Position numbers and translations under genes: made by a program. From Planctomycetota bacterium (GTDB lineage: Bacteria > Planctomycetota > UBA11346), in contig JBBQSO010000019.1 in NCBI GenBank assembly GCA_038213805.1, positions 1,114 through 65,113 of the forward strand: a stretch of 64,000 nt of DNA. Reading direction: 5' to 3'. Positions 1 to 64,000 of this stretch are shown in pieces; the first letter of the stretch is position 1, and the number at the start of each line of letters is the position of its first letter. The notes below the pieces were generated by a model. The model ran no database searches and was not told the DNA's origin. It saw only the letters and a program-made list of their open reading frames with translations.

Positions 1-5
1 TGCCC

Positions 6-2051
6 ATGAACGGTGCCAAGTGGTCGCTGCTGGTCCTCACCGCCCTGCTGCTGGTGTACATGGCGGTCGACCGCTGGCGGCAGCCGCAGCAGCTTGAGAA
101 GGTCAGCGAGAGCATCGACCGGCTGAATCGGGCGCTGGAGGATCTTGAGCGTACGAACAAGGACTTGGCGGAGCAGATCGCGCGCAAGCCCGCCTTTGTC
201 CCGAGTCCGCCAACCACAGTCGGAACCGCGCCGCAGACCGGTACCGTGCCTGCGACCCCGGTCGCGCAATCAGCCGATAGCAAGGTACGCGACGGCAATC
301 CCAAACTCGGGGTGAATTTCCTGATTCCATACGACCGCTCCTTTTACCACCCGGAATGGCAAGGCGGGACGCTCAAGCTGTTCTACGACACTCCGCGCCG
401 CCTCAATCCGCTGACCGACAACTCCGCGATCAGTCATGCCGTCTACGAAATCGCCACGGACGGGCTCTGCGATCGCCCCGCGACCACTCCGGAGCAGTGG
501 AGCGAGAGCCTGGCAACTCAGGCCATCATCAGCGACGACTACAAGACCTACACCTTCATCCTGCGCCGCGGGGTGAAGTGGCAGCGCCCCAAGATCGCCA
601 AGCAGCCTGCCTTTGCCTGGCTCGACAAGGATGTCGAGCTGACGGCAGACGACTTCAAATTCGCCATTGATCTGATCCTCGACCCGGCGGTCGATTGTCC
701 CAGCCTGCGCAACTATTACGAGGACATCGATCACGCCGAGGTCGTCGACCCGTACACCTTCCGCATGGTGTGGAAGAAGAAGACCTACAACAGCCTGTCA
801 GCCAGCCTGGGACTGTCGCCGATTCCGCGCCACATCTACGGCCGCAACGCGGACGGATCGCCGATCGCGAAGGAGAAGCTTGGCGTGACCTTCAACCAGC
901 ACTGGTTCGACGAGTTGCGCGGGGTCGCCGGCGTCGGCGCCTATATGCTCGACGAGTACGTGCCGGACAAGGTGCTGCGTCTGCGCCGCAACCCGGACTA
1001 CTGGGGTGTGCCCTACCACTTCGACACCATCGAGTGGAACCTCGAAGTGAAGAATGAGGATGCCCAGCTGATCGCATTCAAGAACGGCCAGGTGCACTAC
1101 CACGGCCTGATGCCCTTGAAGTACAAGAGCGAGGTGCTCGATCATCATGAGGCGCGTTTCGCCGCACTCGACCAGGCAGATCCCAAGGCCGGCCGCAAGG
1201 GCGAGCTCGGCTGGGAGCGGGTCCGGCGCATGGCCTTCTCGTATCTGGGCTGGAACATCCGCAACCCGTTGTTCGCTGACAAGCGCGTACGCAAGGCCAT
1301 GAGCCACGCCTTCCCAAAGGACCGCATCATCTCCGAGGTGTTCTTCGGCCTTGGCCTGCCCGTGCTGACCGACGTGGCGCCTGGATCACAGTACGAGAAC
1401 ACCGACCTCAAGCCCTACGTCTTCGACCTCGAGCGCGCCAAGGCCCTGCTCGCCGAAGCCGGCTGGAAGGACAGCGATGGTGACGGCACCCTCGACAAGC
1501 TGGTCGACGGGAACAAGAAGGACTTCCGCTTCACCATGGTCTACGGCTCGCACGTCGCAGAACTCGACAGCATGCTGCTGATCTACAAGAACGAGCTGCG
1601 CAAGATCGGCATCGATATGCAGCTGAAGACCGTCGAATTCAAAGAGATGATGCGTGTGTACGAGGACCACGACTTCGAGGCGCTGGTCGGGTCCTGGCAG
1701 ACGGACTGGGACGTCGATTACTTCCAGCTCTGGCACTCCAGCCAAGCCGAGCAGCAGGGCGGCAGCAACCACTGCGGCTTCCTCAACGCGCGCGTCGACG
1801 AGCTGGCGGTCAAGCTGCGCGAGACCTTCGAGACGCCCGCGCGCATCGCCATCGTCAAGGAACTCCAGGCGATCATTCACGAGGAGCAGCCGTATACCTT
1901 CTTCCGCAGCTCCGAGGGCATCCTCATCTGGCAGAATCATGGCAAGGCCGCCAAGGAGCAGTACCTGGACGGCGTCGATGAGAGCCTCGACCGCCTCAAT
2001 CCGCTGATCAAGACCAGTCTGCGGCGCATGTACTGGCACTTCCGCCCGTGA
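6..2051 (+). CDS. ABC transporter substrate-binding protein, family 5 (Opp/Dpp peptide-binding type), with N-terminal membrane anchor and coiled-coil segment
   Basis: 681-aa ORF starting at ATG 6. N-terminal hydrophobic helix, then a length and motif pattern typical of SBP_bac_5 oligopeptide/dipeptide-binding proteins. Immediately followed by two permease genes and an ATPase. Confidence 0.7.
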   Translation: MNGAKWSLLVLTALLLVYMAVDRWRQPQQLEKVSESIDRLNRALEDLERTNKDLAEQIARKPAFVPSPPTTVGTAPQTGTVPATPVAQSADSKVRDGNPKLGVNFLIPYDRSFYHPEWQGGTLKLFYDTPRRLNPLTDNSAISHAVYEIATDGLCDRPATTPEQWSESLATQAIISDDYKTYTFILRRGVKWQRPKIAKQPAFAWLDKDVELTADDFKFAIDLILDPAVDCPSLRNYYEDIDHAEVVDPYTFRMVWKKKTYNSLSASLGLSPIPRHIYGRNADGSPIAKEKLGVTFNQHWFDELRGVAGVGAYMLDEYVPDKVLRLRRNPDYWGVPYHFDTIEWNLEVKNEDAQLIAFKNGQVHYHGLMPLKYKSEVLDHHEARFAALDQADPKAGRKGELGWERVRRMAFSYLGWNIRNPLFADKRVRKAMSHAFPKDRIISEVFFGLGLPVLTDVAPGSQYENTDLKPYVFDLERAKALLAEAGWKDSDGDGTLDKLVDGNKKDFRFTMVYGSHVAELDSMLLIYKNELRKIGIDMQLKTVEFKEMMRVYEDHDFEALVGSWQTDWDVDYFQLWHSSQAEQQGGSNHCGFLNARVDELAVKLRETFETPARIAIVKELQAIIHEEQPYTFFRSSEGILIWQNHGKAAKEQYLDGVDESLDRLNPLIKTSLRRMYWHFRP

Positions 2052-2071
2052 TCCGCGCGCCCGTCTGACCC

Positions 2072-3574
2072 ATGACCGCCTACGTCATCAGGCGCCTGCT
2101 GCTGATGATCCCGACCTTCATCGGGATCCTGATCATCAACTTCGCGGTACTGCGCCTGCAGGGGCCGACCCTGGTCGACCAGATGCAGGCCGGCGTGGGC
2201 AAGGGTGGCGGTGAGGGCGGACCTGGCGAGCGCAAGGCGCAGGGGGCGGCCAAGGATGTCGAGAACTACATAGACCGCTTCCGCAGATCCGGGCTGGACC
2301 TGCCAGCGCTGGTCAATGTGCGCGGCTTTACCGGGCGCGACGAAGTCGTCGCACGACTGCGCGACAGCGCGGGCGACGGGCCAAACCGCGAGCGGCCCAG
2401 CGTGCGCAACGGCATCGAGAAGAATCTCTGGCTGGGCGGGCCGCAGCTGGTCGAGCCGCTGCTGGCGGTCGTCGCCGACGACAGTCTCGCCACCCTGCAC
2501 GCGCCGGCGGTGCTGGCCCTGACCTACTGCGCTTATGTCACGGTGACGGCACGCGACCTGGCGCGCATGCCGGCGGAGCGGCTCAACCAGATCCAGGAGC
2601 GCAACGAACGCCTGCGCAACGACCGCATCCGCTACACCAACACCGCCAAGGGCTTCGCCACCGTCGATTCGGAGGCCGCGGCCAAGCGCGCTGACCTGCT
2701 CGCCCTGTTCGCCATTCCCGGCACACAGGCGGAATTCACGGCGGCGCGCGCCACGCGCTGGAGCGACGCGCTGCTGCGCACCGGCTTCTGCGACTTCATG
2801 GCCAAGCTCTTCACCGCCCAACTCTATTCAGAATCCCGCAAGGACTACGTGTTCTCGGTCATCGCTGACCGCTGGTACGTGACCTTCTGGCTCAACACCA
2901 TCTCGATCGTCATCGCCTGGGCCGGCTCGATCCTGCTCGGCATCCGTTCGGCGCGGCGCAGCGGTTCGCTCGAAGACCGGGTGACGACCAGCGGGCTGTT
3001 CCTGGCCTGGTCGATGCCGTCGATGTTCTTCGGGACGCTGTTGCTGTACTACTTCTGCACCGACACGAGTGGTTCGAAGGCCTGGTTCCCAAACCGCGGG
3101 CTGTCCAGCGATGGCTCGATGTGGCTGCCCACCGGGGAGTATCTGCTGGATCTACTCTGGCACGCCTTCCTGCCGCTGGTGGTGCTCAGTTACAACAGCT
3201 TCACCGCGCTCTCGCGTTACATGCGCGCCAACCTGCTTGAGCAGCTCGATGCCGACTACGTGCGCAGCGCGCGCGCCAAAGGCTGCGACGACGACGCTGT
3301 GGTCTACCGGCATGCCGTCGGCAACAGCCTGATCACCATGATCACGCTCGGCGGCGGCCTGCTCGCCGACCTGTTTTCGGGCGCGCTGATTGTCGAACTG
3401 ATCTTCAGCATCCCCGGTCTGGGCTGGCTGATGCTCGACGCCGCCATCCAGTCGGACGGTCCACTGCTGATGGGCTCGACGGTCATCACCGTGTCCCTGC
3501 TGCTGATGGGCATCCTCATCTCCGACCTGCTCTATGCGGTCGTCGACCCGCGCATCCGGGGGCGTTATGCCTGA
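2072..3574 (+). CDS. ABC transporter permease (OppB/DppB-like), with a large inserted soluble segment
   Basis: 500 aa. The C-terminal EAA-loop region and the tail 'SIPGLGWLMLDAAIQSDGPLLMGSTVITVSLLLMGILISDLLYAVVDPRIR' are hallmark OppB/DppB. There is an unusual ~150-aa hydrophilic insertion after TM1. Confidence 0.8.
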   Translation: MTAYVIRRLLLMIPTFIGILIINFAVLRLQGPTLVDQMQAGVGKGGGEGGPGERKAQGAAKDVENYIDRFRRSGLDLPALVNVRGFTGRDEVVARLRDSAGDGPNRERPSVRNGIEKNLWLGGPQLVEPLLAVVADDSLATLHAPAVLALTYCAYVTVTARDLARMPAERLNQIQERNERLRNDRIRYTNTAKGFATVDSEAAAKRADLLALFAIPGTQAEFTAARATRWSDALLRTGFCDFMAKLFTAQLYSESRKDYVFSVIADRWYVTFWLNTISIVIAWAGSILLGIRSARRSGSLEDRVTTSGLFLAWSMPSMFFGTLLLYYFCTDTSGSKAWFPNRGLSSDGSMWLPTGEYLLDLLWHAFLPLVVLSYNSFTALSRYMRANLLEQLDADYVRSARAKGCDDDAVVYRHAVGNSLITMITLGGGLLADLFSGALIVELIFSIPGLGWLMLDAAIQSDGPLLMGSTVITVSLLLMGILISDLLYAVVDPRIRGRYA

Positions 3575-4796
3575 GCAGGGCGGATCCCCGGCACAACTCG
3601 CGTGGTCCCGGTTCCTGGCGCGGCGCAGCTCCCGCTACGGACTGGGCATGCTCGCCGTGATCGTGCTGACCGGGATCTACGCGCCGTTCCTCTCCAACGA
3701 GGTGGCGCTGGTGTGGTGGGACCAGGACGGGCTGCGTTTCCCGCTGATCTGGGACCTCTTCAACCGGCGCATCTACGAGAAGATCTACGACGTCTACTTC
3801 AACGTCCTGGCGCTGCTGCTGCCGATCCTCGCGGTGGTGTTCGCCGTGCTGGGCCGGCGCATCGGTGTGACCGGCCGGTTAAAGATCGGAGTCGCGTCCC
3901 TGGCGCTGATCGGCACCTTCTGCTTGCTGCCGGTGTTCCCGGGGCATGGGGCCCGCGTCGCGGTCTGGGACCACCGCCCCTTCACCGCGTCCGGCATCCA
4001 GGAATGGAGCGCATTACCCGAGGCCAAACGCCCCTTCGCCGTGTTCACCCCGGTCAAGCACCGCTTCGACGCCACCTACCCCGGCGCAATATTACAGTCG
4101 CCTGGAACCATCAATCCGGTCACCGGCGGGCACTATTGGCTCGGCACCGACGCAGGCGGGCACGATGTCCTGACCCACCTGTTTTTCGGCGCGCGCATCA
4201 GCCTGACGGTGGGGCTGGTCGCGGCCGGGTTGTCGTTCCTCATAGGACTGGTGGTCGGCGCGGTCAGCGGCTATTTCGGCGGCTGGGTCGACCTGGTCCT
4301 GCAGCGCATCGTCGAAATCATGATGTGCTTCCCCACCTTCATCCTCATCCTGACCGTGGTGGCGATGTACAGCCGCGACATCTTCTTCATCATGGCCGTG
4401 ATCGGTCTCACCAGCTGGGCCGGAACGGCGCGCCTGGTGCGCGGCGAATTCCTGGCGCATGCGGTGCGCGACTACGTCACCGCCGTCGAAGCCCTCGGCC
4501 TGCCGCGCTGGCGCATCATGTTCCGGCACATCCTGCCCAATGCGATCGCGCCGCTGCTGATCTCGCTGACCTTCGGCATCGCCGGCTCGGTGGGCGCGGA
4601 AAGCGCGCTCGCCTTCGTCGGCCTCGGCGACCCCACCGCACCCAGCTGGGGCGTCCTCCTCGAGCAGGGCCGCGAGAACATCCGCTACCCGTGGCTGATC
4701 TACACGCCGGGACTCGCGATCTTCACGATCGTCATGACGTTGAATCTGCTGGGCAACAATCTGCGCGAAGCGATTGATCCGAAGCAGCGGCAATGA
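3567..4796 (+). CDS. ABC transporter permease (OppC/DppC-like)
   Basis: ATG 3567 overlaps the upstream stop (ATGCCTGA). Contains 'HYWLGTDAGGHDVLTHLFFGARISL...GYFGGWVDLVLQRIVEIMMCFPTFILIL', typical of OppC. The stop TGA at 4794-4796 is the first unit of the heptamer array. Confidence 0.8.
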   Translation: MPEQGGSPAQLAWSRFLARRSSRYGLGMLAVIVLTGIYAPFLSNEVALVWWDQDGLRFPLIWDLFNRRIYEKIYDVYFNVLALLLPILAVVFAVLGRRIGVTGRLKIGVASLALIGTFCLLPVFPGHGARVAVWDHRPFTASGIQEWSALPEAKRPFAVFTPVKHRFDATYPGAILQSPGTINPVTGGHYWLGTDAGGHDVLTHLFFGARISLTVGLVAAGLSFLIGLVVGAVSGYFGGWVDLVLQRIVEIMMCFPTFILILTVVAMYSRDIFFIMAVIGLTSWAGTARLVRGEFLAHAVRDYVTAVEALGLPRWRIMFRHILPNAIAPLLISLTFGIAGSVGAESALAFVGLGDPTAPSWGVLLEQGRENIRYPWLIYTPGLAIFTIVMTLNLLGNNLREAIDPKQRQ

Positions 4797-4834
4797 TGGC
4801 TGATGGCTGATGGCTGATGGCTGATGGCTGATGG
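4794..4834. repeat. Heptanucleotide tandem array (TGATGGC)x~6, left arm of heptamer-bounded element 1
   Basis: Direct reading of the sequence. The array supplies the stop codon of the upstream permease gene and contains TGA in all three forward frames. Confidence 0.9.
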
Positions 4835-4886
4835 AGACAGGATTCCGTGGAAAAGGTAAGCAACATGATGGAGGTCGGAAGGCTCG

Positions 4887-5240
4887 ATGGCCAAGACTTA
4901 CCGGGAACTTCTCGTGTGGCAGGAGGCAATGGCACTAGCAAAAGGGATCTATGTCGTGACCAAGGTGTTTCCCAAAGAGGAGCGATTCGGCCTTATATCG
5001 CAAATGCGTCGCGCTGCCGTATCCATCCCGAGCAATATCGCCGAAGGACATGGCAAATCGAGTGCCGCCCATTTCCTCAGCTACCTCGGCCATGCGCGCG
5101 GATCGCTTTTCGAACTCGAGACACAGGCCGAACTCAGCTGCGAATTCGGCTTCATCTCTGCAGCGGACATGGTGGAATTATCTCTCATGACCACCCGCCT
5201 GGGACGAATGCTAAGTCGATTCATGGAAACTCAGGAATGA
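4887..5240 (+). CDS. Four-helix-bundle protein of the '23S rRNA intervening-sequence protein' family (same fold family as DGR accessory protein Avd)
   Basis: 117 aa, 'ELLVWQEAMALAKGIYVVTKVFPKEERFGLISQMRRAAVSIPSNIAEGHGKSSAAHFLSYLGHARGSLFELETQ' matches the family signature. GC about 52% against about 70% in the flanks. Bounded by inverted heptamer arrays. Confidence 0.7.
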   Translation: MAKTYRELLVWQEAMALAKGIYVVTKVFPKEERFGLISQMRRAAVSIPSNIAEGHGKSSAAHFLSYLGHARGSLFELETQAELSCEFGFISAADMVELSLMTTRLGRMLSRFMETQE

Positions 5241-5243
5241 CGC

Positions 5244-6131
5244 ATGCCCCCTGAACCCACTGCGCCATCAGCCATCAGCCATCAGCCATCAGCCCTCCTG
5301 CAGTTCGACGACCTGCACGTCACCTTCGCACTGCGCGACCGCAACGTCGAGGCAGTCAAGGGCATCAGCTTCTCGGTATCCGCCGGCGAGGTCGTCGCCC
5401 TGGTCGGCGAATCCGGCTCCGGCAAATCAGTCTCCTCCATGTCCGTGCTGCGCCTCCTCCAGGAACCGCCCGCAACCTACCCGCGCGGCCGCATCCTGTG
5501 GAAGGGCGAGGACATCCTGCACATGGACAAGGCGCGCCTGCGCCGGCTGCGTGGTGGCGAGGCGGGGATGATTTTCCAGGAGCCGATGACCGCGCTCAAC
5601 CCGACCTGGACCTGCGGGGACCAGGTCGACGAGGCACTTGCCCTGCACACCGCGCTCGACCAGAAGGCGCGCCGCGCGCGCACCGTCGAACTGTTCCGCC
5701 TGGTCGGCATCCCGCAGCCCGAGACGCGCGCCGACCAATACCCGCACGAGCTTTCTGGCGGCATGCGTCAGCGCGTCTGCATCAGCATGGCGCTGGCCTG
5801 CCGGCCGCAGCTGCTGATCGCCGACGAACCCACCACGGCGCTCGACGTCACCATCCAGGCGCAAATCCTTGAGCTGATCAAGCGCCTGCAGCGCGAGCAG
5901 GGCCTGGCGGTGCTGTTCATCACCCACGACCTGGGCGTGGTCGCCGAGCTCGCCGACCGCGTGGTGTTGATGCGCCATGGCGCGATCGTCGAGCAGGGTC
6001 CCGTAAAGGAGATCTTCACCAATCCCCAGCACCCCTACACCAAGGGACTGCTCGCGTGCCGGCCGCGCTTGGGCGTGCGGCGGGATCGGTTGCCGACGGT
6101 AGATGACTTCATGGCGGGGGCGGGGGGCTGA
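5244..6131 (+). CDS. ABC transporter ATP-binding protein (OppD/DppD-like)
   Basis: Walker A 'GESGSGKS', signature 'LSGGMRQR', Walker B '[12 protein letters not shown]' and the C-terminal oligopeptide-ABC tail. The first ~18 codons are encoded by the repeat element, so the true N-terminus is uncertain. Confidence 0.85.
5264..5294. repeat. Heptanucleotide tandem array (GCCATCA)x~4.5, right arm of element 1 (inverted relative to 4794..4834)
   Basis: Direct reading. Lies inside the 5' end of the ATPase ORF, where it is translated as '[10 protein letters not shown]'. Confidence 0.9.
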
Positions 6132-6192
6132 GGCTCCACCTACCCTGGGATCGCCGAGGTATCATCGGCCGGAACCAGCCGACCTGCCGAGT

Positions 6193-6218
6193 GGAACTGG
6201 GCGAACCCGCACAGTCGG
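6193..6218 (+). promoter_or_regulatory. Candidate ECF-type promoter (GGAAC-N16-GTC) upstream of the sigma-factor gene
   Basis: GGAAC at 6193-6197, a 16-nt spacer, then GTCGG. About 110 nt upstream of the ECF sigma start. This is motif matching only. Confidence 0.2.
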
Positions 6219-6328
6219 TCGGGGTGATGACTGCATCCCCCGCGCCAGTAACAGCTTCGTCACGATCCCACACGACCATTGCCACCCAGGGGTAGAGCGG
6301 CTAAGAAATCGCGTCCCGGTGCGTAGGA

Positions 6329-6913
6329 GTGGCTGTGAGTCCAGGCGATGCCGAGCCATCTGACAGACGACTGCTTGAACGTTACTGCCGTCATGGCGAC
6401 GTCGGGGCCTTCGGCAGCCTGCTCGACCGGCACCAGGGCGACCTGCTGCGCTTCGCGCATTCCCTGCTCGGCGACGCGCATGCCGCCCAGGACGCCGTCC
6501 AGGAGGCGTTCTGCCGGCTGTGCCGCGAGGCGCACCGGCTGGGGCAGGGGGCCGCTGGCCAGGACTCACTGGGGGGTTGGCTGTGCACCGTCGTGCGCAA
6601 CGCCTGCATCGATGTCCTGCGCCGCCGGAGCTACGCGCCCATGACCACCATCGCCGAGCACCAGGAAGGCCAGGGCGCATCTCCCAGCGCTGCCGTCGCC
6701 GCCAGCGACGCCGGCGAATCGCTGTGGCGCGCGGTCGCCACCCTGCCGCCGCTCGAGCGCGCCGCGGTGGTGCTGCGCTACCGCGACGGTCTCAGCTACC
6801 AGGATATCGCCGTGCGCCTGGGCAAGACCGCGACGCACATCGGCGTGCTGCTCCACCAGGGACTCGGACGGCTGCGCCAGAGCGAACGCCTGCGCGCGGG
6901 GGTGATGCCATGA
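6329..6913 (+). CDS. ECF (sigma-70 family, group IV) RNA polymerase sigma factor
   Basis: 194 aa. Region 2 'DAVQEAFCRLCREAHRL...GWLCTVVRNACIDVLRRR' and region 4 'LPPLERAAVVLRYRDGLSYQDIAVRLGKTATHIGVLLHQGLGRLR'. Confidence 0.85.
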   Translation: MAVSPGDAEPSDRRLLERYCRHGDVGAFGSLLDRHQGDLLRFAHSLLGDAHAAQDAVQEAFCRLCREAHRLGQGAAGQDSLGGWLCTVVRNACIDVLRRRSYAPMTTIAEHQEGQGASPSAAVAASDAGESLWRAVATLPPLERAAVVLRYRDGLSYQDIAVRLGKTATHIGVLLHQGLGRLRQSERLRAGVMP

Positions 6914-9900
6914 ACGATGCCATGCACGACCAGACCGTGCCCACCGCCGCCGACGCGAACGGCGATCTCGGCTACCTGCTGACCGCCTACGCCGATGGCC
7001 AGCTGGCCCTCGAAGGCATGGCCTGGGTCGAGGAGCAGCTCGACCGACGGCCCGAGCTGCGCGCGCGCCTCAAGGAGATCCGCGCCGTGCAGGCCGCGCT
7101 GCGCGCGGAGTTCGCGCGCTTCCCGGCGCCGGAGGAACTCGGCGGATTCGCGCGTGGGCAGGTGCTGGACGCGGCGCGGCGCGGCCGGCCGTTCTTCCGC
7201 CAGCGCGGGGCGCAGGCGGCGCTGGTGATGATCTCCATCGGCATCGCGGCCATGGCCGCGGCGGCGGTGTTCGGCCTTCCCGCCAGCGTGGTGCACGGGA
7301 CCCGATCCTATGCCTCCTCCCAGCCGGCATCCGCGCCGATCCAGAAGTTGGAGACGCCACGTGGAGTTTATGACCCAGGTGAGTATGCGATGATCATCGA
7401 CCGCCCGAGCGCAGGTGAGAGCCGCGAGACCGACCAACTCGAAACGGTCCCGGATCGAGACGGATCCACTACCGCCGACGAGGACGGCGACGTCGCAAAA
7501 GGACGCGAAGAGACGCTGAACGAAGCCGACACGGCGTCCGGACACGGTGCCTTCATGGCCCTCGGCGCGGGCGGTGGCACCAGCGGCGGCCGGCGCTCCA
7601 AGCACAAGCCCGGCGAGCCCCCCGCCGCGCCGGGGGCTGCACCGACCGAGCAGCTGGCGCGCGCCGAGCAGGTCGTCGAAGCACGTGATTTCCAGGGCCA
7701 TGCCGCCCCGTTGCAGAAGGACGCTGGAGAGGTCAGCGCATCAGACCGCATGGTTGAGGAGATGGCGCAAGCGGTCGAACCGCCTGCAGCCGCGGCCAAG
7801 CCGGAACAAGTCGTGGTGACCGAAGGGCATTTCGGCGGCGGTAAACGCCTCGTCGCCGCCAGCGGCCACCATGGTGCGACCGATCTGCCTGCACCGGTCG
7901 GGGCGCCGCAGCCGCTCGCCGGAGTGAACGCAAGCCGCTCCAGCGAGGACAAGACCCGCAACCGCGAGCTTCAGTCGCGTCAAGCCGCTGCCGAATCCAT
8001 GTACGATGCCAAGAAGAGCAGTGTCGGCGGTGGTGACGGCAAGCTGCCGCCTGCGCGCCCGTCGTCGCCGCCCGCCGTCGCTGCCAACGGCACCACCTCG
8101 GTCGTCGCCACGCCGCCTGCCTCCAGCACGATAGCACTTCCAGCCAAGCCCGGTTCCACGAAATCGTCTGCGGGAGCCGTCGGTGGCATTGCCTATTCTG
8201 CGGAGCAGTCCGCGGCGAAAACCGGGGACCTGAAGGCGGCGCGGACCGCGCATACCGAGAAGACCCACATCGCCGAGGTCGGGAGGGCGGTCGCTTTCCA
8301 GCTCAATGGCAAGCTCGCCGAGGTCGAGGATGGCCTCAACCGCGCGAAGCAGCAGGGGCTCGACGGACAGCGGGACGGGGCTCCGTCCGCGGCTCCTGCG
8401 CAAATCGGACTTGCAGACCAGGAGTATCGCCAGCTCTCCGCTTCCGCTAACAAGGATCGCCTCCCCTACCTCAATGTCCCGGATCCGCTCGCCACTTTCA
8501 GCGAGCCGCTGCCGGAGTCGCACGAGCAGGCGCAGGCCATGCAGACAGCGGACGACGACCGGTCGATCGCCAAGCTCGACATCGTCAGGGAGCGCTATCC
8601 CAAGGTCTTCAACTCCTTCTCCGACGAGCACCAGTCGGCCGCCTTCTTCCAGGCGACCGTCTCCAGCGTCCGCAGCAACCCTCAGGGCGAGGGCGAGGGC
8701 GACCTGGTCATGCTCACCGTCGGGAAGCAGGACGCCGTCGATGCAGGCACCGAGTTCATCGTCTTCCGCGGCAGCCAGTACATCGTCAAGGTGCGCGCCG
8801 AGAAGGTTCTGAACGGCATGGTCGCATGCAGGGTGATCCCGGGATCCTGGAACGCCAACGGCGCGCAGATCCAGATGGGCGACCTCGCCCAGAACCGCCT
8901 GGGCGGCTCCGACGACGTCGAACGACCCGCCACGTCCGACCAGTCCTCCTCCCCCAGCCAGGCCCTCGCCACCGGCAATGCCCAGCGTGCCCCGCGCGAC
9001 CGCGTCGCCGCGCTGCTCACCACCACCTCGCTGAATGCTACCGCGCCGCTCGCCACCATACTGCGCCTCGCCGCCGGCCCCGACGGCGCCCTGGCCGCCA
9101 GCCCTGCGCTCGATGAGGTCCTCACCCGGCCAGCGCACCTCGAAACCCACGACCTGACCAGCGGCCAAGCGTTGCTGCAGCTCGCGCGCGGCGCCGGCCT
9201 GCAGGCACGTCTGTTGGGTGGAGTGCTGACCCTCGACACCGCGCGCGGGCAGCTCGACCCCACCGACACCCAGGGCCTGGACCGGGCACGCTTCACCAGC
9301 GCCTTCGGCACCGTGCCGATGGTCGCCACCGCCGAGGACGCGCGCAGCACCTTCGCGCTCGATGCCAACACCGCCTCGTTCGAGCGCGCCCGTTCGCAGC
9401 TGCGCAGCGGCCAGCTGCCCGATCCCGCCGCCATCCAGGCCGAGCACTTCATCAACGCCATGCCCATGGATTACCCGGCGGCGCGCGGGCCCGAGGCCTT
9501 TGCGCTCTACGCCGAAGCCGCGCCCTCACCGTTCGCGCTTGGCCCCGCCGATGCGGCGGTGCGCGCACCGTGGGCCGGCCGCACCGCGGTGGTGGCGATC
9601 GGCGCGGTGGCGCGCCCCGCCGCTCCGGACGAACGCCGTCCGCTGCACCTGACGCTGGCCCTCGACTGCTCCGGCTCGATGGCGCAGCCCGGCGGCCTCG
9701 ACCGCGTGCGCCTGGGGCTTGAGGAGCTGCTCACCCACCTGCGCCCGGTCGACACCGTGGCGGTGGTGGCCTTCAGCGACCAGGCGCGCGTGGTGCTGCC
9801 CGCGACCCCGGGCGGCGATTCCGCGCCGATCGCGCGCGCGCTCGCCGGCTTGACCCCGGGTGGCGCGACCAACGCGGTCGAGGGCCTGGCCCTCGCCTAC

Positions 9901-10752
9901 CAGCTCGCGGCCGAGCACCTCGAGCCCGGCACCGAGAACCGCGTGCTGTTCGCCACCGACGGCGGCACCCTGGCCGGGGCCGATGCGCAGGTGGTGATCG
10001 AGCGCGTCGCCGCCTACCGCAGCCGCGGCATCTCGCTGCTGGTGGTCGGCTGTGGTGGCGGCGCCTACCAGGGCCGCACCCTGCAGCAGCTTGCCGACCG
10101 CGCCGACGGCCAGCATGTCTTCCTCGGCAGCGACGCCGATGCGGTCAGCGCCTTCGCCAGCCGCCTGCTCCCCGAGCGCCTCGCCGTGCTAGCCAAGGAC
10201 GCCAAGGTGCAGGTCACCTGGAATCCGCAGCGCGTGAGCCATTTCCGCCTGATCGGCTATGAACAGCGCCGCCTTGCCCACCAGGACTTCCGCAACGACG
10301 CGGTCGACGCCGGTGAGATCAGCCACGACACCCAGGTCACCGCGCTGTACGAGGTGCTGCTGGTCGACGGCGCCACCGGCCCGCTGGGCAGCGCGGCGGT
10401 GCGCTACTTCGACACCCGCCTGCAGCAGGTGCGCGAGCTGTCCTGCCCGCTCGCCGGTGCGGTGCTGCAGGCCGAACCGGGCGAACGTCTGCGCCTGGTC
10501 GCCTGCGCCGCAGAATTCGCCGCGTGGCTGCAGCGCGGCTGGTGGAGCAACGTGCGCCCGACCACGCCGGCGCGCCTGCTCGGCGAGCTCGCGCACTGCC
10601 CGCAGGCCGAGGCGCGCGAGCTGGAGGAGCTGGTACAGCGCGCCGCGGCGCTGCAGCCGCAGCCCGTGCCGATCCCGCTGAACCGCAATGCGCTGCAGTC
10701 CAACACGCTCAACGCCGCCGCGCCGACCGACCAGGCCGCCCCCAAGCCATGA
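6910..10752 (+). CDS. Anti-sigma factor (RskA/ChrR-like N-terminal domain, single TM helix) fused to a long low-complexity extracytoplasmic region and a C-terminal von Willebrand factor A domain with intact MIDAS
   Basis: ATG 6910 overlaps the sigma stop (ATGA). N-terminus 'LGYLLTAYADGQLALEGMAWVEEQL' followed by the TM helix 'ALVMISIGIAAMAAAAVFGL'. VWA domain 'LHLTLALDCSGSMAQPGG...VDTVAVVAFSDQARVV...TPGGATN...VLFATDGG' (DxSxS, T and D of MIDAS all present). 1280 aa. Confidence 0.6.
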   Translation: MNDAMHDQTVPTAADANGDLGYLLTAYADGQLALEGMAWVEEQLDRRPELRARLKEIRAVQAALRAEFARFPAPEELGGFARGQVLDAARRGRPFFRQRGAQAALVMISIGIAAMAAAAVFGLPASVVHGTRSYASSQPASAPIQKLETPRGVYDPGEYAMIIDRPSAGESRETDQLETVPDRDGSTTADEDGDVAKGREETLNEADTASGHGAFMALGAGGGTSGGRRSKHKPGEPPAAPGAAPTEQLARAEQVVEARDFQGHAAPLQKDAGEVSASDRMVEEMAQAVEPPAAAAKPEQVVVTEGHFGGGKRLVAASGHHGATDLPAPVGAPQPLAGVNASRSSEDKTRNRELQSRQAAAESMYDAKKSSVGGGDGKLPPARPSSPPAVAANGTTSVVATPPASSTIALPAKPGSTKSSAGAVGGIAYSAEQSAAKTGDLKAARTAHTEKTHIAEVGRAVAFQLNGKLAEVEDGLNRAKQQGLDGQRDGAPSAAPAQIGLADQEYRQLSASANKDRLPYLNVPDPLATFSEPLPESHEQAQAMQTADDDRSIAKLDIVRERYPKVFNSFSDEHQSAAFFQATVSSVRSNPQGEGEGDLVMLTVGKQDAVDAGTEFIVFRGSQYIVKVRAEKVLNGMVACRVIPGSWNANGAQIQMGDLAQNRLGGSDDVERPATSDQSSSPSQALATGNAQRAPRDRVAALLTTTSLNATAPLATILRLAAGPDGALAASPALDEVLTRPAHLETHDLTSGQALLQLARGAGLQARLLGGVLTLDTARGQLDPTDTQGLDRARFTSAFGTVPMVATAEDARSTFALDANTASFERARSQLRSGQLPDPAAIQAEHFINAMPMDYPAARGPEAFALYAEAAPSPFALGPADAAVRAPWAGRTAVVAIGAVARPAAPDERRPLHLTLALDCSGSMAQPGGLDRVRLGLEELLTHLRPVDTVAVVAFSDQARVVLPATPGGDSAPIARALAGLTPGGATNAVEGLALAYQLAAEHLEPGTENRVLFATDGGTLAGADAQVVIERVAAYRSRGISLLVVGCGGGAYQGRTLQQLADRADGQHVFLGSDADAVSAFASRLLPERLAVLAKDAKVQVTWNPQRVSHFRLIGYEQRRLAHQDFRNDAVDAGEISHDTQVTALYEVLLVDGATGPLGSAAVRYFDTRLQQVRELSCPLAGAVLQAEPGERLRLVACAAEFAAWLQRGWWSNVRPTTPARLLGELAHCPQAEARELEELVQRAAALQPQPVPIPLNRNALQSNTLNAAAPTDQAAPKP

Positions 10753-13700
10753 CCCCACCGGAACATCCCATGCGCCTGCTGCCCTTCGCCGTCCTGCTCG
10801 CCGTCCTGTGCGCGGCCACCACGCCGGCCGCGTATGCCGCGACCGCTCCGGCCGAGGAGCTGCCGCCGCTGGTCTATGTGCCGATCAAGGAGGTGCCGCA
10901 GCTCGACCCCAAGGGCCAGGGCGTGTTCCTGCCCTATGACAAGTTCATCACCTTGTGGGAGGCGGCCAAACCCAAGCCGCCCACCCCAGTGGTCGACACG
11001 CCGCCGGTCGCCGCCGTGCTCGCCGGCTTCACCGTCACCGGGCAGACTCATGGCGACGTCGCGGAGCTGGTCCTGGACGGCACCGCCACCGCGCTCGCCA
11101 AGGGCTGGTCGACGCTGGCGCTGCCGGGCGGCCTGGCGCTCACCGATTTCACCCCCGACGACAAGCGCGTGGTGCTGCAGCGCAGCGGCGACGCCATGCA
11201 GCTGCACCTGCCCGAACCCGGCACGTACCGCTTCAGCGCGCACCTCTCCTTCCCGATCAGCCGCGACGCCGGCGGGCGACGCACCTTGGCGCTGGTCCTG
11301 CCGGTCGCCGGTGCAGGCCGCCTCGATCTGCTCATCGCCGACAACGAGGCGGAGGTCACCCTCGACCCGGTGGTCGCCGCCACCACCATCCCCGGCAAGG
11401 GCGGCACGCGCGTGCAGGCGGTGCTCGGCGGCGCCGCCAACCTGGCGGTGGCGTGGCAGCCGCCGGTGCAGCAGGTCGCGGGCGAGGCGCTGATCCTGGC
11501 CGACCACCAGCTGCGCCTGACCGTGGCCGAGCGCAGCCTGCGCTATGACCTCGCGGCCCAGCTCACCATCCTGCGCCGTCCGATCGACACCATCACCGTT
11601 GCCCTGCCGCCCGACACTCAGGTGCTGGCGGTCGAGGCGCGCACCTTGCGCACCTGGGAAAAGAGCGGCGACAGCGTGGTGCTGCACCTGCATGAGCCGG
11701 TCGAGGGCACCTATCCCGTGGCGCTGCGCCTGGAGCGCCTGCTGCCCGCGCTGGCGCCCGGCGCCAGCCGCACCGTCGCGGTCGCCTGGCCGCTGGTCGC
11801 CGCCGCCGGGCGCAGCACCGGCAGCGTCGCCGTGGTCCAGGCCGAAGGGCTGGCGGTCGCGGTCGAGCGCGCCGAGGGCCTCGCCCAGGTCGATCCCGCC
11901 GAAATCGCCGGCGGTCAGGGCGCGGTGTCGGCCTTCCGCTTCCTGGCGCCCCCGCCCGCCAGCGCCATCGCGGTGACGCGCCTGCAGAGCGACCTGCGCG
12001 TCGCCGTCCATCAGCTGGTGCGCCTTGGCGTCGAAGAGGACCTCATCGCCGTGGTGCTGCAGCTCGATGTGCGCAAGGCCGGGGTCTTCGCCCTGGCCCT
12101 CGACGTGCCCGCCGGCTGGGAACTCGCCGACCTCAGCGGCTTGAGCGTCGACGACACGCGCCTGGGCAAGGCCGAGGGCGGCGTGCGCCGCCTCGACCTC
12201 GCCCTGCGCGGCCGGCTGCTTGGCGCCGGTGAAGCGGTGCTGCGCTTCCGCGCGCCGGCCTCGATCCCGCGCGACGCCACGACCGCGGCCGCGCCGATCG
12301 TCCTGGCGCTGCTGCAGCTGGAAGGCGCACACCAGGTGCGCGGCAGCCTCGCCATCGCCGCCCCGCGCAGCTGGGCGCTGGCCAGCGGCGTGCGCAGCGC
12401 GCTGGGCGGCGCCGAGGCCGAACAGGTGCGCCGCGAAGGTCCGCTCGCCACTCTCGCCCACGAACTCAAGGAGGACGAGGACCTGCCGCTCGCCTTCACC
12501 GTGCTCGGCCCCGCCGCCGGTGTGACCATCATGGCGACGCCGCGCGCCCGCGAGCTCGCCGTGGTGCAGGAGGAAGCGGTCAGCGTCGCCGAGGGCCGCG
12601 TGCGCAGCCTGGTCACGCTGCGCGGCGAGGTGCGCTACAGCGCCGCCGCCGCGGTGCACGTGCGCCTGCCCAGCGCGCTCGACGCGCAGGTGGTGTTCGG
12701 CGGCGCGCTGCTCGCCGAGCACGTCGCCGGCGCGCGTGAGGGCGGCCTGACCACCTGGGAGCTGCGCTTCCAGGCGCCGGTACTGGGTCCGTTCACCCTG
12801 ACCATCGACAGCGCCCAGGAACTACCCGTGCTCACCGCCGGCACGTCGGTCACCGTAACCGTGCCAGCCGTGAGCGTGGCCGAGCAAGGCCTGCGCCTGA
12901 CGCGCGTGTGCGCGGTTGCGCGCACCGGCACCATCGAGGTCACCGCCAGCGCCGAAGGCCTCGACAACGTCGCTGCCGCCGACCTGCCCGCCGGCCTGCA
13001 GGGCCAGGGCGTGGTCGCTGGCTTCCAGGGCACCAAGCCCGGCGCGCTCACGCTCGAACTGGTGCGCCACGATCTGGTGGCGATGGCCGACGGCGCCGTC
13101 GCCGCCGCGCGCTACACCGCGGTGCTGGGCGACGACCAGGTGCTGCGCGTGCGCGGCGATCTGGTGCTGGCGACGCGCGGGCGCCCGTGGTTGGACCTGC
13201 GCCTGCCCGAGGGTGCCGAGCTGCTCGAAGTCGCCGTCGACCGCCGCCAGGGCCGGCCCAGCCGCCGCCCCGACGGCAGCGTGGTGGTGCCGCTGGGCGA
13301 CGGCAACGGCCTGCGCAGTCAACGCGTCGCCTTCGTCTATGAGCAGCGTCTGGGCGACGGCCGGGTCGGGCGCAGCGGCAGCGCGACCATCGCGCTGCCG
13401 CACCTCGGCACCGCGCCACAGGGCGAGAAGGGTGAAAAGGGCGCGCGCCCGCTGCCGGTCGGCCGGGTCGAATGCGTGCTGTTCGTGCCCGACGGCCTCG
13501 CGGCCTACGGCTGGTCCGGCGACCTGGAGCGTGTGGCGGCCAGCAGTGACGCGTGGTCGCGGCTGCTTGCCGGAATCGGCGCGACCGTGCAGCCGCGCAG
13601 CGCCGGCTTCGCGCCGCTGCCGGGCGGCGACGATGGGCTGACCGTGCCCCTGCCCATCTCCGGCACGCCGCACCAGCTGGTACGTCTTGGTGATGGCGGC

Positions 13701-14174
13701 AGCGCGCATCTGCGCTGGATCGACCGCGACCTGCTCACCCTGCTCGCGCTCGCCGCGGCGCTGGTTGGCGGCGTGCTGGTGTGGCTGGCGCGGGCGCGCA
13801 CGGAAGCGGTCGGCGCGCTGACCATCGCCGCGCTGGTGCTCGCGCTGGCCGCTGCCGGCGCGTGGTTCGCGGTGATCGCCGGCTTCGCCCTGGGCGTGGG
13901 CGCGGTGGTGCTGCTGCTGCTGGTGCGCGGCATGATGCGCCGCGTCGTGAGTGCGCCCGCCATGCCGGTGGTCGCCCCCGATCCGTGGCTTGAGTCGCCG
14001 CGCCCGGCCGCGGTGCCACCCGTGGCGATGCCTGCTGCGGCCGCCGAAAACCCGGACGCCCTCCCCGATGCCAGCGCGCCGGCTGATTCCGACGCGCCAC
14101 CGGCCCCGGATGCTGAGCCGCCCGCTCTTGGCAAGCGTCCGGACGGCTCCGACGACGACCGGAAGCAGCCGTGA
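10749..14174 (+). CDS. Large exported protein of unknown function (1141 aa) with signal peptide, two C-terminal TM helices and a Pro/Ala-rich tail
   Basis: ATG 10749 overlaps the upstream stop (ATGA). Signal peptide 'MRLLPFAVLLAVLCAATTPAAYAA'. Internally recurring 'LHLPEPGTYRFSAHL / VVLHLHEPVEGTYPVALRL' beta-rich modules. C-terminal hydrophobic segments at about aa 1000-1080. No recognisable catalytic motif. Confidence 0.45.
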   Translation: MTPPEHPMRLLPFAVLLAVLCAATTPAAYAATAPAEELPPLVYVPIKEVPQLDPKGQGVFLPYDKFITLWEAAKPKPPTPVVDTPPVAAVLAGFTVTGQTHGDVAELVLDGTATALAKGWSTLALPGGLALTDFTPDDKRVVLQRSGDAMQLHLPEPGTYRFSAHLSFPISRDAGGRRTLALVLPVAGAGRLDLLIADNEAEVTLDPVVAATTIPGKGGTRVQAVLGGAANLAVAWQPPVQQVAGEALILADHQLRLTVAERSLRYDLAAQLTILRRPIDTITVALPPDTQVLAVEARTLRTWEKSGDSVVLHLHEPVEGTYPVALRLERLLPALAPGASRTVAVAWPLVAAAGRSTGSVAVVQAEGLAVAVERAEGLAQVDPAEIAGGQGAVSAFRFLAPPPASAIAVTRLQSDLRVAVHQLVRLGVEEDLIAVVLQLDVRKAGVFALALDVPAGWELADLSGLSVDDTRLGKAEGGVRRLDLALRGRLLGAGEAVLRFRAPASIPRDATTAAAPIVLALLQLEGAHQVRGSLAIAAPRSWALASGVRSALGGAEAEQVRREGPLATLAHELKEDEDLPLAFTVLGPAAGVTIMATPRARELAVVQEEAVSVAEGRVRSLVTLRGEVRYSAAAAVHVRLPSALDAQVVFGGALLAEHVAGAREGGLTTWELRFQAPVLGPFTLTIDSAQELPVLTAGTSVTVTVPAVSVAEQGLRLTRVCAVARTGTIEVTASAEGLDNVAAADLPAGLQGQGVVAGFQGTKPGALTLELVRHDLVAMADGAVAAARYTAVLGDDQVLRVRGDLVLATRGRPWLDLRLPEGAELLEVAVDRRQGRPSRRPDGSVVVPLGDGNGLRSQRVAFVYEQRLGDGRVGRSGSATIALPHLGTAPQGEKGEKGARPLPVGRVECVLFVPDGLAAYGWSGDLERVAASSDAWSRLLAGIGATVQPRSAGFAPLPGGDDGLTVPLPISGTPHQLVRLGDGGSAHLRWIDRDLLTLLALAAALVGGVLVWLARARTEAVGALTIAALVLALAAAGAWFAVIAGFALGVGAVVLLLLVRGMMRRVVSAPAMPVVAPDPWLESPRPAAVPPVAMPAAAAENPDALPDASAPADSDAPPAPDAEPPALGKRPDGSDDDRKQP

Positions 14175-17100
14175 ACCGCGCTGCGCACGGCCTTGCGCTG
14201 CTCGCCGCGTTGCTGCTTGCCACCAACGCCACGCTACGCGCCGAGGAACGGCCGACCCAGCCCCTGGTGCTGCCGATGGTCGAGCTGCTGCGCCAGCTCG
14301 ATCCTCAGCGCGAGTGGCAGTTCGTGCCGCTCGCCGACTACCGCGCGCTGGTCGACGCGGCGCACCATGCTGCGGATGCGGCCGTCAGCGCACCGGGCGG
14401 CGCCTGGATCGAGCAGGCCACCGTCAGCGGCGAACTGCAGGGCGACCGCGAGCTGCGCTGCACCGCCGAACTCACCGTGGTCAGCGTGGCCGTCAGCGCG
14501 ACGCGCTGCCCGCTCTTCGCCACCGCTCCGGCCAGCCTCGGCGCGGTCACCATCGATGGCCAGCCCGCGCTCTACGTGCTCGGCGCGGCCCTGGAGCTGG
14601 TGGTGCCCGCGCCCGGCCGCCACCACGTGGCGATCGCCTGGGGCACCCGCCTTGCCGACGGCGACGAGCGCGTGCATCGCGGCCAGCTGGTGCTGCCGCT
14701 CGCCGCGGGCGCCGACGTGCACCTGCGCGCCACCACGCCGGGCGGTTTCAGCGGATCCGGCGTGATCGAGGAATCCGGCGCATCGCCGGGTTGGCGCATC
14801 ACCGGCAGCCGCGGTGGCGCGCTCGCGCTTTCCTGGCATCCCGGCCGCCTGTCCGGAAGCGACAGCGCGGTCTTCGGCGTCGAGCAGGCGGTGCAGGTCG
14901 CCGTCGTCGACGGCCCATCCTCGTTCCACTGGGTTGCGCGCCTCGCCGCGCGGCGCGGCAGCCTGCCGACCTCGCTCGACTTGGTGCTGCCCGCTGGCTG
15001 GACGATGGGCAGTCCCGGCCCGGGCGTGGTCGCGCTGACCGGTCCTGGAACCGCCGCCGATCCCGTGCACCTGACCCTCGATGCGCAGGCGCGCGAGATC
15101 GCCTGCGACGGTTTCATCGCCGCCGCCGCGCCGGTCGGCCTGCCGCTGGTGCAGGGGGCCGCCTACCAGGGCGGAACGGTGACGCTCAGCGCCTCCAGCC
15201 CGCTCGCCTACACGCTGCCGGGCGGCTGGCTGGCGACACCGGCCACCACCGAGGGCGGCGCAGTAGTGCGCCGCTTCGCACTCGCCGCACCCGACGCGGG
15301 CATGCGCGTCGCGCTGCGGCCCGCGGCCGACGGCCTGACCGTCGCCAGCACCGCCAGCGTCGCGATCGGCCCCACAGCGCACGGCGCGCGCCTCACCCAG
15401 GTGCTCACCATCTCTGGCGCTGGCCGGCCGCGCTTCGCCTTGCCGCTCCAGCTGCCGGCCGGCTGGCAGCTCACCGCCTTCGCCGCGACACCACCGGGCG
15501 CCATCGCCGAGCTCGCGGGCAGTGACGATCCCGGCACGCTGGTGCCGGGTGCCAGCGTCACGGTGCTGCTCACGCCCCGGCCCACGAATGAGTCGGTCAC
15601 GCTCACGCTGACGCTGAGCGGCGATACGACGGCCGTGCCGGTGCGCCTCGCCGCCATCCCCAGCGCGCAGCGCCTCAGCAGTCGTCTGGTGGTGCTCGCT
15701 GCACCGGGGCTGGAGGTCGGCATCACCGCCGGCGGCTGGCGCCTTGCCGAGCGCGCCGTGGCTTTCCCTGCGGACCGCGCCGATCAGGTACGCGCCGAAC
15801 TGTTCTGCACCGGCAGCACGCCCCCACTGGCCCTCGCGGTCGCGCCGCGTCGCCTCGCCGCCACCGCCGAGGCGGTGTGCTACCTGCTGCCGCGGGGCCC
15901 CGACGACACCTGGGCGCGCATCGACCTCCGCCTGCAAGTACAGGAGGGCGAGCTCACCCGCCTGCGCCTCGCCCTGCCGGTCGCTGCCGGCGCGCATCTG
16001 CATGCCGAGGATGCGCTGTTCACCGTCACCACGCTCGCCGGCGCAGTGCTGCTGGAAGCGCGCGCACCGTGGCGCGGTGAGCACTTGCTGCGCATCGAAG
16101 GTCCGCTCGCACCCGGCGAGGCGGGGCGTCTGCCGCAGCTCACCCTGAGCGCGGGCGCGGAGGGGGCTGACGCGATCGCGGTGCCGCTGCGCCAGATCAC
16201 CGCGGTGCAGGCGCCCACCGACCTCGATCTCGCGATCGTGCCCGGACGTGCGACGCTGCCGCTCGACGGTGACGAGCTGCCCGCGTGGAGCCGGCCGATC
16301 CCCGGTGCGCTGCTGGCGGGCGCCTGGCGCATGCCCGCGGGCGCCGCGCCCGGCACCCTGACCCTGGTCCAGCGCGCCCTGGCCGCGGTACCGGCGGGCT
16401 TCATCGACCGCGCCAGTGCGCGCACCCAGGTCTCGGCCGGTGGCGTCTCGACCTGGCTGCGCCTGCGCCTTGCCGCACCGGGCCTGGCCGAGCTGCCACT
16501 CGGCCTGCCCGAAGGATCGACCCTGCTCGCCGCGACCATCGACGGCCAGGCGACCGCGGTGCGCCGCCATGGGCACGAGCTGGTGCTGCCGCTGCCCGGC
16601 CGCACCCAGGTCGGGATCGTCCTGCTCTACGCGCTGCCCGCCCTACCGGATGCGGACGGCGAACTGGTCCAGCCGCTGCCGCGCCTCGCCGGCCTGCCCA
16701 TCACCACCTGCAGCTGGCAGGTGGCAATCGATGACCGCTGGCGCGTCATCCCCGTCGCCGCGCCGGACGCACTGCCGCTGACGATGCTCGTCGACGGGTC
16801 GCCGCTGCGACCGTGGTTCGCCACCTGGCGCACGCCGGGCGTCGGCAGCGACGTGCCGCCGCCGCCCGGCCTCGGCCAGCAGGCCGGCGACGATGCGCGC
16901 CAGCTGGTCGCCGCCGACCCGGCGCCGGCTGCCCCCGGTGAGCCCACGCTCATCCTTGCCGGGCAGCTGCTCGCCGGCGAACGCAGCGGAGACGGCGCCG
17001 TGCTGCGCCTGCGTCTCGCCGATCTGGAACGACTGCGCGGCGCCGACCGCACCGGCTGGGCGCTGGCCGCGATGTGCGGCGTCGCGTTGTTCGCGGTGGG

Positions 17101-20100
17101 CTGGCGCCAGCGCCTGCTGCTCGCTGCGGCGGCGCTGCTCACCGCCTGGGGCCTGCACACGTGGCAGATCGGCGCCGGCCCGCTGCTCGCCCTGGCCGAG
17201 GGGCTGCCGGTGGCGCTGCTGGTGCTGCCGCTGCTGCGCTGGCTGCTGCGCCTGGCGACCGCGCGGCGGCCACGCCTGCAGGTCGCGCTTTCGCTCCTGA
17301 TGGTCGCCGCCTGCTCCACGCACGGCGCCGCCGCCGACAGCGTGCTGATGGGCTACGACCACCTCGATGCTGCCGGCGTACCCATCGCCGTGCGCGTCGC
17401 CCTGACCCGTGACCAGCTCACCACGCTGTGGCAGCGCGCGCACGGCGAGACCGCCGCGCCCGCACCGGTATGCGTGCTGGCCACCGGCGCGGCGCGTTAT
17501 GCCCTCGACGCCGGCAGCACCGCAGTCGAGGTGCTGCTGACCATGCCGGTCGCGGTGCCCGGCGAGTCCTGGCAGGAGGTGCACCTCCCGCTCGGCACCG
17601 GCACGGTGCGCAGCGTGCGCGCCGAACGCCTCGGCCGCGTCCTCCCGCCCGCAGAGCTCGCGGCGCGCAGCGCGGGGGGCGTGCTGATCGTCGCCTGCCC
17701 CCCGCGCAGCCAGTTCCTGCTGAGCGTCGCTTTCGCGCTACCGCTGCACCCTGAGGCCGCGACCTCGTCCTTCGCACTGCCGGTGCTGCCCACGCACGGC
17801 GGCGAGGCGCGCCTACGCCTGCCCTCCGGGTGGACGCCTAGCTGCGCTGGCGGCACCGTCCGCGCGCCGGCCGGCAACGACGGCGAGTGGTTGCTCGACC
17901 TGCCCGTTGGCGTCCAGACCCTGGCCTGGCAGCTGCGCCGGACCGAGGCCGAAACCAGCCACGAACTGCACCGCACCCTCGACCAGACGCTGCGCGCCAG
18001 CCTCGCGCCGGGCCGCGTGGAATGGGACATCACCCTGCTGCTGGGCGCGCAGGGGGGCACGCTGCGCGAGGCGCGCCTGCATCTGCCGGCCGGCCTGGTC
18101 ATCACCACGGTCAGCGGCCCGGCGCTGGCCGCATGGCGGCAGGATGGTGCCGACTTGGAAATTTCCTGGAGCGAGCCGCGCACCGGCGCCATCGCCGTTC
18201 ACGCGCAGGGTCTGCAGCCGCGCAGCGCCGCACCCGGACACGCCCCCGCCGCGTGGTCATGGCCCGGCGCCGAACGCAACACCGGCCGCCTCGACCTGGT
18301 CCATGCCAGCGACGAACATTTTCTGCGCCCGGACCAGGCAGAGATCGAACGCGCCGAGCCGCGCCCCGGCGCCGCGCTCGCGGTGCGCTGGTCCGACCAT
18401 CCGAACGGTCTCGCCATCGCCTGGGAAGCCGCGGTCAACGAGTTGCGCGTGGTGCAGCAGGGCGCGCTGGTCGCGGGCCTCGACCGCCTGCGCGCCACCC
18501 TCATCACCACGCTCAGCGGACGCGGCTCATGCGACGCCCTCACCCTGCGCCTGCCCGCGCCCTGGCGTCTCACCGTGCTGCCCGCCGGCGTCACCGCGAC
18601 CTTCCCCGAGTCCGGCAACGGCCCGGCTGCCAACGCTGATCGCACCGTAACGCTGCGCACCGCCGAGCCGTGGCGCGCCGGCACCAGCGTCACCCTGCAG
18701 CTGGAAACCGAACGGGGCGGGCTCGGCGACACCTTCAGCGTCCCCGACGGGACTCCCACCGATCCCGCCCTGGTCCTCGATCGCCAGGAGTGGCTGTTCG
18801 GTGACGCGGGCGACCGCCGTCTGCGCCTCGAGGATGCCGGGCGCTTCACCCCGCTCTCCATCGAGGCGCTGGCCAGCGTGCTCGCCGCGCAAGGCGTCGC
18901 GCTGCGCCCGGGCGAATCCTGGCGCAGCGCCTGCGAGCGTCGCAGCGGCCCCGCGCCGCTGCTGTCGCTGCGCGCCGACAGCACGGTGGTGCAGGTCATC
19001 GCCAGCCATTACCTGGTCATCGGCCAGGAGCAGGTGCGCTGGTGGGCGCGCCTCGCCTGGCGCATCGACCAGGGCGCACTGCAGGAACTGCGCTGCACCC
19101 TGCCCACGGGCGCGCGCCTGGTGGCACTGCACGCCGCCGACCTCGGCTCCTGGCGCATGGAGGGGGCCGAGCTGATCGCAACCCTGGCCGCGCCGGCACG
19201 CCGCGCGGTCGCCCTCGACCTGTCGCTGGAAGTGCCGCTCGCCGACGCCGGCCACCTGATGGCCCTGGCCACGCCCGCCGGCCAGGCGCTCAGCGCGCAG
19301 ACCGTCGCGGTGGTCGAAGAGGACGAGCTCGGCCTGCTCCACCTCGACCCCGACGGCCTCGAGCCGATCGCCAGCGCCGAGCTCGCCGGCAACCTCCCCG
19401 ACGGCGTCGATGCCGCGCGCGTGCAGCAGCGTTGGCGCGCCGCGCGCCCGGGCTGGAGCCTGGGCATCGCGCGCGAGGCGGCCACCGCCAGCGGCGGCGC
19501 TGACGGCGTCGCCACCCTGGTCGACGTGCTCAGCGTCATCGCCCCCGACGGCGAACTGCGCTCACGCGCCACCTGGCACGTGCTCAACCGCACGCGCCAG
19601 GTCCTTGCCCTGCACGTGCCGTCCGGCCTTGCCCTGTGGGAAGCGCGCGTCGATGGCGCCGTGGTGCGGCCGCGCCTCGCCGACGCCACCGCGCGCGCCG
19701 GCGCCGCCGACGCCGGTCAGGAACTGCTGCTACCGGTGCGCACCCTGCGCCCCGGCGAGGCCACGCTGCGCATCGAGCTGACCTGGCGCCAGCAGGTCGC
19801 CGACACCGCGCGCTTCCGGCCCGGGGCGCCCCTGCTCGGCGAGCTGCGCATCATGCAGACGCTGTGGCGCTTCGTGCCACCGCCCGGACACGCGCTGACG
19901 CGCCGCGACGGCACCCTTGCCGAAATCCCCGCCACGCACGCCGCCGCACAGCGCGTACGCCGCGTCATTGAAGACCTCAAGCGCCTGCGCGGCGTGGGCA
20001 CGCTCAGCGACAGCGGCGTGCAACGCCTGCACGCGCAGCTCGAGGTCCTCGACCTCGAGCTCGACGACTATCTGGTCGACCTCAAGGGCCTGGGCGGCGA

Positions 20101-20632
20101 GGACGCCGACCTCAGCGCCGCGGCGGCGAGCGCGCGCACTCCCGAAGCGGCGGGCGAAGCCAAGGCCGCGATCGCCGACGTGGTCAGCAACCGGCGCGAC
20201 ATCCAGAGCGACCTGCAGCGCCTCGACGCACTCGCCGGCACGCGCGCCGGCCGGCGCAAGGCCCTCGGACTGTGGAATGGTGTGCAGACCTGGAACGGCC
20301 GGCAGGTGCTCGCTCCCGCCCAGCTCGCCGACTACCTGACGCGCCTCGACGACGGCGACCTGCCCTGGCAGTCCGCGCAGCCCCTGGCCGGCGGCGCGGC
20401 CCTCGGCGCAGGCGAACCGGCCCCCGGCCACCGCGCCAGCGCCACCGCCAGCCTGCTCGGCATCGACCTCATCCCGCCCACGGACGGCGAGGGGCTGGTG
20501 CTGCGCGGACAGGGCAGCGATCTGCAGGTGGAGTTGGCGCTGACGCGTGAGCCGGCGGCGCGCTGGCCGTGGTTGGCGCTGGTGGGTGGTGCGCTGCTGG
20601 CGGGCGCGACGCTGCTGGTGCGACGCCGCTGA
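14171..20632 (+). CDS. Giant exported or membrane-anchored protein of unknown function (2153 aa)
   Basis: GTG 14171 overlaps the upstream stop (GTGA). Signal peptide 'MNRAAHGLALLAALLLATNATLRA'. Central hydrophobic cluster at about aa 960-1040 and a C-terminal TM 'WPWLALVGGALLAGATLLVRRR'. Last gene of the sigma/anti-sigma operon. No recognisable domains by eye. Confidence 0.45.
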   Translation: MNRAAHGLALLAALLLATNATLRAEERPTQPLVLPMVELLRQLDPQREWQFVPLADYRALVDAAHHAADAAVSAPGGAWIEQATVSGELQGDRELRCTAELTVVSVAVSATRCPLFATAPASLGAVTIDGQPALYVLGAALELVVPAPGRHHVAIAWGTRLADGDERVHRGQLVLPLAAGADVHLRATTPGGFSGSGVIEESGASPGWRITGSRGGALALSWHPGRLSGSDSAVFGVEQAVQVAVVDGPSSFHWVARLAARRGSLPTSLDLVLPAGWTMGSPGPGVVALTGPGTAADPVHLTLDAQAREIACDGFIAAAAPVGLPLVQGAAYQGGTVTLSASSPLAYTLPGGWLATPATTEGGAVVRRFALAAPDAGMRVALRPAADGLTVASTASVAIGPTAHGARLTQVLTISGAGRPRFALPLQLPAGWQLTAFAATPPGAIAELAGSDDPGTLVPGASVTVLLTPRPTNESVTLTLTLSGDTTAVPVRLAAIPSAQRLSSRLVVLAAPGLEVGITAGGWRLAERAVAFPADRADQVRAELFCTGSTPPLALAVAPRRLAATAEAVCYLLPRGPDDTWARIDLRLQVQEGELTRLRLALPVAAGAHLHAEDALFTVTTLAGAVLLEARAPWRGEHLLRIEGPLAPGEAGRLPQLTLSAGAEGADAIAVPLRQITAVQAPTDLDLAIVPGRATLPLDGDELPAWSRPIPGALLAGAWRMPAGAAPGTLTLVQRALAAVPAGFIDRASARTQVSAGGVSTWLRLRLAAPGLAELPLGLPEGSTLLAATIDGQATAVRRHGHELVLPLPGRTQVGIVLLYALPALPDADGELVQPLPRLAGLPITTCSWQVAIDDRWRVIPVAAPDALPLTMLVDGSPLRPWFATWRTPGVGSDVPPPPGLGQQAGDDARQLVAADPAPAAPGEPTLILAGQLLAGERSGDGAVLRLRLADLERLRGADRTGWALAAMCGVALFAVGWRQRLLLAAAALLTAWGLHTWQIGAGPLLALAEGLPVALLVLPLLRWLLRLATARRPRLQVALSLLMVAACSTHGAAADSVLMGYDHLDAAGVPIAVRVALTRDQLTTLWQRAHGETAAPAPVCVLATGAARYALDAGSTAVEVLLTMPVAVPGESWQEVHLPLGTGTVRSVRAERLGRVLPPAELAARSAGGVLIVACPPRSQFLLSVAFALPLHPEAATSSFALPVLPTHGGEARLRLPSGWTPSCAGGTVRAPAGNDGEWLLDLPVGVQTLAWQLRRTEAETSHELHRTLDQTLRASLAPGRVEWDITLLLGAQGGTLREARLHLPAGLVITTVSGPALAAWRQDGADLEISWSEPRTGAIAVHAQGLQPRSAAPGHAPAAWSWPGAERNTGRLDLVHASDEHFLRPDQAEIERAEPRPGAALAVRWSDHPNGLAIAWEAAVNELRVVQQGALVAGLDRLRATLITTLSGRGSCDALTLRLPAPWRLTVLPAGVTATFPESGNGPAANADRTVTLRTAEPWRAGTSVTLQLETERGGLGDTFSVPDGTPTDPALVLDRQEWLFGDAGDRRLRLEDAGRFTPLSIEALASVLAAQGVALRPGESWRSACERRSGPAPLLSLRADSTVVQVIASHYLVIGQEQVRWWARLAWRIDQGALQELRCTLPTGARLVALHAADLGSWRMEGAELIATLAAPARRAVALDLSLEVPLADAGHLMALATPAGQALSAQTVAVVEEDELGLLHLDPDGLEPIASAELAGNLPDGVDAARVQQRWRAARPGWSLGIAREAATASGGADGVATLVDVLSVIAPDGELRSRATWHVLNRTRQVLALHVPSGLALWEARVDGAVVRPRLADATARAGAADAGQELLLPVRTLRPGEATLRIELTWRQQVADTARFRPGAPLLGELRIMQTLWRFVPPPGHALTRRDGTLAEIPATHAAAQRVRRVIEDLKRLRGVGTLSDSGVQRLHAQLEVLDLELDDYLVDLKGLGGEDADLSAAAASARTPEAAGEAKAAIADVVSNRRDIQSDLQRLDALAGTRAGRRKALGLWNGVQTWNGRQVLAPAQLADYLTRLDDGDLPWQSAQPLAGGAALGAGEPAPGHRASATASLLGIDLIPPTDGEGLVLRGQGSDLQVELALTREPAARWPWLALVGGALLAGATLLVRRR

Positions 20633-20673
20633 ATGCGGCCGCGCCGGGCCGCCTCAGGATTCATCGTCCACAC

Positions 20674-22023
20674 CTACCTGCCGACCACCATCGCCCCGAG
20701 CGGCGCGACCGGTGCGTGCTCCACGCGTCCGATCGCGAACGGCGATTCACGGACGAAGATACCGGTCGGCGTCTTGTACCGCCGGTCGGTGGTACCGTCG
20801 CTGCCGAAGGTCGTCCAACCGGTTGTCGCGATGCCGGTGAAGCGCACGATGCGGCTGTTGCCGGTGTCCGCGACGTAGGTGCGGCCGGAGTGGCTGGTGT
20901 AGACTCCAACCGGCTGTGCAAACTCGCCGACGGCCGACCCCGCGGTGGGACCGCCCAGGAACTGGAAATTGGTGCCGTCGATGTCGTCCATGCGCACGAT
21001 GCGGTTGTTGCCGGTGTCTGCGACGAAGATGTGGAAGCTGCCGTCGACGCAGATCCCGCCGGGCGCGTTGAACTGGTTGATGCCGCTTCCGGAAACTCCG
21101 AAGGGCGTGAATCCGCTGCCCGAGACATCCCTGGTCATGTTGGTGATCGCCACGATGCGGTTGTTGCCGGTGTCTGCGACGTAGACCTTGGAATTGACGT
21201 CTACGAAGATGCCTGATGGCGAGCTGAACTGCAGAGTCGTCGAACCGAGCGGCGGAAACACCACCGGGTTGGTGTCGCTGACGCCGCTCATGCGCAGGAT
21301 GCGGTTGTTGCCGGTGTCGGCGATGTAGATGTTGCCGTCGGCACCGATGCACATGCCGCGCGGGTTGGATAGTTGCGGCCCGCCATTGGTGAAGGAGCTC
21401 GAAGTGGCAAAGCCCGCGACACCGCCCGAATCGTTCATCTGCACCACCCGGTTGCGCGCGGCGTCGAGGTGGAAGATGTGAAACGACGCATCGCGGCACA
21501 CTGCCACGGGCTCACTAAACAGGTCGGCACTGCCCGGGCCGCCCTTGGAGGTGGCCACCCAATTCGTCCCGACCATGTCATCGAAGAAGGACAGCCGATG
21601 GTTGGTGCCATTCGCGGTGATCTCGTTCCCAACCGCCCCATCCGCCACGTCGATGCCGATATCGGTGCCCAGCGTGACCGTCCCGGTGGCGATGGTGATG
21701 ACCAGCGTACCGCTGCCGGACTTGCCGGCGAAGGTCCCAGCCGTCACCGTGACCGTGGTCGTTCCGGCCGCGGTCGGCGTCCCCGAGATCACCCCGGTCG
21801 TGGGGGCGATCGCCAGACCAGCCGGCAGGGGGGTGGCGGGATCGACGCCAAACGCCGAGGGGCTGTTGGTGGCCGTCACCGTGAAGGTGAACGGAACCCC
21901 CACCTGCCCGGTGGCCGTACTGGCACTGGTGATGACCGGGTTGTCTTTCTTCGTGCAGCCGACCTGCAGCAGCAGGGCGAGCAGGCAACCGAGGAAGACA
22001 AGCTGGGCGCGGAGGGTGATCAT
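20674..22023 (-). CDS. NHL-repeat beta-propeller lipoprotein with an N-terminal Thr/Ala-rich Ig-like region
   Basis: Lipobox 'LLQVGC'. At least four 'Y(I/V)ADTGNNRI(V/L)R' NHL repeats. 449 aa. Confidence 0.75.
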   Translation of the reverse strand: MITLRAQLVFLGCLLALLLQVGCTKKDNPVITSASTATGQVGVPFTFTVTATNSPSAFGVDPATPLPAGLAIAPTTGVISGTPTAAGTTTVTVTAGTFAGKSGSGTLVITIATGTVTLGTDIGIDVADGAVGNEITANGTNHRLSFFDDMVGTNWVATSKGGPGSADLFSEPVAVCRDASFHIFHLDAARNRVVQMNDSGGVAGFATSSSFTNGGPQLSNPRGMCIGADGNIYIADTGNNRILRMSGVSDTNPVVFPPLGSTTLQFSSPSGIFVDVNSKVYVADTGNNRIVAITNMTRDVSGSGFTPFGVSGSGINQFNAPGGICVDGSFHIFVADTGNNRIVRMDDIDGTNFQFLGGPTAGSAVGEFAQPVGVYTSHSGRTYVADTGNSRIVRFTGIATTGWTTFGSDGTTDRRYKTPTGIFVRESPFAIGRVEHAPVAPLGAMVVGR

Positions 22024-22385
22024 GATCGCAGTCTAACGTGGTCCTAGGGGGTTGGCCATGGGGCGGCGAGGGGGGCGGCGGAGGCGAGCGGCACGCGCTG
22101 ATGCTGCTCCAACCGGCCGATCATGCCGCACCACAAAGCAAGGCACGGCAAGCCGTAACGCAGGTGCATCCGGATCCCCGATTCTCGACGCGTTCCGCCA
22201 CTGCGACTGACACGCAACATCCACCTCCATCATGCCGGCGTCCGCGCCGACCAACGCATCGGCCCTCTGCCCGCGGGGCGCACCCCGGTCTGGACGCGGC
22301 CGGCCTGGCTTCCATAAACGAGCCACCGCGCACCTGGCGGAATGGCGCACAGCGAGGCCTCGCAGCCCCGGCCGCGCCCACGGAA

Positions 22386-22461
22386 GGGCCTGTAGCTCAA
22401 CGGTTAGAGCAGGCGACTCATAATCGCTCGGTTCTGGGTTCAAATCCCGGCAGGCCCACCA
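22386..22461 (+). tRNA. tRNA with CAU anticodon, most likely tRNA-Ile2 (lysidine, ileX-like); elongator tRNA-Met is the alternative
   Basis: Cloverleaf folds: 7-bp acceptor GGGCCTG/CAGGCCC, anticodon loop CTCATAA, encoded CCA. The D-arm and anticodon arm are near-identical to E. coli ileX. C4:G69 and C5:G68 acceptor pairs are TilS identity elements. It lacks initiator features. Confidence 0.8.
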
Positions 22462-22602
22462 ATCTTCCGCTTCGCAATGCCTCAGATCGCCACATCTCAG
22501 GGCCGGTGCGGTCGCCGGGACTGCACGCTTCCCAAACGCAGCACGCGCCACCTTTACGCCTCCTCTGCCCTTCGTCTGGAACGCTCCCGCAACCATGGCG
22601 TC

Positions 22603-23124
22603 ATGCGTTCCTGCGCGTACGCTCCCTCAACCATGCTCCGACTCCTGCTCCTGCTCGTCTGGGTCGCCAGCGCAAACGCGCAAGAAGCGGACAATTCCAG
22701 TCCAACGATCCTGGCCCAGCTCCAGTCCCTGATCCCCGCCGGCTGGGATGCGCCGCCCGCGGTGATTCCCACCGACCAGGACGGCTGGCCGTTGCTGGAG
22801 GAGGTGGGCGGCGTGTTCCCGTGGCTTTCGGCCGACGACCCGCGCGCGCGGCTATTGGGGGAGTTCTCCCGCCATGCAGGGCGGACGAGCGATGACGAGG
22901 CGCAGATCATAGGTGCCTGGCTGAACGAACAGGACTGGCGCCTTCGCCAGATCCGCGCCGCCGTCGCCAAGCCGGGATTCAACCGCCCGATCGACGATAG
23001 GGGGGCAGACGATCCGCACCTGCGCGTGAGCGCTAACGCTGGCGGCCTGCTGCTGATCAGCGCGGATTACCACAACCTTCGCCACGAGGACGCCGCCGCG
23101 TGGTCCGATGCCGGGTGCTGCTGA
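22603..23124 (+). CDS. Hypothetical secreted protein
   Basis: Signal peptide 'MLRLLLLLVWVASANAQ'. No recognisable domain. Start chosen at the first ATG preceding the signal peptide. Confidence 0.3.
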   Translation: MRSCAYAPSTMLRLLLLLVWVASANAQEADNSSPTILAQLQSLIPAGWDAPPAVIPTDQDGWPLLEEVGGVFPWLSADDPRARLLGEFSRHAGRTSDDEAQIIGAWLNEQDWRLRQIRAAVAKPGFNRPIDDRGADDPHLRVSANAGGLLLISADYHNLRHEDAAAWSDAGCC

Positions 23125-24110
23125 CGCTGTCCGAACGCCTGGCCGTTTCCGCGCGCACCGCCGGCGATGATGTCCAGGCTGCGAACCTGGGCATCGCCGC
23201 CTGCGTTCTGATGAGCCATCTGGCGACCGTGCGCCCCAACGCGCAGCACATCGTCGCCGCGTGCCAAGCGCTCGGTCCCGACCGCGCCGTCGCGATGGGC
23301 CGGATGGTCCAGCGTCTGACCGCATCCACCGCGGCGCTGCGTACGATCGCCGACCTGCCCGAGGACGGCGATGCCATGGCGACCACGCTCGCCGACAGGT
23401 GCGTCTTCGATCGGCTCGCCGTCGCCGGCCGCCTCGTCACACCCAATGATGCCCAGCGCTTCACCCGCGAGGCGGCGGCCGCCAAGCGCGACCACCCCGA
23501 GATCATGCTGCTCGCCGGTCACGCGCAGGTCCTCGACCGCGCCTCGACCATCCGCGAGCGCGTCGAACTGGCCAAGGCGCTGGCTGCCCAACCCGACCCG
23601 GCGACTTGGGTCGAGATCAAGGCCCTCTTCATGCAGTCAGACATTCCTAACTGGCGGCAGCACGTCGGCCTGGCGATCAGGATCTTCGATGATCTTGCAG
23701 CCGCTCACCACGTTGCCCCCGAGGACCACGAACGCCTCATCTCCGACACCACCCAGCTCGTGGAAGCAGACGCCAATCCGATAGGGATGGTCCTGAACGC
23801 AAAATGGGCAGACGACGAACTCCAGACCGGGTTGATCCTCGCCTTCCGGCTCGAGGCCTGCCGCCGCCTGACCAGACTTGCCTTCGCCATCGCCCTGATC
23901 CGCTCGCGCAACAGCGGAGCCTGGCCTGAGACCGACGACGACATCCGCATCCCGGGTCTGCTCGACGCCATCCCCATAGATCCATTCGCTGGATTGCCCC
24001 TTCATTACGATCGCAATTCCCGCGCTATCTGGTCGACAGGCCCAGATCTCACCGATGACCACGCCCACCACACCCGGGATGTGGTCATGTCTTTGCAAGC
24101 CTGGCCTTGA
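23100..24110 (+). CDS. Hypothetical protein
   Basis: 336-aa ORF with coding-like codon usage. Overlaps the previous ORF by 24 nt in another frame. No recognisable motifs. Confidence 0.3.
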   Translation: MVRCRVLLTLSERLAVSARTAGDDVQAANLGIAACVLMSHLATVRPNAQHIVAACQALGPDRAVAMGRMVQRLTASTAALRTIADLPEDGDAMATTLADRCVFDRLAVAGRLVTPNDAQRFTREAAAAKRDHPEIMLLAGHAQVLDRASTIRERVELAKALAAQPDPATWVEIKALFMQSDIPNWRQHVGLAIRIFDDLAAAHHVAPEDHERLISDTTQLVEADANPIGMVLNAKWADDELQTGLILAFRLEACRRLTRLAFAIALIRSRNSGAWPETDDDIRIPGLLDAIPIDPFAGLPLHYDRNSRAIWSTGPDLTDDHAHHTRDVVMSLQAWP

Positions 24111-24762
24111 GCTGAGCAGTTCGGATCCACGGATCTCGCCAGCCTATCCAGTGGAGGGGTCATTTAATGCGGTCCCATAATCGTATCCCTGCGATGTGGT
24201 GGGCGCCTCGTATCCAGCCATAGAGCGCACCGTGCCGCCCCGCGACGCGCCTTCGCGATTTTTCGCTCAACCGTCGCCTTTCCAGCCAGTTCACATCCAT
24301 CACTTATAATGTCCGATAATATATATTATGTAAGATTTATATATACCCAAGATGCCAATTTAAAAGCCCTTACGACGATTGTGGAGTTCGTGACTAGGGT
24401 TGGCGCGTTGGAACCCTGTGGCTCCAGCCGTCGTTGCATGCCCATGCGTCGTGGACGGCGGGCAGTGACGAGTAGTCGCTCACCTGAGCGCCGTGTCGTC
24501 GGCGAGCGTCAGGCCTGCCGCTTGAAGCGAACAAAACTGGGCGACGGGTGATGCGTATGCTCCGTGCTCGATCTCAGGAGCGGCGCTGCCCTAAAAATCA
24601 ATCGCGACCATGCAGCATGGGCGAGGAGGCACCGTAGTGAATTGCGACAAGTCCAATCACGTTGTCGGGGCGGCGGTCATCCAGCAGGCAGCCACATTCC
24701 GCTGGGTCTCGTGTACTGCAGCACGCCAGCTGGGTGCAACGGATCTTGCAGCGAAAAGGGGT

Positions 24763-25242
24763 CTAACGCGCCGCTCCCGAATACCCCAGTACGATGACCC
24801 GCGGCGCCTTGACGTCCTGACCTGCTGGGATCGCGTTCGCCTGCCGGATCCAGGCCGGATCCAGGCCGCTGCGCTGCGCGATGGTGGCGATGCTGTCCCC
24901 CGGCTTGAGGCTGTACCAATAGAGCTTGGTCGGAATTTTGATGTGGGATCCCGGCACGATGTCATCGCGATCGCCGATGATGGCATCGCCCTTGTCGGAG
25001 CGGTCCGGTACCCAGATGAAATGTCCAGGACGGACGTCCTCCCCATCGAGGACGCGCATGCATTCCTGGTAGTCGCTGGCGGTCACGCCGAAGCGCTTGG
25101 AGATTGATGCCCGCGTATCGCCATCGCGGACCAGGTAGCCGGACAGCGGCGTGCTCAGCAGGCCATCGTCACGGGATGCGGAGTCGTCGCGGGCACAAGC
25201 GGCGGCGATGATCACCAACGCAAGTAGGGAGATGAGTCGCAT
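24763..25242 (-). CDS. LysM-domain lipoprotein (two LysM-like repeats)
   Basis: Start 'MRLISLLALVIIAAAC' with lipobox. 'GYLVRDGDTRASISKRFGVTASDY' and 'YSLKPGDSIATIAQRSGLDPAWIRQANAI' are LysM signatures. The longer ORF in the track is an upstream read-through. Confidence 0.6.
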   Translation of the reverse strand: MRLISLLALVIIAAACARDDSASRDDGLLSTPLSGYLVRDGDTRASISKRFGVTASDYQECMRVLDGEDVRPGHFIWVPDRSDKGDAIIGDRDDIVPGSHIKIPTKLYWYSLKPGDSIATIAQRSGLDPAWIRQANAIPAGQDVKAPRVIVLGYSGAAR

Positions 25243-25403
25243 GGTACTAGAGTGTGCGTTTATCCGTGCCGGCAAGCGCCGGGGCGATGCAAGTGGATGG
25301 CCGCCAGATGCAAGTGGATGGCCGCCAGCGGCGCACCGGCCCCAAGAGGTTGGGATTCCGATGACCATGTACACCTCGCTGCGGGCGCGTCGTGCAGAGC
25401 GAC

Positions 25404-25844
25404 TCAGCGCGCCCCTTCCGCCTCCGCCGTGCTCGCCGGCAGAAAGCGCCACAACGAACGGATCCAGCGCACCAGGTCGGCCCGGTTGGTGGGTTTTACC
25501 ATGAAATCGCTGATGCCCCAGCTCTCGCACGTGGCCTGATCCTCGCTGCGTTGCGAGCCGGTGAGCACCGCGATCGGGATGTCGCGCGGCGAGTACGCGG
25601 CACGAATGATGCGAAGGAAGGACGCGCCCGAGATGCCGGGAAGCCCGAGATCGAGCACGATCAAACTGGGCAGGCGCGCCCCGGTCAGCGTCGGGTCGCG
25701 CTGGTTGGAGAGGTAGTGCACTGCCTCGGTCGCGGTGGCGGCGGTAATCAGCGACGCCTGGAGCCGGCTCGCGGCCAGGGCGTCGGCGAACATGGTGCGA
25801 TCGTCGAGGCGGTCTTCGATAAGCAGGATGACGGGCAGCAGCAT
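25404..25844 (-). CDS. Single-domain response regulator (CheY-like receiver)
   Basis: 'ILLIEDRLDD...LIVLDLGLPGISG...KPT' gives the acidic pocket, phospho-acceptor Asp, conserved Thr/Ser and Lys positions. 146 aa. No cognate kinase nearby. Confidence 0.75.
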   Translation of the reverse strand: MLLPVILLIEDRLDDRTMFADALAASRLQASLITAATATEAVHYLSNQRDPTLTGARLPSLIVLDLGLPGISGASFLRIIRAAYSPRDIPIAVLTGSQRSEDQATCESWGISDFMVKPTNRADLVRWIRSLWRFLPASTAEAEGAR

Positions 25845-26111
25845 GGTTCACCTCAATCGGGTGGTGGCGTGCATGCGCGTCGGATTAAGTCCTGCTCTCA
25901 GCAAGTCCAGCGCCCGTACGAGATTGTTGGGCACACTTTTCTCAGGGAGACGACCGGCGAGGATCACGAGGAGAAAAGCGGCCGCAGGAGGGACGATGCT
26001 GGGCAGACCGAAGCCGATACAGCCACCGTCATCAGTGGGGTGACTTCACCCGACCCCCCTCGCTACACGTCCTTCCGCCCCCCGCCATCACCGTCCACTC
26101 CACCTCTTCGT

Positions 26112-26912
26112 TCACCCAGGCTTCGCGAGCATCCTCGCCAGGTTCGCGCGTTCCCACGCCAGGGCTTCATCCAGGCGCGGGAACCCGCGTTCCCAGCCGC
26201 GGAAGCGCGCGCTATGCGGAGGTTCGCCGCGCAGCGGCGCGCAGTGCTGGGCGTGATGGCACAGTTCGTGGTGGAGGACGTGCTCGACGAAGACCCGGCT
26301 GACCCACGGCTGGTCGAGCCGTGGGTTGATCAGGATCAGTGGTTGCGGGCGGCGTCGGTAGCTGCCAAAGCGGATGTGCGAGAGCGCGCGCCGGGCACTG
26401 GCGCGCGCCCATGCGATCGCTGGGCGCGGAAGGTGCGCGAACCAGCTGCCGTGGACGTGGTCGAAGAGCCCGGTCAGGTCGAGCGGGCCGTCGAGCGGCT
26501 CGAGCGCGAAGGGCTGCAGGGCGGCCACCACGGGATCGGCCAGGCGCTGCCCCGCCCACACCACCTGCATCGCTGCCGTCAGCCCGGGGCAGCGCGCGCG
26601 CCCATTACGAGCGACCCACTCCGGCAGTTCGGCGAGCGCGGCGGGATGGTCGAGCATGCCGACGTGCAGGCTGACCACGCTCCCGCCTGCGCGGCCGCGC
26701 AGGCTGAGCATGGTGCTGCGGTTTCGGTTCAGGCGCAGGCGGCTGCCCGGCACGCGGGCACAGAGCGCGGCGGCGAGCCCGAGCATGGCGGCGGTGCGCT
26801 GCCCATCGCCGGCGACCAGGCGGCGCCCGCCGATCGCCGCTGGCGCGACGGTCGCCGGGAACGCCAGCGGCGCGCGGCGCAGCCAGCCCAACAGGTCGCC
26901 TGCGGTGCTCAT
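26112..26912 (-). CDS. DUF45/YgjP-family metal-dependent hydrolase (HExxH)
   Basis: 'RFGSYRRRP...VFVEHVLHHELCHHAQH...HSARFRGWE' matches the YgjP pattern (RWGSC..., HELaHL..., HS..FW). Confidence 0.55.
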   Translation of the reverse strand: MSTAGDLLGWLRRAPLAFPATVAPAAIGGRRLVAGDGQRTAAMLGLAAALCARVPGSRLRLNRNRSTMLSLRGRAGGSVVSLHVGMLDHPAALAELPEWVARNGRARCPGLTAAMQVVWAGQRLADPVVAALQPFALEPLDGPLDLTGLFDHVHGSWFAHLPRPAIAWARASARRALSHIRFGSYRRRPQPLILINPRLDQPWVSRVFVEHVLHHELCHHAQHCAPLRGEPPHSARFRGWERGFPRLDEALAWERANLARMLAKPG

Positions 26913-26919
26913 GCCCCCC

Positions 26920-27600
26920 TCACGCGAACAGCCGCGTCCCGACGCGGATGTCGGTGGCACCCTCCGCGATGGCGAGGCGAAAATCCTGCGACATGCCCAT
27001 GCTCAGGCGCGCCAGACCGAGTTCGCCCGCGAGGACGCGCAGGGCAGCGAATGCGGCGCGGATCTCCCCCTCCGCAACCCCCTCTGGTGCCATCGTCATC
27101 AAGCCCACCGGGTCGAGCGCGGACTCGGCGCGCACCGCGGCGACGAAGCCCGCAACCTCGCCTGGAGCCAGGCCGGCCTTGCTGACCTCGCCCGCGGTAT
27201 TGACCTGGATGAACACCGGCAGGCGCCGGCCGTGCGCGGTGCAGGCGCGGGCCAAACGCCCGATGTGGTCCGTTGCGCACAGGCTGTGCAGCACTGCACA
27301 GTCAGCGGCGACGCCGGCAAGTTGGCGGCCCTGGACGCGACCGATGGCGTGGAAGCGGGCGCCCAGCGGCGCGTGCAGAAGCATCTCTGCAAGATGCTCC
27401 AGGCGGTTCTCGCCAAAGTCGGCGATGCCGGCGGCGGCGAGTGCGGCCAGCACCTCGGGCCCCTGACTCTTGGTCACCGCGATCAGCCGCACCGAGGCCG
27501 CATCGCGGCCAGAGTGCACGCAGGCCGCAGCGATCTCGCTGCGCACCGCGGCGACGTTGGCCACGATGCGCGCGACAAGGTCCGGGGGGCAGGCCAGCAT
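26920..27600 (-). CDS. yggS: YggS-family pyridoxal-phosphate homeostasis protein
   Basis: 226 aa. 'RLIAVTKSQ' PLP-lysine motif and 'DFGENRLEHL'. Overall length and C-terminal 'VGTRLF' are typical. Confidence 0.8.
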   Translation of the reverse strand: MLACPPDLVARIVANVAAVRSEIAAACVHSGRDAASVRLIAVTKSQGPEVLAALAAAGIADFGENRLEHLAEMLLHAPLGARFHAIGRVQGRQLAGVAADCAVLHSLCATDHIGRLARACTAHGRRLPVFIQVNTAGEVSKAGLAPGEVAGFVAAVRAESALDPVGLMTMAPEGVAEGEIRAAFAALRVLAGELGLARLSMGMSQDFRLAIAEGATDIRVGTRLFA

Positions 27601-27692
27601 GGTACGACGTTCAGGGGCTTAGGAGGCAATGCAATGCCTCCGCATCCGGGGATTCCGCGCGTAGCCGGAACGGGCTCGGGAGGGTCGGGGAC

Positions 27693-27835
27693 GCTGATGG
27701 CTGATGGCTGATGGCTCCGTATCCGTCGTGGATCGCTCTGGTCTGCAACGCAGACCTTGTCATCACTATCCTGATGCCGGCGCACCGCGCCGGCTTCAGG
27801 ATCAGCCATCAGCCATCAGCCATCAGCCATCAGCC
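27693..27835. repeat. Heptamer-bounded element 2: (GCTGATG)x3 - 84-bp spacer with hairpin - (CAGCCAT)x5
   Basis: Direct reading. Arms at 27693-27716 and 27801-27835. The spacer palindrome is gtctgcaacgcagac. The element abuts the stop of the HEAT-repeat gene. Confidence 0.85.
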
Positions 27836-27839
27836 CCCC

Positions 27840-29444
27840 CTACGGCACCGGGTCCTTGCGCGGCTTCGCCACCTGCTTCTTCGGCTTGGGTGCCGGCTGG
27901 GGGTCGGCAGCGGGATCGGGCTCGCTGGTGGCGGTGTCGGACTGGCCACCCGCCTCGGGGTCATCGGGCAGTGCGATCTTCTCGCCGGTCGCCCAGGTCC
28001 GCCAGGCGGCGATGCCCTTGCCACGCTCCTCGTCACTGCCGCGCGAGTCGTAGCCGACATCCTTTTTGGAGATGGTCTTGAGCAGATTGTTGCTCTTGCG
28101 GCGTACGATCGCGTCGGGTGAGGCCAGGCCGCCGATCAGCACGGGCACGGCCTCCTTGCCCTTGCCGAGCAAATTGGATTCCGCGGTCTGCGCGACGTTG
28201 CCCTCGATGCTCGAAAGCTGGACCACCCACACCGTGGCAGGATCGACCGGCCCGCTGGCCGCCTTGGCCTGGGCCTCCTTGGCCTCGCTGGGGTCGAGCG
28301 GGAAGATGAACGACGATCCCTTTTCCTTCCACCACTTCTCGAGCTGCGCAACGATCTTGCCCTTGGTGTCAGCGGGCATCTCGACGTCGTACGACCAGTC
28401 GCTGTTGCTCAGGCGCGAGATCATCGAGATAGCGTCGGCGTTCACCGCGTGGTCGTCGACCTTGAGCAATTTGATGAGTACCGGCACGATGGCCTTGTCC
28501 TTGAGGTCGTAGAGGCCTTTGGCTGCCTCGATGGCGATCTTGGGGTCGGCGTTGCGCAGCTGCTCCGCCAGCACCGTCTGCTCCGAAGTATCGTGATTGA
28601 GGTCCCACCAGGCCTTGACCCGGGCAGCGGTCAGGCCGTCCTTGGGTAGCAGCGTGATCTGCTGGGCGCCGCCGGTCGCGGCGCGACGCACGCCCTCGTT
28701 GGCGTGGTCCATCAATTCGATCAGGCGCGGCACCACGCGGCGGTCGCGGAAGTAGGCGACGGTATAGGCGAAAGTCTCGAGGTCCTCGGGATCGGTGACG
28801 CGTGCGCTGGCCGCGACCATAAAGCCGAGCAGCGGACGCACCGCACGCAGCTGGTGCTTCTTGATCAGCTCAAGGACGATCTGGCAGGGACCGTAGAGGT
28901 CCGTGAAGTCGTCGCGCAGCAGGGCGGCACACAGGCACGGCACCGCCGCCGGGCGGCAGTCCTCGCGCATTAGGGTGCGCACCGCCGAGTCCATATCGTC
29001 GCTGTCGTTGCGCGCGCGGTTCATGCGCTCGACCTGGCCCTTCACGAAATCGCTGCCGTCGGGGATCTTCGGCGGCTTGAGGTCCCACTGGATCTGCTGC
29101 GCGGTCGGGCCGGGTCCAGCGGCGTGGCGTTCCGGGGACGAGCTACCGGGCTTGTCGCCCTTGGCGTGGCCGGCGCCGGCGGGGCCGTTGGCCGCCACCC
29201 AGCGCTCGCCGACGCGCACCTGGCCCATCTTGGCCCGCGCCGCCTCGTGGTCCTTGTCCAACTCGATGACCTTGCCGTACAGCTGGCGCGCCCGGGTCGG
29301 CTTGTTGTGGCCCTCGCACCATTCGGCAAATGCATAGACCGAGTCGGCGTTGCCCATGTCGGTGCGCTTCTGGACATCCTCCATGGACTCCTCGGCGGCG
29401 GCCATGGCGATGGTCATCAGGATCAGGATTAGGACACGGAACAT
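27840..29444 (-). CDS. Secreted HEAT/armadillo-like repeat protein with a basic Pro/Lys-rich C-terminal tail
   Basis: Start at 'MFRVLILILMTIAMAAA' (signal peptide). Repeated 'AI(V/E)..AA.(A/K)L..L.D' helical motifs. Tail 'PQPAPKPKKQVAKPRKDPVP'. Confidence 0.45.
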   Translation of the reverse strand: MFRVLILILMTIAMAAAEESMEDVQKRTDMGNADSVYAFAEWCEGHNKPTRARQLYGKVIELDKDHEAARAKMGQVRVGERWVAANGPAGAGHAKGDKPGSSSPERHAAGPGPTAQQIQWDLKPPKIPDGSDFVKGQVERMNRARNDSDDMDSAVRTLMREDCRPAAVPCLCAALLRDDFTDLYGPCQIVLELIKKHQLRAVRPLLGFMVAASARVTDPEDLETFAYTVAYFRDRRVVPRLIELMDHANEGVRRAATGGAQQITLLPKDGLTAARVKAWWDLNHDTSEQTVLAEQLRNADPKIAIEAAKGLYDLKDKAIVPVLIKLLKVDDHAVNADAISMISRLSNSDWSYDVEMPADTKGKIVAQLEKWWKEKGSSFIFPLDPSEAKEAQAKAASGPVDPATVWVVQLSSIEGNVAQTAESNLLGKGKEAVPVLIGGLASPDAIVRRKSNNLLKTISKKDVGYDSRGSDEERGKGIAAWRTWATGEKIALPDDPEAGGQSDTATSEPDPAADPQPAPKPKKQVAKPRKDPVP

Positions 29445-29715
29445 AAGCGGGCTCCGAGGCGGGCGGCGGCGCGGACGGCGGTAGGCAAGGCACCAGGATA
29501 CAGGGTGAACGCAGGATACCGAGAATGGATTGCCTGTATCCGTCGTTCTTGTCGCGCAGCGTATGCAACCCCTTGCTGCTGGGTGACACGGAGCAGCCCT
29601 CGGCAGGCGCCGGAGCCGTGGCGTAAAGGCCTTTGTGCCGCCGGAGATGCCAGCTATCGTCGACTCCCCGGGCGCCCCGGAAGCGCGCCCTCCTGGACCC
29701 TGCACAAGGAACCGC

Positions 29716-30303
29716 ATGCCCATTCCGTATGTCATTGAGAAGGATTCCCGCGGCGAGCGCAGCTACGACATCTACAGCCGGCTGCTCAAGGACCGCATCA
29801 TCTTCCTTGGTGAGGTCATCGACGACTACGTCGCCAACGTGGTGATCGCCCAGCTGCTCTTCCTGCAGAGCCAGAAGCGCGATGCTGACATCACCTTGTA
29901 CATCAACAGCCCGGGCGGTTCGGTGACCGCAGGCTTCGCGATCTTCGACACCATGGCCTACCTGACCTGCGACGTGGCCACGGTGTGCATCGGCCAGGCC
30001 GCCAGCATGGGCGCCTTCCTGCTCGCCTCGGGCACCAAGGGCAAGCGCTTCGCCCTGCCCCACAGCCGCATCATGATCCACCAGCCGATGGGCGGCACCC
30101 AGGGCCAGGCCAGCGACATTGAGATCCAGGCCAAGGAGCTGATCCGCATGAAGAAGGAGCTCGGCCGCATCCTCGCCGAGAAGACCGGCAAGCCGATCGA
30201 GAAGGTCACCAAGGACAGCGAGCGCGACTTCTTCATGAGCGCGGAAGAAGCCTGCGCCTACGGTCTCATCGACCGCGTCGTCTCGAAGCCCGTCTCGACC
30301 TGA
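29716..30303 (+). CDS. clpP: ATP-dependent Clp protease proteolytic subunit
   Basis: '[19 protein letters not shown]...[11 protein letters not shown]...[11 protein letters not shown]...MIHQPMGG' contains the catalytic Ser and His context. Confidence 0.9.
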
Positions 30304-30396
30304 ACCGGGCCGGAGCGGCGGCCGCACCCTCGTGGCCTGCCGCACCGCCTCCCGCTCTCCCGCCTCAACTGGCCGTTAATTGCGAAGGGACGCCCG

Positions 30397-31707
30397 ATGG
30401 TGATCAAGAACAAGTCCAAGGATGGCGGCGACAAGGGCAGCGAGACCTGCAGCTTCTGCGGTCGTTCCAGCGACCAGGTCGACCGCCTCATCAACGGCCC
30501 GCCCGGCGTGTCCATCTGCAACGAGTGCGTTGAGGTCTGCTCGACCCTGCTGCGCGACAACCAGCGCGGCAAGAAGGGCGCCACCGGCGACCTGCCCAAG
30601 CTGGCCAAGAGCCACACGCCGACCGAGATCAAGGCCCACCTTGACCAATACATCATCGGCCAGGAGCAGGCCAAGCGCACCATCGCGGTGGCGGTGTACA
30701 ACCACTACAAGCGCCTGCGCGCAAATCTTGCCGGCGGGGCGCAGAGCGGCGGCATCGAGCTCGAGAAGTCCAACATTCTGATGCTCGGCCCGACCGGCAG
30801 CGGCAAGACCGCGATCGCCAAGTGCCTGGCCAAGCTGCTCAACGTGCCCTTCGCCATCGGCGACGCGACCACCCTGACCGAGGCCGGCTACGTCGGCGAG
30901 GACGTTGAGAACCTCATCTTGCGCCTGCTGCAGAACGCCAACTTCGAAGTGCCGCGCGCCGAGATGGGCATCGTCTACATCGACGAGATCGACAAGATCG
31001 GCCGCTCCGGCGGCAACGTCTCGATCACCCGTGATGTCTCGGGCGAGGGCGTGCAGCAGGCCCTGCTCAAGCTCGTCGAAGGCACCGTCGCCAACGTTCC
31101 GCCGGGCGGCGGGCGCAAGCACCCCGAGCAGAAGTACATCCAGGTCAACACTGAGAACATCCTGTTCATCTGCGGTGGCGCCGTCTCCGGCCTGCCTGAG
31201 ATCATCGGGCGCCGCATGGGCGACAAGCGCGTCGGCTTCCGCACTGAGCCCGGCGCCGAAGAGGGTGCCGACCTCAGCGAGGACGAACGCCTGCTCGCCC
31301 AGGTCACGCCCGAGGACCTGGTCAACTTCGGCATGATCCCCGAATTCATCGGCCGCCTGCCCGTGACGGTGGCGCTCCAGCCGCTGAGTGAGGAGGCGCT
31401 GATGAGCATCCTCACCCAGCCCAAGAACGCCCTGGTCAAGCAGTACCAGGCGCTGTTCGCGATGGAGGGCGCCGAGCTGACTTTCAGCGAGGACGCCCTG
31501 CGCGCCGTCGCCAAGCGCGCCCAGGAGCGCAAGACCGGCGCACGCGCCCTGCGCGCGATCCTGGAAGAGGTCATGCTCGACATGATGTTCGACCTGCCGC
31601 AGCGCGTGAAGTTCCAGAAGAGCTTCGTAGTCGACGCCAGCGTGGTCGAGGGCAAGCGCAGCATCTACGCCACCCCGGCCGGCGATGCAGCCAAGGAGAC
31701 GGCCTGA
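30397..31707 (+). CDS. clpX: ATP-dependent Clp protease ATP-binding subunit ClpX
   Basis: N-terminal C4 zinc finger 'CSFCGRS...CNEC', Walker A 'GPTGSGKT', and 'IVYIDEIDK' sensor motifs. 436 aa, downstream of clpP. Confidence 0.9.
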
Positions 31708-31979
31708 CCAGCCGTCTGACGCGGGCGCCCGCCAGCGCCGCAACGGATTCGACCATCGCCGCGACGGTCTGCAGGGAGCCCCCGGAGTTGCCCAAACATT
31801 GAGCAGGACGGACCGTCGACGGGCCTTCCCTGTCGAGGACCTGGTCAGGCTCAACGCCCCCCTGAGACACCGCGCGCAACGGCTGTTTGACCTCACGCGG
31901 GTTTGCCGACAACACGGGACCGCACGAGCGGTTGTATACAGAGCCCGCGCCGCATCCTGCCCGTCCTCTGGACCAGCCC

Positions 31980-33173
31980 ATGCCCGTCTTCCCCCAGCAG
32001 TTCGCCGTCCCCTACCGCTTCGACGTGCACTTCACCCGTGACGTCTTCGCCGGCGACAACGATACCCTCGCCCAGGTCATGCAGCCCCGCAGCGGCGGCC
32101 GTCCGGCGCGCGCCCTGGTCTACATCGACGCGGGGACGGTTAAGGCCCACCCCAAGCTGGTGCAGCGCATCCACGCCTGGTTCACCGCCTACGAGTCGCG
32201 CGGCGTGCAGCTCGCCGCCTCGCCCGAGGTGGTCACCGGCGGCGAGGCCCTCAAGGGTGAGCTGGCGATCCTCGACAAGGTCGGGCGCGAGGCCTTCGAC
32301 AACGGCATCTGCCGCCACTCCTATGTCATCATCATCGGCGGCGGCGCGGTACTCGACGCGGTCGGCTTCGCCGCCTCGCTGGTCCACCGCGGCATCCGCC
32401 AGATCCGCCTGCCGACCACCGTGCTCGGCCAGTGCGATGCCGGCCTGGGCGTGAAGAACGGGGTCAACCGTTTCGGCTCGAAGAACTTCTACGGCACCTT
32501 CACCCCGCCCTTTGCGATCATCAACGACGCGCGCTTCCTTGAATCGCTCGACGACCGCTCGTGGCGCGCCGGCATCGCCGAGGCGGTCAAGGTCGCGACC
32601 ATCAAGGACGCGGTCTTCCTCGACCGCCTGACCACAGACGCCGCGCAGCTGCGCGCCCGCGACCTGCCGACCATGGAATACCTGGTCCAGCGCTGCGCCC
32701 TGATCCATCTCGAGCACATCACCACCGCCGGCGACCCCTTCGAGCAAGGCAGTTCGCGCCCGCTCGACTACGGCCACTGGTCGGCGCACCGCATGGAGGT
32801 GCTGTCGCAGCACCGCCTGCTGCACGGCGAGGCGGTCGCGATCGGCGTCGCCATCGACACCCTGTACGCGGTCGAGCTCGGCCGCATCACCCGCTCCGAG
32901 GCCGACCAGGTGCTGGGCATCCTGACCACCGTCGGCTTCCGTCTGTGGGACGAGGTCCTCGAACTGCGCGACTCGTGCGGCAAGCGCGCCGTGCTGGCTG
33001 GGCTGGCGCAGTTCCGCGAGCACCTCGGCGGCGAGCTGACCCTGGCCATGCCGCTGGGCCTGGGCAAGCGCAGCGACATCTACGAGTTCGACGAGGCGCT
33101 GTTCGAGCGCGCCCTGGCCCAGCTGCGCCGCTTCCGCCCGCAGCCGGTGGGACAGCCGACCGCCAAGGGCTGA
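31980..33173 (+). CDS. 3-dehydroquinate synthase family protein (sugar-phosphate cyclase superfamily); specific substrate unknown
   Basis: 'IIIGGGAVLDAVGFAASL' NAD-binding glycine-rich loop, 'TTVLGQCDAGLGVKNGVN', and metal-binding His residues downstream. Not clustered with other aro genes. Confidence 0.6.
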   Translation: MPVFPQQFAVPYRFDVHFTRDVFAGDNDTLAQVMQPRSGGRPARALVYIDAGTVKAHPKLVQRIHAWFTAYESRGVQLAASPEVVTGGEALKGELAILDKVGREAFDNGICRHSYVIIIGGGAVLDAVGFAASLVHRGIRQIRLPTTVLGQCDAGLGVKNGVNRFGSKNFYGTFTPPFAIINDARFLESLDDRSWRAGIAEAVKVATIKDAVFLDRLTTDAAQLRARDLPTMEYLVQRCALIHLEHITTAGDPFEQGSSRPLDYGHWSAHRMEVLSQHRLLHGEAVAIGVAIDTLYAVELGRITRSEADQVLGILTTVGFRLWDEVLELRDSCGKRAVLAGLAQFREHLGGELTLAMPLGLGKRSDIYEFDEALFERALAQLRRFRPQPVGQPTAKG

Positions 33174-33425
33174 GTACCCGGACAGCATCTTAGCAATCCT
33201 CCTCATTGAGAGGATAGAACTGCCAAGACGCCAAGGGACGGGCCACCGGGCCTCTGCGTATCTCCTGCGAGTCTTGGCGGCTTGGCGGCTCTACCCTCCC
33301 ATCCCCTTTCGTCGGCCTGCCCAACCCATGAGCTGCCTCGTGCCCCGGGAGATGACGGTTGTCCCTGGAATTTTTCCCGTAATTTTCCTGGTCGTCCTGC
33401 CATCCTTCCCGGACGAGGCGCGCCG

Positions 33426-34901
33426 ATGACCACTGCAATGCTCCGCATCCTGGCTCTTGGCGGACTGTCCGCCCTGGTTCTCAGCCTGGGCGCCGCAGAA
33501 AGCGTGTCCGAGCGCATCGACCAGGCGGCCAAGGCCTTCGAGGACGGGCAGGACCGCGAGTTCAAAAGCATCAGCGAGAGCCTCGACCGCTGGCGCGCGG
33601 CCAAGCGCGTCACGGCACAGCGCGAGCTGCTCGACCTGTTCGACAAGGCCAGCGCCGCCGACAAGCCCTTCGTCGCCTACCACCTGCTCAGCCTGGCACC
33701 GCGCCACAAGGCGGCGCGCGAGCTGTTCGCCAAGGCCAACCAGCCGGCCCCCTTCACCGAGTCCGGCGCACCGGTCGCCGGTGCGGTGGTGCCGCTCTGC
33801 CAGGATGCTGCGACCATCGCCAAGGTCGACGCCCTCGAAAATCCGCCCTTCAGCGAGGTCGCCAAGGCGGTGTCGCCGAAGGGCGGCGTGATTGGTGGGG
33901 TCAAGATCTACTGGGACAACCAGTTCAAGGCGCTCGGCACGCTGCGCACCACGCTCGGCGCCTACGCGGCCAAGGGGCAGGAAACCCTCGTCTACCCGAT
34001 GCTGGCCTACTACTGGCCCGACGCCAAGGAGGTGGTGGCCTTCTACCGCGGGCAGAACAAGGCGGTGCCGCGCCAGCGCGAATGGCTGCCGCCGCTCGAC
34101 CGTTATTTGCTCGAGCACGAACTGGCCGGCATCGACTGCCTGGACAAGCGCTTCAAGCCCGAAGCCGGCGGCACCCCACAGGTGAACGGCGGTGTCGCCA
34201 ACTTCTCCGGCACCACCGCGTGGCGCTTTCCGCAGAATCTGCGCAATTGCCGCATTGAGGGTGTCTTCACAATCGCCGCCGCCGAGCAGCGCTTCACCAT
34301 CGCCGACGCCGGCGGGCGCGGCGTCACGCTCGCCGTAGCCGGGCGCCACCTGCACTTGAGCGAAGGCGGCGGTCTCGACGCCACCACCGACCTCGACCGC
34401 GACATCGCCAACCTGCCCATGCAGCTGGAAGTGCGCGGCAAGCTGGCGGTGGCGCGCGTCGCCGGCGTGGCGGTGCTGAGCGGCGAGCTGGGCAGCGAGC
34501 ACGCGTGGCGCACCGCCACGGTCACCGCCAGCGACCTGACCGCGACCGTCCTGCGCGTGCGCTACCTCGGTGAGGTCCCCGAAGGTCGCGACGATCTGGT
34601 CGCCGCCAAGCCGGTCAAGCCCGCCACCGACCCGTGGGTCGCCGAACGCGACAAGCAGCTCGACAAGCCGGTCACCTTCCGCTTCGAGGACACCAGCGTG
34701 GAAGAGGTCGCCGCGCTGCTCGCCAAACTCGGCGGCGCGCCAATCACCTTCGACGACAAGGCCGACCCCCTCAAGAGCCTGCCGGTGACGTTCTCGGGCA
34801 CCGACATGAAGCTGCGCGCGGCCCTCGACTGGCTCGGCCGTGTGAGCGACCTGAGCTATGTGCCGACTGCGGAAGGCATCACGCTGACGTGGAAGAAATG
34901 A
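33426..34901 (+). CDS. Hypothetical secreted protein
   Basis: Signal peptide 'MTTAMLRILALGGLSALVLSLGAAES'. 491 aa. No recognisable domain. Confidence 0.4.
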   Translation: MTTAMLRILALGGLSALVLSLGAAESVSERIDQAAKAFEDGQDREFKSISESLDRWRAAKRVTAQRELLDLFDKASAADKPFVAYHLLSLAPRHKAARELFAKANQPAPFTESGAPVAGAVVPLCQDAATIAKVDALENPPFSEVAKAVSPKGGVIGGVKIYWDNQFKALGTLRTTLGAYAAKGQETLVYPMLAYYWPDAKEVVAFYRGQNKAVPRQREWLPPLDRYLLEHELAGIDCLDKRFKPEAGGTPQVNGGVANFSGTTAWRFPQNLRNCRIEGVFTIAAAEQRFTIADAGGRGVTLAVAGRHLHLSEGGGLDATTDLDRDIANLPMQLEVRGKLAVARVAGVAVLSGELGSEHAWRTATVTASDLTATVLRVRYLGEVPEGRDDLVAAKPVKPATDPWVAERDKQLDKPVTFRFEDTSVEEVAALLAKLGGAPITFDDKADPLKSLPVTFSGTDMKLRAALDWLGRVSDLSYVPTAEGITLTWKK

Positions 34902-34996
34902 GCGCTGTCTAGAGCTTGTTCCAGGTCGCCTGTATGGCTTCGCCGCACCTCACCTTGTGGACGAATCCTGAAGCATAACATCGCGCTCGTGGCGAC

Positions 34997-35353
34997 ATGA
35001 ATAGGCAGATTACGGGACATGCGCTGCTTATCGTCGCCCTGGTGCTGACCTTTACCACAGATCGGCTGGTCGCCATTCCCCCGCTGCTCGCGATTTGGGT
35101 TGCCTGGTTGGTCTTTCGGAGGCGCGCGCAGGGCAGCTTGGTCTTTTCGGCCGTTGCAGTGGCATTGTTCCTAGCCGCGAATCTGCAGCCCTACGACTTT
35201 CGTTTTAACGGCTTTCAAGATGAACCCAGAGTTGTCGCGATCCGCTATGGTTACCCTGGGCAGGAGACCTTACGCATGGCCAAGCGTGGCGATGTTTGCC
35301 TGGGCGGCTGCCGCGTGTCGTGGAATGCTCCGCGCTACTTCGTGATCTGGTGA
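34997..35353 (+). CDS. Small hypothetical membrane protein
   Basis: Two predicted TM helices. GC about 57%, lower than the surroundings. Weak support. Confidence 0.25.
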   Translation: MNRQITGHALLIVALVLTFTTDRLVAIPPLLAIWVAWLVFRRRAQGSLVFSAVAVALFLAANLQPYDFRFNGFQDEPRVVAIRYGYPGQETLRMAKRGDVCLGGCRVSWNAPRYFVIW

Positions 35354-35401
35354 GACTCTGATCCGAGAGCAGCGGCCAATGCCGCAACGGTTGGCCACGC
35401 T

Positions 35402-38097
<2,696 letters not shown>

Positions 38098-38114
38098 GCC
38101 GGAGCCCGCACCCC

Positions 38115-39254
38115 ATGCGCCGGCCCACGCCCTTCCGCTCAGCGCCGGCGCTGCTCGCCGTGCTGGCGGTGGCCGTGGCCGGCCTGGCTGGCGGCCCGGC
38201 ACAGGCCGCCGAGACCCACCTGACCTTCACCGCCGGCGGACGCGAAGCGTCTGCCACCGTGGCCGGCCTGAGCGAGCTCGGCGGCCAGCCCTTCGAACTC
38301 GGCGTCGACCTGCTGCTGGCCGGGCAGACCTCGCGACGCGTGACCCTGGCCCTGGTCGACGCGCCGCCGGCCGCGTGCCGCCAGGCCTTCGCGCACGCGC
38401 TGCATTGTTGGTGGGTGGTGCGGCCGGGCGGCGACGGGCGCGGGACCCTGCTGACCGGCCTGCCGCACGTGCCACTCGGCACCCTCGAAGTACGCAGCCG
38501 TTCGAGTTCCCTGCGCGGCGATTCCACCATCGAGGACGTGGTGCGGCGGCTGCTCGGGCCGTGGCTCGATGGCGCTGCGGGGCTCGCGCTCGAGCCGTCC
38601 GACGGTACCTGGGCAGCGACCCTCGACAGACCCGGCCACGCGCGCCTGGCCGAGATCCTCGCCGCCCTTGAACAGCCCGCGCCGCGCATCGCGCCATGGC
38701 TGCCCGACGCCGACGGGCCTGACCCGGCGCGCGCGCTGAGCGGGGTGCGTGGCAACGGCTGGGCCGACTATGCGCCCGCCCTGGCGCTGGCCCTGGGCTG
38801 CAGCGTGAGCTGCGACCCTGCGCTGGCCGCGCGCCCGCTGCCCGAAGGGATCTCCCCCCTGCCCGACACCAGCGCCGGCGCCCTGCCTGCGCGCTTCGCC
38901 GCCGCCGGCGTGGCGGCACGCTTCGTACACGGCGTGCTGTGCCTGGGCGGGGACGCCGCGGATGAGGTGCTGGTCGAGCGCGAGCACCCCGCCCAGCGCC
39001 GCCGCCTGGGGCTGATCCCCATCGACCAGCTCGCCAGCTCGCGCCTGGAAGGCGAATTCATCGTCGGCGGCCTGCGTGCGCGCGTCGTCCCGGAGTGGTG
39101 GGCGCAGCCCGGTGCCGGACTGCTCTACCTGGAACGCACGCACACCCTGCTGGTTGCCGGCGACGCCCTGGTCCAGGAGCGCGTGCTGGCGGCGCTCGCC
39201 CGTCTCGACCGCCTCGGCACTGCCGCCGGCCTGCGTTCGCTCGCGGAGCCGTGA
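38115..39254 (+). CDS. Hypothetical secreted protein
   Basis: Signal peptide 'MRRPTPFRSAPALLAVLAVAVAGLAGGPAQAA'. 379 aa. The stop overlaps the next start (GTGA). Confidence 0.4.
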   Translation: MRRPTPFRSAPALLAVLAVAVAGLAGGPAQAAETHLTFTAGGREASATVAGLSELGGQPFELGVDLLLAGQTSRRVTLALVDAPPAACRQAFAHALHCWWVVRPGGDGRGTLLTGLPHVPLGTLEVRSRSSSLRGDSTIEDVVRRLLGPWLDGAAGLALEPSDGTWAATLDRPGHARLAEILAALEQPAPRIAPWLPDADGPDPARALSGVRGNGWADYAPALALALGCSVSCDPALAARPLPEGISPLPDTSAGALPARFAAAGVAARFVHGVLCLGGDAADEVLVEREHPAQRRRLGLIPIDQLASSRLEGEFIVGGLRARVVPEWWAQPGAGLLYLERTHTLLVAGDALVQERVLAALARLDRLGTAAGLRSLAEP

Positions 39255-40003
39255 CGGTGGACCGCATCACGCGCGGCTCGGCCATCGCCTCAACCATCCT
39301 GCACGTGCTGCTGGTGGTCGCCGCCTTCAGCCCGCGGGGCTGCGTTCGCAGCCACGAGGAGGACCCCACCGCGACCAGCGAGCCGGCTCCGGAGTCGCCG
39401 CCCACCCCGATCACCGCCTCGACCCCGCACCCGTCGACTCCTACCCGCCGCCTGGTCCTGGCCCCCGCCTCGGCCGCGCCACTGCCGGCTTTACCCCCCC
39501 TGTCCGGCCCGGGCGCGCGCCCGGCCCCGCCCCTGCCGCCGGATCTGGTCCGACCAATCCAGCCGGTAGCCACCGACCGGCCCGGGCCCGGCGCCGCCAG
39601 CCGCGGCCAGGACGGCGACCGCCCGGCGCCGGTAGCCCTGCCCCAAGCCCTGCCGGGGCGCGACGATGCGGTGGCCCAGCTCCGCGCCCGCCGGACCAGC
39701 AACGCGCAGCTCTCGCGTGAAGAGAAGACCCTGGCCGATGGCCAGGAGCACCTCGAATTCCTGCTCAACCGCGCGGTGGCGCAGCGCTGGCGCCACCTCC
39801 TGCCCGAGGTCCGCGAACACCGCTTGGTCATCCAGGTGATGGTCGACCGCAGCGGTCGCCTGGTCGAAGGACGGTTGCTCTCGGGTTCCGGCAGTGAAGC
39901 TTTCGACCAGGTGGTGGGCGACTGGTTGCGGAACGAAACGCTGACCTTCCCTCCCATCCACGCCGGCCTGCGCTATCCTTTTCTCATCATCATCCACCCC
40001 TGA
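39251..40003 (+). CDS. TonB-like protein (N-terminal TM anchor, Pro-rich spacer, TonB C-terminal-like domain)
   Basis: 'ILHVLLVVAAF' TM helix, a long P/A-rich linker, and the C-terminus 'LVIQVMVDRSGRLVEGRLLSGSGSEAFDQVVGDWLRNETLTFPP' which resembles the TonB C-terminal domain. Confidence 0.45.
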   Translation: MTVDRITRGSAIASTILHVLLVVAAFSPRGCVRSHEEDPTATSEPAPESPPTPITASTPHPSTPTRRLVLAPASAAPLPALPPLSGPGARPAPPLPPDLVRPIQPVATDRPGPGAASRGQDGDRPAPVALPQALPGRDDAVAQLRARRTSNAQLSREEKTLADGQEHLEFLLNRAVAQRWRHLLPEVREHRLVIQVMVDRSGRLVEGRLLSGSGSEAFDQVVGDWLRNETLTFPPIHAGLRYPFLIIIHP

Positions 40004-40011
40004 GGGATGGC

Positions 40012-40959
40012 ATGCTTCCCCAATCGGGCACCATGGATCCCAACGCGCTCTGGTCATGGTCGTTCCTGCTCTGGCGCTCGCGCTCGCTGGAGATGCGCGT
40101 CAGCTGGTTGGTCGGGGTGGTGGTGCTGTTCCAGGCTGTGGAGTTCCTGCGCGGCGGCCATCCCTGGCTGGTCCCCTGCGCGCTGGCGATCTTCCCCCTC
40201 TCGATGCTGCTGCACGCTCTCGCCCACATCGGCATGGCGCGGCTGGTTGGCGGCTCCTGCTCCATGTGCGTACTGTCGGTGATGAACGAGATCGCCTCCC
40301 TACAGGTGCCGATGAACGCGGCCAAGCACCTGGCGGTCGCGCTGATCGGCCCGCTGGTCAGCCTAGTGCTGTGGCTGGCCAGCGATCTCGCCCTGCACTT
40401 CGTGCAGAACACCACCGGCGCCACGCTGCTGGGCGTGGTCGAACGGACCAACTTCTACCTCTGCTTCCTGAACCTCTTCGCCTGCTCGATGTTCGACGGG
40501 GCGCGCATGTGGCGCGCCGTGCTGTGGCCGCTGGTCGGGCTGGCGCGCGCGATCCGTGCCACCAATTGGCTGGCCTATGGCTCGGCGGGGCTGTTCCTTC
40601 TGCTCGGGGCATGGGCGCAGGACTGGCTGCTCTTCATGGTCGGCGTGTTCTGCATGATCGCGACCATCAGTGAGCACCGTTCTATCCGCCTCGGCTTCGA
40701 TCCGGTGCTGCAGATCGAGCCCGAGTACTTCATCAACCGCCGCCGCCCCGACTCGTGGTGGAGCCGCTGGCAGGCGCGCCGCCGCGTGCGCGCCCAGGAG
40801 CGCATCGAACACCAGGAGGCCATGGAGCAGGAGACCCTCGACCGCCTGCTTGCAAAGGTTTCGGTACACGGCCTGCCCGCGCTTACCGAAGCCGAGCGCG
40901 GCGTGCTGCAGGCGATCTCGCGGAAGCAGCGCCAGCGGCAGGAGAGCGCGGTACCCTGA
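40012..40959 (+). CDS. Polytopic membrane protein, site-2-protease (M50)-like with a degenerate active site (HALAH in place of HExxH)
   Basis: 'LLHALAHIGMA' and the downstream 'FLNLFACSMFDGARMW', which is the NxxPxxxLDG-like motif. About 6 TM helices, then a basic Arg-rich cytoplasmic tail. Confidence 0.4.
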   Translation: MLPQSGTMDPNALWSWSFLLWRSRSLEMRVSWLVGVVVLFQAVEFLRGGHPWLVPCALAIFPLSMLLHALAHIGMARLVGGSCSMCVLSVMNEIASLQVPMNAAKHLAVALIGPLVSLVLWLASDLALHFVQNTTGATLLGVVERTNFYLCFLNLFACSMFDGARMWRAVLWPLVGLARAIRATNWLAYGSAGLFLLLGAWAQDWLLFMVGVFCMIATISEHRSIRLGFDPVLQIEPEYFINRRRPDSWWSRWQARRRVRAQERIEHQEAMEQETLDRLLAKVSVHGLPALTEAERGVLQAISRKQRQRQESAVP

Positions 40960-41188
40960 TCACCGGTTCGGAACCGAATGGGATGGGTGCGGAGTGCGGA
41001 GAGCTGGCCAATCGGGTACCTGCCCCACGTCCGCATGCTGGTTCCGCCATCCATATAACCGCAAACCGCTACGTCCTGCGGTCACTCTGCACTACGGACC
41101 TCGCACCTCCGCACCTCGCACGCCATAGCCCCAAGCCCGCGCACTTCATCCTTGGCACCGGCACCGCCCAAATAGGCTTCCCCGACCC

Positions 41189-43147
41189 ATGTCCACGCCC
41201 ACGGTCCCCGCCTTTTCCGCGCCCTACGTCCCCAGCCGCTTCGCCTTCGCCAGGCGGGCGAGCCGCGCGGTGCGCGTCGGCTCCCTGGTCATCGGCGGCG
41301 GCGCGCCGGTGGTGGTACAGAGCATGTGCACCACGCCGACCCAGGACGTGGCCGCGACCGTGGCGCAGTGCATCAGCCTGGCCGAGGTCGGTTGCGAGCT
41401 GGTGCGCATCACCGCGCCCGGGGTCAAGGACGCGCAGGCCCTCAAGCACATCCGCAGCGGCTTCTCGGCGGCGGGCTTCGCGCACGTACCGCTGGTCGCC
41501 GACATCCATTTCATGCCCGCTGCCGCCATGGAGGCCATCGAGCACGTCGAGAAGGTGCGTGTCAACCCGGGCAACTTCGCCGACAAGAAGCGCTTCGCGG
41601 TCATGGAGTATAGCGACGCCGACTATCAGGCCGAGCTCGAGCGTGTCGCCGAGCGCTTCCTGCCGCTGGTGGCGCGTGCCAAGCAGCTCGGCCGCGCGCT
41701 GCGCATCGGCACCAATCACGGTTCGCTCTCCGACCGCATCATGAACCGCTTCGGCGACAGCCCGCGCGGCATGGTCGAGTCGGCGATGGAGTTCGTGACC
41801 ATCGCCGAGAGCGCGGGCTACAAGGACCTCATCATCTCGATGAAGTCCTCCAACCCCAAGGTCATGGTCGCGGCCTATCGCATGCTGTGCGCGCGCCTCG
41901 CAGACCACGGCGAAGCCTATCCGCTGCACCTGGGCGTGACCGAGGCCGGCGACGGCGAAGACGGCCGCACCAAGAGCGCGGCCGGCATCGGCGCGCTGCT
42001 CGCCGACGGCATCGGCGACACCATCCGGGTCAGCCTGACCGAGCCGCCCGAAGCCGAAATACCGGTGGCGCGCCGGTTGCTCGCCGCCTTCGCTCATGGC
42101 GCTGCGCCGGCGGCCGCGATCGCCACGGCATGGCCGGCCGAAAGCGTCGATCCCTACACCTACCGCCGGCGCGTCGCCGAGATCGTACGCGTTGGCGCCG
42201 ACGTACCGCTCGGCGGCGGATTGCTGCCGCGCGTGCTGGTTCCGGCCGGCGCGGCCCCGGCGCCCGGTCACGAGCCGGCGGCCGATGCGCTGGTCGCCGA
42301 CACCCAGCTGTGGTTCGCCCAGCCGCACAGCATCCCGGGCCTGCGCGGCTGCGCCGAGCACGGCGCGCCACCCGCCGCCACCCCGGCCGCCACCGGCCAA
42401 GTGCCGCTCATTCAGGTCACCGCCGGCACCGACGCCGTGCCGGTGCTGAGGCCCGGCACCCTGGTGCTGTTGCGCCTGGATGATCAGGATCCCGCTGGCG
42501 CGCTGCGAGCGACGCTGCCGCGACTGCCGGACGGCGCGGTGCTCGGCATCGCCGAGCCCGGCCTGCTCGGCGAGCTGCGCGCCTACCGGCTGCTTGCCGC
42601 AGTCATCGAAGAGCAGTTCGCCGCCGCCGAACGCGCCCGTCCGGGCAGCGGCCGTCGCCAACCGCTGGTCATCGCCCTGCCCTTCCAGCGCGACGAGCTG
42701 GCGCTGGCCGCCCTGGCCGGGGCGCTGCTCATCGACGGCATCGGTGACGCGCTCTACTTGCCGGCCGCAGCCGACCCGCGCCGCCAGGCCTACACCATTC
42801 TGCAGGCAGTGAAGGCGCGCATCACGCGCGCCGATTACGTCGCCTGCCCGTCGTGCGGACGCACGCTCTTCGACCTCATCGAGGTCACCGCGCACATCAA
42901 GGAGGTCACCAACCACCTCGACGGCGTGACCATCGCGATCATGGGCTGCATCGTGAACGGCCCGGGCGAGATGGCCGACGCCGACTTCGGGTTCGTCGGC
43001 TCCGGCCCGGGCAAGGTCGACCTCTACCGCGGCCGCGACAAGGTGCGCACCGGCATCGCCTTCGTCGGTGCCCGCGCCGAGCTGATCGGCTTGATCAAGG
43101 AAGCCGGCAAGTGGAAGGAGCCGGCGGAGAGCCCGATCACAGGATAA
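41189..43147 (+). CDS. ispG: 4-hydroxy-3-methylbut-2-en-1-yl diphosphate synthase, long form with inserted A* domain
   Basis: 'RVGSLVIGGGAPVVVQSMCTT', 'GCELVRIT', and the [4Fe-4S] ligands 'ACPSCGRT...GCIVNGPGE'. 652 aa, implying the insertion-domain form. Confidence 0.9.
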   Translation: MSTPTVPAFSAPYVPSRFAFARRASRAVRVGSLVIGGGAPVVVQSMCTTPTQDVAATVAQCISLAEVGCELVRITAPGVKDAQALKHIRSGFSAAGFAHVPLVADIHFMPAAAMEAIEHVEKVRVNPGNFADKKRFAVMEYSDADYQAELERVAERFLPLVARAKQLGRALRIGTNHGSLSDRIMNRFGDSPRGMVESAMEFVTIAESAGYKDLIISMKSSNPKVMVAAYRMLCARLADHGEAYPLHLGVTEAGDGEDGRTKSAAGIGALLADGIGDTIRVSLTEPPEAEIPVARRLLAAFAHGAAPAAAIATAWPAESVDPYTYRRRVAEIVRVGADVPLGGGLLPRVLVPAGAAPAPGHEPAADALVADTQLWFAQPHSIPGLRGCAEHGAPPAATPAATGQVPLIQVTAGTDAVPVLRPGTLVLLRLDDQDPAGALRATLPRLPDGAVLGIAEPGLLGELRAYRLLAAVIEEQFAAAERARPGSGRRQPLVIALPFQRDELALAALAGALLIDGIGDALYLPAAADPRRQAYTILQAVKARITRADYVACPSCGRTLFDLIEVTAHIKEVTNHLDGVTIAIMGCIVNGPGEMADADFGFVGSGPGKVDLYRGRDKVRTGIAFVGARAELIGLIKEAGKWKEPAESPITG

Positions 43148-43159
43148 CTTTACTGTGAG

Positions 43160-43316
43160 ACAGCCGGACAGCCCCAAAGCCAGGCAGCCGGACAGCCGGA
43201 CAGCTGGATAGAACAAGAGGAACGGAGGAACGGAGGAGAGGCTGGGTGGCGATACGGTAAGCCGGAGTCTGACTTTTCGCTCTCCGTTCCTCGTGTTTTA
43301 TTAGGCTGTCCATCCG
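43160..43316. repeat. Composite palindromic intergenic element, family B (core CAGCCGGA(C/T)AG..GGATAGAACAAGAGGAACGGAGG with an inverted partner)
   Basis: Direct reading. Tandem 'cagccggacagcc' and 'ggaacggagga' units, with an imperfect inverted arm 'ctccgttcctcgtgttttattaggctgtcc'. Related to the element at 59445..59648. Confidence 0.7.
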
Positions 43317-43420
43317 CCTGGTCGAAGCGAGAAGCCCGGGTTCCGGCCCTTGCTGCGGGGGGCGGCCGGGGCTAACCTTCTTAGCCCCGGCGACATGCCC
43401 CGGGCATCGGGAAAAAGCCC

Positions 43421-44533
43421 ATGCGCGCCTTCATCATCATCATCATCTTCTTCATCGTCGCGGTCGGTGGTATGCTCGCACGGCTCGCCGCCGAGAGCGA
43501 TCCGCAGACTTTGGCGACCGGTGCCAAGGCTCCCGACTTCACTCTGCCCGGTGTGGACGGCAAGAACCACAGCCTGACCGATTACGCGTCGGCCAAGGTC
43601 CTGGTCGTGGTGTTCACCTCCAACCATTGCCCGACCGCCCAGGAATACGAAGAACGCCTCAAGGCCATCACCGCCGACTACCGGGGGAAGAGCGTGGCGC
43701 TGGTGGCGATCAACCCGAACAGCGAAAAGGCGCTGCGCCTCGACGAGCTCGGCTACACCGATCTCAACGACTCGCTGCCAGAGATGAAGCTGCGCGCCGA
43801 CTATCTGCACTTCAACTTCCCGTACCTCTACGACGGCGCGACCCAGGCGGTATCGCGGGCCTACGGACCGAGCTCGACGCCGCATGCCTTCGTCTTCGAT
43901 GCCGCGCGGATCCTGCGCTACGAAGGGCGCATCGACGACAACGAGCGCGAGGCGGTGGTCAAGATCAAGGACCTGCGCGAGGCCATCGATGCGGTCCTCG
44001 CCGGCACGCCGGTGGCGACGCCGCACACGCCGTCGCTGGGCTGCTCGACCAAGTGGCTCGATAAACAGGATGAGGCAAAGGCCTACCTTGCCGAAATCGA
44101 GAAGGAGCCGGTGACCCTCGCCCTGGCCGGCGACAAGACTCTGGCCGAGCTGATGGCGAACACGGGCGGCAAGCTGCGCCTGATAAACTGCTGGGGACTG
44201 ACCTGCGGCCCATGCGTGCGCGAGCTGCCGGAGCTGGTCGACATCGAGCGCTGGTACCGCGGCCGCGACTTCGAACTGGTGACGGTCTCGACCGACTTTC
44301 CCGAGGACCAGCCGAAGACGCTGGCCATGCTCCAGAAAGTCCATGCTTCGGGCCGCAACCTGCTCTTCGCCGAGGCTGACAAGTACAAGCTGCTCGCCGC
44401 GCTGGACAAGGAATGGGACGGGGCGCTACCCTACAGCGTGCTGATCGCGCCAGGCGGTAAGGTGCTGTACCGCCACACCGGCGCGGTCGATCCGCTGGCG
44501 CTGCGACGGGTGATCCTCAAGAATCTTAAGTGA
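43421..44533 (+). CDS. Exported/anchored protein with two thioredoxin-like (redoxin/TlpA-like) domains
   Basis: Domain 1 'VLVVVFTSNHCPTAQEY' (redoxin-like, single Cys). Domain 2 'LINCWGLTCGPCVRELPEL' (CGPC). N-terminal hydrophobic anchor with an (ATC)5 poly-Ile run. Confidence 0.65.
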   Translation: MRAFIIIIIFFIVAVGGMLARLAAESDPQTLATGAKAPDFTLPGVDGKNHSLTDYASAKVLVVVFTSNHCPTAQEYEERLKAITADYRGKSVALVAINPNSEKALRLDELGYTDLNDSLPEMKLRADYLHFNFPYLYDGATQAVSRAYGPSSTPHAFVFDAARILRYEGRIDDNEREAVVKIKDLREAIDAVLAGTPVATPHTPSLGCSTKWLDKQDEAKAYLAEIEKEPVTLALAGDKTLAELMANTGGKLRLINCWGLTCGPCVRELPELVDIERWYRGRDFELVTVSTDFPEDQPKTLAMLQKVHASGRNLLFAEADKYKLLAALDKEWDGALPYSVLIAPGGKVLYRHTGAVDPLALRRVILKNLK

Positions 44534-44535
44534 GA

Positions 44536-44686
44536 GGTCCGGGATTCCGGAAGTCCGGCAGTCGGACAGCCCCGTTTCCTCACGCACTACCGGACCGCGC
44601 TTGATCGCACCGGCACGGGCGCGCGCAGCGTCACCACACCCACGCAACGAGACTTCCGGAGTTCCGGACTCCGGACTCCCGGACCA
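44536..44686. repeat. Composite palindromic element, family A (arms built from GTCCGGAA(G/T)TCCGG units, ~90-bp spacer)
   Basis: Left arm ggtccgggattccggaagtccggcagtcggacagcc. Right arm gacttccggagttccggactccggactcccggacc, an imperfect inverted copy. Sits between convergent genes. Confidence 0.8.
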
Positions 44687-44695
44687 GTTTCGCCG

Positions 44696-45298
44696 CTAGG
44701 CGAAACTGCTCACGTATGGCAGCTTCTTCGCCGTCGCACGCACCTCCGGCAGGCCGGCGATCAGCTCGCTGGTCGCGTCCCACTGGCCGGTGAGGAACTG
44801 CTGGCGGTGGCCGGCGCCCATCTGCGCCTTCCAGGTCTGGCCGCCGATGCGCACTTCCAGCTTGTCGATGTCGACGGTGACCTGCGCGGCCGGGTCCTTT
44901 ACCACAGCGGCCTGGATGGCCTCGCTGTCGGCGACGCTGACGCGCAGGCAGGGCAGGCCCATCGCCACGCAGTTGCCGAAGAAGATCTCGCTGTAGCTGA
45001 CCGCGATGATCGCGTCGATGCCCCACTTGGCGAGCGCCTGGGGCGCGTGCTCGCGCGACGAGCCGCAGCCGAAGTTACTGTTGGCGACCAGGACTTTGGC
45101 GCCGGTGAAGCGCTTGTCATCAAAGGCGTGGGTCTTGCCTGCGGCGGTGAGCTGCCGGCGGTCGTCCTCAAAGGCGTGTTCGCCGAGGCCGTCGAAGGTC
45201 ACGCAGCGCAGGAAGCGCGCCGGGATGATGCGGTCGGTGTCGATGTCGTTGCCGACCACGGGGACGGCGCGGCCGGAGATGGTGGAGATGGTTTTCAT
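44696..45298 (-). CDS. leuD: 3-isopropylmalate dehydratase small subunit
   Basis: 'MKTISTISGRAVPVVGNDIDTDRIIPARFL' is the canonical LeuD N-terminus. About 200 aa, downstream of leuC. Confidence 0.85.
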   Translation of the reverse strand: MKTISTISGRAVPVVGNDIDTDRIIPARFLRCVTFDGLGEHAFEDDRRQLTAAGKTHAFDDKRFTGAKVLVANSNFGCGSSREHAPQALAKWGIDAIIAVSYSEIFFGNCVAMGLPCLRVSVADSEAIQAAVVKDPAAQVTVDIDKLEVRIGGQTWKAQMGAGHRQQFLTGQWDATSELIAGLPEVRATAKKLPYVSSFA

Positions 45299-45364
45299 GG
45301 TGGGTTCCTGGTGGCGCGCCACGCACGGCGGATCGGCATGATCCGCCGGCGTCGGGTGCGCGGT

Positions 45365-46798
45365 CTAGGCCGGCTTCGCGGCGGCCTTGCCGAGTACCGC
45401 GCGCACGTCGCTGACCTTGCCCTCGAGAGCCGCGATCGCGACCATCGCCGGGCTCATCAGCAGGGTGCGGCCAGAGGGCGAGCCCTGACGGCCCTTGAAG
45501 TTGCGGTTCGACGACGAGGCGCTGACCTGGCGGCCCTTGAGCTTGTCCGGGTTCATCGCCAGGCACATCGAGCAGCCGGCGTTGCGCCACTCGAAGCCGT
45601 GCGCGGTGAAGACCTTGTCCAGGCCCTCGGCCTCGGCGGCGAGCTTGACCGCCTCGCTGCCGGGGACGATGAAGGCCTTGACCTTGGCGTTGACCTGGCC
45701 GCCATGGGCGGTGATGACCTTGGCGGCCTCGCGCAGGTCGCTGATGCGACCGTTGGTGCACGAGCCGATGAAGGCCACATCGATGGCCACGCCGGCAATC
45801 GGCTGGCCGGCCTTGAGATCCATGTATTGGTAGGCCTCTTCGATGGTCGCCCACTCGTCAGAGGTGAAGGATTCCTTGGCCGGGATGCTCTCGGCCACGC
45901 CGACGCCATGGTCGGGCGAGATGCCCCAGGTCACGGTCGGCTCGATGTCCTCGGCGCGGAAGGTCTTCACGTCGTCGAACTGGGCATCGCCGTCGCTGGC
46001 GATGGAAGTCCACCACGCCACCGCCTTGGCCCAGTTCTCGCCCGTGGGCGCGTACTCGCGGCCCTTCAGATAGTCGAAGGTGACCTGGTCGGGATTGACG
46101 TAACCGCAACGCGCGCCGCCTTCGATGGCCATGTTGCAAACCGTCATGCGCTCCTCCATCGACATGGCGGAGAACGTGCTGCCGGCAAACTCGTAGGCGA
46201 AGCCGACGCCGCCTTTGGCGGTGAGCTTGCGCAGGATGTGCAGGATGACGTCCTTGGCGTAGACGCCGGCCTTGAGGCGGCCGTCGACCTGGATCTTGCG
46301 CACCTTCAGGCGCGACATCGATAGGGTCTGGGTGGCCAGTACGTCGCGCACCTGGCTGGTGCCGATGCCGAAGGCGATGGCACCGAAGGCGCCATGAGTG
46401 GCGGTGTGGCTGTCGCCGCAGGCCACGGTCATGCCGGGCTGGGTCAGGCCCTGCTCGGGGGCGATGATGTGCACCACGCCCTGCTTGCCCGAGCCGGGCT
46501 CGAACAGGCGGATGCCGTACTCGCGGCAGTTGCGCGAGATCGCCACCATCATCTCCTCGGCCAGGCCATCGGCGTAAGGGCGCGCCTGGTTCTCGGTCGG
46601 GACGATATGGTCGACGGTGGCGACGCTGAGTTCGGGAAAGGGCACCTTCAGGCCCTTGGCGCGCAGGTCGGCGAAGGCCTGCGGGCTGGTGACCTCGTGG
46701 ATCATGTGCAGGCCGATGAAGAGCTGGTTCTGCCCGCTGGGCAGGGTGCGGACGGTGTGGAGGTCCCAGACCTTGTCGAAGAGCGTGCGGCTACTCAT
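45365..46798 (-). CDS. leuC: 3-isopropylmalate dehydratase large subunit
   Basis: '[16 protein letters not shown]', 'GIVHQV...' aconitase-family motifs, and Cys ligands 'GSCTNGR'. The start is taken at the internal Met; the upstream extension in the track is unlikely to be coding. Confidence 0.88.
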
Positions 46799-46962
46799 GC
46801 CAATCCTCAGGGTGAGGGGCCAAAATGGCGCCCGGGCCGGGCCAGACAAGCCCCGGGTGGGGCGCGTCGCCACAGGACCGTGCGGCGCACCACCCAGCCG
46901 CGTCTGCCCCGACTGGCTCTGGTATTGTGATTTGGGAACGGGGCAACACGATCGACCCACGC

Positions 46963-47817
46963 ATGTTGAAGCTCGAAGTCTTGAATACCGCCTTCAAGGG
47001 CAAGCAGTTCCGTTTCAAGGAAGGCCTTGTGGTCGGGAGCGCCGAGGGCTGCGCCATCCGCGCCCAGCACACCGGGATGCAGGCCGAGCACGCCCGCTTC
47101 TACACTGACAACAACCACTCGATGGTCGAGATCGCCTGCAAGGAGGCCCATCTCTACGTCAACGGCCGGGACGTCGTGCGCAGCGAGCTGCGCCACCAGG
47201 ATGAGATCACCATCGGCCCCCTGCGCCTGCGCGTGGTCGACGACTCGCGGGTCAGTTCGGGGGCGATGCAGCTCGACCAGCTGCTGAGCGAGATGGAGGG
47301 CCAGGAGGCCTCTGACACCCTCTACGACTTCGCCCGCGAAGATCTCTTCTACCTGTCCACCAAGGACCCGGCCCTGCGCACGCGGATCAACTTCGTGATC
47401 CCGAGCAAGGACAAGTTCATCGATCAGGCCCAGGTCTTCCTCGCCCGCCTGGTCAAGGGCGGCACCATGGACGAGCAGCAGGTCGACTCCTTCATGACCT
47501 GCGCCAAGGAACTGATCCTCAACGCCCACCGCCACGGCCACACCTACGATGAGAGCAAGCGCATCACCCTGCGCTTCCGCGACGCCGGCGACCGCATCTC
47601 GCTGACCATCGTTGATGAGGGCAAGGGCTTCGACCACCGCGGCCTGCTCGCCAAGGTCAACGAGAAGGACGCCGCCCAGGCGGCGCGCGAACGCTACCAG
47701 GCCGGTGGTTTCGGCGGCCTCGGTTTCAAGCTGATCACCAAGCTGGCCAAGGATCTGACCTATAACGAGTCGGGCAACCAGGTGACGTTCACGGTGATGA
47801 AGCAGCCGGCGGAGTGA
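46963..47817 (+). CDS. FHA domain fused to a GHKL/HATPase_c (RsbW/SpoIIAB-type anti-sigma serine-kinase-like) domain
   Basis: FHA '[56 protein letters not shown]...[10 protein letters not shown]'. ATPase '[11 protein letters not shown]...[13 protein letters not shown]...[15 protein letters not shown]' (N, G1, G2 boxes). No HisKA/DHp domain. Confidence 0.6.
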
Positions 47818-47829
47818 GCGGCGGGCCGG

Positions 47830-47986
47830 CTGATGCCAGCCTGGCTGATGGCTGATGGCTGATGGCTGATGGCCGGCCGCTGGTGGAATTCCGGGTGACA
47901 ACCAACTTCAGCACGGCCACTCACCGGCGCACAGCGCCGGTGAGTCAGCCATCAGCTATCAGCCATCAGCCATCAGCTATCAGCCG
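47830..47986. repeat. Heptamer-bounded element 3: (GCTGATG)x~5 - ~70-bp spacer with hairpin - (CAGCCAT/CAGCTAT)x~6
   Basis: Direct reading. Arms at 47830-47873 and 47947-47986. The spacer palindrome is caccggcgcacagcgccggtg. It begins 12 nt after the FHA-GHKL stop and lies ~45 nt upstream of tRNA-Leu. Confidence 0.85.
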
Positions 47987-48030
47987 TCCCAGTGGCGCCC
48001 GCTCCCCAACCAACTAGTCTGCCCTCGTAC

Positions 48031-48115
48031 GCGGGCATGGCGGAACTGGCAGACGCGCGGGATTTAGGTTCCCGTACCGCAAGGTGTGTGGGTTCGAGTC
48101 CCTCTGTCCGCACCA
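48031..48115 (+). tRNA. tRNA-Leu (anticodon UAG), type II with long variable arm
   Basis: Acceptor GCGGGCA/TGTCCGC, 3-bp D-stem, anticodon loop TTTAGGT, long variable arm, T-loop TTCGAGT, encoded CCA. There is one T:T mismatch in the T-stem. Confidence 0.7.
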
Positions 48116-48286
48116 GCGCCCACGATCCGGCCCGTCCGGGTCGTGGGCTTTCTCTACAGCTTGGATGCTTGCAGAGGGGCTGCGCGCGCCCAAGACGGTG
48201 ATCCCCGGCGCACGACCTCGCGTGCGCGGTGTCCGCCATGAGTGCGCACCGCGCGGCCGCTGCTCCCCTCCTCCGATGCACGATCC

Positions 48287-51200
48287 ATGATCCTCGCGGG
48301 CGCCCACCGACCCGATCTGCTGCGCGCCGAAACCCTCCCCGACCTGTTCGAGGCCAGCGCACGCGCGCACCCCGAGCATCCGGCGCTGATCGCCGGCCGG
48401 CGCACGCTCAGCTACGGCGCGCTCGACACCGCCGCCGGGCGCATCGCCCACCGCCTACTCGCCGCCGGCCACGCGTCGCCGGGGCGCATCATCGGGCTGT
48501 GGCTGCCACGCGGCGCCGACCTGCTCACCGCCCAGCTTGGCATCGCCAAAGCCGGCTGCGCGTGGCTGCCGTTCGCCGACGATGCCCCCGCGCAGCGCGT
48601 CGCCGAGTGCCTGCGCGACGCCGGCGCGGTGGCGCTGATCACCGATGCGGCGCTCGCCGCCAGTCTTCCCGCCGGTCTGGAGCCGGCACCGCTGGTGGTC
48701 GACGGGTTGCTCGCCGAGCTGCCGCCGGGCACCCTGCCGCTACGTCGCGAGGGCCTGGGCGGCGAGCATCCGGCCTACGTCATCTACACCTCAGGCTCGA
48801 CCGGCCGTCCCAAGGGCATCGTCGTGCCGCAGCGTGCGATCTGCCACTTCCTGCGCGCTGAAAACGCGCTGCTCGGCGTGACCAGGGATGACCGCGTCTA
48901 CCAGGGCTTCTCTGTGTCCTTTGACATGTCCTTCGAGGAGATATGGATCAGCTGGCTGGTCGGCGCCACGCTGTGGCTCGCGCCCAAGACGGTGACCACC
49001 GATCCCGACGCGCTGCTCGCGGCGCTCACCGGGCAGCGCATCACCGTGCTGCACGCGGTACCCTCGCTGGTCGCGCTGCTGCCGGCGCTGCCGGCGTGCC
49101 TGCGCCTGCTCAATCTCGGCGGCGAGGCCTGTCCGCAGGCGCTCGCCGACCGCCTCACGGTGCCGGGACGGCGCGTGTTCAACACCTATGGGCCGACCGA
49201 GGCGACGGTCAGCGCCACGTTCGCCGAGCTGCGCAACGGCGCGCCGGTGACGATCGGCGGCCCGTTGCCCAACTATGGTCTGGCGATCGTCGACGAGGCG
49301 CTGCAGCCGGTGCCGGCCGGCGCCCCGGGCGAGCTGTGCATCTTCGGTCCCGGCCTGGCGAGCGGCTACCTCGGTCGTCCCGACCTGACCGCCGAGCGCT
49401 ATCCGCAGGGGCCGTTCGCGGCCCTGCCCGGGATCGAGCGGCTCTATCGCACCGGCGACATGGTGCAGCTCGATGGCGAAGGCGCGCTGCGCTTTCTCGG
49501 ACGCAGCGATGACCAGCTCAAGGTGCGGGGCTTCCGCGTCGAACCGGGCGAGATCGAGGAGGCGCTTACCGCCCAGCCTGGCGTCGCCGCAGCCGCGGTG
49601 GTGATGCGCGCGGAAGCCGCAGGGGAGGGCCTGGTGGCGTTCCTGGTGGCGGCGGGCGCCGCGGACGCCACGCCGACGGATGCCACGGAGCGCGAGACCG
49701 CGCTACGCCGTACGCTCGCGGAGGCGCTGCCCGCCTACATGGTCCCGTCGCGCTTCGTGACCGTCGCCGCGTTGCCGCGCCTGCCTTCGGGCAAGGTCGA
49801 CCGCAAGGCACTGCGCGACCAGGTGCTGCCCGCCCTGCCGGCCGCGGCGGGCGGCGACAAGCCGCGCACCCTCGCAGAGGCGTCGCTGTTCGCCGCGCTC
49901 GCCCCGCTCTTCCCAGGGCGCGCGCTGCGCCGTGGTGATGATTTCTTCAGCGATCTGGGCGGCCATTCGCTGACCACGGCGCGCCTGGTCTCGGCACTGC
50001 GCGCGGACCACGGATTCCCGCAGGCGGCGGTGCGCGACATCTACCTGCACCGCCGCCTCGACAGCATCGCCGCCGCGCTCGAGGCCGCGGGTGGCCGGGT
50101 GCAGGCGAGTGCGCCCGGGCCGTCGGCCTGGGCCCGCGCCCACGCCTGCCGCCGCCAGCGCTGGGCCTGTGGACTGGTCCAGACCATGCTGCTGCCCATC
50201 CCGGTGTGCGTGCACCTCGCCACCTGGCTGGCGCCGTTCTTCGCCTACCACTACTTGACCGGAGACGAAGAGGACAGCGTCCAACTCGCAGCGCTGCTCG
50301 CGACGCTGGTGTTCCTCGCTGTCCAGGTGCTGTCGTTCGTGATCGCGGTGGCGGCGAAGTGGCTGGTGCTCGGGCGCCTGCGCCCGGGCCGCTACCCGCT
50401 GTGGGGCGTCACCTACTTGCGCTGGTGGTTCGGCGAGGTCATGGCGCACGCCGCGCCGGTCTACCTGCTGAACGGCACACCCCTGTATCGCATCTATCTG
50501 CGCCTGCTCGGCGCGCGCATCGGCCGCGACGTCGCGATCGCCGGGGTCGAGGTCGCCGCACCCGACCAGCTCGAGATCGGCGACAACGTCGCCATCGGCA
50601 CCGCGGTGAGCATCGCCAACGCGCGCGTCGAAGACGGCTTCCTGGTGGTCGGCCGCGTGGTCATCGGCGCCGGCGCCCTGGTCGACTCCTACGCGGTGCT
50701 GGAAGGCGATACCGCGGTCGGCGCCGGCGCCACCCTTGGCCAACTCTCGGCCCTGCGCGCCGGTGCCAAGGTCCCGGCGGGCGAGTGTTGGGAGGGCGCA
50801 CCCGCGCGCTACGTCGGTGCGGACGAGACCGGCGTGGAGCCGCAGTTCACCCCGTCCATGCCGCGCCGGATCTTCGAACTGGCCTTCTATCCACTCGCCT
50901 CGGCGGTGATCTCGGCGATCTTCTTCCTGCCGGTGTTCCCCGCCTTCATGGTCATCGACGCGATCGACGCGCGCTGGCTCGACACCTTTGACAGCGACAC
51001 CCACACCCTAATCGCGGCCGGGGTCTACCTGGTGCTCGCGCTACCGGCGGCGGCGGTGCTGGTGGTGATCACCCTGTTCGCGGCGGCCCTGCTGCGCCGC
51101 GCCGCCTGCCCGCGGCTTGAGCCTGGCTCGTGGCCGATCCACGGCGCGGTCTACTATGGCAAGTGGGTCGCCGCGCAGATCCAGGAGAGCAGCCTGCACC

Positions 51201-52342
51201 TGCTGCACGGCTTGTTCGCCACGATCTACGCACCCTGGTGGTTCCGCCTGCTCGGCGCGCGCATCGGCCGCAACACCGAGATCTCGACCGCCACCGGCGT
51301 CACCCCCGATCTGCTGGTGCTGGGCGACGACAGCTTCGTCGCCGACGGTGCGATGCTGGGCGACGAGCCGGTGCGTGGTGGCATCTTCACGCTTTCCGGA
51401 ACGCGCGTCGGCTCGCGCAGCTTCATCGGCAATGGCGCGTGCGTTCCGGACGGCGCCGATATCCCCAGCGACGTGCTTATCGGCGTGCAGACCCTCACCC
51501 CGGCCAACGCGCGCCTGGCCTCGGGCCAGACCTGGATGGGCAGCCCGCCGATGATCCTGCCGGCGCGCGAGGCGCCCCTCGACTTTCCCGCACACCTGAC
51601 CTTCCGTCCGTCGCCGGCGCGACGGCTGGCGCGAGGCAGCGTCGAGCTGCTGCGCATCGTCGTGCCGCTGGCGTTCATCATCGCCTTCGGCTACGTGGCG
51701 GTGCGCCTGATCATGCCCTATTTCGAAGAGGAGGAGTGGCTGGCGGGCGTGGTGGCGCTCGCGGTTGCCGGCTTCGCCTTCGGCGCCATCGCGCTGGTCG
51801 CCGTGCTGGCGGCGAAGTGGCTGCTGATCGGCCGCTACCGGCCGGGCTCGGCGCCGATGTGGACACTGTTCGTATGGCTCAGCGAGGCGGTGACCACGCT
51901 CTACGAGTCGCTGGCGGTGCCCAACTTCCTCGCCTTCCTGCGCGGCACGCCGCTGCTGCCCTGGGCGCTGCGCCTGTTCGGCACGCGCATCGGCCGCGGC
52001 GCCTGGTTGAACACCACCGACATCACCGAGTTCGACTGCGTCGAGATCGGTGCCGGCGCCGAACTCAACGACGACTGCGGCCCGCAGACCCACCTCTTCG
52101 AGGACCGCGTGATGAAGATCGGCCGGGTACGGATCGGCAACGGCGCGGTGATCGGCGTGCGCAGCACCATCCTCTATGACAGCGAGGTCGGAGCGCGCGT
52201 GCGGCTGGGCCCCCTCACCCTGGTGTCAAAAGGGGAGCGGCTGCCGGAAGGCACCGCCTGGGAAGGGTCGCCTGCGTCACCTGCGGAGGGTGCCGGTCCG
52301 GAATTCCGGAAGTCCGAAAGTCCGGATGTCGGACGGCTCTGA
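48287..52342 (+). CDS. Pls/PosA-family single-module non-ribosomal peptide synthetase (adenylation - thiolation - three tandem membrane-embedded condensation-like domains); putative homopoly(amino acid) synthetase
   Basis: A-domain motifs: 'LSYGALD', 'YVIYTSGSTGRPKG', 'FDMSFEEI', 'NTYGPTEATV', 'GELCIFGPGLASGYL', 'YRTGDMV', 'GRSDDQLKVRGFRVEPGEIE', 'LPAYMVPS', 'SGKVDRKAL'. PCP 'DFFSDLGGHSLTTARL'. There follow three repeats of a TM pair plus a ~200-aa hexapeptide-like soluble domain carrying 'LLGARIGR' motifs, which is the ε-poly-L-lysine-synthetase-type architecture. The start could also be 48242. The last ~15 codons are encoded by a family-A repeat. Confidence 0.75.
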   Translation: MILAGAHRPDLLRAETLPDLFEASARAHPEHPALIAGRRTLSYGALDTAAGRIAHRLLAAGHASPGRIIGLWLPRGADLLTAQLGIAKAGCAWLPFADDAPAQRVAECLRDAGAVALITDAALAASLPAGLEPAPLVVDGLLAELPPGTLPLRREGLGGEHPAYVIYTSGSTGRPKGIVVPQRAICHFLRAENALLGVTRDDRVYQGFSVSFDMSFEEIWISWLVGATLWLAPKTVTTDPDALLAALTGQRITVLHAVPSLVALLPALPACLRLLNLGGEACPQALADRLTVPGRRVFNTYGPTEATVSATFAELRNGAPVTIGGPLPNYGLAIVDEALQPVPAGAPGELCIFGPGLASGYLGRPDLTAERYPQGPFAALPGIERLYRTGDMVQLDGEGALRFLGRSDDQLKVRGFRVEPGEIEEALTAQPGVAAAAVVMRAEAAGEGLVAFLVAAGAADATPTDATERETALRRTLAEALPAYMVPSRFVTVAALPRLPSGKVDRKALRDQVLPALPAAAGGDKPRTLAEASLFAALAPLFPGRALRRGDDFFSDLGGHSLTTARLVSALRADHGFPQAAVRDIYLHRRLDSIAAALEAAGGRVQASAPGPSAWARAHACRRQRWACGLVQTMLLPIPVCVHLATWLAPFFAYHYLTGDEEDSVQLAALLATLVFLAVQVLSFVIAVAAKWLVLGRLRPGRYPLWGVTYLRWWFGEVMAHAAPVYLLNGTPLYRIYLRLLGARIGRDVAIAGVEVAAPDQLEIGDNVAIGTAVSIANARVEDGFLVVGRVVIGAGALVDSYAVLEGDTAVGAGATLGQLSALRAGAKVPAGECWEGAPARYVGADETGVEPQFTPSMPRRIFELAFYPLASAVISAIFFLPVFPAFMVIDAIDARWLDTFDSDTHTLIAAGVYLVLALPAAAVLVVITLFAAALLRRAACPRLEPGSWPIHGAVYYGKWVAAQIQESSLHLLHGLFATIYAPWWFRLLGARIGRNTEISTATGVTPDLLVLGDDSFVADGAMLGDEPVRGGIFTLSGTRVGSRSFIGNGACVPDGADIPSDVLIGVQTLTPANARLASGQTWMGSPPMILPAREAPLDFPAHLTFRPSPARRLARGSVELLRIVVPLAFIIAFGYVAVRLIMPYFEEEEWLAGVVALAVAGFAFGAIALVAVLAAKWLLIGRYRPGSAPMWTLFVWLSEAVTTLYESLAVPNFLAFLRGTPLLPWALRLFGTRIGRGAWLNTTDITEFDCVEIGAGAELNDDCGPQTHLFEDRVMKIGRVRIGNGAVIGVRSTILYDSEVGARVRLGPLTLVSKGERLPEGTAWEGSPASPAEGAGPEFRKSESPDVGRL

Positions 52343-52452
52343 CTCCCCGCCGTGCGAAGCGTGCACGACGGCGCGCGGGGATGGGCGCAGCAGCGCGACC
52401 ATCCCCGCACCACGAGACTTCCGGACCTCCGGACCCCGGACTTCCGGACTGC
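52295..52452. repeat. Composite palindromic element, family A (TCCGGAAGTCCG arms with a central GGGGATGG...CCATCCCC palindrome)
   Basis: Left arm ggtccggaattccggaagtccgaaagtccggatgtcggac. Right arm gacttccggacctccggaccccggacttccggac. Lies between the convergent pls-like and dksA-like genes. Confidence 0.8.
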
Positions 52453-52505
52453 CCGCAAACGCGACAACCCCGGCCGATGGCCGGGGTTTTCGCGTTTGCG
52501 GACCC

Positions 52506-53129
52506 TCACTCGTCGGCGAGCAGGTCCTCGACGGTCAGGTTGTTCTTCTCGAGATGGGTCGCACCCTCGATCGAGAGCGGGGTCCACGGGATGAGCTGGA
52601 GCCGGGTGCGGGGGATCGGCTCCTTGGTGTACTCGCACAGGCCGTAGGGCATCGGGTGGCTGATGTCGATCTTGCGCAGCGCGCGATCGATCTGCCAGAC
52701 CACGTCCTTCTCTTCACCGGCCACACCCAGGCTGAGATCCTGGAGGTCGGCGTCACTGCCGCGCTCGGCGATGTGGTTCGGGGTGGTGTGGCCGTCCTCG
52801 GCCTCCATCGCATCCTTGACCAGGCCGGCGATGTCGTCGGTGATCTCGGCCCGGCGCGAGAGCAGGATCTGCTTCCACTTCGACAGCTCGTCGGCGCCGA
52901 ATGGGGCCTTGAAGACCTCCTTCGCCTTGACCGCGACCTTGGCGACCGGCTTGCTCGCCTTGGTGGCGGCGCTGCTGCTACTGGCGGCGGGGGCGCTGAC
53001 CGTGCTGGCGGCCTTGGCCGTAGCGACGGCCTTGCCCGAGCTGGTGGCCTTGCCCTTGCTCTCCTTCGCGGATTCCTTCACGGATTCCTTCACGGATGCT
53101 TTGGCGGACTCTTTGGTGGACTTGGCCAT
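52506..53129 (-). CDS. DksA/TraR-family protein with a degenerate zinc finger and a Lys/Ala-rich histone-H1-like N-terminal tail
   Basis: C-terminus 'LCEYTKEPIPRTRLQLIPWTPLSIEG' aligns with the DksA 'CEECGEEIPEARLKAIPWARLCIDC' motif, with three of four Cys replaced. Coiled-coil 'DLQDLSLGVAGEEKDVVWQIDRALRKI'. N-terminus 'MAKSTKESAKASVKESVKESAKESKGKA...AKVAVKAKE'. Strong SD GGAGGAG. Confidence 0.55.
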   Translation of the reverse strand: MAKSTKESAKASVKESVKESAKESKGKATSSGKAVATAKAASTVSAPAASSSSAATKASKPVAKVAVKAKEVFKAPFGADELSKWKQILLSRRAEITDDIAGLVKDAMEAEDGHTTPNHIAERGSDADLQDLSLGVAGEEKDVVWQIDRALRKIDISHPMPYGLCEYTKEPIPRTRLQLIPWTPLSIEGATHLEKNNLTVEDLLADE

Positions 53130-53296
53130 TTTTCGATCTCCTCCCGAGCGAGGGCGCACACCATAAAGCGATGGATGGGTGTTCAAGCCTGAATCGGCCG
53201 ACCCTGTCCGAGCTTGGCCGCTCACCACAGACGAACCACCTCGGCAGCTGCGGCGGATGACGTAGACATGCTGATGGCACGGCGTAAGAGAGGGCG

Positions 53297-54394
53297 GTGA
53301 ATAACGCTGAAGTCATCGGTGGAGTGCCGTTGGTATCCGTCATCGGGACGCCCCGGACCATGGGCGAGCGCCTCGGGGCGCGACTCAAGCCGCGCCTTCA
53401 GGTGTTGTCCCAGTATCTCGCCGAGCAGCTCTGCACGCTGTCCGCGTCGAATGGGCAGGCGCTCAATCCCGAACGGCTGCGCGACCTCATCCGCCCAAGC
53501 ATCGCGGTCATCGCCCGCCACGAACCGTCGCTGTGGATGGAATTCGAGGCGATGAGCCAGGCCAGCGACGTGGCGGTCGAGGACCTGCTGGTCATTCACG
53601 GCTACAGCGACCTGCTCAGCTTCATGCAGTGCCAGCTGCCGCCGCGGCCCAGCACTTTCGTGTGCCTCGACTCCAGCCATACCGCGGATGGCAAACCGTG
53701 CATGGCCTTCGCCTGGTACCTCGATCCCGCGCTGCTGCCCTACCTGACGCTGATGCGCCGCATCCCCTCGCATGGACCCGCCACGCTCACCCTGACGCTG
53801 GCCGGCCTGCACCCGGTCGCCGGCCTGTCCGAGGCCGGGGTCGCGGTGGCCTGCAACGAGTTGCGCGTGCGCGACGGCGCCTGCGGGCATTTCACCAGCC
53901 ACCTGCTGTCGTCGATGCTCACCGCGCCCAGCCTGGAGGACGCGCTGCGCCGCGGCCTGGCCGCGCCGCGCCACGGCGGCGGCGCGGTGCACGGCCTGGC
54001 CGCGAACGGCGAGCGCTTCAGCCTCGAGCTGAGTGGCCAACAGGCCACGCGCCTGGCCGATCCGCTGGCAGCGGCGCCGCGCGTGCACACCAACCACCCG
54101 CTCGACGAGCAGATCATCCCCACCGTGGTGCTGGTGGAGGCGACCAGCAAGAGCCGCCTGGAAGACACCGCCAACCTCGCCGTCGGCAGCACCGGCACCA
54201 CGCCGCATACCATCGGCGAGTGGTTCGGTCTGACCCGTGAGCCGGGCAGCACGCGCATCGCGCTGGCGCGCACCGATGCCGAGGGCGAGCACAGCACCGA
54301 CGCGGTCGTGGTGATCGTGCTCTGCCCGGGGGCGGGCGAGATCCACCTGCGTCGCAGCGGCATGCCCGGGCGCATGGAGACCATCAGGCTGTGA
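53297..54394 (+). CDS. Hypothetical protein, possibly Ntn-hydrolase/C45-like
   Basis: 365 aa. 'FVCLDSSHTADGKPCMAFAWYLDP' weakly resembles the C45 acyltransferase/hydrolase nucleophile region. Otherwise unassigned. Confidence 0.3.
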   Translation: MNNAEVIGGVPLVSVIGTPRTMGERLGARLKPRLQVLSQYLAEQLCTLSASNGQALNPERLRDLIRPSIAVIARHEPSLWMEFEAMSQASDVAVEDLLVIHGYSDLLSFMQCQLPPRPSTFVCLDSSHTADGKPCMAFAWYLDPALLPYLTLMRRIPSHGPATLTLTLAGLHPVAGLSEAGVAVACNELRVRDGACGHFTSHLLSSMLTAPSLEDALRRGLAAPRHGGGAVHGLAANGERFSLELSGQQATRLADPLAAAPRVHTNHPLDEQIIPTVVLVEATSKSRLEDTANLAVGSTGTTPHTIGEWFGLTREPGSTRIALARTDAEGEHSTDAVVVIVLCPGAGEIHLRRSGMPGRMETIRL

Positions 54395-54396
54395 CT

Positions 54397-54438
54397 GGGG
54401 GTCCGGAAGTTCCGGAGTCCGGAAGTCCGGAAGTCGGG
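54397..54438. repeat. Family A repeat fragment (GTCCGGAAGTTCCGGAGTCCGGAAGTCCGGAAGTCGGGAC)
   Basis: Direct reading. A single arm without an obvious inverted partner. Lies in the 5' region of the lpxK ORF. Confidence 0.7.
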
Positions 54439-54474
54439 ACGGGCGAGGCGCGGCAGTGGACCACGCCGCCGCTG

Positions 54475-55530
54475 GTGCGCGTACGTGGACGCTGGAAGGA
54501 GGACCTGCCCGGTACTCCATGGCGCTGGCTGCTGCTGCCGGCGTGGTGCGCCTACCGACCCGCGGTGGCGCTGCGCGGCCTGGCCTACGACCTCGGTTGG
54601 CGACCAGTGCTGCGCCTGGGTGTGCCAGTTATCTCGATCGGCAATCTGACCGCAGGCGGCACCGGCAAGACCCCGCTCGCGCGCCTGGTCGCCGAGACCT
54701 GCCGCGCCGCCGGCCATGCGCCTGCGGTGCTGGCACGCGGCTACCGCGCCGGCGCGGATGGGCGCAACGAGGAGGCCGAGCTGATGGGCGGCATCCCAGT
54801 GGAGTGCGACCCCGACCGCGTCAGCGGCGGCCAGCGCGCGCTCAAGGCCGGCGCCACCTGCCTGATCCTGGACGACGGTTTCCAGCATCGTCGGCTGCAC
54901 CGCGACCTCGACCTGGTGGTGATCGACGCGACCCGCCCGTGGGGCGGCGGCGTGCTGCCTCTCGGCTATGCGCGCGAAGGCCGCGCCGGGCTGGCGCGCG
55001 TGCAGGCCTTCGCGCTGACGCGCCTGCACCTGGTGCCGGCTGCCGAGCGCTTGGCGGTGGAACGCACGCTTGCCACCTTCAACCGGCCGGTGCTGCGCAT
55101 CGCCGATGCTGAGGCCTGCCTCAGCGCGCTGATCGGTGGCGGCATGGCGCCGCCCGCCGCGCTCGCCGGGCAGCCGGTGCTGCTCGCCAGCGGCCTGGGC
55201 AACCCACTCGGCTTCGAGCGCAGCGCGGCCGCGCACGGCTGGACGGTACGCGCCAGCGTACGCTTCCCCGACCACTGGAGCTTCGACGCCGCCGATGCGC
55301 GCCGGCTCGCGGCCCGCGCCGCCGCTGCCGGCGCGACCCTGGTGGTGACGCGCAAGGACGCGGTGAAGCTCGCCCCGTTGTGGTCCGCCGCCTGCGTCGC
55401 TGCGGGGGTCGCGCCCCCTGCATTCGCCCTCGACGTACGCGCTGCCGTGGTCCCGGCAGATCGCCCCACTCTCGCCGCCCTGGTCACGTCCGCCCTCGCT
55501 GCGGTGCCTCCACCCTCGGTGCCACGCTGA
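54475..55530 (+). CDS. lpxK: Tetraacyldisaccharide 4'-kinase
   Basis: 'VPVISIGNLTAGGTGKTPLARLV' is the canonical LpxK P-loop, and 'LILDDGFQHRRL' is present. The ORF runs from GTG 54391 (GTGA overlap) but its first ~28 codons are the repeat, so GTG 54475 is proposed; the start is uncertain. Confidence 0.75.
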   Translation: MRVRGRWKEDLPGTPWRWLLLPAWCAYRPAVALRGLAYDLGWRPVLRLGVPVISIGNLTAGGTGKTPLARLVAETCRAAGHAPAVLARGYRAGADGRNEEAELMGGIPVECDPDRVSGGQRALKAGATCLILDDGFQHRRLHRDLDLVVIDATRPWGGGVLPLGYAREGRAGLARVQAFALTRLHLVPAAERLAVERTLATFNRPVLRIADAEACLSALIGGGMAPPAALAGQPVLLASGLGNPLGFERSAAAHGWTVRASVRFPDHWSFDAADARRLAARAAAAGATLVVTRKDAVKLAPLWSAACVAAGVAPPAFALDVRAAVVPADRPTLAALVTSALAAVPPPSVPR

Positions 55531-55628
55531 TGACCCGGGTCTCCAGAGCCGCGCGTCTCGCGCCTCTCCACGACATTGGCATCCCCGACTTGCCGCCTAG
55601 ACTCAAGCCACGATCCCGGAGTGAGCCC

Positions 55629-57479
55629 ATGACCCGCATCCGCCCGCTTCCGTCCCTCGCCATGGTGCTGTGCGCCAGCGCGCTGCTGCCTGCTGCGGCG
55701 CACGCCGCCGAGGGCGACGATATCGTGCTGCTCTACACCAGCCGGCTCGCCAACACCCTCACGCTCGACAAGATCACCGACCCCGCCACGGTCGCCAAGG
55801 CGCGTTTCTTCATCACCACCGATGGCGGGAAGTCATGGGCGCTGGCGCAGGAGACGGTGGTCGCCCCGCAGCCCGGCGCCAAGCCTGAGCTGCCACGCTT
55901 CGCCTTCACCGCGCCCAAGGACGGCATGTATGGCGTGATGACCTGCGTCACCTATCGCGATGGCCACGCCGAGCCCGAACCGCGGGCGGGCCAGGCGCCG
56001 CTCTACGCGCTGGTCGTCGACACCATCCCACCGGTGGTGGTGCGCCTCGCCGCCACGCTCACTTCGCGCAGCGCCGCCACCGCGGTGGTGCACTGCGCGT
56101 GGAGCGCGATCGACGCCAACCTCGCCGACGATCCGGTGACCATCGAGGCGAGCATCGACGATGGCGCGCACTTCACTCCGCTCTTCCATGGGCCCGGCTC
56201 GGGCGAGAACGACCTCGCGATTCCGATCAGCGTGAAGACCGCGATGATCGCGGTGCGGCTCACCGCCATCGACCGCACCCATGCCGTGACCATCTCGCCC
56301 AACCAGATCGTGCCGCTGAGCGACGAGGCCAAAGCACTGGTGGCGGCCGCGACCCCGGCCGCTGCGCCCGTGACGGCGCCCGTTGCGGCGCCCCTGGCTG
56401 CGGCGCCCGGCGCGGCGGCCGCGCCAACGCCCGTCGCCGCGCCGGCCCCGCCGGACGTCAGTGCGCAGGCCAAGGCGCAACTCGCCAAGGCAGCGGCGGA
56501 ACTCGGCGGCCTCGGCACCGCGCCAGGAACGGCCCAGGCCACGCCCGCCGCGGGCACCACCCCAGCCGCCGCACCGGTGGCGCCTGCTGCACAGGCCGCG
56601 CCGCCCGCTCCCGTTGCTGCGCCGGCAGCCACTCCGGTGGCGGTCGCGGCCCCAGTTCCCGTCGCGCCCAGCGCAAGCCCCACTCCGGCGACTCCCGCCA
56701 CCGCCCCGGCAGCACCCGCAGCGGCAGAGCCGAACACGGTTGTCACCAGCGCGACTCCACCACCGATCGCGGCCGCCGACCCGCTCCCCGCACCGGCAGC
56801 GACCCCCGCGCCCGCACTCGCACCGTTGGCTGCCCTCGATCCGGCGCCCAGTCCGAAGCGACCCACGGCGGCTGCGCCGGCGGCTGCGCCGGCTCCGACA
56901 CCTGCGCCCGTCGCGGCCATCGTGCGTCCCGTCCCGCCGCCTGCGCCCGCGGCCCCGGTCACCGCGCCGCAACCCACGGTGCCGGTGATCGTCGACGGTC
57001 AGCGCACGGCGCCGGAGATCGGCGCGTTCATCGGCGGTCCCGAGGCCAAGCAGTTGCTCGACGATGCGCGCACCGCCGCGCGCCTCGATCACATCGACGA
57101 ATCCTGCGACCTCTACGAGCGCCTGCTCGCCAGCCCCTATTCCCGTCCGGCGAGCGGCGAAGAGGTCAAGCTGCTGGTCAAGGCCGGACGACCGCGCGAC
57201 GTGGTGACCCTGGTCGACAGCCTACCCATCGAACTGCATGGCGACGCAGTGCGCCTCGAACACGGCCGTTGCCTGCTCGCCCTCGGCAAGACCGACGCGG
57301 CGGTGGCGGCCCTCACCGGCGTGCGTGGCGGTGCGCCCGAGAGCCGCGAAGCGTTCTACCTGATCGCTCGCGCCTACGCCGTGAAGGGGCGGACCGCGGA
57401 GAGTCGCAAACTGCTGGAGTACCTTGCGGGTGGCACCGATGCCGTGGCCGCAGCCGCCAGCGCGGACCTGAAGCGTTGA
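55629..57479 (+). CDS. Secreted protein with a long Ala/Pro-rich low-complexity linker and a C-terminal TPR-like helical region
   Basis: Signal peptide 'MTRIRPLPSLAMVLCASALLPAAAHAA'. About 250 aa of (P/A/T/V) repeats. C-terminal 'LYERLLASPYSRP...EAFYLIARAYAVKGR' TPR-like helices. Confidence 0.45.
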   Translation: MTRIRPLPSLAMVLCASALLPAAAHAAEGDDIVLLYTSRLANTLTLDKITDPATVAKARFFITTDGGKSWALAQETVVAPQPGAKPELPRFAFTAPKDGMYGVMTCVTYRDGHAEPEPRAGQAPLYALVVDTIPPVVVRLAATLTSRSAATAVVHCAWSAIDANLADDPVTIEASIDDGAHFTPLFHGPGSGENDLAIPISVKTAMIAVRLTAIDRTHAVTISPNQIVPLSDEAKALVAAATPAAAPVTAPVAAPLAAAPGAAAAPTPVAAPAPPDVSAQAKAQLAKAAAELGGLGTAPGTAQATPAAGTTPAAAPVAPAAQAAPPAPVAAPAATPVAVAAPVPVAPSASPTPATPATAPAAPAAAEPNTVVTSATPPPIAAADPLPAPAATPAPALAPLAALDPAPSPKRPTAAAPAAAPAPTPAPVAAIVRPVPPPAPAAPVTAPQPTVPVIVDGQRTAPEIGAFIGGPEAKQLLDDARTAARLDHIDESCDLYERLLASPYSRPASGEEVKLLVKAGRPRDVVTLVDSLPIELHGDAVRLEHGRCLLALGKTDAAVAALTGVRGGAPESREAFYLIARAYAVKGRTAESRKLLEYLAGGTDAVAAAASADLKR

Positions 57480-57481
57480 GC

Positions 57482-58459
57482 ATGCAGCCGCGCTACCTCG
57501 CGGCCGGAGAACCGCCACCGCCAGCGACGCTGGTGGTGGACTGCGCGGCCGCGGGCGGCGTGGCGACCTACAGCCATTGGCGTGGGGCCCCGGCGGCGCC
57601 GCGCGAACTCGCCGCCGATACCAGCACTGCGATGGTGGTGGCCGCGGCGCGCGAGCCGGCACGCTGGCTGACCGGCTTCGCCTGGGTGGCCAACGACCAC
57701 ATCGATGCCGACGGCCTGCTCGCGATGGCGCTGGCCTGCCGCCCGGAGCTGGCCGTGCGCCACGCCGCCCTGCTGATCGGCGCGGCCGAGGCCGGCGACT
57801 TCGCGGCGTGGCCGGGCGCGCCAGCGTTCCGCCTGATGCTGCGCCTGCACCAGCTCATCCGTGCCGAACAGACGGTCGGCGGAGCCTGGCAGCAGCGCTG
57901 CTGTGCGCGCGCCGCCGCGGATCTCGAAGCGCTCATCGCCGAGAGCGCGCAGAGCGATCCCGCGCGCGATGCGCAAGTCACGCAGGTTGAGGCGACGCGC
58001 GCGCGCCTGGCCGCCGGCGATGGCTTCCGCGTGATGCGCGGTGGCCGACTTGCGACCATCGCCTGGCAGTGCCGGCTCGGTCACGCCTGGGATGCCTTCC
58101 TGGGCGTGCACCAGCCCGACGACCTGCCGATCAGCGCGCTCGATGGCGTGGCACCGGCCGCGACCTGGCAGCTGCTCGCCGAACGCAGCGCGGGTGGCAC
58201 GGTCTACGTGCTTGACGCGCCGCGCCATGCCTGGGCGCAGACCGTGCACCGTCCCGCGGTGGCGATCCCGGATTTTACGCGCCTGGCCGGAGACCTTCAG
58301 CGCCGCGAATCGGGCGGCTGCCGCTGGGTGGCGCGCCCGGCCGCCGCTCAGGTCGGCTTCAACTGCCACCTCGCCTCGTGCGACGGCCAGGGCCTGCCGG
58401 TGGCTTCGGGCCTGCCGGTGGAGTCGATCGCAGCGGCGGTGGAGGCGGCCTTGGCGTAG
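57482..58459 (+). CDS. Hypothetical protein
   Basis: 325 aa with coding-like composition. No recognisable motifs. Confidence 0.35.
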   Translation: MQPRYLAAGEPPPPATLVVDCAAAGGVATYSHWRGAPAAPRELAADTSTAMVVAAAREPARWLTGFAWVANDHIDADGLLAMALACRPELAVRHAALLIGAAEAGDFAAWPGAPAFRLMLRLHQLIRAEQTVGGAWQQRCCARAAADLEALIAESAQSDPARDAQVTQVEATRARLAAGDGFRVMRGGRLATIAWQCRLGHAWDAFLGVHQPDDLPISALDGVAPAATWQLLAERSAGGTVYVLDAPRHAWAQTVHRPAVAIPDFTRLAGDLQRRESGGCRWVARPAAAQVGFNCHLASCDGQGLPVASGLPVESIAAAVEAALA

Positions 58460-58497
58460 CGCCAATCCACGCCACCATGCGCACCGCCGAGGTGCCC

Positions 58498-59442
58498 ATG
58501 GCCGACCACGCCGCCGACATCATTCACACTGCCAGCATGCGCAGCCGCTCCCTCGCCTGCGTCGGTCTCGACCCGCGCCCGGCGCTGCTGCCGCCGGCGC
58601 TGGTCGCCGCCGCCTTGCGCGAACACGGCGACACCCAGCGCGCCGTCGCCGCCGCCTTCCTGACCTTCAACCGCGGCCTGCTCGCGGCGGTCGCCGGCGC
58701 CTGCGCCGCAGTCAAGCCGCAGGCGGCCTGCTACGAGGCCTACGGCGCCGCCGGTGTGCAATGCCTGGCCGAAACCGTCGCCGAAGCGCGGCGCCTGGCC
58801 ATCCCGGTGATCATGGACGCCAAGCGCGGCGACATCGGCTCGACCGCGGAGCACTACCAGCAGGCCTACCTCGGCGCTGCGCCCGGCCTGGGTGGCGCTG
58901 CGCTGCGCGGCATGGACGCCGACTGGCTGACCATCAACGGCTACCTCGGTTCTGACGGCGTGAAGCCCTTCCTGGGCGCGCCGGGCACCGGGGTGTTCGT
59001 GCTGGTGAAGACCAGCAATCCCTCGTCGGGCGACCTCCAGGACGTGCCGCTCGCCGCCGGCGTGCAGCGCAGTGGCGCGGCAGAGCCGGCCGCGGCCGCG
59101 ATGGAGCTGATGGCCCAGCTGGTTGCCGAATGGGGCCGTGGGCGCACCGGTCGCTGCGGCCTGAACGATGTCGGCGCCGTGGTCGGCGCCACCTACCCTG
59201 ACCAGGCGCGGCGCCTGCGCCGGCTGATGCCGGAGACGCTGTTCCTGGTGCCTGGCTACGGCGCCCAGGGCGGCAGCGCCGCCGACGCCCTCGCCGGCGC
59301 GCGCAACGACGGCGGTGGCGTACTGATCAACTCCAGCCGCGGCATCATTGCCGCGTGGCAGAAGCCGATGGCCAGCGACTGGGCGGCCGCGGCGCGCGGT
59401 GCGCTCGACGCGATGAACCGCGACCTGGCGGCGGCTCTCTGA
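58498..59442 (+). CDS. pyrF: Orotidine 5'-phosphate decarboxylase, type 2 (long form)
   Basis: 'LACVGLDPRP', 'IPVIMDAKRGDIGSTAEHY', 'DWLTINGYLGSDGVKPF', 'LFLVPGYGAQGG' are the subfamily-2 OMP decarboxylase motifs. Confidence 0.8.
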   Translation: MADHAADIIHTASMRSRSLACVGLDPRPALLPPALVAAALREHGDTQRAVAAAFLTFNRGLLAAVAGACAAVKPQAACYEAYGAAGVQCLAETVAEARRLAIPVIMDAKRGDIGSTAEHYQQAYLGAAPGLGGAALRGMDADWLTINGYLGSDGVKPFLGAPGTGVFVLVKTSNPSSGDLQDVPLAAGVQRSGAAEPAAAAMELMAQLVAEWGRGRTGRCGLNDVGAVVGATYPDQARRLRRLMPETLFLVPGYGAQGGSAADALAGARNDGGGVLINSSRGIIAAWQKPMASDWAAAARGALDAMNRDLAAAL

Positions 59443-59444
59443 TC

Positions 59445-59648
59445 CGGTCGGGACGGAACCGGACGGCCGGATAGAACAGGAGCCGCGGAGACGCAGAGAT
59501 CGGCGGAGGACGGCCGCTCGAAGGTTTGCGGTCGTTGCTGTGCCGTGGAGAGCGCACGGGACCCGGCCGCCATCGCCTGCTCAAGGCTCTGCGTCTCCGC
59601 GCCTCTTGTTCTATCCGGCTGTCGGCAGTAGGCAGTCGGAAGTCGGAC
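59445..59648. repeat. Composite palindromic element, family B (inverted CCGGATAGAACA(G/A)GAG...GGAGACGCAGAG arms, ~90-bp spacer)
   Basis: Left arm ccggatagaacaggagccgcggagacgcagag. Right arm ctctgcgtctccgcgcctcttgttctatccgg, followed by a gtcggaagtcggac tail that links it to family A. Lies between pyrF and convergent ilvE. Confidence 0.8.
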
Positions 59649-60563
59649 TCAGACCGGAGTGAGCCACCCGCGGTACGCCGGATTGCGGCCGTAGACCGCG
59701 TCCTCGTAGGCCTGCTGCAGGCGCGCGGTGAGCGGGCCGCGGTTGCCGTCGCCAATCACGCGCTTGTCGATTGAGCGCACGTAGGTGACCTGACAGCCGG
59801 TGCCGACCAGGAAGACCTCGTCGGCGACGTAGAGTTCGGTGCGCGCCACCGGGCGCTCGACCACCGCGATGCCGAGCTCCTTGGCGAGTTCGAAGATGCC
59901 GCGACGGGTGATGCCCTCAAGAATGTCGGCGGTGCGATCGGGCGTGTGCAGCGCGCCGTCGCGCAGCAGGAAGATGTTCTCGGCCGAACCCTCGCAGACC
60001 TGGCCACGGTCGTTGAGGAAGATCGCCTCGTCGTAGCCGTTGAGCAGCGCCTCGCTCTTGGCCAGGGCACTGTTGAGATAGCCGCCGGTGGCCTTGGTGC
60101 GGGTCGGGATGCTGTTGTCCGACAGCCGCCGCCACGACGACACGCACACGTTCAGGCCGCGCTCGCCGGTGAAGTAGCTGTCCAGCATCTGCAGGTAGCA
60201 CATGTAGCCGTCGGGCACGTTCGCCAGCACCGGGCCCAGGGTGGTGCCTTTCTTGTAGACCACCGGGCGCAGGTAGATGTTGCCTTTGGGCGCGTTGACG
60301 CGCACCGCCTCGGTGGCGATGGCGCACATCTCGTCAACGCTCGGCGCCTGCATCAGCAACAGGCCGGCATTGCGCGACAGGCGCTGGAAGTGCTCGCGCA
60401 GGAAGAGCAGGTTCACGCGCTGGCCATCCCAGTAGCCGCGGATGCCCTCGAAGCAGCCGGTGCCGTATTGCAGCGCGTGGGTATTGATCGGTACCACGCA
60501 CTCGCTCAGCGGTTTCCAGACGCCGTTGAGGTAGGCCAGGGTGTTGTTGGCTGAGTCGGTCAC
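59649..60563 (-). CDS. ilvE: Branched-chain amino acid aminotransferase
   Basis: GTG start at 'VTDSANNTLAYLNGVWKP'. 'GTGCFEGIRGY', 'NIYLRP', 'TRTKATGGYLNSALAK', and the catalytic Lys in the fold-type IV context. 304 aa. Confidence 0.85.
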   Translation of the reverse strand: MTDSANNTLAYLNGVWKPLSECVVPINTHALQYGTGCFEGIRGYWDGQRVNLLFLREHFQRLSRNAGLLLMQAPSVDEMCAIATEAVRVNAPKGNIYLRPVVYKKGTTLGPVLANVPDGYMCYLQMLDSYFTGERGLNVCVSSWRRLSDNSIPTRTKATGGYLNSALAKSEALLNGYDEAIFLNDRGQVCEGSAENIFLLRDGALHTPDRTADILEGITRRGIFELAKELGIAVVERPVARTELYVADEVFLVGTGCQVTYVRSIDKRVIGDGNRGPLTARLQQAYEDAVYGRNPAYRGWLTPV

Positions 60564-60811
60564 GCGCGGTCCCTTCGCCGCCGGCACGGCGCTGCTGGCG
60601 CCCGGACCGGGGGAGGCGGACTCTAGCGGGGGAGAGGCGGAGGGGAAGGCAGGAGGGCACCACGGGGTGAGGGCAGAAGAACCCGGAGGACAAGGACATG
60701 GGTGCGCCCGTTTCCTTGCAGACAGCGGCAGTCCCAAGCCCGGCGGTGCATCCGCGATCGTCGTGCCCCAACCTTCCCCCCTTCGCCATCCTGCCTTTCC
60801 CTCATCACGCA

Positions 60812-60839
60812 TTGACGTGCCCCCGAAAGCGGTTACATG
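60812..60839 (+). promoter_or_regulatory. Candidate sigma-70 promoter (TTGACG - 15/16 nt - TTACAT)
   Basis: Lies in the divergent intergenic region between ilvE and the small RpoZ-like gene. Motif match only. Confidence 0.3.
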
Positions 60840-60875
60840 AGGGCCCGCTTTTTGCGCAACCCTCAGGACACCGGC

Positions 60876-61082
60876 ATGACACTGGCCAACACCCAATACG
60901 CCGAAGCCATCGCCAAGGTCGGCGGCTACTACAATTTTGTCACCATGATCAACCGCCGCATGAAGGAGCTCAACAACGGCCAGCCGCCGATGGTCGCTCC
61001 GCCCGCGAATGAGAAGAACTGGGACAAGATCGACCTCATCGTCAAGGAAATCGAAGCCGGCTACCTGACCCTCAAGGTCTAA
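60876..61082 (+). CDS. Small protein, possibly RNA polymerase omega subunit-like
   Basis: 68 aa from the internal Met. 'GGYYNFVTMINRRMKELNNGQPPMV' resembles the 'GGRFKL..LIQKRM.ELN.GA.PLV' core of RpoZ in some phyla. The assignment is tentative. Confidence 0.35.
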   Translation: MTLANTQYAEAIAKVGGYYNFVTMINRRMKELNNGQPPMVAPPANEKNWDKIDLIVKEIEAGYLTLKV

Positions 61083-61119
61083 GCCAACCTGAGCAGGATC
61101 GGTTTCGACCCCTGTCCGC

Positions 61120-61147
61120 TTGACCTGCGCCGGCAAGCGCCTATCTT
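61120..61147 (+). promoter_or_regulatory. Candidate sigma-70 promoter (TTGACC - 16 nt - TATCTT) upstream of rplM
   Basis: Direct reading. About 50 nt upstream of the rplM start. Confidence 0.35.
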
Positions 61148-61198
61148 TCCGGCCTTTCCAAATTCCGCCGACCGCCCCGCACCCCCGCTGAGATCTCC

Positions 61199-61624
61199 AT
61201 GCAGACCACGTTCGTCAAGTCCGAAGAAGTCGCCCGCGCCTGGCACCTCGCCAGCGCCAAGGGCAAGATCCTCGGCCCCCTCGCCACCCGCATCGCGGTG
61301 GCGCTGATGGGCAAGCTCAAGCCCAACTGGACCCCGCAGACCGATGCCGGCGACTACGTCGTCGTCACCGACGTCGAGGGCCTGGAATTCACCGGCAAGA
61401 AGCTCGAGAAGAAGCTCTACCGCTTCCACAGCGGCTTCATCGGCGGCATCAAGGAGATCCCGCTCGGCGTCATGCACCAGTCGAAGCCCGAGGACGTCAT
61501 CTATCTCGCGGTGAAGCGCATGCTGCCCAAGACCATCCAGGGTCGCCACCAGCTCAAGCGCCTCAAGATCTACAAGGGCTCGGCCCACCCGCACATCGGT
61601 CAGGGCCCCAAGCCGCTGCCCTGA
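61199..61624 (+). CDS. rplM: 50S ribosomal protein L13
   Basis: 'WHLASAKGKILGPLATRIAVALMGKLKPNWTPQTDAGDYVVV...GGIKEI...LAVKRMLPK' is a clear uL13 match. Confidence 0.9.
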   Translation: MQTTFVKSEEVARAWHLASAKGKILGPLATRIAVALMGKLKPNWTPQTDAGDYVVVTDVEGLEFTGKKLEKKLYRFHSGFIGGIKEIPLGVMHQSKPEDVIYLAVKRMLPKTIQGRHQLKRLKIYKGSAHPHIGQGPKPLP

Positions 61625-62052
61625 ACCTGCGGTCGGTACGACGCACGATGCACCCCGGCGGAGACGCCGGGGTGTTCGCGTTTCCAGGCATGCACGGAAG
61701 ATGGTGCTGCTGTGCCTTGCCCGCGAGTGGAGGCCGGGTCCCGCGGCGGGCGCCAACGCCAACGCCAGAGCGGGGCGGCGCGGGACGGGGCGGCACCGCA
61801 TCGGGGACATCGACCGGGCTGCGGCCGACTGATAGGGGATTTCCTGAGGCGGGTACTGGGGCCGATCGACGCGCTGGTGAGGCACGCCTGGTTCGGCTCC
61901 GCGAGGCAGAGCCGACTTTCCCAAGGCTCAGCTTGCCGCGGCCGGCGCTACCATCCCAAATACCAACCCCCTCTTCACATGCTCTTCACGATGCCCATGA
62001 GGATCCCGCCCCATTACCCAGGGAATCTTCCCTTACCCCCAAGGAGATCATC

Positions 62053-63345
62053 GTGAAGCACCCCGTCAAAACCCTTTCGATCCTGGCCCTCATGGGCGCC
62101 GCGATCCCGGCCGTCCATGCCGTCTCGGTCAAGGACGAGGCGGAGGGCTTGAGCGTCTCCCTGAAGCTGAACGTCCAGGCCCGCGTCTCGCTGTACAACA
62201 AGGCGGAGAACGCCACCGGCGATAACTTCGACCCGATCCGCGGTCAGAATGGTCGCGCCGAGGAGGCGCGCTTCGATGAGCGCCGCGTGCGCTTCGGCAC
62301 CAGCTTCAAGTACGGCGACAACTGGGCCGGCCAGATGATCATCCGCTCCGACAACCAGGATCGCGTCGCAGGCTTCGCCAAGGACAATGAGAGCACCCAG
62401 AACCGCAACCTGCAGCTCTATTACGCCTACATCCAGCGCATCGACAAGATCGGCGACGGCGTCACCGGAACCATCTCGATGGGTCTGCAGAAGGCGTTCC
62501 ACTCTGAATCGGCGACCAGTTCGTCGACGTTCCTCTTCCCCAGCGACTCGATTTGCAAGCAGCTGGCCGACGGCGGCCAGGCACGCAACCCCGGCCTCGG
62601 CTACTTGGTCAGCGCACCTTTCATGAATGTCGGCGTGGACTTGCAGAACAATTCGACCGGCGTCAAGGATGCCGACGCGCAGTCGCGTAAGAACGGCATG
62701 TTCTACTCGGGCCGCATTGAGCTCGCGCCCGGCGCCGACTGGATGATCGCCAAGCGCACCGAGTCGTTCGCGGGCAAGGAAGGCCAGGGCCTGGTACTGG
62801 GCTTCGATTATCAGGTCGACGAAGGCATCATCAACGGCGGGAACACGGCCGCCGCTTCCAATGGTGCGATCACCGACACGGCGAACGGCGCCTACAACTA
62901 CGTGACCAACACGCAGTTCGGTCCGGATCTGCTGTTCCATTGGAACCAGATCACCGCGGTGGCCGAATTCCGTTCCAAGTCGGCGAAGACCCAGGCCAAC
63001 AACACCCAGGCCGTGACCGGCACCAACACCGTCAAGGGCCAGTTCTGGGATGTCCAGGTCGCCTACGCCATCCCGGTGTCCGGCGTCTTCATCGAGCCCG
63101 CCATCCGCTATTCCAAGATCGACAACGTGAAGAGCTCGACGGTCGCTGGCGCGGTCACCAGCGAGAAGTCGACCTACGGCGGCGGCGCCGACAACGGTGG
63201 CTCTGGCAACCAGTGGGATATCGGCGTGAACTGCTACTGGAATGGCCACGCCATCAAGACCCAGCTCGCCTACCAGCACTGGACCGCCGAGGATGGCAGC
63301 GGCAAGGCCGACATCATCCGCCTCCAGCAGCAGATCAACTTCTGA
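62053..63345 (+). CDS. Outer-membrane beta-barrel protein (porin-like), C-terminal Phe
   Basis: GTG start with SD AAGGAGA 7 nt upstream. Signal peptide 'KTLSILALMGAAIPAVHA'. Alternating amphipathic beta-strands. Terminal '...QQQINF', the OMP C-terminal signature. Confidence 0.5.
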   Translation: MKHPVKTLSILALMGAAIPAVHAVSVKDEAEGLSVSLKLNVQARVSLYNKAENATGDNFDPIRGQNGRAEEARFDERRVRFGTSFKYGDNWAGQMIIRSDNQDRVAGFAKDNESTQNRNLQLYYAYIQRIDKIGDGVTGTISMGLQKAFHSESATSSSTFLFPSDSICKQLADGGQARNPGLGYLVSAPFMNVGVDLQNNSTGVKDADAQSRKNGMFYSGRIELAPGADWMIAKRTESFAGKEGQGLVLGFDYQVDEGIINGGNTAAASNGAITDTANGAYNYVTNTQFGPDLLFHWNQITAVAEFRSKSAKTQANNTQAVTGTNTVKGQFWDVQVAYAIPVSGVFIEPAIRYSKIDNVKSSTVAGAVTSEKSTYGGGADNGGSGNQWDIGVNCYWNGHAIKTQLAYQHWTAEDGSGKADIIRLQQQINF

Positions 63346-63522
63346 GCAAGACCACTTGAAAGCGCGTATCCGGACCGCCGGGACGCCAGAGACCCTCGCA
63401 GCAATGCGGGGGTCAAACGTTTGACGACGCACGGCATGGCGAACCATGCCGTGCGTCGTTGTTCTTAGCCTGAGTTGGAGTTCCGCCTGCGCGGCCGCGC
63501 CTGCAGGCCGCGGTTGGCCGCT

Positions 63523-63567
63523 GGAAACGAAAAAGCCTACCGCATCGCGGTAGGCTTTTTCGTTTCC
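63523..63567. terminator. Bidirectional rho-independent terminator
   Basis: Perfect palindrome ggaaacgaaaaaGCCTACCGCatcGCGGTAGGCtttttcgtttcc. The GC stem is flanked by an A-tract and a T-tract, and it sits between convergent genes. Confidence 0.8.
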
Positions 63568-63598
63568 AGCGTCTTGGCGCGCTGGTGCGCGCTGGATG

Positions 63599-64000
63599 CT
63601 ATTTCTTCTCGGCAGTCGCCGCAGCATCCGCTGCCGGGGCCGCAGCGGCGGCGGGCGCGGCCACCTTGGGCCAGCGCTCCTGGAAGTGGCTGACCAGGCG
63701 CGGCGTCATCTGCGGCACATCCTTGTCGACCTGCACGATGGTGGTCTCGCGGTGCGGTCCGAGGCCGATGTAAGTTTTGAACTTGGTAATGTCGACCTCG
63801 TTGGTCTTCACGAACTTGTCGTGGCTGGCGACGGTGCCAAAGACGTAAACGCGGCCTTCCTTCACCTCTTCGGCATAGAACGGCGAGAAGGCCCCGCTCT
63901 CGGAATAGGAGCCGAGCTTGCCGTATTCGCCGCCGGCTTGGCGCGGTGCGTCGGAACAGGCGGTGGCGAACAGCGCGAAGGCGGCAAAGGACGCGAAACG
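63599..64000 (-). CDS. Lipoprotein of unknown function (5' end lies beyond the window)
   Basis: The reading frame continues to the window edge: '...AAFALFATACSDAPRQAGGEYGKLGSYSESGAFSPFYAEEVKEGRVYVFG...'. There is a lipobox 'LFATAC' near the N-terminus and an Ala-rich KK tail at the C-terminus. Confidence 0.4.
   Translation of the reverse strand, partial: RFASFAAFALFATACSDAPRQAGGEYGKLGSYSESGAFSPFYAEEVKEGRVYVFGTVASHDKFVKTNEVDITKFKTYIGLGPHRETTIVQVDKDVPQMTPRLVSHFQERWPKVAAPAAAAAPAADAAATAEKK

Follow-up and report, generated by a model that had tools for sequence, protein, structure and literature searches.

The synthetase gene and its domains

The window (the whole stretch of DNA analysed, 64,000 nucleotides long) carries on its plus strand, at 48287..52342, an intact open reading frame of 1351 residues counting the stop codon, which Pfam, TIGR02353 and alignments indicate to be a whole single-module NRPS gene of the Pls/PosA family, predicted to encode a synthetase of delta-poly-L-ornithine. 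The frame is open without interruption from a GTG at 48242 or an ATG at 48287 to position 52342. The ATG is the likely translation start, since the closest homologue, from the MAG L001, starts with MILAGAHRPELL at the same position, and since the alignment with PosA of Acinetobacter baumannii begins at residue 2. Upstream lies tRNA-Leu(TAG) (48031-48115), directly followed by a terminator-like hairpin on the plus strand (48118..48148) of 13 pairs, 10 of them G-C, and then TTTCTCT. This hairpin sequence is kept in L001, and it is predicted to cut the synthetase gene off from upstream transcription. A convergent DksA-like gene follows on the minus strand (52506-53228), and both neighbours had been named correctly in the initial annotation. 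The reading frame, the domain layout and these named neighbours could not have arisen by chance.

Pfam matches on the protein comprise AMP-binding (residues 21-362), AMP-binding_C (422-503), PP-binding (551-598) and Hexapep (1281-1313), while neither a Condensation nor a Thioesterase domain was found with Pfam at E ≤ 0.01. The NCBIfam profile TIGR02353 "Pls/PosA family NRPS", which defines the family label used here and corresponds to the antiSMASH type NAPAA, gives 718.9 bits, where 423.1 is the cutoff, and is covered end to end (positions 2-695 of 695) by residues 631-1330. The synthetase consists of one adenylation domain, whose core motifs are intact, and one carrier domain with its phosphopantetheine serine, ahead of a C-terminal region of about 730 residues. 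The N-terminal core of the adenylation domain (48347..49372) contains motifs A3 (YTSGSTGRPKG, 48785-48817), A4 (FDMSFEE, 48920-48940), A5 (NTYGPTE, 49181-49201) and A6, with A7 (YRTGD, 49445-49459) just downstream of it; A8 is also present. The C-terminal subdomain (49550..49795) is followed into motif A10 (PSGKVDRK, 49784-49807), which carries the lysine of the specificity code, K503. The peptidyl carrier domain (49937..50080) has its phosphopantetheine site at Ser561 (49967-49969) in DLGGHSL, and GGHS was found in 121 of 121 homologues.

The C-terminal region contains six transmembrane helices arranged as three pairs, with a left-handed beta-helix domain after each. The first pair (~627-653 and 665-695; 50165..50371), connected by YHYLTGDEEDS, a short acidic loop of net charge -4, precedes soluble domain C1 (~696-857, beta-helix ~754-845; 50372..50857). 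The second pair (~862-893 and 907-938; 50870..51100), joined through DARWLDTFDSDTH, which is likewise acidic (net charge -3), precedes C2 (~941-1109, beta-helix ~1010-1091; 51107..51613), and the third (~1118-1146 and 1152-1182; 51638..51832), with the acidic loop EEEEW (net charge -4), precedes C3 (~1182-1335, beta-helix ~1252-1332; 51830..52291), inside which the Hexapep match falls. The helices were delimited by hydropathy and the soluble domains by internal homology, both together with an AlphaFold2 model (pLDDT 86, pTM 0.88) that displays the same three helix pairs and beta-helices. The three units, each a helix pair plus a soluble domain, are homologous to each other according to internal BLASTP (U1-U3: 35% identity, E 7.5e-27; U1-U2: 26%, E 2e-16; U2-U3: 26%, E 6e-11). 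This bears out the arrangement proposed in the initial annotation, one adenylation and one carrier domain followed by three soluble domains paired with transmembrane helices, and the profile, topology, homology, modelling and conservation results all confirm its assignment to Pls/PosA-type single-module NRPSs, candidate synthetases of cationic homopoly(amino acids). On its sequence, the protein is best classed as a PosA-type member of this membrane-bound, single-module, NRPS-like polymerase family.

PosA itself (ATY43264.1; PDB 8G95-8G98) has the same order of adenylation domain, carrier domain and six transmembrane helices with three beta-helix domains (PMC10522769). Identity to it is ~47-52% by region and ~47-48% over the full length, values that are lower bounds because the PosA sequence came from an OCR-damaged supplement. 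The two differ in their hosts (Gammaproteobacteria for PosA, Planctomycetota here) and in a short extra C-terminal tail in the present protein, for which the product is predicted. The founding member of the family, Pls from Streptomyces albulus (BAG68864.1; adenylation domain PDB 7WEW), has an equal architecture and the same TIGR02353 domain, although the C-terminal domains of PosA-type enzymes and Pls share only ~20% identity (PMC10522769). The PDAP, PDAB and beta-lysine synthetases from Streptomyces and Streptoalloteichus (EXU85975.1, BCD58482.1, WP_083959783.1, WP_234995776.1) also belong to the family and share its architecture.

Substrate specificity of the adenylation domain

Extraction of the specificity code, which had been suggested together with the family assignment, was carried out by alignment to 8G95 and with MAFFT. 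It yielded DMEHNGTVSK (D213, M214, E217, H256, N276, G278, T300, V308, S309 and K503), identical to the PosA code at 10 of 10 positions. The residues contacting ornithine in PosA (D217, M218, E221, T304 and S313) are likewise all identical according to a HMMER alignment. Among codes tied to experiment, DMEHNGTVSK belongs to the ornithine enzyme PosA, DAESIGTVVK to the lysine enzyme Pls, and DFECLSAVTK, DFEYVGTVTK and DGESVSVVNK to Dab, Dap and beta-Lys, respectively (PMC10522769; those of the PDAP, PDAB and beta-lysine synthetases are tabulated in its Suppl. Table 2). L-Ornithine is therefore the predicted substrate, given the identity of the code to that of PosA. The initial annotation had listed PosA as a Dap enzyme; PosA uses ornithine, and the Dap and Dab polymers are made by the PDAP and PDAB enzymes of Streptomyces and Streptoalloteichus (PMC10522769). 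It had also left the identity of the polymer entirely undecided: the product is still a prediction from sequence, but the PosA-identical code narrows the choice to L-ornithine.

The breadth of the family nevertheless raises the question of whether another cationic polymer could be made, be it epsilon-poly-L-lysine, poly-Dab, poly-Dap, poly-beta-lysine or an arginine-derived one. The family holds all these specificities, many code variants occur among 70 diverse representatives, and the isolated PosA adenylation domain has modest activity with Lys and weak activity with Dab (PMC10522769). We regard such a product as improbable here. The code shares only 6 of 10 positions with Pls (D, E, G, T, V and K), and fewer with the Dab and beta-Lys codes, which, like that for Dap, also differ in positions 4-9. 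Position 2 is occupied by Met214, in place of the Ala of the lysine code, the Phe of the Dap and Dab codes or the Gly of the beta-Lys code, and a Met at this position has been linked by PosA mutagenesis to the preference for Orn over Lys (PMC10522769). The adenylation core is far nearer to PosA (8G95-8G98, its best solved relative, E 5.6e-129) than to Pls (7WEW, E 1.5e-64), and by this measure the synthetase is closer in sequence to the ornithine enzyme than to the lysine one; with the Dap and Dab enzymes the comparison was one of codes. In all of the closest 120 proteins of the database, as at 80 genomic loci, the code is either unchanged or altered conservatively at one position. Finally, full-length PosA produces 7-12-mers with a delta linkage and does not form a lysine polymer (PMC10522769). 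Pls makes longer polymers from lysine. Judging from these comparisons, the enzyme most likely joins ornithine into short cationic chains.

The C-terminal domain and the proposed mechanism

The code of an adenylation domain predicts activation and not the polymer; it is the C-terminal domain which sets chain length, linkage and acceptor. When columns conserved at ≥93% across 70 diverse representatives were considered, 43 of the 44 in this domain were found to be kept in the synthetase, including the QTHLFEDR..K motif, and adenylation motifs A3-A10 are intact. Neither of the arguments against its own assignment that the initial annotation had raised, a lack of the Pls C1-C3 catalytic residues or a disruption of adenylation core motifs, is thus borne out. 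The sole deviation is a Ser in place of Met at position 1314, which varies within the PosA clade too. Residues E998, D1020 and N1049 of C2 are conserved family-wide. The GPQTHLFEDR motif of C3 (52079..52108, plus strand) contains H1269, the only histidine of the C-terminal domain conserved at ≥93%, flanked by the conserved residues Q1267, E1272, D1273, R1274 and K1277. The accessible literature yielded no experimentally defined catalytic residues of the Pls/PosA C-terminal domain; if hexapeptide acyltransferases are taken as the analogue, His1269 would be the best candidate for a general base.

Sequence and Foldseek searches returned no solved structure for the C-terminal domain. The soluble units of the AlphaFold2 model do match maltose, galactoside and serine O-acetyltransferases, and their sequences match gamma-carbonic-anhydrase/hexapeptide proteins. 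The fold of each of C1-C3 is, with a Foldseek probability of 1.0 and a target-normalised TM of ~0.5, that of the hexapeptide-repeat acyltransferases, a group which also includes LpxA and LpxD; sequence identity is only 12-20%. Hexapeptide-repeat acyltransferases are trimers, whereas the synthetase carries its three units on a single chain, interspersed with transmembrane hairpins. Plausibly, the fused units mimic one acyltransferase trimer, as has been modelled for PosA (PMC10522769). The acyl donor would also differ, being the aminoacyl-S-carrier domain here and acyl-CoA or acyl-ACP for the acyltransferases.

Taken together with the inheritance described below, we consider it probable that the gene encodes a PosA-type synthetase of short delta-poly-L-ornithine, standing alone and inherited vertically in its Planctomycetota lineage. 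The adenylation domain would activate L-ornithine with ATP and load it as a thioester onto the phosphopantetheine arm of Ser561, as suggested by the identical code and the conservation of all crystal contacts to ornithine. The carrier domain would then bring ornithyl-S-PCP to the C-terminal domain, a pseudo-threefold assembly of three acyltransferase-like left-handed beta-helix units. This assembly is expected to sit on the cytoplasmic face of the six-helix membrane bundle, because basic flanks and the three short acidic loops follow the positive-inside rule. By homology, either a free ornithine or the growing chain would attack the thioester with its side-chain (delta) amine, and repeated cycles would lead to a short isopeptide-linked cationic oligomer, delta-poly-L-ornithine (7-12 units for PosA in vitro, PMC10522769), which is presumably released outward.

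A variant of this scheme would have ornithine activated as above and then moved, singly or as short oligomers, to a membrane or envelope acceptor, or turned into a product whose length or linkage departs widely from that of PosA. The membrane-embedded, acyltransferase-like nature of the C-terminal domain would fit with this, its active and acceptor sites are undefined in the literature, and the Planctomycetota proteins form a clade of their own with ~55% identity to all others; moreover, product and role in vivo are unclear even for PosA, the knockout of which gave only a slight change in biofilm. We find this variant improbable in view of the end-to-end TIGR02353 match and the retention of nearly all family-invariant residues. 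In addition, the characterised members of the family all make an isopeptide homopolymer (PMC10522769), and no conserved partner gene able to supply an acceptor was found nearby. The delta-poly-L-ornithine synthetase proposed above would work without dedicated partner genes, as a monocistronic unit.

Genomic context, inheritance and family breadth

The gene order ispG-leuDC-FHA/HATPase-tRNA-Leu-posA-dksA-like-C45-lpxK-pyrF is also found in L001, and its posA-dksA-like-C45 part in L005, while no shared neighbour genes were found at 77 more distant loci or at L002. A single-gene locus is common to the present synthetase and to posA as reported (PMC10522769). In a Neighbor-Joining tree, the proteins from the window, L001 and L002 (all Planctomycetota) group together, beside copies from Verrucomicrobiota. 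Compared with L001, posA has a dS of 0.35 (0.19-0.33 for its neighbours) and a dN/dS of 0.27 (0.06-0.15 for the housekeeping neighbours). With a ratio higher than theirs by a factor of two to four, posA is under weaker constraint, which is customary for accessory genes.

The position directly downstream of a tRNA gene, a G+C content of ~0.72 against 0.66-0.68 in the flanks and the higher dN/dS could also be taken as signs of a recently acquired island gene, foreign to the genome. This appears distinctly unlikely, as the gene order is repeated in one related MAG and partly in another, the dS resembles that of the neighbours, the Planctomycetota copies cluster together next to those of Verrucomicrobiota, and neither an integrase nor direct repeats were noticed at the locus. 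The data favour vertical inheritance within the Planctomycetota lineage, which may have followed an ancient acquisition. The dN/dS and the change at position 1314 could likewise suggest a decaying or inactive relic, which we consider very improbable: the 1351-codon frame is uninterrupted, the catalytic motifs of the adenylation domain, the carrier serine and the other conserved C-terminal residues are intact, dN/dS is well under 1, and position 1314 is variable inside the PosA clade itself.

The envelopes of PVC bacteria are unusual. Since the Planctomycetota clade adjoins the Verrucomicrobiota copies and the gene has a fixed place among housekeeping genes, it could, as a tentative and rather unlikely reading, be an old vertical trait of the PVC superphylum, its product being an envelope-associated or physiological ornithine oligomer, of another length or attached to an acceptor, rather than a secreted antimicrobial.

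The gene had been described at first as unexpected in its genomic background, a view that does not hold given the synteny in related MAGs, the neighbour-like dS and the grouping with other Planctomycetota beside the Verrucomicrobiota copies. Pls-family (NAPAA) genes have moreover been noted before in Planctomycetes (PMC12402505; PMC10522769 Suppl. Table 2). The synthetase is an ordinary addition, here in a Planctomycetota genome, to a known and widespread family, which has at least 585 matches in species-representative genomes and forms 697 clusters at 50% identity.

Architecture and integrity of the synthetase gene

The segment 48287–52342 on the plus strand of the window is one open reading frame without interruption. 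The mechanical ORF start is a GTG at 48242, and the ATG at 48287, which gives a protein of 1351 amino acids, is favoured since the N-termini of the homologue from the planctomycete locus L001 (MILAGAHRPELL) and of PosA, the δ-poly-L-ornithine synthetase of Acinetobacter baumannii, agree with it. A Pfam search of the protein returned AMP-binding (residues 21–362), AMP-binding_C (422–503), PP-binding (551–598) and Hexapep domains, and neither a condensation nor a thioesterase domain. The NCBIfam model TIGR02353, titled “Pls/PosA family non-ribosomal peptide synthetase” at NCBI, matches residues 631–1330 end to end and scores 718.9 bits, the curated cutoff being 423.1; the initial annotation of the gene as a Pls/PosA-type single-module NRPS is therefore correct. 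In a Kyte-Doolittle scan, six strongly hydrophobic segments form three pairs (627–653/665–695, 862–893/907–938 and 1118–1146/1152–1182), and the three units, each consisting of a transmembrane pair and a soluble domain, are mutually homologous (35%, 26% and 26% identity, with E-values of 7.5e-27, 2e-16 and 6e-11). The AlphaFold2 model of residues 600–1351 (pLDDT 86, pTM 0.88) contains three long helix pairs with a β-helix after each. Pfam, hydropathy, unit homology and model thus bear out the layout first proposed, namely one adenylation (A) domain, one carrier domain (PCP) and three soluble domains (C1–C3) with transmembrane pairs.

According to a Foldseek search with the model, the soluble units resemble hexapeptide-repeat acetyltransferases (maltose, galactoside and serine O-acetyltransferases), and their sequence matches are γ-carbonic-anhydrase/hexapeptide proteins. 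Neither sequence nor fold searches returned a solved structure of the whole C-terminal domain, the matches being to single hexapeptide acyltransferase/γ-carbonic-anhydrase units only. The transmembrane pairs have basic flanks, and the short loop between the helices of each of the three pairs is acidic (−4, −3 and −4), which by the positive-inside rule places the A domain, PCP and C1–C3 facing the cytoplasm.

All A-domain motifs examined are present, that is A3 (YTSGSTGRPKG), A4, A5 (NTYGPTE), A6, A7 (YRTGD), A8 and A10 (PSGKVDRK), as is the carrier motif DLGGHSL, so that the A-domain core is intact. The accessible literature yielded neither an experimental definition of the C1–C3 catalytic residues of Pls, the ε-poly-L-lysine synthetase of Streptomyces albulus, nor a cryo-EM structure, and family-wide conservation was therefore used in their place. 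The authors of the PosA study likewise describe the C-terminal domain as being without structural information, and regard its three segments as probably forming a single pseudo-threefold domain, similar to trimeric sugar-nucleotide acyltransferases (PMC10522769). A search with the C-terminal 730 amino acids against 1.84 billion cluster representatives gave 697 clusters at E ≤ 1e-30. In an alignment of 70 full-length representatives, covering Lys-, Orn-, β-Lys- and Dap/Dab-type as well as unassigned codes, 44 C-terminal columns are at least 93% conserved, and the window protein keeps 43 of them; the single departure, position 1314, is variable inside the PosA clade too. The initial annotation had pointed to disrupted A-domain core motifs or missing C1–C3 residues as what would speak against it, and neither was found, the latter as judged by these conserved columns. 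The only conserved histidine in the alignment, H1269, lies in the C3 motif Q-T-H-L-F-E-D-R-x-x-K and is, by analogy with hexapeptide acyltransferases, an obvious candidate general base for the whole family. The QTHLFEDR motif with its family-invariant histidine is accordingly a target for mutagenesis, as a property of the whole family and not one peculiar to this locus.

Relative to its closest homologue (L001), the synthetase has a dN/dS of 0.27 (dS 0.35), compared to 0.06–0.15 (dS 0.19–0.33) for the neighbouring C45, leuD, ispG and pyrF genes, which indicates purifying selection that is looser than on these neighbours. Judged from its sequence, the gene is genuine and intact, and its assignment to the Pls/PosA family was right.

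Substrate prediction and proposed reaction

The ten-residue specificity code of the A domain was read from a HMMER alignment to its best solved relative and from a MAFFT alignment of 121 sequences, and consists of D213, M214, E217, H256, N276, G278, T300, V308, S309 and K503 (DMEHNGTVSK). Among solved structures, the A-core is matched best by PDB 8G95–8G98 (E 5.6e-129), the adenylation domain of PosA (PMC10522769), while the Pls A domain (7WEW) matches with an E-value of 1.5e-64. The published PosA code, DMEHNGTVSK (PMC10522769), is identical at all ten positions, whereas that of Pls (Lys, DAESIGTVVK) is identical at six of the ten. The other codes experimentally tied to a substrate are DFECLSAVTK (Dab), DFECLSCVSK (D-Dab), DFEYVGTVTK (Dap) and DGESVSVVNK (β-Lys) (Pls and these: PMC10522769, Supplementary Table 2). 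The residues contacting the substrate in PosA (D217, M218, E221, T304 and S313; PMC10522769) are all five identical in the window protein according to the HMMER alignment. Taken together, the identity of the code and of the ornithine contacts leads to L-ornithine as the predicted substrate. The PosA A domain prefers L-ornithine over L-lysine more than 160-fold, its M218A variant uses lysine about 10-fold more, and the full-length enzyme makes δ-linked ornithine 7–12-mers and no lysine polymer (PMC10522769). The full-length PosA sequence used for comparison comprises 1316 of 1332 residues from an OCR-damaged supplement, so identities to it are lower bounds.

The initial annotation had left the identity of the polymer open, with the code still to be extracted. 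The extracted code is that of PosA, which makes ornithine predictable, and the earlier listing of PosA as a Dap enzyme was a naming error, PosA being the ornithine enzyme (PMC10522769). A Gly-type A domain, prompted by a match to LgrA module 2, was rejected: the code is not of Gly type, and PosA outranks LgrA on the A-core alone. The code also resembles a Pseudomonas Dab code, and the Dab specificity this suggested was dropped given the identical published PosA code.

By homology to PosA and Pls, L-ornithine would be adenylated with ATP by the A domain and thioesterified on Ser561. The δ-amine of free ornithine or of the growing chain would then attack ornithyl-S-PCP iteratively at the membrane-associated β-helix domain, and a short cationic isopeptide oligomer would be released at the membrane. 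What is seen here is the domain composition, the topology pattern, the code identity with PosA and the motif conservation. Arginine biosynthesis ordinarily passes through ornithine; the gene for a phosphopantetheinyl transferase must lie elsewhere. Knockout of PosA slightly increased biofilm. A synthetic 12-mer of δ-poly-ornithine is antifungal at 0.15–0.30 g/L (PMC10522769).

The family is known and very widespread, and standard annotation would already name the gene (“Pls/PosA family non-ribosomal peptide synthetase” in PGAP, NAPAA in antiSMASH), so that no new question is opened. With ornithine as predicted substrate, the locus adds Planctomycetota to the range of the ornithine-type (PosA) branch among synthetases of cationic homopoly(amino acids), which is of modest value.

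Locus organisation and inheritance

The synthetase lies, as initially annotated, between a tRNA-Leu(TAG) gene (48031–48115) and a DksA-like gene (52506–53228, minus strand). A strong terminator-like hairpin (48118–48148) follows the tRNA and the DksA-like gene is convergent, which makes the synthetase monocistronic; the posA locus is also reported as a single gene (PMC10522769). A scan found no sigma-70-like promoter upstream, sigma-70 criteria being uninformative for Planctomycetota, and an Rfam search returned two tRNAs and nothing else.

A homologue search across 185,579 species-representative genomes gave at least 585 confirmed matches. Among the matches listed, the closest are three loci from Planctomycetota metagenome-assembled genomes (MAGs), L001 (84% amino acid identity), L002 (65%) and L005 (96% over the C-terminal half of the synthetase), followed by hundreds of copies at 51–56% in Beta- and Gammaproteobacteria, Verrucomicrobiota and others. 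The window and L001 are collinear over ispG, leuD, leuC, a gene with FHA and HATPase domains, tRNA-Leu, the synthetase, the DksA-like gene, a C45-family gene, lpxK and pyrF, with 92–97% protein identity between neighbours, and the host is therefore taken to be a high-GC planctomycete, with the synthetase as a stable resident of its lineage. The context of the L002 synthetase is unrelated, and in the 77 more distant loci the homologue stands beside none of the neighbours seen in the window. A conserved partner gene (degrading enzyme, exporter, C45 acyltransferase or DksA-like) was also considered, and none is shared beyond the two closest MAGs.

A neighbour-joining tree, midpoint-rooted and built without support values or an outgroup, places the window together with L001 and L002 in a single clade, and the next enclosing group consists mostly of Verrucomicrobiota loci, as would be expected from vertical descent within the PVC group. 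We consider it improbable that the gene is an ancient trait of the whole PVC group whose role is physiological or in the envelope, or which has another product. Our preferred reading is that of a predicted ornithine-type synthetase which appears to be a single-gene trait, stably inherited rather than freshly imported. Its G+C content is 0.72, compared to 0.66–0.68 for the flanks and about 0.69 for the host; this slightly higher value and the adjacent tRNA leave room for an ancient insertion, not a recent one. A NAPAA cluster has already been recorded in the planctomycete Singulisphaera acidiphila (PMC12402505), and the sole planctomycetal entry in the table of the PosA study is a Dap-type Singulisphaera enzyme (PMC10522769). 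Given these records, the collinearity and the Planctomycetota clade, the earlier view of the gene as unexpected in this genomic background is not supported. In the same tree, the PosA-type genes of three MAGs titled “uncultured Bifidobacteriaceae bacterium” (L015, L046 and L062, from binchicken co-assemblies) group with Verrucomicrobiota, and these record titles may be mislabelled.

Neighbouring genes and other elements

The DksA-like gene is only weakly so (about 35 bits against NCBIfam cutoffs of 105–115, with the Pfam zinc finger below threshold). Its N-terminal extension of about 110 amino acids is poorly conserved compared to L001 and L005, while residues 110–240 alone are 98% identical. 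The gene for a C45-family autoproteolytic acyltransferase/hydrolase (53297–55530 region) shares 4 bases (54391–54394) with the start of lpxK, which suggests co-transcription with this lipid A gene, and it looks like part of an lpxK operon. It is 96.7% identical to its L001 counterpart (dN/dS 0.06) and was not found beside posA homologues of other phyla.

Upstream of the tRNA, the gene at 46825–47817 combines FHA and RsbW-like HATPase domains (anti-sigma-factor-kinase type). Its ORF and the leuC ORF, which lies on the opposite strand, overlap at the 5′ end of the latter, and one of the two mechanical starts is thus probably too far upstream. The spacer between this gene and the tRNA holds two heptamer arrays, TGGCTGA ×4.6 (47842–47873) and TCAGCCA ×5.9 (47945–47985), which are mutual reverse complements and flank a short G+C-rich hairpin (about 47918–47946); as a whole, the element could form a single long hairpin with imperfect pairing. 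Its sequence is not conserved in the syntenic spacer of L001 (7504–7735), which contains a different long inverted repeat.

Between ispG and leuD, a gene for 370 amino acids (43421–44533) encodes two thioredoxin-like (ResA/TlpA-type) halves. L001, though collinear elsewhere, lacks this gene, which points to a small lineage-specific insertion or deletion. IspG (41189–43147) is the long form of about 650 amino acids and carries an inserted domain; the models that fit it best are PRK02048/PRK00694, of about 610 amino acids, whose cutoffs it does not reach. Finally, very large plus-strand ORFs with a G+C content of about 0.75 lie in series at 6520–20632. The first (6520–10752, plus strand) carries VWA and YfbK_C domains; the other two (about 10750–14174, and 14171–20632 with 2153 amino acids) have no Pfam match, are rich in Ala, Leu, Gly and Arg, and have signal-peptide-like N-termini and C-terminal transmembrane segments. 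The series may represent a planctomycetal operon of giant genes, of a surface or aerotolerance-like type.
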